The notes under the pieces were generated by a model. The model saw nothing but the letters and a program-made list of their open reading frames with translations, did not search any database and was not told the origin of the DNA. Source: a virus (Duplodnaviria; Heunggongvirae; Uroviricota; Caudoviricetes). Taken from it: a stretch of DNA of 14,225 nucleotides. Positions within the stretch are counted from its first letter, which is position 1. Each line of letters begins with the position of its first letter. The stretch lies in IMG/VR virus record IMGVR_UViG_2778261499_000007. One strand, 5' to 3'. A program made the translations under genes and the position numbers. Below are positions 1 to 14,225 of this stretch, one piece after another.

Positions 1-77
1 CCCCTCAGAGTGGATAGCTGCCAGTGTGGCGTAATTCAGGCCGCTATAGTGCTTTCCGTCATCCCAGCCAACCGCTA
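1..77. repeat. Terminal overlap copy 1 (identical to 14149-14225), marking a circular molecule
   Basis: Base-by-base comparison of both ends gives 77/77 identity. 77 is also a common assembler k-mer size, so this is most simply an assembly overlap and not a biological repeat. Confidence 0.9.
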
Positions 78-156
78 CACCTTCCATCTGTGAGAGCTCT
101 TTGTGCAGCTTATCCATCATGCGCTTGTCTATGGTGCAATGGACTTTCGGACTCAT
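1..156 (-). CDS. 5' part (codons 1-52) of a wrap-around 152-aa CDS; putative tail-completion / virion-morphogenesis protein (HK97 gp10-like)
   Basis: ATG at 156-154 is preceded by GGAG with an 8-nt spacer. This ATG overlaps the TGA (155-153) of the upstream gene as ATGA. The frame stays open through base 1 and continues at 14148. N-terminus: MSPKVHCTIDKRMMDKLHKELSQMEGVAVGWDDGKHYSGLNYATLAAIHSEG. The stretch ATLAAIHSEGWGDLPKRSFMESA resembles the yA..vEfG....P.rpF motif of HK97 gp10-type tail components (from memory). Confidence 0.6.
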   Translation of the reverse strand, partial: MSPKVHCTIDKRMMDKLHKELSQMEGVAVGWDDGKHYSGLNYATLAAIHSEG

Positions 157-956
157 TTGTTGATCTCCGTGATGTCATCGAGCAACATGTTGGCCTTATC
201 GATCATCGTTTCGTGGAACTCATTCGACACAACAGACTTATCACCTGCGGCAATCTTTCCAGCAGCCTCTCCCTGTGCATATTCCCCGCGATGCTTAGCC
301 CTGGTGGATTTCGTAGCAGCGTTGCCAGCGTTGCTACCCTCTTTAGCACTGTTAACAGCACCCTTTTGCTGTGTTTTGTTCACCTTCTTACTGTTAGTGA
401 AAACTCCGGCATTTTCGACCATCTTCACCTTGAAGGTGCGGAATTCTTCAAAAGTGCAATCAATAGTGATGCAGTCGCCAGAGGAAGAGCTACGCTTAAC
501 TTCACATTTCGTCATGATGAAGTTCTCAAGAAGTCCGGCATCTTCACTAACCAGGCTAACCAGCTGGCGCTTGTCTCTCATTTCCATAAGTGCCTGAACA
601 GCGGCAGCAGGGCGCATAGATTCACGGGGATTATCTGGATCAGTGTTCCGGTCGATGTAGTTCTCTTTCCGGATGATATGAGGGGAAGAGGTGATAATAC
701 CCGTAAAGCTGACAGATTTATCTTTAATGACGGCATGGTCTGACATGGTGGTGCCATCCTCGACCGCATAGCTCGATTTCTCGACAGGGAACGAATAGCT
801 GACATCAGAGATTGAGTCAAAGAAGATAGCCACGTTATCGGTATAGTTGAAGCCATCCATTATATTTTTGTTTTGTGAATATCCCCCACACATAACAGTG
901 AATGCAGGAGATCTCGACTCAGCTTGTTTTGCAGCTGTCAGAGCATCACTAGCCAT
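153..956 (-). CDS. Putative Dit-like / baseplate-type tail protein (267 aa from Met19 of the track ORF)
   Basis: GGAGG lies 10 nt upstream of the ATG at 956. The track start at 1010 is a TTG with no SD. SFPVEKSSYAVEDGTTMSDHAVIKDKSVSFTGIITS, followed by AAVQALMEMRDKRQLVSLVSEDAGLLENFIMTKCEVKR, matches the PvEdG..isDh...P..l...G pattern plus the later L..l....lv.lvt....y.nm.i....v.r pattern of Dit-like N-terminal domains (from memory). The C-terminal third is low complexity. Confidence 0.45.
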   Translation of the reverse strand: MASDALTAAKQAESRSPAFTVMCGGYSQNKNIMDGFNYTDNVAIFFDSISDVSYSFPVEKSSYAVEDGTTMSDHAVIKDKSVSFTGIITSSPHIIRKENYIDRNTDPDNPRESMRPAAAVQALMEMRDKRQLVSLVSEDAGLLENFIMTKCEVKRSSSSGDCITIDCTFEEFRTFKVKMVENAGVFTNSKKVNKTQQKGAVNSAKEGSNAGNAATKSTRAKHRGEYAQGEAAGKIAAGDKSVVSNEFHETMIDKANMLLDDITEINK

Positions 957-1150
957 ATTAAACATGCCTCCAAATTGGTCCACTTCATGGATTTGGCTAA
1001 ACTCGTGCAAGTAGCACTCATCCCGAGGGTGTTAAAGCCAAACCTGCAAAAGATGCAGGCAAAATAGAACTTATCGTTGCCCTGCTTAAAATCTGCAGAA
1101 AATACAGGGCAGTTATTCGTTAGAATCGCTTATAGCTCTTCCCGAGAGCG

Positions 1151-1402
1151 TTATTTTGCAAAACGATTATGGGCATTCAGGGCTTTTTTGCGGTCCTGGG
1201 CTTGTTTGCGTGCAATAAAATGTTCGAAAGTCTCGGCCCAGGTGCATTTATTATATTCACGGTATTTATGCATAGCCTGGCGGCTAACGTCATAGCAGGC
1301 GGCAAATGTGGAGATACGCAGGAATTCCGGCAGATCCTCGTCATCGATATGGATAATATCAAAAGGCACGTCATCACGGTCGCCGTATAAAACAATTTTC
1401 AT
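1151..1402 (-). CDS. Small HTH DNA-binding protein (83 aa)
   Basis: GAGGTG lies 6 nt upstream of the ATG at 1402. HTH-like stretch: ISTFAACYDVSRQAMHKY. The C-terminus is basic. The gene lies just outside the left inverted repeat. Confidence 0.55.
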   Translation of the reverse strand: MKIVLYGDRDDVPFDIIHIDDEDLPEFLRISTFAACYDVSRQAMHKYREYNKCTWAETFEHFIARKQAQDRKKALNAHNRFAK

Positions 1403-1436
1403 AAAAGACACCTCAAAAACTTAAGACGGGGATTAT

Positions 1437-1480
1437 GAGTCCTTCCAGGACCTTAGCTAAAGCTAAGCCCTTTGGGTCTG
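1437..1480 (-). repeat. Inverted repeat IR-L (44 nt, reverse complement of 4293-4336 with 5 mismatches)
   Basis: The minus strand reads cagacccaaagggcttagctttagctaaggtcctggaaggactc. It contains the palindrome CTTAGCT-TT-AGCTAAG and the hairpin GTCCT-GGA-AGGAC. Confidence 0.9.
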
Positions 1481-1487
1481 TGGATAA
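1479..1487 (-). promoter_or_regulatory. Perfect DnaA box (TTATCCACA on the minus strand)
   Basis: The plus strand reads tgtggataa, a 9/9 match to the E. coli consensus. It abuts IR-L. Confidence 0.4.
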
Positions 1488-1488
1488 T

Positions 1489-1541
1489 AAAAAAGGGAAG
1501 AGGGAAAGACCTATCCCCGATCTCTCACCTCTTCCCTTTGC
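1489..1541 (-). terminator. Rho-independent terminator after the capsid gene (possibly bidirectional)
   Basis: 10-bp stem AGGGAAGAGG (1494-1503) / CCTCTTCCCT (1528-1537). On the minus strand it is followed by TTTTT. It starts 3 nt after the capsid stop. Confidence 0.7.
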
Positions 1542-1543
1542 TT

Positions 1544-2578
1544 TTATTTAGCCTTGGCAGCGGCGGCGGTGTTTTTAACACTCACTTTAACCACAACTTC
1601 AGGCATCATGTTCATGAAAGCATAAGAGGATTCAACGAAGATTTCGCGTTTGCCTCTGGACTCTTCCATATACATGAAAGCTTCACGTGCAGCGCCGTTT
1701 GCCAGCTTCAGGTTGCGAGCGCAAGGGCCGAAAAATTGAGTATAAACGCCCACCATATCGCCTAACGCATGCGGCTGGAACTGTGGGACTAGATAAGCAG
1801 TATTCTCTGGCAGACTATCCATTTGCACCACACGCAGGGCTAAGCCCGGAATGCGGAAGGTCGGGAAGCCCGGCAGAATATCCTCAGGGAACATCAGACC
1901 TTTATCGGTAATATTCTGATTGCCGAACAACAGCACTTTACGGAGCAGTTCATCAGTCTGAATTGCAGCAAAGAGCTCAGCACGGCAGAACAGGGTGAAA
2001 CCACGCAGAGCGCGAACGACACCACGCTGTTTAACCTTGCTCAGTGCAACCAGGTCCTGCAGCTGTTTAAGGATATCTTGAGCTAGATCCACTTCTGAAG
2101 TGGTTTGCTGTGCGCCCAGCAGTTCGCACACATTCAGTTCTTTACCCTTGGTGAGGATAATTTTGTTCTCAAAGAGAGCAAGCTGGCGTGCTTCTTCATG
2201 GGTCTGGCGTAAGCCTTCGCCCAGTTGAATAACACGACGAGCGGTTACAGACTCTAAATTCTCTTCGGAATCTTTGCCAGGAACGCGGATACCCTGCCAG
2301 TCAGAAGGATAAATAGCACTTGATGCGGCAGTGAACGCCATATCACCCGTGCCCGTTTCACGCTCATCTGCGGTAATGGTCGCCATCTGTTCACCGTAGC
2401 GCGGATACTGACCGAAAGCGGTTTGTTTCACCTGCCGAACTTTGTCATATTCAAATTTGAAGGTATTGCACAGAGCAGTAGTGTTGAAGATATCCATTGC
2501 TGAAATAATCTGATTATCCAGCGGGATGTCTTTAATCAGACCACACAGATCGCGAACTTCGAATTCTTTCTTAGCCAT
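1544..2578 (-). CDS. Major capsid protein, lambda gpE-like (344 aa)
   Basis: AGGAGG lies 6 nt upstream of the ATG at 2578. The track start at 2584 is a TTG. Size, position directly after a gpD-like gene, and overall sequence character fit the phage major capsid protein E family. It is followed by a strong terminator. Confidence 0.7.
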   Translation of the reverse strand: MAKKEFEVRDLCGLIKDIPLDNQIISAMDIFNTTALCNTFKFEYDKVRQVKQTAFGQYPRYGEQMATITADERETGTGDMAFTAASSAIYPSDWQGIRVPGKDSEENLESVTARRVIQLGEGLRQTHEEARQLALFENKIILTKGKELNVCELLGAQQTTSEVDLAQDILKQLQDLVALSKVKQRGVVRALRGFTLFCRAELFAAIQTDELLRKVLLFGNQNITDKGLMFPEDILPGFPTFRIPGLALRVVQMDSLPENTAYLVPQFQPHALGDMVGVYTQFFGPCARNLKLANGAAREAFMYMEESRGKREIFVESSYAFMNMMPEVVVKVSVKNTAAAAKAK

Positions 2579-2589
2579 TTCCAACCTCC

Positions 2590-2925
2590 TTATTGTGCAA
2601 CACGCAAATCGCCATTGCTGGCAGCAATAACAGCGGCTAAGCCGTCTTTATCCACGTAGGCCGGATTGATATAACAGCCTTTGTTGGCAACAACGATAAA
2701 AGCATCACCAACCTCAGCACGTTCTACAACCAGCAGCGGAGTTTTATCGGTGTGCGTTTCTTTAACGAAGGTCTCAACCTCGCCAGCCTCAGTCACCACA
2801 ACAACAGTGCCAGCCGGAATCTCAGCTTTAACTTTGTTTTTAATTTCAACGTCGCGAATACTAAATTGCTCATCTGCGGCGTATGAAATGATGTGTCCGC
2901 GTGTGCGGATAGTCATATCTCTCAT
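2590..2925 (-). CDS. Head decoration / cement protein, lambda gpD-like (111 aa)
   Basis: AGGTGA lies 4 nt upstream of the ATG. About 110 aa with IPAGTVVVV...G..v.....a.VGDAFIVVANKGCY, typical of decoration proteins. It sits immediately upstream of the capsid gene, as in lambda D-E. Confidence 0.6.
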   Translation of the reverse strand: MRDMTIRTRGHIISYAADEQFSIRDVEIKNKVKAEIPAGTVVVVTEAGEVETFVKETHTDKTPLLVVERAEVGDAFIVVANKGCYINPAYVDKDGLAAVIAASNGDLRVAQ

Positions 2926-3410
2926 TTGATCACCTGCGATTTAAATTAACTCCCCTCAAAGAGTTCCGGTATAACCTCTCAAACCGCGACAGGCTCGGGC
3001 CGAAAAGTTATGCCGGAAATCTAAAGGGGGATTGATATAAGGAGAGGGAGATAGCCCCGCACCGTAGCCAAGCGGGGGCTATTCCACATGGGGAAACCGA
3101 CAACAGTCGGATGATAGTTCACAGTATGGGTTACGGTTACTAGAGAGCACTATCACGAAAGGCACTCCCCCGAATCAGTTCAGGCTGCGGTCACATCAGC
3201 GGGGAAATACCTTTCGGGATAGCTACCCACACAGAAAACCCGCAAAAGAAAACTGTGTGGATAACTAGCCCAATAGGAGAATTAATCGACCACTCAACGA
3301 TGATCAGGGTAGTGTTATTTATAGGGCGGCACCGCTACCTGGTCGCCTTTACTTTGGAGGAAAATATGGCAAATCAAGATCTTCTCAAATGATATTGATT
3401 CCATACTATA
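2926..3410 (-). other. About 480-nt ORF-poor, hairpin-dense leader between the SOS promoter and the decoration gene (candidate cos/packaging region or regulatory RNA)
   Basis: Stems read directly: ATAGCCCCGC/GCGGGGCTAT (3051-3081); CCGAC/GTCGG; CCACACAG/CTGTGTGG (3228-3260); TCCGG.ATAAC/GTTATACCGGA (2966-3019, 11 bp with 1 mismatch); and a nested long hairpin at about 3140-3226. There is a GC-rich quasi-symmetric block, GGGCGGCACCGCTACCTGGTCGCC, at 3324-3347. Confidence 0.4.
3256..3264 (-). promoter_or_regulatory. Perfect DnaA box (TTATCCACA on the minus strand)
   Basis: The plus strand reads tgtggataa, 9/9. It lies within the 3' arm of the CCACACAG/CTGTGTGG hairpin and its 3' flank. Confidence 0.35.
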
Positions 3411-3428
3411 CTGTATATTATATCAGTA
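3409..3428. promoter_or_regulatory. LexA operator (SOS box)
   Basis: TACTGTATATTATATCAGTA equals TACTG-N10-CAGTA with an all-A/T spacer. This is the canonical E. coli-type CTG-N10-CAG palindrome. It overlaps the -10 element of the promoter below. Confidence 0.8.
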
Positions 3429-3445
3429 TTTACTCACATTGTCAA
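3417..3445 (-). promoter_or_regulatory. Consensus sigma70 promoter firing leftward toward the decoration/capsid operon
   Basis: The minus strand reads TTGACA (3445-3440), a 17-nt spacer atgtgagtaaatactga, then TATAAT (3422-3417). Both hexamers and the spacing are perfect. Confidence 0.8.
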
Positions 3446-3775
3446 CACCTTGATTATATAAATTCTAATAATTAGCGTAGTAACGGTATTTTCAGACCTC
3501 TATCAATCCCATCAATACGTCACCCCCACCCTTTAGATGCATACATCCGACCTACTTTGTAGGCTTGGCGTACTGCCAAGGTCGCAGCTATGCGACTCCT
3601 ATCTATCACCACTTTATAAAGCTTGATAGATATCTTTTGATCAATATCAATGTTTTCCGGGTATTTACCCGGCTATAGTTCGAATCAAGGAAGGGGAGCA
3701 TTGATAGAGACACCCAAAGGGGTGACTGAAAGTCACCTGGCATAGCCAGTGAAAGCACCCAACCGAACAAACAAA

Positions 3776-3790
3776 TCAACTTCTCGCAAA
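3776..3790 (+). promoter_or_regulatory. Conserved leader motif copy 1 (TCAACTTCTCGCAAA), 26 nt before an ATG
   Basis: Identical 15-mer to 4367-4381, at the same distance from the start codon. Confidence 0.6.
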
Positions 3791-3801
3791 AGGTGATAGT
3801 T

Positions 3802-3924
3802 ATGGGTATCAAGAACAGTGCCAGCGCATGGCAAAAGGCCAGGTTTCATCACCCACACATTGTTAAGGCAATTGAGGTGGTTGGAGTTTTAGCCCTGATG
3901 TTAGCTCTGTGTGTGGAGGTGTGA
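3802..3924 (+). CDS. Small protein, 40 aa, with a hydrophobic C-terminal segment
   Basis: AGGTGA SD upstream. Translation: MGIKNSASAWQKARFHHPHIVKAIEVVGVLALMLALCVEV. It is below the ORF-track size cut-off and was translated by hand. Confidence 0.4.
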   Translation: MGIKNSASAWQKARFHHPHIVKAIEVVGVLALMLALCVEV

Positions 3925-3925
3925 G

Positions 3926-4006
3926 ATGGGCAAAGGAGGCAAAGCATTTTTAATAGGTCTGGCTATCCTGGATGTTCTACTAATCATGATTAAGCGGAGT
4001 TTATGA
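3926..4006 (+). CDS. Small membrane peptide, 26 aa
   Basis: GGAGG lies 6 nt upstream. The start is 1 nt after the previous stop. Translation: MGKGGKAFLIGLAILDVLLIMIKRSL. Confidence 0.4.
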   Translation: MGKGGKAFLIGLAILDVLLIMIKRSL

Positions 4007-4025
4007 ACAGCATTGAGAGGAGTTT

Positions 4026-4286
4026 ATGACGGGGGCTAAAGATATCAGGAGACTGAGGGAAGAGCTGATAGCTGAAATTAAAGCTAAGGCAAAGCAAATG
4101 GAGATAGCCGCACAAATGGATGTAGCGGAACAGATGTACAAGATGGTTGAGGAGGGAACGCCACGACAGGTTATCGCTAAAACCTTCGGTGTGGGGATCG
4201 CCACCGTGCACAGAAGGCTGAAAGCCTATGCCGACTACCACAATATCGAGAGAAAGGAGGATGGGAGATTTAAGAAGAATAAATAG
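4026..4286 (+). CDS. Stand-alone recombinase-type HTH protein (86 aa; coiled helix plus a Hin/resolvase-like HTH, no catalytic domain)
   Basis: GTPRQVIAKTFGVGIATVHRRL aligns with Hin GHPRQQLAIIFGIGVSTLYRYF (10/22 identical, from memory). The N-terminal 40 aa is a charged helix. No serine-recombinase catalytic domain is present anywhere in the element. Confidence 0.55.
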   Translation: MTGAKDIRRLREELIAEIKAKAKQMEIAAQMDVAEQMYKMVEEGTPRQVIAKTFGVGIATVHRRLKAYADYHNIERKEDGRFKKNK

Positions 4287-4292
4287 TAGGAA

Positions 4293-4336
4293 CAGGCCCG
4301 AAGGGCTTAGCTTTAGCTAAGGTCCTATCAGGACTC
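4293..4336 (+). repeat. Inverted repeat IR-R (44 nt, partner of 1437-1480)
   Basis: Sequence: caggcccgaagggcttagctttagctaaggtcctatcaggactc. It starts 7 nt after the HTH gene stop. Confidence 0.9.
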
Positions 4337-4366
4337 CCACACAGTCCAACAGGTTATTAACTAAAT

Positions 4367-4381
4367 TCAACTTCTCGCAAA
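4367..4381 (+). promoter_or_regulatory. Conserved leader motif copy 2 (TCAACTTCTCGCAAA), 26 nt before an ATG
   Basis: See 3776-3790. Confidence 0.6.
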
Positions 4382-4392
4382 GGGGTACCACT

Positions 4393-5103
4393 ATGTTTAA
4401 AGGTCTTGTTGTTACGCTATTGGCTTGCATTGTATTTGGTCCATGGGTGTTAGTAATTGCTTTACCTATATTGCTGATCATGAGCTTAGGGAATGATATT
4501 AAAAAGCTGCATGCACAATATAAGGAGCATCCTGGAGCAGTCATAACAAGTCTGGTTATAGTCGCGGGGCTTATTGGCTGGGTCTACTTCTCTCTTCCCA
4601 CAGGAAATACAACTGCAAATGTAGAAGAGGCGAACGCACAGCATGAAGAAGTGGTTAACGTCGCCGACCTTACATGGGAGGACAGGGTAAAAGCATATAA
4701 ATATATTTATGGTGTGCTAGATTGCGATCTCTCTAAAGATATAGGATGCACAGATAAATACCAGATTCACGCCTGGCTGTGGAATCATGCAGAAAAAGGT
4801 GCTTGCAACCAGATTAAAGTGGCGGTTAACAGTGGGGCACCTACTGGGAAAAATAAAGATGTTCTGACGGTATGGTGCAAGGATGTAAAAGGCAATGATC
4901 GTTGGCTACAGATGCGCCACATGGACGGTGTAAGCATAGAAACTACACGAACGGCTCGATGGTATAACGGTGAACTCGTTCACGAAGCATGGCAGAATAA
5001 CGCCTGGATCACTGAGGGAACACTCCTGAATGTTGATATGGAAGCATTGAAGATGCTTAATGAGATGTACGGTGAAGCCGTAGAAACCTCTCCGATGAAA
5101 TAA
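4393..5103 (+). CDS. Membrane protein (236 aa) with N-terminal TM helices and a Cys/Trp-rich extracytoplasmic domain; function unknown
   Basis: Hydrophobic stretches: LVVTLLACIVFGPWVLVIALPILLIM and VITSLVIVAGLIGWVYF. Soluble C-terminal domain. Followed by a strong terminator. Confidence 0.6.
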   Translation: MFKGLVVTLLACIVFGPWVLVIALPILLIMSLGNDIKKLHAQYKEHPGAVITSLVIVAGLIGWVYFSLPTGNTTANVEEANAQHEEVVNVADLTWEDRVKAYKYIYGVLDCDLSKDIGCTDKYQIHAWLWNHAEKGACNQIKVAVNSGAPTGKNKDVLTVWCKDVKGNDRWLQMRHMDGVSIETTRTARWYNGELVHEAWQNNAWITEGTLLNVDMEALKMLNEMYGEAVETSPMK

Positions 5104-5113
5104 CCACACCTAC

Positions 5114-5140
5114 CAGGGGCCATCACGGCCCCTTTTTATT
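5114..5140 (+). terminator. Rho-independent terminator
   Basis: AGGGGCC-atcac-GGCCCCT followed by TTTTTATTT. Confidence 0.8.
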
Positions 5141-5200
5141 TATCCCCTATTTACACTCCTTTCAGTCCTGATCATCACTCCCTACCCCCTGATCAATTAA

Positions 5201-5251
5201 CCCCTATTTAAGGGGTATTTAATGGGTATTTAATGCCTATTTATTGATTTA
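5201..5251. repeat. Phased 11-bp repeats (SSSTATTTAWK, 4-5 copies)
   Basis: TATTTA starts at 5205, 5216, 5227 and 5238, an exact 11-bp period. There is a degenerate copy at about 5247 and an isolated copy at 5148. Confidence 0.7.
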
Positions 5252-6486
5252 ATCCGTTTTATGCCACAACCGCCCGGTTGACAGAGTAAGAGAGAGGGTG
5301 TAACCCTTTTTCGTAATACTAATAAAATCAATAGCTTAGCTCAATTGGCCTTTTCTCTGTTTTTGTCAAATTTAACATACCCTAAAAAACTGCAAAATCT
5401 GGCTGCAAGATTATCTGCAGCTGGATTTCTTACACCTCAATTTGTGGTATCACCCTGACTAGTTTGTGCATAAAATGAACAGTTTTTAACATTTCCTCTT
5501 CACCTGGTAACCACACAAAAAGCTAAAAACGAGGCACAGATAATCTTAGAGGCCTGTTTTCTTGTTATCACTCTGGAAACGTCGTAGAAGTGATTTTGAT
5601 GAAAGATGACCTACCCTATTACACCCCCATTTTTTGTTATCACAATTGCATCCTGTGCGGTGTATGGCTGTGTGCTGAAAGCGGTCTTGGGTGTGGGTGT
5701 CAGAAATATCCATTAGCGGTATTAATACCCGTCAGATGTTCGTCTGAGGTGCCAGGCAGGCGCTCCCCCACCTCCCTTTTTTCTTCTAACAATTCTCAAA
5801 TATCACACCACTGCCGACCACGTTACTACTCTGTTAATTCTTAAGCTTTGCTGTATGTTGTGCACATTATTTATTCAGGTGCGTGTACGTAAATTCTGGG
5901 CCTCCTTATCATGATTTTTAAATCAGATTTTGTAGTTCGGTTTCTTAGTGTAGATAAGATCTATTATGTTAAATGCAATTTTCCCAACCCTTCAAATCAA
6001 TGACTTACATGTAAGCATGCACTAACACCCCACACAGCACATTAGACGTATAGATGGCTATATCCCACATTTTTGATTGTTTTGTAGTCATTCCCCTGAT
6101 CATTTAACCAGTATAGTTTGTTCTTTGCAGACCACAAAATCGGAATTTACATCTGATTAACATAATCTGTTAGCATGATCACTATTACCCACACAACAAT
6201 AACCCCATGCAAGACTCTTCAGGCAATTTATCGGCGTGTTGGTGTGAACAGTCTTTCATGTTCTTTATGTTTTCATTGTCCTGTGTGAGGGAAGGATGGA
6301 CTGCCCCAGGGGCCACACTTATGATGCCCGGTCAACATAGCTATTGATAAAATCAACGGGTGTTGATCTGCATATTTCCCACACATGAGAGGAAATCAGA
6401 GCAAAGAGAGAGGAGAGAGGTTTGCTAGTCAAAATAGGTCAATTGACGGCTAATACAGAGTAAAAAATCAGATGCAATCACTCCCC

Positions 6487-6673
6487 ACCTGTTGGGATTT
6501 CCCGCACCTGTATAAGAATACAGTCATACTTTCCCGTTATACGGTCATACACATGATGGAATAACCTGTTGGAATTTCCTACAGGTTTAACCATACACAG
6601 GAGCTAACCTGTTGGAATTTCCTACTACTACCTGTCGGTATTTCCCACAGGTACCTGTTGGAATTTCCCACAC
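6487..6673 (+). repeat. Iteron array (5 x 21 bp, ACCTGTTGGAATTTCCCACAS); candidate replication origin
   Basis: Copies start at 6487, 6564, 6607, 6630 and 6653. The last three have a 23-bp period. Each contains an internal ACCTGT...ACAGGT dyad. An AT-rich flank (6674-6708) contains GATCTATTCTCTT on the minus strand (6683-6695), 1 mismatch from the oriC 13-mer GATCTnTTnTTTT. Confidence 0.75.
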
Positions 6674-6797
6674 TAATAGATAAAGAGAATAGATCAATAA
6701 AAAGAACTCCCCCTATAATCCCCCAACAAGGGGGGATGGGGAGGGATCAGAGAGTGGGGAAGGTTTTCTAAGGGAAAAGCTTAACCCACAAATGAAA

Positions 6798-7086
6798 GCC
6801 TAAAGAGCATTAGCGACTCTTTAGGCAATCTGTGTGTGGGGTGACAATGTATTCCATACATGACACGTCACCCAATTGTGTGTGGGGTGCTTACAGCACT
6901 TAAGCCTCTGGCTTAACCCTTCGGGCCTCTGTGTGGGAAGCGTAGTGCGATAGCACGTAGCTTTATAATGTGGAGTCCGGATAAGAGACTTCTGTTTCCA
7001 ATCCGGACCGTTTAAGCGAGGGATTCCGCTCGCCCGTGTATGCACACACGTAATAGGACGCTCAGAAATCGATTTTAAGGCCCAAA
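6798..7086 (+). other. Cluster of GC-rich hairpins (candidate structured ncRNA or single-strand initiation signal)
   Basis: GCCTAAAGAG/CTCTTTAGGC (6798-6826); GGGTGAC..GTCACCC with nested ATGTAT/ATACAT (6839-6873); CCC-TTCG-GGG context (6917-6925); GTCCGGAT/ATCCGGAC (6975-7008); GCGAG/CTCGC (7016-7033); AGGCCC/GGGCCT (7069-7086). TGTGTGTGGGGTG occurs twice (6831, 6877). Confidence 0.35.
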
Positions 7087-7231
7087 ACGGGGCCTACAGC
7101 AACCTAAACCATACTCCATAGTGCAATTGCATTGCCTGATGCTTAAATCGCGTTGTAGGGCATCTCATGAGGTTTGAGTTTAACACCCTCCAAAGTTTTA
7201 ACAAAAAGTGCTCTCCCTCCATTGTGGGCCA

Positions 7232-7261
7232 TTGACAATCTTATTGCATAAATGCTATAAG
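7232..7261 (+). promoter_or_regulatory. Promoter P1 (TTGACA-18-TATAAG)
   Basis: Read directly. Shares the ATTGACAAT motif with P2 and P3. Confidence 0.5.
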
Positions 7262-7360
7262 TGATTCTGGTTTTGACACGGTAGGGGCCATTAATAATGT
7301 TTACCCCTTTGCTGTGGACTTGCTTGCACCTATAGCACACCTAAATGATAATAATTCTCA

Positions 7361-7389
7361 TTGACAATTGGTTGACAATATGATAAGAT
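7361..7389 (+). promoter_or_regulatory. Promoter P2 (TTGACA-17-TAAGAT)
   Basis: Read directly. A second TTGACAAT lies 11 bp downstream, at 7372. Confidence 0.5.
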
Positions 7390-7424
7390 TATAAATAGGG
7401 GGAGAAACAGATCCGGAGGTCAAT

Positions 7425-7574
7425 GTGGAAATTACTGATGCAATAGCGATCATCAACCTGGCTGTACTGTGGTGCGGTGTTGCCTACATAGCCGGAGTAA
7501 CTGCAATCGACAATCTCGAAGAAAAAATGATAGATAAATACAAAAAGATTGTTGACAATTTGACGAATGTCTGA
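7425..7574 (+). CDS. Small single-TM peptide (49 aa, GTG start)
   Basis: GGAGG lies 5 nt upstream of the GTG. Translation: VEITDAIAIINLAVLWCGVAYIAGVTAIDNLEEKMIDKYKKIVDNLTNV. Not in the ORF track; translated by hand. Confidence 0.4.
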   Translation: MEITDAIAIINLAVLWCGVAYIAGVTAIDNLEEKMIDKYKKIVDNLTNV

Positions 7575-7580
7575 TAAAAT
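7552..7580 (+). promoter_or_regulatory. Promoter P3 (TTGACA-17-TAAAAT)
   Basis: Read directly. It lies inside the 3' end of the 49-aa ORF. Confidence 0.55.
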
Positions 7581-7630
7581 ATAAAGCATAGGGTAATTCT
7601 CATCATAGTGAATTTCCTTAAACAAAAATG

Positions 7631-7662
7631 CGGGGGCTTGTCTTAAGTTCCCGTTTCTTTTT
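7631..7662 (+). terminator. Intrinsic terminator / attenuator in the leader of the replication operon
   Basis: CGGGGGCTT-gtctt-AAGTTCCCG (9-bp stem including two G.U pairs) followed by TTTCTTTTT. It sits between P3 and the ATG at 7706. Confidence 0.55.
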
Positions 7663-7705
7663 AACCGTATATCGCACAGGCGGTGAGCTGACAGGAGATT
7701 GAATC

Positions 7706-7915
7706 ATGGCTAAAACCGGACCGATAAGCCAGCTGGTAAACTGGACTACTGACGAAATCGTCGAGAACGTGCTTAAAGGTAACTTTCGAAAAACTTCCGT
7801 TTATGCATTTATTCGTAAACACAAAGGGGAATACCCACATATTGAAGCGGCAATAGAAAAACTTAACTTTATCCGCATTGAGCGTGAGCTGGAAAGATAT
7901 AAACATCTACTTTGA
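7706..7915 (+). CDS. Small protein (69 aa), possible DNA-binding regulator
   Basis: AGGAG lies 8 nt upstream. First gene of the rightward operon. KTSVYAFIRKHKGEYP weakly recalls AlpA/Xis-type sTiYr.i..g.fP. Confidence 0.5.
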   Translation: MAKTGPISQLVNWTTDEIVENVLKGNFRKTSVYAFIRKHKGEYPHIEAAIEKLNFIRIERELERYKHLL

Positions 7916-7939
7916 TAAATAATCTTGGAGGATCATATT

Positions 7940-8326
7940 ATGGCAAATAACGATGAAAATTTTACTCCCTTTTTTAAACGTTTCATCAAATACACTTTTA
8001 AAAATCCGATTGCAAAAACTGCAACCAATAAAGAAAGATTTCACTTAAATGTGTTGGAGGTAACAATTTATGGTGAAATGGTAAGTTATTCTTTTAAGGA
8101 GGGTGAAGAAATAATTATCTCAGAGCTCTCGACGCAGACATTAGCAGACGATTATGATGTTACAGAGAAAACAGTAAGGTCGGCTATCAAAACATTAGAG
8201 GCTGCAGGTCTGATAAACGTTAAACGAGAACAGGGCAAATCGAATATCTACGAATTGCTAATTACCCCTGATCAGCTTGGCAAGATGTGCGATGAGCAGG
8301 GTATTAGAGAATATTTTATATATTAA
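7940..8326 (+). CDS. Winged-helix DNA-binding protein, short paralog of the Rep-like protein (128 aa)
   Basis: GGAGG lies 8 nt upstream of the ATG at 7940. The track start at 7925 is a TTG. It aligns along its whole length with the N-terminal 130 aa of the next protein (FTP.F..FI.Y.F..P.A....NK...ERF.L...E..IYG.MV...F.....I.ISE...LA.......VSAIK.LE.AGLI......G.SN.Y.LL.TPDQL..MC.E.G). Confidence 0.65.
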   Translation: MANNDENFTPFFKRFIKYTFKNPIAKTATNKERFHLNVLEVTIYGEMVSYSFKEGEEIIISELSTQTLADDYDVTEKTVRSAIKTLEAAGLINVKREQGKSNIYELLITPDQLGKMCDEQGIREYFIY

Positions 8327-8337
8327 TGGGGGGAACT

Positions 8338-9258
8338 ATGGCAGGAAATAAACTGGGGGCACCTTTTACCCCCTCTTTCGATTTCTTTATTCAGTATGAT
8401 TTTGATAAACCAGTAGCAACAACAATTTCTAATAAAAAGACTGGAACAGTTAAAGAGCGCTTCTATTTAACAGACTTTGAAATGTTGATTTATGGAAAAA
8501 TGGTGGGATTTCATTTTAACGGTGAGGGAATTTATATTTCAGAGCAAAAACTGGCAACTCAACTCAGAAAGGATCGCGGGAAAATAGTAAGCGCTATTAA
8601 ATCTCTGGAAAATGCCGGGCTTATTTCTAAAGATAGCCGGAAAGGCATGTCTAATAATTACAAATTGCTGAAAACCCCTGATCAATTGTTGGATATGTGC
8701 ATTGAGAAGGGCGTAAATATTCCAGAAGGCATCTTAGAGACTTTCGGAAAGACTGCCGCTAAAGTAGAACAGCCTCAGGAAGCCCCAAAACAAGCCACAC
8801 AGCAAGCTAAAAAGGCTAAAGTAGTGCAATTGCCTACCCAAGACACTAAAGCGCCTCAAATTAACGCTGTTAGTGACAAGCCACGCCGGGGCCGTCCTGT
8901 GAAAGATGTCACCGATGGAGGCTGGATCGTCCTGGGTGAGAGTGAGGCTAAAGGCATAATGCGATCACTGTGGGAAAGCAAATACAAAGATTTAAACAAA
9001 CGTCGCCCGATCCTTTTGTCAAAGATTCAGGAGGATTTTTACACCGCAGAAGAGGTAAGCCAACATAAAGGGAAAAGAGAGGGTGAAATCTGGAAACCGG
9101 AAGAATACTGGCATTTAACCAGACCTGTGTTTATTTTTGCAAATAAGCTTATTGGGATGGGATTTGAAATATTGTTGGATAAAACCTGCGGAGATTATCC
9201 CGAAATATTGTGGAGAAATGTTAGAAAAAATAAAAAAGGCATTTTAGAGTTTAAATAA
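8338..9258 (+). CDS. Putative replication initiator (306 aa): N-terminal winged helix plus a PRRGRP basic linker plus a C-terminal domain
   Basis: GGGGGG lies 4 nt upstream of the ATG at 8338, and the paralog alignment starts at MAGNK. The wHTH pattern is typical of plasmid/phage initiators. The iterons lie about 1.3 kb upstream. Confidence 0.55.
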   Translation: MAGNKLGAPFTPSFDFFIQYDFDKPVATTISNKKTGTVKERFYLTDFEMLIYGKMVGFHFNGEGIYISEQKLATQLRKDRGKIVSAIKSLENAGLISKDSRKGMSNNYKLLKTPDQLLDMCIEKGVNIPEGILETFGKTAAKVEQPQEAPKQATQQAKKAKVVQLPTQDTKAPQINAVSDKPRRGRPVKDVTDGGWIVLGESEAKGIMRSLWESKYKDLNKRRPILLSKIQEDFYTAEEVSQHKGKREGEIWKPEEYWHLTRPVFIFANKLIGMGFEILLDKTCGDYPEILWRNVRKNKKGILEFK

Positions 9259-9275
9259 AAACACTGATAATCTTA

Positions 9276-9289
9276 TTTTTTTTTTTTTT
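9276..9289 (+). repeat. T14 homopolymer tract
   Basis: Counted directly. It lies between the Rep-like stop and the RBS of the next small ORF. Confidence 0.9.
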
Positions 9290-9306
9290 GTTTAAGGAAA
9301 TTTAAA

Positions 9307-9453
9307 ATGTATGGCGATTTTGATTATTACCTGGAAAAGGAAAAATATTTTGAAGATGAACTATCACAACATTTTTCATATTGGGAAGAATATTGTGGTT
9401 GGTTAGCTGAAGATCCAGCAGATGAAGAAAATGATTCTGACATCCCTTATTAA
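9307..9453 (+). CDS. Highly acidic, aromatic-rich 48-aa protein
   Basis: AAGGA lies 8 nt upstream. Translation: MYGDFDYYLEKEKYFEDELSQHFSYWEEYCGWLAEDPADEENDSDIPY (18 D/E, 2 K, 0 R). Not in the ORF track; translated by hand. Confidence 0.5.
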   Translation: MYGDFDYYLEKEKYFEDELSQHFSYWEEYCGWLAEDPADEENDSDIPY

Positions 9454-9551
9454 TTAATATCCCCTGTTATCCCCAAACAAACTAAATAAATAAACTAAGC
9501 ACTAGAACTAGATTGATTGCCCTGATCTTTTAAACGTTCGGAGAATTAATC

Positions 9552-10040
9552 ATGTTCAAATCTGATCTTTCTGATTCCCAATTTGAAAAACTGGTAGCAC
9601 TGCAGAAATATCTCCCCAGTGATGATCAACCAACACGACAGGCTAAACACTTATTAGTCGAGGGCTTTACCCCTGAATTCGTGGCGGAATATACAGGCGT
9701 TAAACTTGAGAAAGTCCAAAAACTATATAATGAGTCCTGGAATCCACGGTGTCGAGTTCCCCTCAGTGTCTACAACGAAATAGATAGAGATAGAAATGTC
9801 TTCGAAGATCGCCGCCGCAAATCTCTTTTAATGTGGAATTGTGGGATGAATATTGAAGAGATAGCAAAAGAATTAAAAGTAACCTGCTTTCATATCTGGG
9901 GCTTGTTGAGTGAAATCCTACCACGTAAGGAGCTTAATCAACGTTTGCCTAAGCCCGGTAGTCGTGCTTATCGCGAATTTATATTCATCTACCGCCGCCA
10001 TAGCAATAAAGTCCGGAAAGCAATGGCCCAGAAAGCCTAA
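9552..10040 (+). CDS. Protein with two HTH-like motifs (162 aa); function unknown
   Basis: GGAGA lies 7 nt upstream. HTH-like stretches: FTPEFVAEYTGVKLEKVQKLY and MNIEEIAKELKVTCFHIWGLL. Basic C-terminal tail. Confidence 0.6.
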   Translation: MFKSDLSDSQFEKLVALQKYLPSDDQPTRQAKHLLVEGFTPEFVAEYTGVKLEKVQKLYNESWNPRCRVPLSVYNEIDRDRNVFEDRRRKSLLMWNCGMNIEEIAKELKVTCFHIWGLLSEILPRKELNQRLPKPGSRAYREFIFIYRRHSNKVRKAMAQKA

Positions 10041-10113
10041 GTTTTATCTCTTCGATTTATTTATTTTCGACTCACTTTAACCCCTTCCGGGGCTCTAATT
10101 TAAGGAATTCCAA

Positions 10114-10557
10114 ATGTCTCAAATCGCTAAATTACTATCCCAGGTTATCAAAGCTTTCGACGCTGAAGATTCAAAAGTTCGCCAGGATCTTTTAGATGGC
10201 AAGTTTACCAACACCCTGGCATTTACCCGTGACAAAGAGCACTTCTTAAAACACAGACACCACGCTTTTGCTGAATGCAAGTCCGCTAATGGTGATGTTT
10301 TCTATGTCGATTTGGTGGTTATGGCATGTAGATTGTGGATGATTCAGGACCTTATGCGCCAACACGGTGATGATCCTCTTATCAGCATGTGGAACAGCGC
10401 CCAGGATGGCTTTGTGATTGCTGCCTTATCCAAATCAATGATTGAGGCAGAAGGGGCAAGCCTTCAGAACATGGCAGATCTCTTTGAAATAAGCGTAGGA
10501 ATGATGCAGACCATGCTCCAAGCTGTCAAACCTCTCAAACTGGTTAATCTTGATTAA
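10114..10557 (+). CDS. Hypothetical helical protein (147 aa)
   Basis: AAGGA lies 7 nt upstream. No recognisable motif. Confidence 0.55.
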   Translation: MSQIAKLLSQVIKAFDAEDSKVRQDLLDGKFTNTLAFTRDKEHFLKHRHHAFAECKSANGDVFYVDLVVMACRLWMIQDLMRQHGDDPLISMWNSAQDGFVIAALSKSMIEAEGASLQNMADLFEISVGMMQTMLQAVKPLKLVNLD

Positions 10558-10618
10558 GCTATTGATAAATAAGCACTCCCCATTTTTTTGGGGGGTGCAT
10601 CAATGAGAGGATATGCCT

Positions 10619-11002
10619 ATGAATATTGAAGAAATGATAGTTGAATTCGAAGATGGTGATTTCCTGGAAGATGGGGAGTTTAAATACTCCCGTTTTAAAC
10701 AGGCGTTATTTAGCAGTGAGGATAAACCACACGTTAGTGATCTTAACGACGATGATTTATGTCGTTGGGTATGCACCCGCTTATATGAGGATGGAAAATA
10801 TACAGGCCAAAACTTTCCAAATCTCTATTTCAAAGCACAAACATTTGAGGAAGGGCAAAGAGTGAAAAACCTGGTAGATAAAATGCTTTCAGCCGGATAT
10901 TTGCATAAAGAATTATTAAATCCTAAAGCTGAAAGCAAGCGCCATTATATTTTTGTGTGGTCTGTGGGGGATAAGTGCCCACTGAAGCGTAAAGGCAAAT
11001 GA
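10619..11002 (+). CDS. Hypothetical acidic protein (127 aa); tail assembly chaperone by position only
   Basis: GAGAGGA lies 7-8 nt upstream of the second ATG (10619). Acidic N-terminus. It sits two genes before the tape measure gene. Confidence 0.5.
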   Translation: MNIEEMIVEFEDGDFLEDGEFKYSRFKQALFSSEDKPHVSDLNDDDLCRWVCTRLYEDGKYTGQNFPNLYFKAQTFEEGQRVKNLVDKMLSAGYLHKELLNPKAESKRHYIFVWSVGDKCPLKRKGK

Positions 11003-11003
11003 T

Positions 11004-11189
11004 ATGAATACCTACGAAAAGATTTATCAAAAATTAAAAAGTGATAACAATGCTCCCGTCATCAAGGGCGGGGCTTCTTCCTCTGGTGACCTCTCAATCG
11101 AAGAGCTTGCGGAGAAATATAATATTGATAAAGAGGCCCTGAAAAGGGCTATTTCATTATCAAAATCTTTAAGACAAGGCGAGGTATAA
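11004..11189 (+). CDS. Hypothetical protein (61 aa)
   Basis: Tightly packed between its neighbours: it starts 1 nt after the upstream stop and its stop is 1 nt before the tape measure ATG. Confidence 0.5.
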   Translation: MNTYEKIYQKLKSDNNAPVIKGGASSSGDLSIEELAEKYNIDKEALKRAISLSKSLRQGEV

Positions 11190-11190
11190 A

Positions 11191-13293
11191 ATGGCAATGA
11201 AGGAAGTAGCCAAGCTAACAAACGTTATTTACTGGGATTCTGATAAATCCAGCTGGCGAAAAGAAGTTAAACGGCTTGAGGATTATAAAAAATCCTGGAA
11301 GAAAGCTACCGACGATATAGCTAAAGCGGATTTTAAATCTAATCAGGCTGTGCTCAGAACACAAAGAACACGCGCTAAGGTGGAAGAGCAGATCGCCAGA
11401 GCACAGAAGAAACAACGTGCTCAGGCTGTCAGCCGTCTGACCGGGGGCAATAATCCGGAGCTCTCCTCTATGCGCAAGTTCTATCAGCAGCAAGCCAGAG
11501 AGGCCGCCAGACAACAAAAACTGTTAGATCGTAGTGTTGGAGATGTTCAGCACAGAAAAGCACGTGTAGGGGCCAACAGTGCACGAATCAGCAGCATGTT
11601 TGATGGCTCCCTGGTTGCTCAGTTCCAATCCAGAATTCAGAGAGTTAATGCTGATTATGCTAAAGGGGCTATTAACCTGCAGACCTATAATCAGAAAATG
11701 GCCCGACTCAGATCTGAAATGAAGATGGCAACAGCAGAGGCCGGAAAATTTCAGAGCAGACTAGACAAAGCTGCGGTAGCAGGATCAAAGCTGCATGACA
11801 ACCTGGGCAAACTCAACTCCACACTAGGCAAGATAGCTATTGGCCTTACTGCCGCTGGCTGGGGTGTTCAGCGTGCTGTTAGTGGTGCTATGGGTAGCCT
11901 TGCAGATCGCAACAGTGCGTATTTCAGCTTAATGGCCCAGAACAAGGATGATAAAGAAAAAACTGATCAGCAGATGGCCTACGTCAAAAGAATCTCTTAT
12001 GACTACGGGATGGATCAGCGTGAGACTGAAGGCGGCTTTATGCGCTTTGCTGCAGCCACACCAAGCATAAAAGAGAAAGATAAGCAGGATCTCTTTGAGG
12101 CTATGGCGATTAAAGGCCGATCAGTGGGTGCTACCGCAGACCAACAGAACAGGGCTATCGTTGCACTAGGACAAATATATAGCAAGGGCGGTCGAGTGTA
12201 TGCGGAAGAGCTTAAGGGCCAACTTTCTGAAGCCCTGGCAGGTTCTCAGGTAGATTTCACTAAGGCCGCTATCGATGCCGGAGTCATCAAGAAAGAGGAA
12301 GAATTTAATAAAGCCCTTGAAGATGGCAAGATCACCATGGACAAGCTTCTTCCTTCTCTGGTGAAAATCTGGGGTGCTGCAAAAGAAACTAAAGCTTTTG
12401 CTGAATCCATGAAACAGCCAGAAGTAGCAATGCAGCGCATGAAAAACAGCTTTAACGAGCTGGCGATTCAGTTTATGGGTGTTGTGGATCCTGCAGATGG
12501 CGTTATTAGCTTATCTGAATCTCTAATCTCCATCTTCGAAGACCTCACCACTGATATGGACGGCAGCGGGAGCGCGGCAAAACAGTTCGGTGAGGCAGTC
12601 GGGGCTGCCATGCGGGAGATCATGTATTGGGTAGGCTTCGCTAAGGGATATATCGAGATTAAGGCTAAAGAGTTCGGCATGACCAGTGAGGAAGTCGGAG
12701 GATGGATCGGCAAGCTGGTTGTTGCAATCGCAGGTCTGAAGATCATCGGCACACTTCTTTCTCCGTTTACCGGACTGATTTCACTTGTCACACAGCTGAT
12801 AGCCTTGTTAGGTAAAATCCCTGGTATGAGCAAGCTTCTGGCTTCTGCCTCAGGTGGAACGGCAACAGGAGCAGCGGTCATCAGTGCAGGATCTAACGCT
12901 GAAAGAAGTTTCATTGATGGCAAGACGCAGGAAATGAGTAAGGAGAACTCAAAACAGGGTGCTTTGTTTGAGCTGGGAAGATTTGTTAGCAATGCTGGCG
13001 CACTATTCACACCTGGCGGTGATACTGGTCCTTTGTTCGATCAGGTCAGAGGCTGGTTTAATAAAGGGCCAACATTGACAGTAGACACTGGCATCAGACC
13101 AACACCAACGGGTGGCATAGCTATCCAGAATGGTGGATATCAACCAGTCCAAGTAAATGTAGCCCCACAAGGTGAGATTTCCGGCAAATGGGAGATAACC
13201 ATCGATGAGGGGGGAATTGCCAGGGTAATTCAGAAGGAAGTCAGCGATCAGTTGGATTGGAAAGCCACGCAGGAATCTAACCAGCTTTTCTAA
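11191..13293 (+). CDS. Tail tape measure protein (700 aa)
   Basis: GAGG lies 6 nt upstream. Long coiled-coil N-terminus. Conserved tape-measure core: ADQQNRAIVALGQIYSKGGRVYAEELKGQLSEALAGSQVDFTKAAIDAGV. Gly/Ala-rich hydrophobic segments: GKLVVAIAGLKIIGTLLSPFTGLISLVTQLIALLG. Confidence 0.85.
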   Translation: MAMKEVAKLTNVIYWDSDKSSWRKEVKRLEDYKKSWKKATDDIAKADFKSNQAVLRTQRTRAKVEEQIARAQKKQRAQAVSRLTGGNNPELSSMRKFYQQQAREAARQQKLLDRSVGDVQHRKARVGANSARISSMFDGSLVAQFQSRIQRVNADYAKGAINLQTYNQKMARLRSEMKMATAEAGKFQSRLDKAAVAGSKLHDNLGKLNSTLGKIAIGLTAAGWGVQRAVSGAMGSLADRNSAYFSLMAQNKDDKEKTDQQMAYVKRISYDYGMDQRETEGGFMRFAAATPSIKEKDKQDLFEAMAIKGRSVGATADQQNRAIVALGQIYSKGGRVYAEELKGQLSEALAGSQVDFTKAAIDAGVIKKEEEFNKALEDGKITMDKLLPSLVKIWGAAKETKAFAESMKQPEVAMQRMKNSFNELAIQFMGVVDPADGVISLSESLISIFEDLTTDMDGSGSAAKQFGEAVGAAMREIMYWVGFAKGYIEIKAKEFGMTSEEVGGWIGKLVVAIAGLKIIGTLLSPFTGLISLVTQLIALLGKIPGMSKLLASASGGTATGAAVISAGSNAERSFIDGKTQEMSKENSKQGALFELGRFVSNAGALFTPGGDTGPLFDQVRGWFNKGPTLTVDTGIRPTPTGGIAIQNGGYQPVQVNVAPQGEISGKWEITIDEGGIARVIQKEVSDQLDWKATQESNQLF

Positions 13294-13395
13294 TGTCCAC
13301 TCTGTGGATTTGAGTTCTACTCAAACCTGCATAGCAGGCACTGATATTGTGATCAAAATCAATAAGTTAGCCTGACCGGACAAACTCCAGGCAAG

Positions 13396-13432
13396 AAAAA
13401 AGCCCCTAAGTGTTAACAAAGGGGCTCTTCTC
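13396..13432. terminator. Bidirectional terminator between the convergent operons (best on the minus strand)
   Basis: AGCCCCT (13401-13407) / AGGGGCT (13420-13426), preceded by A6, so the minus strand reads stem plus TTTTTT. On the plus strand it is followed by CTTCTCC. Confidence 0.65.
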
Positions 13433-13456
13433 CGGTATCCTTTTGATGCGGGGCAA

Positions 13457-13504
13457 AACCTGCTAACAAAAATCAACCTCTCGCGAGACTAATGTTAGCA
13501 GGTT
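13457..13504 (+). other. 12-bp perfect hairpin whose 24-nt loop carries leader-motif variant 3
   Basis: AACCTGCTAACA / TGTTAGCAGGTT. The loop aaaatcaacctctcgcgagactaa contains TCAACCTCTCGCGAG (13473-13487) and the palindrome TCTCGCGAGA. Confidence 0.6.
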
Positions 13505-13822
13505 GCCGGAAGGTAAGTCAACTCCGGTCTATAAACCTTAAAGCGACTATAAAATCGCCCCGCCAATTGTGATGATCCGACCTTTGAGGCGGGTCCGGTG
13601 CCCAGGGGGTGCAGTGATGCACAAACCAGGCAACGATAAACAGGCTAACAGTGATAGCGGCGCTCAATCAGCGCACTAAATCCTAACCAGTCCGGGAAAG
13701 AGGCTGGCTCTATCGACCGCTCATGCACGGGACAATGCATACCTGATAAAGGATTCTCACAAGGGACCAATCGCGAGAAAGAAGTGGAAAGGGGCTGATT
13801 TGTGGTGTATCACTACGGCCTC

Positions 13823-13846
13823 AAAAGACATCCTATTGTCTTTTTT
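13823..13846 (+). terminator. AT-rich hairpin plus T-run (weak plus-strand terminator abutting the stop of the wrap-around gene)
   Basis: AAAAGACA-tcctat-TGTCTTTT followed by TT. Confidence 0.35.
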
Positions 13847-14148
13847 CAGCCTCTACCTACATTTGACCAATACTTGATTGCACCGATCAAATCATCATAG
13901 TGGCGCATTGCATCATTGAAGCCTTTATAGCTTGCCCATTGTGGTGAAACCTTGTTATTGCTGAATTGCCCACTAATCAGGATAGTCTCCAAAATGTCGG
14001 CATATCGCTTACCAATACGCTTTCTGACGGCCTCAGAGCTCCCACCCTTTACGATTGCATTAATCAGGGCTTTTGTGTGTCTCAGGCTCTCATAGAGCAT
14101 TGCAGCGTGGGCAGATTCCATAAAGGAGCGCTTAGGCAGATCACCCCA
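13846..14148 (-). CDS. 3' part (codons 53-152 plus stop) of the wrap-around CDS
   Basis: The ORF track lists only 13846-14121, starting at an internal Met. Hand translation shows the frame is open upstream through 14225 (...AVGWDDGKHYSGLNYATLAAIHSEGWGDLPKRSF-MESAH...). Confidence 0.6.
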   Translation of the reverse strand, partial: WGDLPKRSFMESAHAAMLYESLRHTKALINAIVKGGSSEAVRKRIGKRYADILETILISGQFSNNKVSPQWASYKGFNDAMRHYDDLIGAIKYWSNVGRG

Positions 14149-14225
14149 CCCCTCAGAGTGGATAGCTGCCAGTGTGGCGTAATTCAGGCCGCTATAGTGC
14201 TTTCCGTCATCCCAGCCAACCGCTA
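14149..14225. repeat. Terminal overlap copy 2 (identical to 1-77)
   Basis: Same comparison as for copy 1. Confidence 0.9.

What the first reader, a model, noticed from the sequence alone, without database searches (positions are those of the whole stretch)
7232..7662. Three tandem promoters sharing ATTGACAAT, an embedded 49-aa TM peptide gene and a leader terminator ahead of the replication operon
Seen: TTGACAAT occurs 4 times in 330 bp (7232, 7361, 7372, 7552), and three copies have good -10 elements at 17-18 bp. P2 is followed by a GGAGG-GTG ORF for a one-TM peptide, and the 3' end of that ORF contains P3. P3 transcripts meet an intrinsic terminator (7631-7662) about 45 nt before the first operon gene. 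A roughly 75-nt P3 RNA would also carry GAATTTCCT, the iteron core. This looks like an attenuation or copy-control module, possibly with a toxic-peptide (type I TA-like) addiction function.
Basis: partly seen in the sequence, partly recalled or inferred. Interest (0 to 1): 0.5.

Follow-up and report, generated by a model that had tools for sequence, protein, structure and literature searches.

The report
Promoter–leader–terminator gate of plasmid operon
This is the control region at the head of the main rightward operon of a small E. coli plasmid: near-consensus promoters in tandem, a real 49-residue membrane-protein gene, and a short hairpin leader ending in a terminator. It is an ordinary kind of gene switch in a new sequence family, and there is no support for the proposed toxin or iteron links.

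Summary
TTGACAAT occurs four times on the + strand (7232, 7361, 7372, 7552), against 0.85 expected in the whole window. P2 and P3 are among the three best sigma-70 sites in 14 kb. A GGAGG-GTG ORF (7425-7574) contains P3 in its 3' end. An intrinsic terminator (7630-7662) lies 43 nt before the first operon gene.

In 23 related plasmids the promoter hexamers and spacing are invariant while the spacers drift. The ORF is under purifying selection (pN/pS 0.16-0.28). The 42 nt up to and including the P3 -35 carry extra constraint.

The predicted 75-nt P3 RNA folds into a 5' hairpin plus the terminator in every variant. One relative has an unrelated leader that still ends in a terminator.

Best reading: a promoter/leader-attenuator gate on the replication and tail-morphogenesis operon.

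Not supported:
- The "iteron core" link. GAATTTCCT is the 3' arm of the 5' hairpin and does not co-vary with the iterons.
- A type I toxin-antitoxin module.
- Antisense or alternative-fold attenuation.

TTGACAAT is mainly the -35 hexamer plus AT. A second role as an operator is possible.

The more striking result is the context. The plasmid looks like an undescribed satellite of rV5-like phages.

The parts
7232..7261 (+). P1: candidate sigma-70 promoter. -35 TTGACA 7232-7237, 18-nt spacer, extended -10 TGcTATAAG (TG 7253-7254, -10 7256-7261).
   Evidence: Read from the sequence. The hexamers and spacing are kept in 20 of 23 relatives while the spacer sequence varies. The region is replaced in L003, L004 and L007. 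It is not listed by the scanner because the -10 ends in G.
7361..7389 (+). P2: sigma-70 promoter with extended -10. -35 TTGACA 7361-7366, 17 nt, TGaTAAGAT, -10 at 7384-7389. Promoter of the 49-aa gene.
   Evidence: Scores 10/12 with TG. The -35 and TGATAAGAT are invariant in 23 relatives and the spacer is variable.
7372..7379 (+). Second TTGACAAT box inside the P2 spacer, 11 bp after the first. It has no -10 of its own and may be a regulator site.
   Evidence: Variants are TTGACAAT (11), TTGTCAAT (7), TTGACAGT (3) and TTGACAAG (2). TTG-N-CA is always kept.
7415..7574 (+). SD GGAGG (7415-7419) and a 49-aa single-pass membrane protein gene: GTG 7425, stop TGA 7572-7574. TM helix at about residues 6-28, charged C-terminal tail.
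   Evidence: ORF list. PGAP annotates it in all RefSeq relatives. Variable sites by codon position are 11/7/24. pN/pS is 0.16-0.28 in frame and above 1 in nearly all off-frame comparisons. Hydropathy. Homologues occur only in this plasmid family. No family hit.
7518..7580 (+). P3: A/T-rich upstream region (7518-7551), -35 TTGACA 7552-7557, 17 nt, extended -10 TGaTAAAAT (TG 7572-7573 is part of the stop codon; -10 at 7575-7580). Main promoter of the rightward operon, embedded in the 3' end of the 49-aa gene.
   Evidence: Scores 11/12 with TG. Positions 7518-7559 have 2 of 42 variable sites against 40 of 102 in the rest of the ORF (Fisher 1.3e-5). At third codon positions it is 1 of 14 against 23 of 34 (p = 2.6e-4). 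The module from 7498 onwards is carried into an rV5-like phage recombinant at 98.9% identity.
7587..7662 (+). Predicted P3 leader / short RNA of about 75 nt. The start is inferred from the -10 and the end from the U-tract.
   Evidence: MFE -22.2 kcal/mol, z = -4.4 against shuffles. No Rfam family.
7589..7620 (+). SL1: 5'-terminal stem-loop. Outer stem UAGGG/CCUUA, inner stem AAUUC/GAAUU. GAATTTCCT (7610-7618) is its 3' arm.
   Evidence: All 15 homologous leader variants form a hairpin here. The inner helix is replaced by CACUA/UAGUG in L013, L017 and L026 and lengthened in L018. Changes in L006, L022 and L023 are wobble-compatible. Column-based covariation is weak.
7630..7662 (+). Intrinsic terminator / leader attenuator: 11-bp stem 7630-7654 with a 3-nt loop, then U-tract TTCTTTTT 7655-7662.
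   Evidence: Four G-U pairs make the hairpin specific to the + strand (read from sequence). Three stem variants keep the helix through changes on both arms, and the U-tract is invariant. The non-homologous L019 leader also ends in a terminator.
7693..7915 (+). SD (AGGAG 7693-7697) and the first operon gene, 69 aa (ATG 7706). It is followed by a Rep-N paralogue (7925-8326), the O-like Rep (8326-9258) and genes up to the tape-measure homologue (11191-13293).
   Evidence: AF2 model with pLDDT 87.6, all-helical, no informative fold match. The family is restricted to these plasmids.

Best explanation
The region is the transcriptional head of the long rightward operon: a 69-aa gene, the O-like replication initiator, and genes up to the tape-measure homologue.

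Shown by sequence and comparison:
- Two near-consensus sigma-70 promoters with extended -10 (P2, P3), plus a weaker upstream one (P1), all fire rightwards.
- P2 with a strong SD expresses a genuine 49-aa single-pass membrane protein.
- P3 sits in the last 60 nt of that gene. Its extended -10 TG is part of the stop codon.
- P3 is followed by a 5' hairpin, a variable spacer and a strong intrinsic terminator 43 nt before the first operon gene.
- There is no room for another promoter between the terminator and that gene.

Inferred:
- Most transcripts from P3 and P2 stop at the terminator. This would yield an RNA of about 75 nt from P3 and an mRNA of about 270 nt for the 49-aa gene from P2.
- Only the read-through fraction expresses Rep and the morphogenesis genes. 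A very strong promoter is thereby converted into low operon expression in the plasmid state.
- The 5' hairpin probably stabilises the transcripts.
- The TTGACAAT boxes are the -35 elements. They may also serve as a common operator shared with the other main promoter (3445-3417, - strand).
- Whether read-through is raised by a factor, for example from a helper phage, is unknown.
For: Promoters:
- the three best sites in 14 kb, 3 observed against 0.27 expected.
- Hexamers and spacing are invariant while spacers drift in 23 relatives.
- Suppression of synonymous change upstream of and in the P3 -35.

Gene:
- Coding signature and a TM segment.

Leader:
- z = -4.4.
- The same two-hairpin fold in all variants, with helix replacement.
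- Invariant U-tract.
- The L019 leader is unrelated in sequence but still ends in a hairpin plus UUCUUUUU about 38 nt before a 34%-identical homologue of the first gene.
- Mosaic breakpoints fall at 7498 (L008) and about 7584 (L019). P3 and the leader-gene cassette therefore behave as units.

Operon content:
-.
Against: - There is no experimental TSS or 3' end, so activity and termination efficiency are predictions.
- Formal covariation is weak. RNAalifold found no pairs with both sides changed, only G-U to A-U changes.
- No antiterminator alternative, no antisense promoter and no regulator were identified, so 'regulated' attenuation is unproven.
- The terminator could simply end the 49-aa gene's transcript.
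- P1 has an imperfect -10 and is absent in 3 of 23 relatives.
Confidence: 0.6

Rival explanations
1. The 75-nt terminated P3 transcript is itself the product. It would be a constitutively made regulatory RNA for immunity or copy control, analogous to P4 CI RNA or P1 c4 RNA. Such an RNA would act on the read-through mRNA, for example on the ribosome-binding site of the first gene, or on a helper-phage or host target.
For: - A very strong promoter, a compact two-hairpin RNA and a strong terminator.
- The 3' arm UUUCCU can pair with the AGGAG of the first gene.
- In some relatives the complementarity extends to 16-20 bp: L021 at -15.9 kcal/mol and L004 at -20.2 kcal/mol, z about -2.
Against: - In the window itself the leader-to-translation-initiation-region duplex is no better than shuffles (z = 0.63).
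- There is no significant target anywhere on the plasmid. The best non-self hit is -39.6 against -34.6 to -45.2 for shuffled queries.
- The loop and spacer are mosaic and are not linked to the type of the first gene.
- The pairing segment is buried in SL1.
Confidence: 0.15
2. The 49-aa peptide is the toxin of a type I toxin-antitoxin (post-segregational killing) module.
For: - A small protein with one TM helix, conserved under purifying selection, on a plasmid.
Against: - No convincing antisense promoter and no terminator opposite the gene. The only minus-strand matches are 9/12 by-products of the palindromic -35 boxes.
- The antisense ORF is not conserved.
- No nearby RNA with complementarity.
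- No match to Hok, Ldr, TisB, Ibs, Fst or any Pfam, NCBIfam, PADLOC or PHROG family.
- A near-consensus promoter and an optimally spaced GGAGG argue for open expression.
Confidence: 0.07
3. The (A/G)TTGACAAT boxes are operators, not only -35 elements. A common repressor would bind them and co-regulate P1, P2, P3 and the leftward capsid-operon promoter. Candidates are the 69-aa first gene product or the 86-aa HTH_7 protein. This is compatible with the best explanation.
For: - The two bases after the -35 are kept at P1, P3 and Pcap while the spacers drift.
- A second box sits 11 bp away in P2 without a -10.
- The box is palindromic (TTG-N-CAA). The A-to-T change at its centre in 7 relatives keeps the palindrome but weakens the -35.
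- An 11-bp AATTGACAATT palindrome occurs without promoter context in L002, L003 and L013.
Against: - TTGACA followed by A is palindromic by construction.
- No regulator was identified. The fold of the 69-aa protein is uninformative.
- No covariation between boxes and any protein was tested.
Confidence: 0.3
4. The leader carries a Rep-binding half-iteron (GAATTTCCT). Rep would then autoregulate or titrate through the leader DNA or RNA.
For: - A 9-nt identity with 2 of the 5 iterons.
Against: - GAATTTCC is not over-represented: 4 of 200 shuffles reach the observed count of 4.
- The flanks do not match.
- L005 (iteron CCGGAAGATTTCTCCGG) and L016 (CTGAAGATTTCTCAC) keep the identical leader 9-mer.
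- The 9-mer is explained as the SL1 3' arm.
Confidence: 0.04

Closest known systems
Leader (attenuator) intrinsic terminators between a strong promoter and an operon; lambda dv-type circuit (PR - small regulator - terminator - O/P replication genes)
   Same: A strong rightward promoter, a small first gene (69 aa), an O-like wHTH initiator downstream, and a terminator that limits flow into the replication genes.
   Different: - The terminator is intrinsic and precedes the small gene. Lambda tR1 is Rho-dependent and follows cro.
- No boxA or boxB is visible in the leader.
- The iterons lie upstream of the operon, not inside the initiator gene.
- The comparison with lambda rests on textbook knowledge. 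It was not tested here.
Satellite phage P4 immunity (PLE leader, CI RNA, Timm; upstream PLL) and P1/P7 c4 RNA
   Same: Tandem promoters in front of the replication operon of a satellite-like element, and a short RNA made from the leader, with premature termination ahead of the operon.
   Different: - No complementary box pairs (seqA/seqC, a2/b2) were detected.
- No sequence or Rfam similarity.
- Here the RNA would be a primary terminated transcript, not a processed one.
- The resemblance is recalled from the literature, not demonstrated.
Antisense-RNA-driven transcription attenuation of rep (pT181, pIP501, pAMbeta1)
   Same: An intrinsic terminator in the rep leader.
   Different: - No countertranscript promoter on the opposite strand.
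- No mutually exclusive antiterminator fold.
- The replicon is of the iteron type.
Type I toxins (Hok, TisB, Ldr, Ibs, Fst)
   Same: Size (49 aa) and a single hydrophobic helix.
   Different: - No family match and no antisense partner.
- Strong promoter and SD.
- A conserved charged C-terminal tail.

Membership tests
Sigma-70 promoter with extended -10 | TTGACA-like -35, 16-18 nt spacer, TATAAT-like -10 with TGn upstream | tested here: met
   P3 scores 11/12 and P2 10/12, both with TG. P1 has a perfect -35, an 18-nt spacer and TGcTATAAG (read from sequence). Hexamers and spacing are conserved in relatives.
Sigma-70 promoter with extended -10 | Transcription actually starts there | not testable with these tools
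   Needs 5'-RACE or dRNA-seq.
Intrinsic (Rho-independent) terminator | G+C-rich hairpin directly followed by a U-tract on the transcribed strand | tested here: met
   An 11-bp stem at 7630-7654 with 5 G-C pairs and a 3-nt loop, then TTCTTTTT. It is kept in all relatives with changes on both arms, and it is present in the unrelated L019 leader.
Antisense-RNA-mediated rep attenuation (pT181/pIP501 type) | Countertranscript promoter opposite the leader, and an alternative antiterminator pairing | tested here: not met
   There is no promoter-like site on the minus strand between 7587 and 7706. MFE and centroid folds show no competing helix for the terminator's 5' arm.
P4 CI / P1 c4 type leader-derived immunity RNA | Short boxes in the RNA complementary to target boxes in the same transcript | tested here: inconclusive
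   The leader-to-translation-initiation-region duplex is not better than shuffles in the window (z = 0.63), and z is about -2 in a few relatives. No plasmid-wide target was found.
Type I toxin-antitoxin | Small hydrophobic toxin | tested here: met
   49 aa, Kyte-Doolittle 2.18 over residues 7-25.
Type I toxin-antitoxin | Antisense or partly complementary antitoxin RNA gene next to the toxin | tested here: not met
   No credible minus-strand promoter and terminator pair. No complementary segment nearby.
Type I toxin-antitoxin | Homology to a known toxin family | tested here: not met
   Pfam (E up to 10), NCBIfam, PADLOC and PHROGs gave nothing relevant.
Type I toxin-antitoxin | Toxicity on over-expression | not testable with these tools
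   Needs an induction experiment.
Type III toxin-antitoxin (ToxIN-like) | Tandem RNA repeats, then a terminator, then an endoribonuclease toxin gene | tested here: not met
   No tandem repeats in 7587-7629. The downstream 69-aa helical protein has no ToxN-like match.
Rep operator / iteron-derived site | Sequence co-varies with the iteron specificity of the replicon | tested here: not met
   Relatives with different iterons keep the same leader 9-mer.
Any Rfam family | Covariance-model score above the gathering threshold | tested here: not met
   The only hit is a chance L20_leader match at 22.9 bits against a 58.7-bit threshold, driven by the terminator.

The most novel reading that the evidence does not exclude
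The P3 leader would be the immunity or induction gate of a previously undescribed plasmid-borne satellite of rV5-like (Vequintavirinae) lytic phages. In the plasmid state the strong P3 would mostly produce a 75-nt terminated RNA and keep the Rep-to-tape-measure operon nearly silent. On helper infection a phage factor would override the terminator, or relieve a TTGACAAT-binding repressor, and switch on replication and the satellite's own capsid and tail-length determinants.
Probability: 0.15. Interest if true: 0.7.

Novelty: new member of a known kind. Interest (0 to 1): 0.4.

Why it matters
Taken alone, this is a well-built but conventional control region: tandem consensus promoters, a promoter embedded in a coding 3' end, a 5' hairpin and a leader terminator.

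Its value comes from what it controls. The operon carries the replication initiator and a tape-measure homologue of a plasmid family found in hundreds of E. coli and Shigella assemblies. The plasmid's capsid, tape-measure and tail-tube-initiator genes are all most similar to those of rV5-like lytic phages.

If the plasmid is a satellite, this 430-bp region is the obvious place where a helper signal would act. It offers compact, testable parts: reporter fusions to P3 with and without the terminator, and measurements with and without rV5 infection.

The region is also a clean example of dual coding. Fourteen codons are frozen at synonymous sites by an overlapping promoter.

Tried and rejected
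- Rfam scan of the whole window at E <= 1: only chance hits.
- Iteron link: rejected because the leader 9-mer does not co-vary with iteron type.
- Anti-SD model (leader UUUCCU pairing with the AGGAG of the first gene): MFE folds of several relatives suggested it. Duplex energies are not better than shuffles in the window and only marginal elsewhere.
- Trans target of the 75-nt RNA on either strand of the plasmid: none above the shuffled background.
- Antisense ORF 7389-7625: start and frame are not conserved.
- A 25-codon ORF starting at the ATG at 7628 and spanning the terminator: the ATG is absent in most relatives and there is no SD. Rejected by reading the alignment.
- Family and fold searches for the 49-aa and 69-aa proteins: nothing. 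In the exhaustive HMM search, the only hits outside the family were K/E-rich repeat proteins, judged spurious.
- RNAalifold covariation: formally weak. The sequence alignment mis-registers the replaced inner helix.
- Similarity of the C-terminus of the 49-aa protein to phage nom gp18: none. The recombinant junction is a 7-nt microhomology, TAACTGC.
- TTGACAAT enrichment in the rV5-like phage early region: none.
- Literature searches for this plasmid family or for satellites of rV5-like phages: nothing found.

Full report
**What the window is**

The 14,225-nt window matches complete circular E. coli plasmids of 13.2-13.7 kb at 92-95% identity over 75-92% of its length. One 39.6-kb record is a head-to-tail trimer of the same unit.

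The plasmid has two large transcription blocks that converge on each other.
- The rightward block runs from the region under study to 13293. It carries a 69-aa gene (7706-7915), a Rep N-terminal paralogue (7925-8326), a wHTH 'O-like' replication initiator (8326-9258), several small genes and a 700-aa tape-measure homologue.
- The leftward block starts at a perfect consensus promoter (3445-3417, - strand) and carries a capsid-protein homologue and a tail-tube initiator ('baseplate') homologue.

Five 19-21-nt iterons lie at 6485-6671, inside a 2.3-kb stretch with no annotated gene.

**Check of the observation**

- TTGACAAT occurs at 7232, 7361, 7372 and 7552 on the + strand. A fifth copy is at 3445 on the - strand. 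Shuffles give 0.85 expected for the whole window, and none of 200 reached five.
- The scanner finds P3 (TTGACA-17-TAAAAT, 11/12, TG) and P2 (TTGACA-17-TAAGAT, 10/12, TG), and a terminator at 7630-7654 followed by a T-run.
- Across the whole window only three sites score at least 10/12 with an extended -10: P2, P3 and the leftward promoter. The expectation is 0.27 and P(>=3) = 0.003.
- P1 has a perfect -35, an 18-nt spacer and TGcTATAAG. It lacks the conserved final T, so it is a fair promoter, not a good one.
- The 7372 box lies in the P2 spacer and has no usable -10.
- The ORF is GGAGG (7415-7419), 5 nt, GTG 7425, through TGA 7572-7574. It encodes 49 aa with a hydrophobic stretch at about residues 6-28.
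- The stop codon supplies the TG of the P3 extended -10.
- The terminator's U-tract ends at 7662, 43 nt before the ATG at 7706.

**Comparative evidence for the promoters**

I collected 23 distinct versions of the region from RefSeq plasmids and public assemblies and aligned them.
- For all three promoters the hexamers and the spacer length are invariant or nearly so, while the spacer sequences differ.
- P2 -35 and TGATAAGAT: 23 of 23.
- P3 -35: 23 of 23, with TGATAAAAT in most and TGATATAAT in 2.
- P1: 20 of 23, with at least eight spacer variants. The three exceptions carry a different segment in place of P1.
- This is the pattern expected of working promoters.

**The 49-aa gene is real**

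- PGAP annotates it in every RefSeq relative.
- Among the 23 sequences, 43 sites vary. Within codons 2-48, the split by codon position is 11/7/24.
- Pairwise pN/pS is 0.16-0.28 in the annotated frame and above 1 in nearly all off-frame comparisons.
- The alternative ATG at 7423 is destroyed in 12 relatives while the GTG (or an ATG) start is kept.
- Amino-acid changes in the hydrophobic segment are mostly conservative.
- Homologues exist only in this plasmid family.
- No Pfam, PHROG, NCBIfam or PADLOC family matches.

**P3 imposes a second constraint on the gene**

Positions 7518-7559 cover the A/T-rich stretch upstream of P3 and its -35.
- They show 2 variable sites in 42, against 40 in 102 for the rest of the ORF (Fisher p = 1.3e-5).
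- At third codon positions the counts are 1 of 14 against 23 of 34 (p = 2.6e-4).

An rV5-like phage contig found in two sequencing runs carries window 7498-7954 at 98.9% identity. That segment holds P3, the leader, the terminator and the 69-aa gene, but not the N-terminal half of the 49-aa gene. The junction is a 7-nt microhomology. P3 together with its leader therefore travels as a unit.

**The leader**

From the predicted start (about 7587) the RNA folds into SL1 (7589-7620) and the terminator hairpin. The energy is -22.2 kcal/mol with z = -4.4.

All 15 homologous leader variants fold the same way.
- The SL1 outer stem is invariant.
- The inner helix AAUUC/GAAUU becomes CACUA/UAGUG in three relatives and a continuous 11-bp stem in another.
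- Single changes in L006, L022 and L023 are wobble-compatible.
- The terminator exists in three versions that differ on both arms, and the U-tract never varies.

A column-based RNAalifold analysis sees only invariant pairs and G-U to A-U changes. Formal covariation support is therefore weak, and the argument rests on helix replacement.

Four G-U pairs make the terminator hairpin specific to the + strand.

The strongest single argument comes from L019. From the P3 -10 onwards its leader is unrelated in sequence. It still has 5' hairpins and GCUGGG-loop-CCCAGC followed by UUCUUUUU, about 38 nt before a 34%-identical homologue of the first gene.

No Rfam family matches.

**What the leader is not**

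- Not an iteron-related site. GAATTTCCT (7610-7618) is the 3' arm of SL1. Relatives with other iteron specificities (L005 CCGGAAGATTTCTCCGG, L006 CGGTAAATATTTCCGG, L016 CTGAAGATTTCTCAC) have the same or nearly the same leader, so the iteron link is rejected.
- Not convincingly an anti-SD element. The same pyrimidine run can pair with the SD of the first gene, and some relatives' MFE folds show this. The duplex is no better than shuffles in the window (z = 0.63) and only marginal elsewhere.
- Not an antisense regulator of a target on this plasmid. No such target stands out.
- Not an antisense-controlled attenuator. No minus-strand promoter faces the leader, and no alternative helix competes with the terminator.

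**Mechanism**

The architecture is shown by sequence and comparison. The behaviour is inferred.
- P3, and to a lesser degree P2 and P1, load RNA polymerase at high rate.
- The terminator stops most transcripts.
- The read-through fraction expresses the 69-aa protein, Rep and the downstream morphogenesis genes.
- P2 transcripts give the mRNA of the membrane protein and end at the same terminator.

I put 0.6 on this attenuator or gate reading.

The TTGACAAT boxes are primarily -35 elements. Several points leave room for a shared operator (0.3, not exclusive of the main reading):
- conservation of the two following bases;
- the extra box in the P2 spacer;
- the palindromic form;
- a promoter-less AATTGACAATT in some relatives.

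No regulator could be assigned. The 69-aa protein gives a confident all-helical model without an informative fold match.

The other readings are less likely:
- trans-acting immunity or copy-control RNA: 0.15;
- type I toxin-antitoxin: 0.07;
- iteron-derived site: 0.04.

**Comparison with known systems and novelty**

In kind this is a leader-terminator gate behind tandem consensus promoters. It resembles the lambda dv circuit and, more loosely, P4 and P1 leader-RNA immunity. It fails the testable membership criteria of the antisense-attenuation, type I TA, type III TA and iteron-operator classes.

I rate it a new member of a known kind, with interest 0.4. The score is raised by its context.

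**Context, outside the finding**

All three structural homologues on the plasmid have their best phage matches in rV5-like Vequintavirinae:
- capsid protein: 25% identity over 97% of its length;
- tape measure: 25% identity;
- tail-tube initiator: 51% identity, E = 2e-57.

I found no terminase or portal gene. There is also a natural phage-plasmid recombinant and a trimeric record. A 2025 review states that only one plasmid satellite, of an inovirus, is known (PMC12282955). My literature searches found nothing on this family. This looks like an undescribed plasmid satellite of lytic rV5-like phages and deserves its own follow-up.

Noticed in passing
window 1-14225 (capsid homologue 1544-2584 -, tail-tube initiator/'baseplate' 153-1010 -, tape measure 11191-13293 +): The whole plasmid looks like an undescribed plasmid-borne satellite of rV5-like (Vequintavirinae) lytic phages. 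Its capsid (25% identity), tape-measure (25%) and tail-tube-initiator (51%, E = 2e-57) homologues all have their best matches in that phage group. No terminase or portal gene was seen. The family occurs in hundreds of E. coli and Shigella contigs of 13-14 kb. No paper was found.
   Followed up: partly
L008 10173-11583 (Logan ERR13318355, 38-kb contig; also L009 from ERR13318739): An rV5-like phage (98.8% identical to phage nom) in which about 7 kb, from the 3' end of nom_18 to most of nom_25, is replaced by about 1.4 kb of plasmid DNA. The insert carries P3, the leader, the 69-aa gene, a 121-aa gene and the 5' part of rep. The left junction is a 7-nt microhomology, TAACTGC. This is a natural phage-plasmid recombinant.
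   Followed up: partly
L007 (NZ_CP043822.1, 39,610 bp): This record is a head-to-tail trimer of the ~13.2-kb plasmid with small differences between copies. It could be a real multimer, possibly related to packaging, or an assembly artefact.
   Followed up: no
window 3445-3417 (- strand), with a leader down to about 2930: A perfect 12/12 consensus promoter (GTTGACAAT...TGATATAAT), conserved in relatives, heads the leftward capsid operon. About 490 nt of structured leader follow it. It shares the TTGACAAT...TGATAnnAT design with P2 and P3.
   Followed up: partly
window 6485-6671; L005 6605-6895; L006 13226-13500; L016 6560-6783: Iteron specificity is swapped among otherwise closely related plasmids, with at least four iteron types, in parallel with different Rep variants of 284-310 aa.
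   Followed up: partly
window 5103-7230: A non-coding stretch of about 2.1 kb, within the 2.3-kb gene-free region 5103-7425. It holds TGTGTGGGGTG-like repeats at 6833, 6879 and 6930, many CCCACACA motifs, a minus-strand terminator-like hairpin at 6826-6798 and a plus-strand terminator at 5115-5133. It might hold non-coding RNAs, or packaging or partition sites.
   Followed up: no
window 7925-8326: An extra gene for a 129-133-aa protein that resembles the wHTH N-terminal domain of the initiator (HTH_36; PHROG 'replication initiation'). It is present in only some relatives. Others have an unrelated 164-166-aa gene or nothing at this position.
   Followed up: no
window 7343-7370; L029 271-298: The stretch just upstream of and including the P2 -35 (AAATGATAATAATTCTCATTGACAATTG) matches an intergenic site in Stephanstirmvirinae phages of about 147 kb at 26 of 28 positions (E = 0.1). 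By eye it also resembles a Fur box in 14 of 19 positions. This may be chance.
   Followed up: partly
L002 4944, L003 4638, L013 9429 (3' end of rep): An 11-bp palindrome, AATTGACAATT, with no promoter context occurs in some relatives but not in the window. It may be a binding site for the same factor that would recognise the promoter boxes.
   Followed up: no
window 13391-13431 (- strand): A weak ctRNA_p42d Rfam hit (23.6 bits against a 50-bit threshold). It is a terminator-like hairpin between the convergent operons and is probably just a terminator.
   Followed up: no

Follow-up and report, generated by a model that had tools for sequence, protein, structure and literature searches.

The O protein of phage lambda and its lambdoid relatives carries an N-terminal winged helix that acts on dyad iterons and a C-terminal domain dedicated to the next replication factor, the two being connected by a flexible linker. 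The initiators pi, from R6K, and TrfA, from RK2, also occur as shorter isoforms, which arise from starts internal to a single ORF, conserve the C-terminal part and have the same DNA specificity. Engineered N-terminal fragments of geminivirus Rep, which only bind DNA, are trans-dominant and inhibit their cognate replicon in a strain-specific manner. Incompatibility between iteron replicons is usually ascribed to shared iterons or to a shared Rep. In the PLE satellites of Vibrio, the RepA_N domain of the initiator varies in step with the origin and has undergone repeated swaps, with the C-terminal domain being a separate module (PMC8263062). Phage ICP1 encodes Odn, a copy of the origin-binding domain of the satellite Rep that attacks the satellite origin, and escape occurs by exchange of the replicon module (PMC8263062). 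Our literature search for natural DNA-binding-only paralogs of Rep proteins found nothing.

Here we describe a locus with two adjacent genes of this kind, a short one of 128 codons and a long one of 306 codons, in a window (the whole stretch of DNA analysed) of 14,225 nt. This stretch corresponds to a complete circular element of ca. 14.1 kb and belongs to a family of 13.3–14.4 kb plasmids from E. coli, of which several hundred contigs are public. The family is apparently undescribed, and its plasmids look like candidate plasmid-borne satellites of Vequintavirus phages, which are virulent coliphages; a literature search within the library consulted, on the family and on satellites of Vequintavirus, returned nothing relevant. 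These plasmids are highly mosaic and carry their own capsid, tape-measure and Dit-like genes, which are distant kin of their Vequintavirus counterparts. A megablast search with the whole window as query gave 0 matches among 50,697 phage records, and Rfam and tRNA scans across the window found nothing. One Vequintavirus contig (L012), an apparent phage recombinant with a 760-bp insert (reads, SRR32969907), contains a captured, truncated Rep of the plasmid family; since a tblastn search with this phage-borne fragment against 50,697 phage records gave no match, the capture is considered a single case.

The rep operon and its long gene

The features of the rep operon and its surroundings are collected in Table 1. 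The 69-aa ORF that opens the operon did not match any family. The two arms of a long-range inverted repeat bracket the rep module and co-vary among the relatives, where they occur as two haplotypes plus a compensated indel; the duplexes between cognate arms have predicted energies of −22 to −24 kcal/mol, versus −9 to −13.5 kcal/mol for mismatched arms.

Table 1. Coordinates in the window of the genes, domains and sequence signals of the rep region.
Feature	Position	Strand	Remarks
Resident iteron array, type B	6485–6671	+	Five copies of ca. 21–23 bp, ACCTGTTGGAATTTCC[CT]AC; repeat family D1
Second sigma-70-like promoter	7361–7389		Consensus scan, 10/12; pattern match only
Best sigma-70-like promoter 5′ of the rep operon	7552–7580	+	TTGACA-17-TAAAAT with TG; consensus scan, 11/12; pattern match only
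Long-range inverted repeat, left arm	7604–7628	+	Pair I1; includes the iteron core AATTTCCT
Terminator-like hairpin and T-run in the leader	7630–7664	+	Just 5′ of the 69-aa ORF; consensus scan
69-aa ORF, first gene of the operon	7706–7915	+	Kept in all relatives (69–71 aa)
Shine-Dalgarno of the short gene, GGAGGA	7927–7932	+	7 nt 5′ of the ATG; read from the sequence
Short gene	7940–8326	+	ATG at 7940, TAA at 8324–8326; type-A extended winged-helix origin-binding domain, without linker or C-terminal domain
Recognition helix of the short protein, TEKTVRSAIKTLEAAG	8162–8209	+	Within the short gene
Shine-Dalgarno of the long gene, G-rich	8329–8334	+	From the junction alignment; copy of the sequence 5′ of rep in single-rep relatives
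Long gene	8338–9258	+	ATG at 8338, TAA at 9256–9258
N-terminal origin-binding domain of the long gene	8338–8742	+	Residues 1–135; replicon type B
Recognition helix of the long protein, RGKIVSAIKSLENAG	about 8575–8619	+	Within the N-terminal domain
Disordered Q/K/A/P-rich linker of the long gene	8758–8901	+	Residues 141–188; pLDDT < 50 (AlphaFold2)
PRRGRP motif	8881–8898	+	Residues 182–187, inside the linker
Folded C-terminal domain of the long gene	8905–9258	+	Residues 190–306 and stop; type 1, ends ILEFK; presumed effector module
Long-range inverted repeat, right arm	9285–9309	+	Pair I1; covers the Shine-Dalgarno and AUG of the 48-aa ORF
Acidic 48-aa ORF	9307–9453	+	Conserved; 3′ of rep in almost all relatives

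From its sequence relationships, the long protein is an iteron-binding replication initiator of two modules, O-like or RepA_N-like, whose binding to DNA is predicted. The fold of its N-terminal domain, an extended winged helix, resembles those of the DnaD N-terminal domain and RepA_N, and the protein did not match Pfam RepA_N or Phage_rep_O at E values of up to 0.1, the best match being HTH_36 with 19.7 bits (cut-off, 25). A profile of the family, searched against the sequences of the PDB, returned only generic winged helices, with E values of 0.047 or worse. Two other assignments were rejected: the long protein contains neither the tandem winged helices (WH1-WH2) and Pfam Rep_3 domain of initiators such as RepA, pi and RepE, nor the combination of a winged helix with a DnaD/DnaB_2 C-terminal domain that is typical of DnaD-like primosomal proteins. 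No relative, fold or partner was detected for the C-terminal domain. The linker includes a recombination joint, QEAPKQATQQ, that is found family-wide, and the 53 Rep clusters show many different pairings of N-terminal alleles with C-terminal types. The PRRGRP motif, singled out in the first-pass annotation as AT-hook-like, is indeed present; however, its RGRP core is limited to one of the three types of C-terminal module, the other two showing a basic RRERRRD patch in its place.

The short and long genes had also been described as sharing a TAATG overlap. This sequence exists at positions 8324–8328, and the ATG at 8326 is in frame here, but the start common to all relatives (MA[GNS]N...) is the ATG at 8338, situated 11 nt past the stop of the short gene and after a G-rich Shine-Dalgarno, and in relative L010 the lack of one G puts the upstream ATG out of frame. 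The genes are thus closely adjacent, and their overlap is not a conserved feature.

The recognition helices of the family Reps fall into seven classes that pair with seven classes of iterons, and both co-vary in 29 of the 29 tabulated loci. An Arg at one position of the helix corresponds to CGG in the iteron, whereas Ile or Val at that position corresponds to CTG or TGA. The resident long protein (helix GKIVSAIKS) has iterons CTGTTGGAATTTCC, the last three of which are in tandem with a spacing of 23 bp and dyad arms ACCTGT/ACAGGT; this type-B array was found in every relative with a long Rep carrying the GKIVSAIKS helix, while other helices are associated with different arrays. Type-A Reps, with helix EKTVRSAIKT, have iterons CGGTAAATATTTCCG, and in NZ_AP045055.1 a type-A array takes up the 69 bp upstream of CTAATAGATAAA.

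The short gene and its slot

The alignment of the short protein with the N-terminal domain of the long one runs from end to end (residues 1–122 with residues 1–126; 62/130 identities, 48 %, E 2e-29 by BLASTP). This bears out the first-pass annotation as to the position of both ORFs and to the short protein being a DNA-binding-only paralog, although the identity is higher than the 35–40 % estimated there. The identity reaches 79 % (E 3e-67) with the N-terminal domain of the type-A Rep from pJNE25-003_2, and the short protein has the same recognition helix as type-A Reps, EKTVRSAIKT. An in-situ tandem duplication can therefore be rejected, with 79 % identity to type-A N-terminal domains and only 48 % to the neighbouring gene. 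The short protein terminates five residues past the domain, at the point where the long protein enters its predicted disordered segment, and has no nuclease or other fused effector; searches of Pfam, NCBIfam and PADLOC did not find any further domain in it. Its PHROG matches (270/391/428) are replication initiators. In Pfam, HTH_36, HTH_11 and GntR scored slightly over their cut-offs; the matches to HTH_11 (27.9 vs 25), GntR (27.4 vs 27) and PaaX (26.3 vs 24.8) are bare passes spanning only 35–65 helix-turn-helix residues. NCBIfam and PADLOC gave only generic helix-turn-helix matches, with NCBIfam scores far under the cut-offs.

The short gene looks like a maintained, functional gene, as judged from its constant length, its spread, its rate of substitution and its own Shine-Dalgarno. 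All of the 16 aligned variants code for 128 aa, with residues 45–87 being invariant, and 62 blocks of a public assembly collection list this exact protein. A three-residue insertion (ELS) and a REYFIY tail are also invariant in the 16 variants and missing from the full-length Reps compared, and the GGAGGA junction is identical in other carriers of type-A and type-E cassettes (see below). Comparison with the copy from L010 yields a dN/dS of 0.18 at a dS of 0.45 (0.12–0.20 for full-length N-terminal domains among themselves), a ratio that recombination with full-length alleles could depress by bringing in already-purified variation; the wing segments are visibly mosaic. A decaying pseudogene was rejected on the basis of the conserved length, this dN/dS value and the private, conserved Shine-Dalgarno and tail.

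The cassette could also be a neutral scar, left when an illegitimate crossover during an exchange of the region from the iterons to rep spared the 5′ part of an earlier rep gene, which would have persisted by hitch-hiking. Mosaicism in the family is compatible with such an origin, as is the end of the cassette at a domain boundary followed by a duplicated intergenic Shine-Dalgarno region, and leftovers do persist in the family, because L005 keeps a type-A iteron array that does not match its present Rep. Nevertheless, an ORF intact in all the variants, across lineages with the divergence and dN/dS given above, a conserved tail of non-homologous sequence, a strong Shine-Dalgarno private to the cassette and the occupation of the same slot by three types of cassette make this explanation very unlikely.

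Eight of the nine complete relatives contain a single rep gene and no short gene of any kind, which indicates that the short gene is dispensable for replication; those without it include L007, with a type-B Rep and iterons as here. In different elements, the type-A short cassette adjoins a long Rep of type B, B″, C or C2, and in every case the iterons are those that match the long protein. Relatives contain other DNA-binding-only cassettes in the same slot, of type X (166–172 aa, 49 sequences) and of type E (121 aa, 8 sequences). The cluster of full-length type-A Reps comprises 95 sequences; full-length X-type Reps are rare (one sequence on five contigs), with the repeats adjoining the only one found being absent from carriers of the X cassette, and no full-length type-E Rep was found. 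The type in the slot was never equal to that of the resident Rep, although with about eight independent combinations this is likely by chance.

Candidate targets of the short protein

The recognition helix of the short protein suggests CGGTAAAWATTWCCG as its predicted recognition sequence. We found no iteron of types A, A′, C, C2 or D in the window with up to three mismatches, nor any 12-mer specific to carriers of the short gene outside the gene itself, and a cis site for the short protein was consequently rejected. With neither type-A nor type-D sites in the window, nor such carrier-specific sequence, the suggestion in the first-pass annotation of a second family of sites within the element is not supported.

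A built-in regulator of the resident origin, acting through competition for the iterons or by joining the N-terminal domain of Rep in mixed dimers or tetramers (poisoning or handcuffing), could be favoured by the arrangement of the genes, with the short one co-transcribed directly upstream of rep. The identity between both proteins extends over the whole domain, including the N-terminal extension, and in DnaD-NTD and RepA_N proteins this extension mediates oligomerisation; additionally, A and B iterons have a common ATTTCC core, so cross-binding between them is possible. However, the helix of the short protein does not follow the resident iterons, as a single cassette accompanies replicons of types B, B″, C and C2, and type-X cassettes align loosely, with long insertions, to their companion Reps, making mixed oligomers implausible for them. 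We consider this role unlikely because CGGTAAAWATTWCCG is absent, because eight of nine relatives, L007 among them, lack the gene and because Reps of four specificities adjoin the cassette. The earlier proposal that the short protein competes for the resident iterons is not upheld for these reasons, together with its different helix class.

These observations weigh also on a second initiator or co-initiator required at another origin, for instance during helper infection. The short gene codes for a Rep-type origin-binding domain that is expressed together with Rep. However, all full-length Reps of the family have a linker and a C-terminal domain, and the short protein has neither; it also has no cognate sites on the element and is missing from most relatives, and we regard this role as extremely unlikely.

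Another candidate is a transcription factor, i.e. a winged helix repurposed for the control of genes from the element, its host or its helper phage, with no role at an origin. The Pfam and NCBIfam matches of the short protein are to generic winged helices of repressors (HTH_11, GntR, PaaX, ArsR), no full-length Rep is known for type E, and the private insertion and tail imply that the short lineage evolved independently. Against this, type-A Reps have exactly the same recognition helix, and the lack of carrier-specific 12-mers outside the gene leaves no sign of a linked operator. Nor were clusters of type-A or type-X sites found in the genome of Vequintavirus SophiaRose (139,943 bp), where each motif had 0–1 matches with up to two mismatches, as in shuffled sequence, and helper-phage DNA was thus rejected as the target of the short protein. 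We regard a transcriptional role as quite unlikely.

A short protein that blocks, in trans, type-A origins of co-resident relatives is the reading that we tentatively prefer, as possible though short of probable, from comparisons of sequence. An action in trans is proposed because CGGTAAAWATTWCCG is absent from the carrier element, and the inhibitory effect is inferred. The short gene is a separate cassette, cut at the domain boundary, with its own ribosome binding site and co-transcribed just 5′ of rep. In the long protein, the N-terminal winged helix would read the 23-bp iterons of the resident array (Table 1) and the disordered linker would join it to an exchangeable C-terminal effector domain. 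The short protein would sit on the iterons of relatives, co-resident or incoming, whose origin is of type A and, without linker and effector domain, would block initiation from them, leading to one-sided incompatibility or exclusion. The idea of an incompatibility factor, already raised in the first-pass annotation, would hence survive only if aimed at relatives of another replicon type, and not in its own-replicon version.

The presumed target of this trans block is common, with 95 type-A Reps; the slot harbours other DNA-binding-only cassettes, and both PLE/Odn and the capture of a Rep by a phage are in line with it. Conversely, the abundance of X cassettes with full-length X Reps being rare, and the lack of a full-length counterpart of type E, fit it poorly unless their targets are rare or extinct. 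More doubtfully, the slot that separates rep from the 69-aa ORF might be an armoury in which family members keep exchangeable, effector-less versions of one another's origin-binding domains (A, E and X). These would silence the origins of otherwise compatible relatives competing for the cell and for the helper phage, and the resulting pressure would explain why Rep helices and iterons have split into at least seven classes. Such Rep fragments might now and then be captured by helper phages, as in the Vequintavirus contig.

Comparison with known systems

If the trans block is true, a conserved origin-binding domain, encoded by a gene of its own and aimed at another type of replicon, would be a new and directional way for a mobile element to exclude a relative, and a selective force behind the rapid co-diversification of Reps and iterons, both here and in PLE satellites. 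The armoury, if true, would amount to a protein-based and sequence-specific interference with replication between sibling satellites. The system is tractable, consisting of a 14-kb plasmid from E. coli, domains of ca. 130 aa, sites of 23 bp and natural variants with and without each cassette.

The long protein is similar to lambda O in having two modules, with N- and C-terminal modules recombining between relatives, and in matching the PHROG families 391, 678 and 345, annotated as O-like replication initiation. It differs in that it does not match Pfam Phage_rep_O, the iterons are situated ca. 1.7 kb upstream of the gene instead of inside it, and the C-terminal domain has no detectable relative; moreover, lambda is not known to encode a separate DNA-binding-only copy. 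The likeness to RepA_N initiators, from plasmids of Gram-positive bacteria and Vibrio PLE satellites, resides in the N-terminal domain, an extended winged helix related to the DnaD N-terminal domain. As with R6K pi and RK2 TrfA, one replicon codes for initiator-related proteins of two sizes, with possible regulatory roles, but the short protein comes from a separate gene, is limited to the N-terminal domain and differs in its predicted specificity.

In its proposed action the short protein resembles Odn, its domain being homologous (79 % identity) to the origin-binding domain of the Rep from a rival element. Odn is nevertheless encoded by a phage and fused to a T5orf172 nuclease, whereas the gene of the short protein belongs to a sister element, or to the element itself, and its product lacks a catalytic domain; any effect would hence be exerted by occupancy alone. 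The geminivirus fragments are laboratory constructs directed against a replicon of the same type, while the short gene is natural and conserved, and its type differs from that of the resident replicon.

The initiator gene and its iterons

Two adjacent ORFs are found on the + strand at the coordinates of the first-pass annotation. The short protein aligns with the N-terminal domain of the long protein, encoded by rep, with 48% identity over 130 columns (BLASTP, E 2e-29), above the identity first estimated; the match spans the entire short protein and residues 1–126 of the long one. The short protein ends five residues past MCDEQGI, the conserved motif at the close of the domain. Its gene has a strong, private Shine-Dalgarno (GGAGGA); after the gene, the short intergenic Shine-Dalgarno region is repeated ahead of rep. 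The TAATG motif described as an overlap of both genes is indeed present, at 8324–8328, but the start common to all relatives is ATG 8338, which lies 11 nt past the short-gene stop, behind a G-rich Shine-Dalgarno, and does not overlap; in the related plasmid L010 the ATG of the TAATG motif falls in another reading frame.

Features of the window and their coordinates
Feature	Coordinates	Strand	Remarks
Dit-like 'baseplate' protein	153-1010	minus	
Major capsid protein	1544-2584	minus	
Long-ORF-free region	5100-7700		about 2.6 kb
Near-consensus promoter	7552-7580		11/12, with TG
Inverted repeat, left arm	7604-7628		25 nt
Terminator-like hairpin and T-run	7630-7664		
Short ORF	7940-8326	+	128 aa
Long ORF (rep)	8338-9258	+	306 aa
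T homopolymer	9276-9291		about 15 nt
Inverted repeat, right arm	9285-9309		25 nt
48-aa ORF	9307-9453		C-terminus DSDIPY
Tape-measure protein	11191-13293		

An AlphaFold2 model of the long protein, built with 37 family sequences, contains a folded N-domain (residues 11–140, block mean pLDDT 64–90), a disordered linker (residues 141–188) that includes PRRGRP, and a folded C-domain (residues 190–306). Matches to curated libraries were weak and restricted to the winged helix, with Pfam HTH_36 under the cut-off, and the matching PHROGs (270, 678, 345 and 186) belong to the replication initiation, O-like and DnaD-like groups. Structure prediction followed by Foldseek, the check proposed in the first-pass annotation, grouped the N-domain with extended winged helices; the top matches include the RepA_N N-terminal domains 4pql, 4pt7 and 5kbj, and many MarR-like repressors fall in the same score range. 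Searches for relatives and fold matches of the C-module detected none. N-terminal alleles are found in numerous pairings with three C-terminal types, the joint being a conserved QEAPKQATQQ linker. Such a layout is that expected of an iteron initiator: an N-module specific for the origin plus a C-module that serves as exchangeable effector.

The decisive evidence for the assignment as Rep, which is well supported, is comparative. Three tandem 23-bp repeats situated immediately upstream of a conserved CTAATAGATAAA vary jointly with the long protein's recognition helix, and this pairing holds in every locus that could be tabulated. At one helix position, Arg pairs with CGG, and Ile or Val with CTG or TGA.

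Recognition helices of the long protein and the iteron cores paired with them
Recognition helix	Iteron core	Locus
GKIVSAIKS	CTGTTGGAATTTCC	present window
GKIASAIKS	ATGCTGGNATTTCC	
RKIIESIKT	CTGAAGATTTCTCAC	
RKIRDSIKS	CGGAAGATTTCTCCG	
EKTVRSAIKT	CGGTAAATATTTCCG	
PKTVRTAIHS	GGTAAAAATTACCG	
RPTVINSIKS	CTGTAAAATATTTTAC	

Replicon types distinguished in this way include A, A', B (the window), B'', C, C2 and D. Five relatives (L002, L005, L006, L009 and L010) carry single iteron-like sites of other specificity classes upstream of their own triple array, within 260–420 nt upstream of CTAATAGATAAA, which may be relics of swaps or decoys titrating rival Reps. In L010, for instance, three B-like sites precede the C2 array, itself with extra C2-like copies; one B-like site, CCCCCACCTGTTGG[GT]ATTTCC, recurs in most relatives independently of Rep type.

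The module formed by a 69-aa ORF, the short gene and rep is enclosed by an inverted repeat, whose arms both contain the iteron core AATTTCCT. In relatives the arms occur as two haplotypes, each kept complementary, in locus L024 with a compensated 1-nt indel; cognate arm duplexes reach -22 to -24 kcal/mol, versus -9 to -13.5 when the arms are mismatched. The operon leader contains the left arm, and the right arm lies over the Shine-Dalgarno and AUG of the 48-aa ORF; long-range mRNA pairing or a module-exchange boundary are possible roles. The hairpin, about 50 nt past the promoter and directly before the 69-aa ORF, could with it yield a small RNA or a read-through-controlled leader of the rep operon. 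The 48-aa ORF, directly 3' of rep, is conserved and very acidic, and its C-terminus may resemble DDDIPF, the tip of the E. coli SSB C-terminus; the atypical Rep of L005 itself ends in a tail of this kind, DSAIPY. The T homopolymer, between rep and the 48-aa ORF and inside the right-arm region, is represented by 5–8 T in relatives and may be hypervariable or a sequencing or assembly effect. Despite lacking any ORF above 84 aa, the region 5100–7700 shows good conservation among relatives; it contains the iterons, G/C-rich palindromes (about 6715–6760) and several repeated CCCCTGATCA motifs, and Rfam and tRNA scans of it gave no match.

A plasmid family with similarity to Vequintavirus phages

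The window carries a 77-nt terminal overlap and so closes into a circle of about 14,148 bp. It belongs to a family of non-mobilizable plasmids of 13.3–14.4 kb from E. coli and E. albertii (5 PLSDB records, 7 records in complete RefSeq genomes and 53 clusters of Rep proteins), whose members code for a major capsid, a tape-measure and a Dit-like protein; a literature search found no description of such a family. One relative, L002 (NZ_CP043822.1, 39,610 bp), consists of a unit of about 13.2 kb repeated three times head to tail; the copies are slightly unequal, e.g. with some capsid and tape-measure genes truncated, and the record is either a concatemer or the assembly of a multimer.

Among 50,697 phage records, the only relatives of the plasmid capsid were Vequintavirinae-type capsid proteins, at about 24% identity. 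Two further plasmid genes show short nucleotide similarity to phage SophiaRose: window 511–768 to gp47 (66% identity), and 36 nt of the tape-measure gene to its counterpart (89%). Additionally, L012, a Vequintavirus contig of 40,370 bp (SRR32969907, Logan) that is 97% identical to SophiaRose, contains at 9758–10517 a 760-bp segment with 99.5% identity to plasmid pVTB448v-4. This segment, comprising a 71-aa ORF and a type-A' Rep truncated at 173 aa, stands in place of 1.6 kb of phage DNA (four phage genes), with junction overlaps of 23 and 10 nt; the Rep fragment was absent from all deposited phages searched, and L012 is either a genuine phage-plasmid recombinant or an assembly artefact. The capsid relatives, the similarity to SophiaRose and the L012 segment make these plasmids candidate satellites, plasmid-borne, of Vequintavirus phages.

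Origin and maintenance of the short gene

The short protein is no copy of its neighbour, to which it is 48% identical: with the N-domain of the pJNE25-003_2 Rep, which is of type A, it shares 79% identity (E 3e-67) and the recognition helix. Only one of nine complete relatives has a gene in this position, another allele of 121 aa (type E); in the remaining eight the 69–71-aa ORF is followed directly by rep. One of these eight, L007, shares its type-B Rep and iterons with the window; the short gene is therefore dispensable for replication. A role of its product as co-initiator appears highly improbable.

The exact 128-aa protein occurs in 62 blocks of a public assembly collection, mostly on contigs of 10–20 kb; at the 90% level it falls in a cluster of 19 members, and another cluster shows 87% identity. 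All 16 aligned variants are exactly 128 aa long, with residues 45–87 invariant. An ELS 3-aa insertion and a non-homologous REYFIY tail are present in all short copies and in none of the full-length Reps compared; therefore, the short lineage has persisted on its own. That the gene is a neutral scar is very unlikely: its dN/dS between the window and L010 is 0.18 (dN 0.081, dS 0.454), in the same range as full-length N-domain comparisons, a value that may nevertheless reflect recombination with full-length alleles, importing variation already purified by selection, given the evident mosaicism of the wing segment.

In other relatives, the slot of the short gene holds a different DNA-binding-only protein. 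These type-X cassettes (166–172 aa; three clusters, 49 sequences) correspond to the N-domain seen in L005 (NZ_CP020521.1), whose Rep is unusual; they adjoin type-B, type-C and type-A' Reps, and have a dN/dS of 0.24–0.40, two nearly identical copies left out. L005 has its own TATCAAYATATCAA repeats, which are absent from the X-cassette carriers; thus, orphan origin-binding domains mismatched to the resident origin are a recurrent feature of the family. The L005 Rep (10592–11503, minus strand) combines the type-X winged helix with the family linker, without the usual C-terminal domain, and its three private repeats lie 105–182 nt downstream of a type-A iteron array that the plasmid has kept although the Rep does not match it any more.

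Possible targets of the short protein

The helix-iteron code predicts CGGTAAAWATTWCCG as the site of the short protein. The window contains no such site, nor A', C, C2 or D sites, at up to 3 mismatches, and comparison of three carriers revealed no carrier-specific 12-mer outside the short gene. The same cassette adjoins Reps of type B (window, locus L022 and others), B'' (locus L014), C (L024) and C2 (L010), and the iterons in all carriers track the long protein. The absent sites and the association of one cassette with four Rep types argue against the two roles initially proposed, a built-in competitor for the resident iterons and a ligand of a second site family inside the element, and this specific regulatory interpretation is not supported. 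Self-regulation through mixed oligomers or cross-binding is unlikely, and action as a transcription factor on another target is quite unlikely.

We tentatively favor, as the most plausible role of this conserved orphan origin-binding cassette, interference with sibling replicons. The short protein would occupy type-A origins of co-resident or incoming relatives and, without linker and effector domain, would block their firing, resulting in one-sided incompatibility. The presumed target class is abundant (95 sequences in the type-A Rep cluster). Counting against sibling interference are the ATTTCC core common to A and B iterons, the few independent slot-by-resident combinations, the rarity of the type-X replicon (one full-length Rep sequence, that of L005, on five contigs) and type E, for which no full-length counterpart was found. 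A published analogue of the proposed interference in trans exists in Vibrio: origin and RepA_N domain co-vary in PLE satellites, phage ICP1 targets that origin with a co-opted PLE RepA_N domain joined to a nuclease (Odn), and the PLEs evade this attack through exchange of their replicon module (PMC8263062).

Follow-up and report, generated by a model that had tools for sequence, protein, structure and literature searches.

Genes of a 14.1-kb circular element

The window (the whole stretch of DNA analysed, 14,225 nucleotides) ends with the same 77 nucleotides with which it begins, so the replicon is a circle of 14,148 bp (Table 1). Judged from its sequence, the gene at 11191-13293 encodes an intact tape measure protein (TMP), which matched PHROG 5255 ("tail length tape measure protein") at E=2.3e-153 as well as four further TMP PHROGs. 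Residues 201-500 matched PF20155 (TMP_3) with 58.3 bits (cut-off 41) and the protein matched TIGR02675 (tape_meas_nterm) with 33.7 bits (cut-off 21.35), placing it in both families. The full-length 700-aa query gave no match to Pfam, probably because it was dropped by the HMMER filters, while the 98%-identical P0002 TMP did match Pfam at full length. A further match (E=2.7e-21) was to the TMP of phiTE, whose virion structure has been solved (chain 9cuy_W). A conserved N-terminal coiled-coil "ruler" (residues 1-175) is followed by the TMP_3 domain (~246-428), a hydrophobic/Gly-rich segment (~500-570) and a conserved C-terminal end (550-700).

Table 1. Features of the element, numbered from the first nucleotide of the window.
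Feature	Size	Position	Strand	Basis
Dit-like tail tube initiator	285 aa	153..1010	-	PF21821 Dit_like E=2.5e-25
Protein with HTH-like motif, between capsid and tube-initiator genes	86 aa	1151..1411	-	positional conservation
Major capsid protein	346 aa	1544..2584	-	PHROG 29 E=5.5e-21
Candidate head decoration protein	111 aa	2590..2925	-	position only, directly upstream of capsid gene
Resolvase-type HTH protein (HTH domain alone), candidate regulator	86 aa	4026..4286	+	PF02796 HTH_7 E=3.4e-6
Five iterons, candidate vegetative origin	21 nt each	6485..6671		repeat search
Two paralogous winged-helix replication-initiator-like genes	133 and 310 aa	7925..9258	+	PF13730, PHROG 270/678
Two element-specific genes upstream of TMP (the first with two HTH-like motifs)	162 and 147 aa	9552..10557	+	family conservation
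Two genes tightly coupled to TMP start	129 and 61 aa	10613..11189	+	coordinates
Tape measure protein (TMP), ATG start	700 aa	11191..13293	+	PHROG 5255, PF20155, TIGR02675, phiTE 9cuy_W matches
g152 morphogenesis gene, spanning the circle junction	152 aa	13846..14148 + 1..156	-	junction ORF
Assembly overlap, identical to positions 1-77	77 nt	14149..14225		marks circular contig

Other structural genes lie on the opposite strand. The tube initiator matched its phiTE counterpart (9cuy_K) at E=1.4e-34, and in an alignment with the helper type its core (~27-245) was conserved while its N- and C-terminal extensions were divergent. In the solved phiTE structure, the baseplate hub has the tube initiator as its first hexameric ring, and the TMP is likewise part of the baseplate model (9CUY). 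ICP1 gp78 (BhuB) also belongs to PF21821 and is the counterpart of the element's tube initiator. The start of the g152 gene overlaps the stop of the tube-initiator gene, and the gene is split by the circle junction into a 3' part (C-terminal 101 aa) at the end of the circle and a part at its beginning that holds the start codon and the N-terminal 51-52 aa. Its product matched PHROG 222 ("tail completion or Neck1") at E=2.3e-28, and comparison of its AF2 model (pLDDT 90) with PDB folds gave no match. In phage contigs of phiTE-like phages the homologue of g152 sits between the portal-adaptor and head-completion genes. The capsid protein is without a scaffold (delta) domain, and only 29 relatives of it were observed among 1.84 billion representatives. 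A decoration gene followed by the capsid gene is an order common to rV5-like phages and ICP1, as in the element, where the 111-aa gene takes the first place and is kept in sister lineages at 41-66% identity; the hhalign comparison of its product with decoration proteins was not significant (probability 4%).

The 86-aa gene between the capsid and tube-initiator genes was kept in place in three sister lineages (L008, L014 and L018; 34-51% identity), and family profile searches of its product gave no matches. The 129-aa and 61-aa genes occupy the positions that in the helper type are held by the tail assembly chaperone (TAC) and an 82-aa ORF. For the 129-aa protein, hhalign against the rV5 and ICP1 TACs returned a probability of 0.3%, PDB sequence searches were empty and a single-sequence AF2 model (pLDDT 49.5) was unusable; the 61-aa protein had weak HTH matches. 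The 162-aa and 147-aa proteins were 98-100% identical within the plasmid family described below and had no phage homologues and no Pfam, PADLOC or NCBIfam matches. The nine ORFs other than the four recognisable virion genes, searched as a concatenate against phages, gave no homologues.

A 68-nt repeat (D3) is associated with the paralogous replication-initiator-like genes; relatives carry a single initiator gene of varying allele, consistent with allele replacement among plasmids. The iterons lie within a 2.6-kb region (5104-7705) that is ORF-poor yet conserved. A perfect sigma-70 promoter (3445->3417) faces the capsid operon, from which the HTH_7 gene is divergent. Such a promoter could mean constitutive expression, which would fit a purely defensive role as well. 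No convincing motif was shared between the upstream regions and the extended -10 promoters of rV5-like phages, Rfam (gathering and E-value thresholds) and tRNA searches of the element gave no credible matches, and the conserved intergenic region between TMP and g152 had a fold z-score of only -1.5.

A conserved family of small plasmids

The element belongs to a family of 13.2-14.3-kb E. coli/Shigella plasmids that were always extrachromosomal and are typed in PLSDB as non-mobilizable. The family was observed in 7 of 5,426 complete E. coli genomes, every time on a plasmid. Its members include pE275a_13 (NZ_CP035869) and p7_14_47A-2 (NZ_CP074841), and the plasmid is contained in SRA run SRR3987535. 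Among the TMP clusters listed, 113 of 120 had a longest contig of 13,218-14,279 bp (CV 1.5%), and an accessory gene and the rep gene were swapped for unrelated alleles among family plasmids. Size is not strictly constrained: besides a 39.6-kb trimer, there were contigs of 18.6 kb and, from a metagenome, 15.5 kb, as well as a 30-kb variant bearing an inserted transposon region with streptomycin resistance (APH) and TetR. At the nucleotide level neither the whole element nor its 2.6-kb ORF-poor region had any similarity to phages. Relatives were absent from the IMG/VR viral contigs scanned with the TMP alone and with the family alignment, and from the GTDB species representatives scanned with the capsid protein, and a scan of JGI metagenomes recovered only four close family members. 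We found no description of the plasmid family in searches of full-text literature, largely from outside the subscription journals.

The preliminary description had called a TMP gene taking up about 15 percent of the genome of a satellite-sized element. PHROG 5255, TMP_3, TIGR02675 and purifying selection all bear out the gene call, and the gene makes up 14.9% of the 14,148-bp replicon. The satellite size is right as well, and the full gene order is also present in complete circular RefSeq plasmids of 13.2-13.7 kb. Across the family the TMP was 698-707 aa long, the variants spanning only 7 aa, with the highest variability at residues 176-200, 251-400 and 451-550 and near-invariant ends.

The plasmid could in principle be the decaying remnant of a phage or phage-plasmid, a cryptic replicon with functionless structural cargo, and its incomplete gene set and the ORF-free stretches (2926-4025 and 5104-7705, ~26% of the circle) are what such decay would leave. 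We consider this highly improbable, as every ORF was intact in more than 100 relatives and all genes were under purifying selection. The dN/dS values of the four recognisable structural genes were 0.03-0.19 at substantial dS: 0.12-0.17 for TMP (dS 0.26-0.62), 0.11-0.19 for the tube initiator, 0.03-0.06 for g152 and 0.04-0.11 for the capsid gene. The ORF-free stretches were themselves 94-100% conserved. Moreover, a block consisting of a 110-aa gene, the capsid gene, a small gene and the tube-initiator gene recurs in four sister lineages (L008, L014, L018 and L019) and is kept while capsid identity falls from 82% to 29%. The block is followed by g152 in L008, L014 and L018, and a TMP was confirmed only in L014, where it is convergent and capsid identity is 51%.

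Relation to rV5-like phages and a proposed satellite life cycle

All four recognisable virion proteins had their best phage match in Vequintavirus: the capsid protein (24% identity to that of CarlMeissner over residues 5-337, E=5e-10, collinear), the TMP (26% to that of CarlMeissner over residues 4-502, E=7e-19), the tube initiator (50% to the Vequintavirus "tail tube initiator", E=1.5e-66) and g152 (43% to CarlMeissner bas48_0011, E=8e-39). Components matched to a helper lineage are a general property of satellites, and these four Vequintavirus-nearest proteins display it. Since the identities are 24-50% and g152 lies at much the same distance (43-48%) from several Vequintavirinae-like groups, an rV5-like helper and the length of its TMP are tentative assignments. 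The Vequintavirinae (rV5, CarlMeissner/Bas48, FFH2, phiTE) share with the element homologous and collinear capsid, TMP, tube-initiator and g152 genes and the same local gene orders, decoration then capsid and TMP beside tube initiator. They differ in being autonomous virulent phages of 130-142 kb with TMPs of 778-811 aa, whereas the element is ~10% of that genome size and is without replication, packaging, sheath, tube, fibre and lysis genes of the phage kind.

Domain and profile searches of the element's ORFs detected no terminase, portal, protease, scaffold, sheath, tube, baseplate wedge, fibre, holin, lysin or integrase, and a pac site, a small terminase and a TAC were not recognised. The element thus lacks what it would need to form virions and complete a lytic cycle by itself, as is general for satellites. 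An autonomous mini-phage is ruled out by the absence of nearly all essential virion genes. A phage-plasmid is ruled out too: a replicon is present, but the phage genes are only the four or five structural ones.

Comparison of the TMP with a helper-type TMP, which the preliminary description had suggested, covered both length and sequence. In a MAFFT alignment examined together with hydropathy, the element's TMP was collinear from end to end with the 778-aa Vequintavirus TMP, sharing the N-terminal NPE..MRKFYQQQA, the central domain, the hydrophobic segment and the C-terminal IDEG motif. It was ~78 residues shorter, the deletions falling within the first 200 aa (the ruler region), and this shortening was kept throughout the plasmid family. 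TMP length sets tail length. The rV5 tail measures 121 nm, or 0.155 nm per residue (PMC3606486); with ~78 ruler residues missing, satellite tails should be ~12 nm shorter, at a predicted ~105-109 nm against the 121 nm of rV5. The earlier suggestion that the element may assemble tails of its own length is therefore plausible, given a collinear but shortened TMP encoded along with a tube-initiator ring, and the element may remodel tails. The suggestion of helper dependence also stands, while the plasmid state and the matching capsid, tube-initiator and morphogenesis genes, which together with the TMP all point to rV5-like phages, had been missed.

Being diverged copies of rV5-like phage genes, the structural genes make the plasmid look like an undescribed phage parasite that would rebuild the head and the tail core. 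From its gene content, we consider it probable (roughly 60%) that the plasmid is a satellite of virulent rV5-like phages and builds chimeric tails. The 14.1-kb circle would replicate as a plasmid by means of its winged-helix Rep and iterons, being incapable of forming a virion alone. On infection by a virulent rV5-like (Vequintavirinae) myovirus it would supply four or five diverged structural proteins: the capsid protein (with the probable decoration protein) for the head, g152 for head-tail morphogenesis, and the Dit-like tube-initiator ring along with the TMP for the tail. The helper would contribute everything else, from portal, scaffold, protease and terminase to the tube, sheath, remaining baseplate, fibres and lysis functions. 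Within an otherwise helper-built tail, the element's TMP and tube initiator would replace the helper copies, as in the Vibrio PLEs. The gene identities, the homology to rV5-like proteins, the purifying selection, the plasmid state, the lack of other virion genes and the conserved capsid/tube-initiator block are results of the analysis; an rV5-like helper, packaging into small capsids, incorporation of the TMP into tails and the effect on tail length are the proposed parts of this scheme. The small heads would be roughly 45-50 nm across (T=3-4), as T^1.5 scaling from a T=13 head with 137 kb gives ~15 kb at T=3.

A plasmid with a solely defensive function is unlikely by comparison. Its diverged capsid protein, TMP, tube initiator and g152 would serve as dominant-negative decoys that poison rV5-like assembly and so shield the bacterial population, the plasmid itself staying unpackaged. 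Interference with tail assembly is a known strategy, e.g. Tai and Rta (PMC11364771; PMC12987554), and the perfect sigma-70 promoter upstream of the capsid operon, the persistence of oversized plasmid variants, the failure to recognise a packaging function or pac site and the absence of relatives from IMG/VR viral contigs all fit it. However, a full-length capsid protein with its conserved upstream partner and a coherent TMP/initiator/morphogenesis set, all kept by strong purifying selection in lineages whose capsid identity falls as low as 29%, go beyond what a decoy would require. The narrow genome size (CV 1.5%) despite swapped accessory and rep alleles also argues against it, as does PADLOC, which matched no known defence family on the element. 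Interference and transmission coexist in PLEs, so a defensive function is not exclusive of the satellite explanation.

Less likely still is a satellite whose TMP has a role other than setting tail length, either as a conduit for ejection and crossing of the periplasm, matched to the DNA or capsid of the satellite, or as a variant resisting an anti-TMP inhibitor of the element or host. There is a precedent in PLE11, whose own TMP allows escape from its inhibitor Rta (PMC12987554), and the small proteins of the element (86, 69 and 61 aa) could be such inhibitors. Variability concentrated in the central TMP regions, with near-invariant ends and lengths differing by only 7 aa, would also suit such a role. 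Against this, no Rta-like function was identified, and the 78-aa shortening of the ruler is family-wide and, by the TMP-length rule, must alter tail length if the protein is incorporated.

If the plasmid is a satellite of rV5-like phages, E. coli would gain a tractable counterpart of the Vibrio PLE/ICP1 system, a plasmid that hijacks virulent, therapeutically relevant phages and re-engineers both head and tail. Replacement of the tail core (TMP and tube initiator) would then be a strategy general to satellites, with an origin independent of chromosomal islands. The family would also be a natural experiment in how a tail selects its TMP and initiator ring. A 2025 review counted a single plasmid-form satellite (PMC12282955), a very short list that the family would lengthen. 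There may also be practical consequences, as rV5-like phages are widely used for typing and biocontrol and the 14-kb replicon can acquire resistance transposons, as in the variant with the APH/TetR region. Biocontrol and therapy with rV5-like phages could become less effective because of such plasmids, which could also spread by transduction.

Comparison with known satellites

The statement in the preliminary description that no described satellite carries a TMP is outdated, as both the Vibrio PLEs (PMC12987554) and the EPIPs (PMC12822802) do. The EPIPs of Mycolicibacterium aichiense (bioRxiv Dec 2025, PMC12822802) resemble the element, by description only, as small satellites reported to carry genes for a TMP and a capsid protein, with altered tail length in EM. 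They differ in their actinobacterial host, temperate siphovirus helper, serine integrase and small terminase, and in having tails of greater and variable length. The cf-PICIs of Enterobacteria and others also encode their own major capsid protein. Unlike the element, they are integrated, are induced by ~40-kb temperate helpers and carry a complete head module with portal, protease, connectors and small terminase (PMC12772148); the head genes of the element are the capsid gene, the candidate decoration gene and g152, and it has no integrase.

A close likeness is to the PLEs of V. cholerae, which carry genes for a TMP, a TAC and BhuB, a baseplate hub protein, and whose chimeric tails are 10 nm shorter (PMC12987554, Nature 2026). 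The PLE TMP and BhuB (20% and 41% identical to those of ICP1) replace the ICP1 copies, and putative tmp genes were noted in PLE-like elements and some cf-PICIs (PMC12987554). PLEs parasitise a large virulent myovirus, as proposed here for the element, and the virion module of ICP1 is homologous to that of rV5, with rV5 homologues named in the annotation of ICP1 and 33% identity between the two capsid proteins. Going by the published description of PLEs, the element has both PLE-type genes, each homologous to its helper-type gene and diverged from it (26% identity against 20% for the TMP, 50% against 41% for the Dit-like hub/tube initiator). In both systems the TMP falls below helper length, by 95 aa in PLE, whose tails were measured as 10 nm shorter, and by ~78 aa in the element.

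PLEs, however, are chromosomally integrated with an integrase, reuse the ICP1 capsid protein and have a recognisable TAC. The element exists as a free plasmid, always extrachromosomal, that carries Rep and iterons and has no recombinase (the nearest being the 86-aa protein with HTH_7 only); its capsid protein is its own, a 152-aa morphogenesis protein comes in addition, and no TAC is recognisable. We give even odds to the broader proposal that it is the first member of an undescribed class, autonomous E. coli plasmid satellites exploiting virulent rV5-like phages, which would combine the cf-PICI and PLE strategies by building particles with a satellite capsid shell and, inside helper-made tails, a satellite tail core.

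The tape measure gene and its plasmid

The open reading frame that the preliminary description had read as a 700-aa tape measure protein (TMP), covering 15 percent of the genome, was confirmed on both counts. The window TMP matched PHROG 5255 ("tail length tape measure protein", E=2.3e-153) and four more TMP PHROGs, scored above the TIGR02675 cut-off, and matched the solved TMP chains 9cuy_W from the phiTE virion (E=2.7e-21) and 9ndy_F. The full-length 700-aa query had no match in the Pfam search, probably from HMMER filters dropping it; residues 201-500 searched alone matched PF20155 TMP_3 (58.3 bits, cut-off 41), as did a relative 98% identical to the window TMP when used at full length. The window begins and ends with the same 77 nt, as a circular assembly would; this puts the replicon at 14,148 bp, of which the TMP gene makes up 14.9%.

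One SRA run contained a 14.2-kb contig encoding an identical TMP. A protein search returned 412 relatives, the best 120 of which were 91-98% identical and came from E. coli, apart from one from Shigella boydii; in 113 of these 120 best clusters the longest contig was 13,218-14,279 bp (median 13,562, CV 1.5%). The family was observed in 7 of 5,426 complete E. coli genomes, each time as a circular plasmid and never as chromosomal. Its plasmids, typed as non-mobilizable in PLSDB, came from four continents, with cattle, chicken, feral pig and humans as hosts.

Gene order is kept across the family. One strand carries, in order, genes of 111 aa, 346 aa (capsid), 86 aa and 285 aa (Dit-like), followed by a 152-aa gene (g152) that spans the circle junction. 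The opposite strand encodes an 86-aa HTH protein and a variable membrane protein, then passes through an ORF-poor region containing iterons to one or two Rep-like genes of the winged-helix type, followed by four small genes and the gene for the TMP. No terminase, portal, protease, scaffold, sheath, tube, wedge, fibre, lysis or integrase gene was recognised among the ORFs, and on this ground an autonomous phage or phage-plasmid was rejected.

Features of the plasmid, with positions in the window
Feature	Position	Strand	Observation
Inverted repeat, 45 nt	1437-1481; 4292-4336; third partial copy 6911-6928		stacked hairpins, 89% complementary; directly after the capsid operon and directly after the HTH gene
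Conserved ORF-free leader	2926-4025		contains the promoter below
Sigma-70 promoter	3417-3445	-	perfect TTGACA-17-TATAAT with upstream TG; 490 nt upstream of the 111-aa/capsid operon
HTH gene, 86 aa	4026-4286		~580 nt from the promoter, opposite orientation
Membrane-protein gene, 236 aa	4393-5103		unrelated alleles in sister plasmids, flanks >90% identical
ORF-poor region, 2.6 kb	5104-7705		no ORF >84 aa; many CCCACAC/TGTGTGGGG motifs
Conserved part of this region	5251-6500		85-100% (mostly 92-99%) identical across five family plasmids
Five 21-nt iterons	6485-6671
Three near-consensus sigma-70 promoters	~7231-7580		facing the rep genes
Hydrophobic ORF, 49 aa	7424-7573		annotated by RefSeq in relatives
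rep region	7750-9250		unrelated alleles in sister plasmids, flanks >90% identical
Repeat, 68 nt	8234/8644		in two Rep paralogues (133 and 310 aa) unique to the window plasmid
TMP gene	11191-13293	+	ATG start, 700 codons
TMP heptad indel	11398-11400 region		after residue ~70
Region between convergent TMP and g152 genes	13294-13845
Conserved part of this region	13501-13750		99-100% identical in five plasmids, above coding DNA conservation

The ORF-poor region, which matched neither phage DNA nor any Rfam family, is probably an origin and control region, though unusually long. The region between the TMP and g152 genes had no Rfam match and an RNA fold z-score of only -1.5, and is a candidate pac or regulatory site. 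The HTH protein may regulate the promoter of the capsid operon, and the 45-nt repeat looks like one terminator-like cassette reused in both orientations. PADLOC gave no defence match for the variable membrane-protein gene.

Structural genes, tail length and selection

The nearest phage relatives of all recognisable virion proteins were rV5-like myoviruses (Vequintavirus, ~137 kb, virulent). Compared with phage CarlMeissner, the capsid protein was 24% identical over residues 5-337 (E=5e-10), the TMP 26% over residues 4-502 (E=7e-19), the Dit-like protein 50% to the "tail tube initiator" (E=1.5e-66) and g152 43% to bas48_0011 (E=8e-39). A further match of the Dit-like protein was 9cuy_K, the tube initiator in the solved baseplate of phiTE (E=1.4e-34); in phiTE (Vequintavirinae) the tube initiator is the first hexameric hub ring, and the TMP is also present in the baseplate model (PMC11972413). 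The g152 family is PHROG 222 ("tail completion or Neck1"), and its homologue in phiTE-like phage contigs lies between portal-adaptor and head-completion genes. A confident AF2 model of g152 (pLDDT 90) had no PDB fold match, and the phiTE connector model contained no g152-like protein; g152 is a candidate morphogenesis protein. The other nine ORFs had no phage homologue, and the 111-aa gene is a candidate decoration protein by position only.

A 137,565-bp record filed as an E. coli plasmid (CP057073.1; pooled cattle faeces) has the size of an rV5-like phage genome. Its annotated TMP was 25% identical, the same as the Vequintavirus matches, and it is probably a phage in the carrier state or a co-assembled phage genome.

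Comparison with the helper TMP, proposed in the preliminary description, was made with the candidate-helper Vequintavirus, whose TMP is 778 aa in all three cases compared, versus 698-707 aa in the plasmid family. The two are collinear across the entire alignment and share the motif NPE..MRKFYQQQA at the N terminus, the TMP domain in the centre, a hydrophobic/Gly-rich segment and, C-terminally, an IDEG motif. In the alignment, the ~78 residues absent from the element correspond to deletions of ~25, 23, 13 and 7 aa, all within residues 1-200, the coiled-coil ruler. Family variants of 699/700 and 706/707 aa differ by one 7-residue (one heptad) indel, which coincides with the largest deletion site, where the helper-type TMP is longer by 25 residues, suggesting evolution of the ruler in heptad steps. 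Residues 1-175 and 550-700 are almost invariant within the family, with variable central stretches. Because TMP length sets tail length, tails built on a 700-aa ruler are predicted to be ~105-109 nm, ~12 nm shorter than those of rV5. The rV5 tail measures 121 nm (PMC3606486), or 0.155 nm per residue of a 778-aa TMP. A role of the TMP in inhibitor escape or ejection, and not in length, is unlikely.

The structural genes of the element appear functional: against five family plasmids, pairwise dN/dS was 0.12-0.17 for the TMP (dS 0.26-0.62) and 0.11-0.19 for the tube initiator, with values of 0.04-0.11 for the capsid protein and 0.03-0.06 for g152; that the element is a decaying remnant is highly improbable. 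An exhaustive HMMER scan found only 29 capsid protein relatives among 1.84 billion representatives, the nearest outside the family being on metagenomic contigs L018 (43% identity) and L019 (30%). Both contigs carry a block of a ~110-aa gene, capsid gene, small gene and Dit-like gene, with a g152 homologue also on L018, and the same block was observed in lineages L008 (capsid 82%) and L014 (capsid 51%). Since it is common to these four sister lineages, the block is a stable, long-lived design and not a one-plasmid accident. L014 also carries a convergently oriented TMP (30.5% identity over residues 370-699) matching PHROG 5255. A convergent 545-aa partial ORF of TMP-like composition on L019 had no detected homology to the element or helper TMP and no PHROG match, and the TMP is confirmed as part of this module in one sister lineage so far.

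A probable plasmid satellite of rV5-like phages

We consider it probable, at roughly 60%, that this plasmid lives as a satellite on virulent rV5-like phages, supplying its own head and tail proteins on infection. When such a phage infects a carrier, the plasmid would supply the shell protein for a small head, its TMP and tube initiator would form a chimeric, slightly shorter tail, and g152 would act in head or tail completion, with the helper supplying the remaining virion parts. If capacity scales as T^1.5, a 137-kb head of T=13 corresponds to ~15 kb at T=3, near the element genome size, and a T=3 head would be sized for this genome.

Several observations count against the satellite reading. 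No family relative was found in viral collections (IMG/VR scans), and no packaging signal or small terminase was recognised in the element. Helper identity is based on identities of 24-50%, with g152 equally distant from several genera, and oversized variants exist, namely a contig of 15.5 kb, another of 18.6 kb, a trimer of 39.6 kb and a 30-kb variant whose transposon region contains streptomycin-resistance (APH) and TetR genes. The perfect sigma-70 promoter upstream of the capsid operon equally fits constitutive poisoning of phage assembly. A plasmid serving defence only, by such poisoning, is a doubtful alternative and one compatible with the satellite reading, since the V. cholerae satellites known as PLEs do both.

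The insertion in the 30-kb variant (NTNY01000053.1, a 30,105-bp contig; positions 13452-21041) lies between the TMP and g152 genes and holds two APH genes, a DDE transposase and TetR-family genes. It roughly doubles the replicon, whose size exceeds a small capsid, and plasmid inheritance is therefore independent of the usual size. The trimer (NZ_CP043822.1, 39,610 bp, a complete-genome record) repeats the element head-to-tail with three matching places; either the multimer is real, which would bear on headful packaging, or it arose as an artefact of long-read assembly.

Comparison with known satellites

The interpretation in the preliminary description stood in part: the TMP belongs to a coherent, conserved structural gene set, but the premise that described satellites lack a TMP is out of date. 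In PLEs, the TMP, a tail assembly chaperone (TAC) and a baseplate hub protein (BhuB) are encoded by the satellite and are 20%, 20% and 41% identical to those of the helper ICP1; the PLE TMP and BhuB take the place of ICP1's in PLE virions, and the tails are 10 nm shorter, from a TMP 95 aa shorter (Mathur, Boyd et al., Nature 2026, PMC12987554). Putative tmp genes were also noted in PLE-like elements and some capsid-forming PICIs (cf-PICIs) (PMC12987554), and a TMP is present in EPIP satellites of Mycolicibacterium (PMC12822802).

Because the ICP1 virion module is homologous to that of rV5, and ICP1 gp78 (BhuB) and the element tube initiator are both PF21821 Dit-like, we infer that the element would work like a PLE at the tail. 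It was rejected as a PLE itself, being a plasmid without integrase or a recognisable TAC and having its own capsid gene, whereas PLEs use the capsid protein of ICP1. It was likewise rejected as a cf-PICI, since it lacks an integrase and, unlike cf-PICIs, has no portal, protease or small terminase. Only one plasmid-form satellite was known according to a 2025 review (PMC12282955), and we found no description of this plasmid family in literature whose coverage of subscription journals was poor. The TMP would be one piece of a coherent, conserved, satellite-encoded structural set on an undescribed E. coli plasmid family, joining the chimeric-tail phage satellites already known.

What the first reader, a model, noticed from the sequence alone, without database searches (positions are those of the whole stretch)
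13396..13846. 450-nt terminator-bounded, hairpin-rich spacer between the convergent tail operons
Seen: the region is bounded by a GC-rich bidirectional terminator (13396-13432) and an AT-rich hairpin plus T-run (13823-13846). Inside are a perfect 12-bp hairpin presenting the leader-motif variant, GTGCA-GTGA-TGCAC (a GNRA-type loop) and GCGCT-caatc-AGCGC. TCGCGAGA occurs twice (13481, 13771). There is also a block CGACCT-ttgag-GCGGGT (13577-13593) reminiscent of lambda cos CGACCT-c-GCGGGT (from memory). No ORF has an SD. It could be a stand-alone ncRNA, a long regulatory 3' UTR or a second packaging-site candidate.
Basis: seen in the sequence. Interest (0 to 1): 0.5.

Follow-up and report, generated by a model that had tools for sequence, protein, structure and literature searches.

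The report
Antisense sRNA gene plus conserved structured spacer
The "spacer" is the best-conserved part of a widespread, undescribed 14-kb E. coli plasmid that carries phage capsid and tail genes; it most likely encodes a small antisense RNA that silences two plasmid genes, next to a larger folded element of unknown function.

Summary
The right-hand AT hairpin is not conserved. The "lambda cos-like" block is a hairpin whose stem covaries in relatives.

The window is a whole 14,148-bp circular E. coli plasmid with capsid, Dit, tape-measure and neck genes. Positions 13387-13822 are its most conserved stretch: nucleotide diversity 0.0095, against 0.031-0.069 in the flanking genes.

The left third (about 13393-13521, minus strand) looks like an sRNA gene:
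- a promoter, TTGACT-18-TAACAT;
- a predicted start at about 13485;
- a 5' end complementary to a 15-nt motif that ends 14 nt before the ATGs at 3802 and 4393;
- a strong minus-strand terminator.

A distant plasmid family (L049) has the same layout with a different motif, again copied in two gene leaders.

The right part (13577-13840) is a separate domain found in seven lineages and in both orientations. Four of its helices covary, and lineage-specific insertions are themselves hairpins. It matches no Rfam family. Its strand and function are unresolved.

Packaging-site and passive-3'UTR readings are not supported. No expression data exist, so the sRNA is predicted, not shown.

The parts
13396..13432 (-). 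Intrinsic terminator that works best on the minus strand (stem AGCCCCU/AGGGGCU extended by G.U pairs, then U6). It would end the predicted sRNA and any neck-operon read-through. It is only a weak terminator for the + strand TMP operon.
   Evidence: (I5). The Infernal ctRNA-like hit on the minus strand is sub-threshold. Invariant in relatives. Types B and C have terminators in the same orientation.
13492..13521 (-). Predicted sigma70 promoter of the sRNA: -35 TTGACT (13521-13516), 18-nt spacer, TG-extended -10 TAACAT (13497-13492).
   Evidence: 9/12 match with TG. Invariant in 33-35 relatives. The -35 TTGACT is kept in type B within otherwise diverged sequence. Family C has TTGCCA-17-TATACT (10/12) at the equivalent place.
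13393..13485 (-). Predicted sRNA of about 90 nt: a 5' seed, a U-rich linker, then the terminator hairpin and U-tail.
   Evidence: Start inferred from the position of the -10. Not tested experimentally.
13470..13484 (-). Seed. The minus-strand RNA GCGAGAGGUUGAUUU is complementary, with one G.U, to the leader motif AAAUCAACUUCUCGC.
   Evidence: (D3).
3773..3787 (+). Predicted target 1: the leader motif, ending 14 nt before the ATG at 3802 and next to the SD. The ORF encodes a 39-aa peptide with a hydrophobic tail, first cistron before the HTH_7 gene at 4026-4286.
   Evidence: core motif TCAACTTCTCGCAAA invariant in every plasmid where this leader is held; duplex -27.1 kcal/mol.
4364..4378 (+). 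Predicted target 2: the leader motif, ending 14 nt before the ATG at 4393. The ORF encodes a 236-aa protein with a hydrophobic N-terminus, at a hypervariable cargo locus.
   Evidence: duplex -24.9 kcal/mol; locus aligned in only 17% of relatives.
13457..13504 (.). Perfect 12-bp inverted repeat enclosing the seed, the start site and the -10. It can form only in longer read-through RNA of either strand, or in ssDNA. Its role is unknown.
   Evidence: (I2). Family C has a structural counterpart with unrelated sequence (L049 6201-6213 with 6252-6264).
13577..13840 (.). Conserved core domain, present in seven lineages (A to G). It has four covarying helices and invariant junction blocks GATAAACAGGC (13635-13645), TACCTGATAAAG (13740-13751), ACGGCCTCAAAAG (13815-13827) and CTATTGTC (13833-13840).
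13583..13590 (.). P1, 5' strand TTTGAGGC, pairs with 13818-13825 GCCTCAAA. Relatives have TTGATGC/GCATCAA, which is a compensatory change.
   Evidence: (I14).
13650..13656 (.). P2, 5' strand AGTGATA, pairs with 13808-13814 TATCACT. Relatives have GTTGGTGG/CCACCAAC and GATGGTGG/CCACCATC.
   Evidence: 5 of 8 pairs changed on both sides.
13579..13595 (.). Pa hairpin, GACC/GGTC, whose loop is the 5' strand of P1.
   Evidence: Stems in relatives: GGGC/GCCC, GGAC/GTCC, TCCC/GGGA.
13599..13632 (.). Px helix, TGCC/GGCA. In type A only, its loop carries the inserted GNRA hairpin 13609-13622 (GUGA, or GCGA in two relatives).
13687..13707 (.). Type A hairpin CCAG.../...CTGG. One within-family compensatory change: 13688 C>A together with 13706 G>T.
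13823..13845 (+). AT-rich hairpin and T-run next to the neck stop codon. Present in the window but not conserved, so probably not functional.
   Evidence: (I20).

Best explanation
The spacer holds two conserved noncoding units.

Unit 1 (about 13393-13521, minus strand) is a gene for a trans-acting antisense sRNA of about 90 nt. A sigma70-type promoter (TTGACT-18-TAACAT) would start transcription at about 13485. The RNA would then begin with GCGAGAGGUUGAUUU and end at the strong minus-strand terminator 13432-13396. That 5' seed pairs with the 15-nt motif AAAUCAACUUCUCGC in two + strand leaders. In each leader the motif ends 14 nt before the ATG, next to the Shine-Dalgarno sequence. One leader precedes ATG 3802, a small hydrophobic peptide at the head of the HTH_7 operon. 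The other precedes ATG 4393, the variable cargo gene. Pairing would lower their translation or stability. This would resemble an immunity or antitoxin control for the plasmid.

Unit 2 (13577-13840) is a separate folded domain closed by the long-range helices P1 and P2. It is most likely a structured RNA, less likely ssDNA. Its role is not known.

Shown here: conservation, motif sharing, covariation of the helices, and the positions of the promoter and terminator consensus matches. Inferred: that the promoter fires, that the RNA exists, and that it represses the two genes.
For: 1. Purifying selection. The core is 3-7 times less diverse than the flanking genes and is the most conserved stretch of the whole circle.

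2. Motif sharing. TCAACYTCTCGC has three exact hits, all on the + strand. Two sit at the same 14-nt distance from an ATG; the third is in the spacer. The core motif (TCAACTTCTCGCAAA) is invariant in all held relatives.

3. Gene-like layout on the minus strand. There is a promoter-like site (9/12, TG-extended). The predicted start, 7 nt after the -10, falls within 1 nt of the first base complementary to the motif. A U6 terminator lies on the same strand.

4. Independent replication in family C (L049; TMP about 30% identical to the window's).
- At the homologous place a different motif, TAATTCCTTAGCAG, is the only 3-copy 13-mer on that plasmid.
- Its two other copies lie in mRNA sense in the leaders of two genes on opposite DNA strands. 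One overlaps the SD AGGAG.
- A 10/12 minus-strand promoter, TTGCCA-17-TATACT, places the start exactly on the first antisense base.
- The duplexes rank first and second of 5,023 windows (-31.7 kcal/mol, z -7.0; -25.7 kcal/mol, z -5.0).

5. Type B spacers are only about 55-60% identical to type A by eye (collinear alignment score z about 3.7). They still keep the exact motif next to the terminator, and the -35 TTGACT.

6. Unit 2.
- nhmmer E-values from 1e-86 to 1e-133 across families.
- 96.7% of cells paired against 85.3% in shuffles.
- 11 pairs changed on both sides against 4.0 +/- 1.4 (0 of 500 shuffles reach this).
- Slid controls reach at most 62% paired.
- Lineage-specific insertions are perfect hairpins.
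- The GNRA loop is kept as GUGA or GCGA.
Against: - There are no expression data, and no transcript end has been mapped.
- The A-type promoter is only 9/12. The type B -10 (CACACT) is weak.
- In the window the seed-leader duplexes (-23.8 and -22.3 kcal/mol, z about -4) are among the best but not unique. One unrelated window scores -24.2.
- Shared sense-strand motifs could instead be sites for a protein.
- The 12-bp stem around the seed cannot form in the short sRNA, so the model does not explain it.
- Lineages D to G have Unit 2 but no recognisable sRNA unit.
- For Unit 2, G.U against A.C counts do not settle the strand, and folding z-scores are modest (+0.5 to -2.6).
- I derived the helices from the same sequences I used to test them.
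Confidence: 0.55

Rival explanations
1. The shared motif is a protein-binding site. It would be either an operator for a plasmid HTH protein, or an RNA site for a translational regulator. The spacer copy, displayed in a hairpin loop on + strand read-through RNA, would act as an extra site or a decoy. No antisense sRNA would be made.
For: - All copies have the same sense.
- The motif sits in the loop of a conserved 12-bp stem in both family A and family C, a feature the short-sRNA model leaves unexplained.
- The plasmids encode several HTH proteins.
- The plus-strand tail of the terminator is weak, so TMP read-through into the spacer is plausible.
Against: - In two unrelated-sequence families a promoter-like site lies on the opposite strand with its predicted start exactly at the motif. 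A protein site would not need this.
- The terminator is oriented for that strand in types A, B and C.
- The one difference between the spacer copy and the leader copies (C against T) gives a G.U pair in the antisense duplex.
- In family C both target copies are in mRNA sense although they lie on opposite DNA strands.
Confidence: 0.17
2. The conserved core (Unit 2, perhaps the whole spacer) acts as DNA. It could be a packaging (pac or cos) site for a helper phage, a second origin or single-strand initiation site, or a recombination site.
For: - The module works in either orientation relative to the flanking operons.
- It lies between divergent promoters in type B.
- It has invariant sequence blocks and a TTGATGC motif repeated twice directly and once inverted.
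- The element lacks a terminase and would need a helper-recognised site if it is a satellite.
- Relatives encode a serine resolvase.
- A trimeric record exists.
Against: - Neither BLAST nor motif searches found a copy of the core in the INPHARED phages or in IMG/VR, and a motif search found none in the GTDB representatives.
- The cos-like block is not conserved in sequence.
- Short local hairpins of 3-7 bp covary, a GNRA loop is maintained, and insertions take the form of hairpins. This is the pattern of a single-stranded fold, not of duplex protein sites.
- In type A, P1 changed on both strands while the third TTGATGC copy (13443-13449) did not. That fits pairing rather than a change in protein specificity.
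Confidence: 0.15
3. The region is a passive 3' UTR and terminator buffer between convergent late operons, with chance hairpins.
For: It lies between the convergent TMP and neck operons. The only strong terminator for the neck operon is at its far end.
Against: - It is the most conserved sequence of the plasmid.
- It is recognisably conserved in families whose proteins are only 30-45% identical.
- Its helices covary.
Confidence: 0.03

Closest known systems
Satellite and phage immunity RNAs: P4 CI RNA, and P1/P7 C4 RNA (Rfam C4 family). Recalled from my own knowledge, not from a paper read here.
   Same: A small RNA on a satellite or plasmid-prophage whose short recognition sequence pairs with two repeated sites in the leaders of the genes it controls. 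In both cases it would keep the element's early or regulatory genes silent.
   Different: No sequence or structure match: the Rfam scan found nothing. CI and C4 are cut out of the same transcript as their targets. Here the RNA is predicted to have its own promoter, to lie 9 kb from the targets on the opposite strand, and to carry its seed at the 5' end.
Trans-encoded type I antitoxin sRNAs, such as IstR-1/tisB and OhsC/shoB (own knowledge).
   Same: A short sRNA with a 5' single-stranded seed and an intrinsic terminator. It pairs upstream of, or at, the ribosome-binding region of an mRNA for a small hydrophobic peptide.
   Different: Toxicity of the 39-aa peptide is untested. There was no hit to known families. 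A second target is a 236-aa variable protein.
3'-end-derived sRNAs with an internal promoter, such as MicL or DapZ (own knowledge).
   Same: The sRNA shares the terminator of an upstream operon (the neck operon) and lies at the end of a long 3' region.
   Different: Here about 350 nt of separately conserved, folded sequence lies between the stop codon and the sRNA promoter.
Large structured ncRNAs of unknown function found in phage or prophage contexts, such as GOLLD and ROOL in Rfam (own knowledge).
   Same: Unit 2 has long-range helices, invariant junction nucleotides and hairpin expansion segments. It sits on a phage-related mobile element and has no known function.
   Different: It is not homologous to them (no Rfam hit). 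It is smaller, at about 250 nt. Its strand is not established and its folding energies are modest.
Lambda cos (cosN).
   Same: Only the hexamers CGACCT and GCGGGT, 5 nt apart.
   Different: There is no BLAST similarity to any phage and no adjacent terminase gene. In relatives the two hexamers are replaced by other complementary sequences, because they form a hairpin stem.

Membership tests
Trans-acting base-pairing sRNA (5' seed plus Rho-independent terminator) | Own promoter and a defined 5' end | tested here: inconclusive
   Consensus matches sit at the right place in family A (9/12, TG-extended) and family C (10/12). Type B has a weak -10. No experimental start site is available.
Trans-acting base-pairing sRNA (5' seed plus Rho-independent terminator) | Intrinsic terminator with a U-tail on the same strand | tested here: met
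   The minus-strand stem 13432-13396 is followed by U6. Types B and C have the same orientation.
Trans-acting base-pairing sRNA (5' seed plus Rho-independent terminator) | Seed complementary to the translation-initiation region of the target mRNAs | tested here: met
   15 bp (one G.U) with leader 1, and 12+3 bp with leader 2. Both motifs end 14 nt before the ATG.
Trans-acting base-pairing sRNA (5' seed plus Rho-independent terminator) | Seed and targets change together across relatives | tested here: met
   Family C has a different motif at the homologous place, and it is again repeated in two leaders of that plasmid.
Trans-acting base-pairing sRNA (5' seed plus Rho-independent terminator) | The transcript exists and regulates its targets | not testable with these tools
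   No RNA-seq or genetic data are available.
P4 CI / P1 C4 antisense RNA family | Match to the Rfam C4 covariance model, or the same processing from the target's own transcript | tested here: not met
   Rfam E-value scans of the window and four relatives found nothing in the spacer apart from a sub-threshold terminator-like hit. The gene lies on the opposite strand, far from its targets.
Lambda-type cos site | Sequence similarity to the cosN/cosB of a helper phage, and adjacency to terminase genes | tested here: not met
   No hit to 50,697 phage genomes at E<=10. No terminase gene among the ORFs scanned against Pfam and PHROGs or in the RefSeq annotation of relatives. The block covaries as a stem.
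Any described RNA family (Rfam 15) | Score at or above the gathering threshold | tested here: not met
   The best hit in the spacer was ctRNA_p42d at 23.6 bits against a threshold of 50.
Structured RNA supported by covariation | Helices kept through compensatory changes, beyond shuffle and slid-partner controls | tested here: met
   for Pa, P1, Px and P2, on 8 sequences from about 5 independent lineages. The structure was derived from the same sequences, and one A-specific hairpin was trimmed out to make the alignment.
Type I toxin-antitoxin system | Small membrane-active toxin that is repressed by the RNA | not tested
   The 39-aa product of 3802-3921 has a hydrophobic tail by eye (sequence shown; translated by hand). 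It has no family hit and no toxicity data.

The most novel reading that the evidence does not exclude
The roughly 260-nt core domain (13577-13840) is a new class of structured RNA, or a single-stranded DNA fold. It would be specific to a so-far undescribed superfamily of plasmid-borne phage satellites of E. coli. It would act together with the antisense sRNA (and, in relatives, a 49-aa basic protein) as the switch that senses a helper phage or controls the element's late genes or packaging.
Probability: 0.3. Interest if true: 0.8.

Novelty: new member of a known kind. Interest (0 to 1): 0.6.

Why it matters
The host element appears in a very large number of E. coli assemblies. Its 83-aa protein is indexed in 2,579 blocks of the collection. 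It is annotated only as a non-mobilizable plasmid with hypothetical proteins. It carries capsid, Dit, tape-measure and neck genes but no terminase, portal or tail-tube gene was identified.

A 2025 review still lists phage-plasmid satellites only as a possibility (PMC12282955). In such an element the most strongly conserved sequence is the natural place to look for its control circuit.

The predicted sRNA and its two targets make a directly testable regulatory model. The covarying core is a candidate for a new structured noncoding element.

Tried and rejected
- Known RNA family: rejected. Rfam E-value scans of the window and of four relatives gave no real hit, and there is no tRNA or tmRNA.
- Lambda-like cos or a pac site shared with a helper: rejected. 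BLAST against phages found nothing at E<=1e-5 or E<=10. Three IMG/VR pattern scans found nothing. The cos-like hexamers form a covarying stem.
- Small ORFs in the spacer: rejected for all but one because of frame-breaking indels among relatives. The exception, 13645-13770 (minus strand, TTG start), has no indel in relatives and was not tested further; gene callers placed no gene inside the core in relatives.
- The right-hand AT hairpin as a terminator or boundary: not conserved.
- TCGCGAGA pairing between 13479-13486 and 13771-13778: present in type A only, with no counterpart in other lineages, so not pursued.
- Deciding the strand of the core from G.U against A.C counts, tetraloops and folding z-scores: equivocal.
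- A sigma70 promoter for the core itself: I saw none conserved across lineages on either strand. This was by eye only.
- Relatives in GTDB representative genomes and IMG/VR through the TMP: none found.
- The more distant Dit-TMP co-linear families (L050-L055, L059) lack the core.
- Function of the target proteins and the 49-aa ORF: no Pfam, PHROG or PADLOC family. The family A and family C targets are not homologous.
- Literature: no paper on these plasmids was found.
- A covariance model of the whole core was not built, because it would be too long for the calibration limit.
Full report
**What the window is**

Positions 1-77 repeat at 14149-14225. The window is therefore a complete 14,148-bp circle. 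Its genes are as follows:
- On the minus strand: a 111-aa protein, a major capsid protein (1544-2584), an 83-aa protein, a Dit-like baseplate protein (153-1010), and a Neck1/tail-completion protein that ends at 13846.
- On the plus strand: two Rep-like winged-helix proteins (7925-9258), several small proteins, and a 700-aa tape-measure protein (TMP, 11191-13293).
- Five 21-nt iterons lie at 6485-6671.

Near-identical circles of 13.2-13.7 kb are deposited as non-mobilizable E. coli plasmids. One 39.6-kb record holds three copies. The family is very common: its 83-aa protein is indexed in 2,579 blocks of the assembly collection, and about 2,000 of those lie on contigs of 10-20 kb. No phage genome matches the DNA. 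The finding concerns the 552 nt between the convergent TMP and neck genes.

**Checking the observation**

All the listed hairpins and repeats are present. Both strands fold better than shuffled sequence (z -3.3 and -4.3). Three corrections are needed.
- The 13396-13432 terminator has its U6 tail and a G.U-extended 14-bp stem on the minus strand. On the plus strand the tail is CUCUUCUCC.
- The AT hairpin at 13823-13845 is disrupted in most relatives. It has 52% variable sites.
- 13294-13386 is variable or deleted in relatives.

In contrast, 13387-13822 is the most conserved stretch of the whole plasmid (99-99.7% identity per 100 nt). Among 33 relatives it has 4.4% variable sites and diversity 0.0095. 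The TMP 3' coding region has 23.3% and 0.0685. The neck gene has 11.9% and 0.031. Indels at 13455, 13604 and 13777 exclude all but one of the small ORFs (13645-13770, minus strand, TTG start, is not hit by an indel).

**Finding diverged homologues**

A second spacer type, type B (L022, L026, L036), occurs on otherwise window-like plasmids. It is collinear with the window's type A and, by eye, only about 55-60% identical (alignment score z about 3.7).

TMP relatives with about 30-34% identity to the window's TMP lie on other circular-sized contigs of 13-16 kb. These contigs have the same convergent layout, and they carry the same module:
- L049 (family C) has it in the same orientation as the window.
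- L047, L048, L056 and L058 (families D to G) have it inverted relative to the TMP and Dit genes.
- nhmmer E-values run from 1e-86 to 1e-133.

In types B and D to G the module is followed, in the window's plus direction, by three further features. These are a promoter (TTGTCT-17-TATAAT), a 49-aa Lys/Arg-rich ORF and a terminator. More distant families in which Dit and TMP are co-linear lack the module.

Searches with sequence motifs of the module found no copy in IMG/VR or the GTDB representative genomes, BLAST with the spacer found none in the INPHARED phages, and no Rfam family matches in any lineage (4, 120).

**Unit 1: a predicted antisense sRNA (minus strand, about 13393-13521)**

The 12-mer TCAACYTCTCGC has three exact hits, all on the plus strand:
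- 3776 and 4367, each inside AAAUCAACUUCUCGC-like leaders that end exactly 14 nt before the ATGs at 3802 and 4393, next to the Shine-Dalgarno sequence;
- 13473, in the spacer.

The core of the leader motif (TCAACTTCTCGCAAA) is invariant in every relative held; only the flanking bases vary.

On the minus strand the promoter scan finds TTGACT-18-TAACAT with a TG extension (13521-13492). Counting 7 nt from the -10 gives a start at about 13485. The RNA would then begin (C)GCGAGAGGUUGAUUU, which is the exact complement of the leader motif with one G.U. It would run about 90 nt to the U6 terminator.

Family C repeats this design with an unrelated sequence.
- At the homologous position the motif is TAATTCCTTAGCAG.
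- It is the only 13-mer present three times on that plasmid.
- Its other two copies lie in mRNA sense in the leaders of two genes on opposite DNA strands. One overlaps the SD AGGAG of a 200-aa gene that follows the resolvase gene and a 193-aa gene. The window's 236-aa gene lies similarly, downstream of its HTH_7 gene.
- A 10/12 minus-strand promoter (TTGCCA-17-TATACT, L049 6269-6241) places the start on the first antisense base.
- The predicted duplexes rank first and second of 5,023 windows (z -7.0 and -5.0).

Type B keeps the exact motif directly against the terminator. It also keeps the -35 TTGACT, which explains the otherwise odd conserved block AGTCAACTC.

Promoter-like sites occur at roughly one per 700 nt of either strand in these regions. 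A site on the right strand, within a few bases of the motif, in two independent families is therefore unlikely by chance. This last step is my own estimate, not a tool result.

The weak points are these:
- There are no expression data.
- The A-type duplex energies (z about -4) are good but not unique.
- The conserved 12-bp stem around the seed has a structural counterpart in family C. It cannot form in the short RNA, only in read-through RNA of either strand.

One possibility for that stem is that TMP read-through RNA displays the sense motif in a loop and titrates the sRNA. This is inference only.

**Unit 2: the core domain (13577-13840)**

Alignment of seven lineages shows invariant blocks: TTGA[T/G]GCGG, GATAAACAGGC, TACCYGATAAAG, ACGGC[A/C]TCAAAA and CTATTGYC. 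The spacing between GATAAACAGGC and TACCTGATAAAG is the same 91 nt in types A and B.

Four helices covary:

| Helix | Window (type A) | Relatives |
|---|---|---|
| P1 | TTTGAGGC (13583-13590) with GCCTCAAA (13818-13825) | TTGATGC / GCATCAA |
| P2 | AGTGATA (13650-13656) with TATCACT (13808-13814) | GTTGGTGG / CCACCAAC; GATGGTGG / CCACCATC; GATGGT / ACCATC |
| Pa | GACC / GGTC | GGGC / GCCC; GGAC / GTCC; TCCC / GGGA |
| Px | TGCC / GGCA | CACC / GGTG; TGCC / GGCG |

RNAalifold recovers P1 and P2.

I then ran a formal count on a trimmed alignment, with the 5' and 3' segments joined by a GAAA linker and an A-specific hairpin excised.
- 96.7% of cells are paired, against 85.3% in shuffles.
- 11 pairs changed on both sides, against 4.0 +/- 1.4. 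None of 500 shuffles reached the observed value.
- Slid-partner controls reach at most 62% paired.

Other observations point the same way.
- Cognate strands pair better than non-cognate strands.
- P3 (TCTCTTA/TAAGAGA against ACTTTCA/TGAAAGT) and P4 also covary.
- Within type A there is one compensatory pair, 13688 C>A with 13706 G>T. The GNRA loop stays GNRA (GUGA or GCGA).
- Lineage-specific insertions of 43-57 nt are runs of perfect hairpins.

Pa and P1 therefore form either a pseudoknot or alternative conformers.

What remains open is the strand and the function.
- Wobble evidence is split.
- Tetraloop evidence is split too: GNRA and UUCG loops read on the forward strand, but one GUAA loop in family C reads on the reverse strand.
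- Folding z-scores are modest.
- The module lies downstream of the neck operon in antisense in families A to C, and downstream of Dit in sense in families D to G.

A DNA-level role cannot be excluded. It fits the pattern of short covarying hairpins less well.

**Comparison with known systems**

In logic, Unit 1 works like the P4 CI and P1 C4 immunity RNAs, or like trans-encoded type I antitoxin sRNAs. This comparison rests on my own knowledge of those systems. It is not a member of any described family. It differs from CI and C4 in having its own promoter, a 5' seed, and a location on the opposite strand 9 kb from its targets.

Unit 2 resembles, in kind only, the orphan structured RNAs found on phage-related elements.

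A 2025 review still treats phage-plasmid satellites as hypothetical (PMC12282955). I found no paper on these plasmids.

**Verdict**

The packaging-site reading is not supported.

The sRNA is a new member of a known kind. The core domain may be something new. My confidence in the sRNA model is about 0.55. Everything beyond sequence logic needs transcript mapping and reporter tests.

Noticed in passing
window 1-14225 (1-77 = 14149-14225): The window is a complete 14,148-bp circular element. It belongs to a very widespread family of E. coli plasmids of 13.2-14.3 kb that carry a major capsid protein, a Dit-like protein, a tape-measure protein and a neck protein. No terminase, portal or tail-tube gene was identified. 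It looks like an undescribed plasmid-borne phage satellite. One of its proteins is indexed in 2,579 blocks of the assembly collection.
   Followed up: partly
NZ_CP043822.1 (39,610 bp; L007, L030): This deposited plasmid holds three copies of the element, so it appears to be a head-to-tail trimer. Its size is close to that of a typical temperate phage genome.
   Followed up: no
window 4393-5103: The 236-aa gene with a hydrophobic N-terminus sits at a hypervariable cargo locus. It aligns in only 17% of the compared plasmids, and relatives carry unrelated genes of 173-233 aa there. The leader upstream, with the sRNA target motif, is invariant.
   Followed up: partly
window 6485-6671: Five 21-nt iterons (TAACCTGTTGGAATTTCCTAC-like), partly overlapping a palindrome. 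This is probably the plasmid origin, about 1.3 kb upstream of the Rep-like genes.
   Followed up: no
window 1437-1481 and 4292-4336: A 45-nt inverted repeat (89% complementary) placed just after the capsid gene and just after the HTH_7 gene. Each copy is itself hairpin-rich. A third, partial copy lies at 6911-6928.
   Followed up: no
window 2930-3800 and 5104-7420: Two further long stretches with no ORF of 60 aa or more (3606-3812 is the first exception) or few such ORFs. Parts of them are very conserved: 3201-3300 at 99.5%, and 5401-5800 at about 98%. They may hold more noncoding elements.
   Followed up: no
L022 6258-6470; L048 10137-10286; L056 5197-5346; L058 4966-5115: In spacer type B and lineages D to G, a strong promoter (TTGTCT-17-TATAAT) and a 49-aa Lys/Arg-rich ORF follow the core domain. 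The ORF matches no Pfam, PHROG or PADLOC family. The window lacks it.
   Followed up: partly
L047 7000-7566; L048 14023-14589; L049 11606-12187: The related plasmid families encode a full serine resolvase. The window family keeps only an 86-aa protein with the resolvase HTH_7 domain (4026-4286).
   Followed up: no
L014/L039 (GCA_043168025.1), L042, L045: Some copies are interrupted by, or embedded next to, transposons carrying beta-lactamase genes, or sit in much larger contigs (79-353 kb). L042 carries the only mutation seen in the sRNA seed.
   Followed up: no
L047 8904-9027: A weak, sub-threshold Rfam hit to HgcC-family RNA (30.1 bits, E 0.0036) in a related plasmid, outside the module.
   Followed up: no
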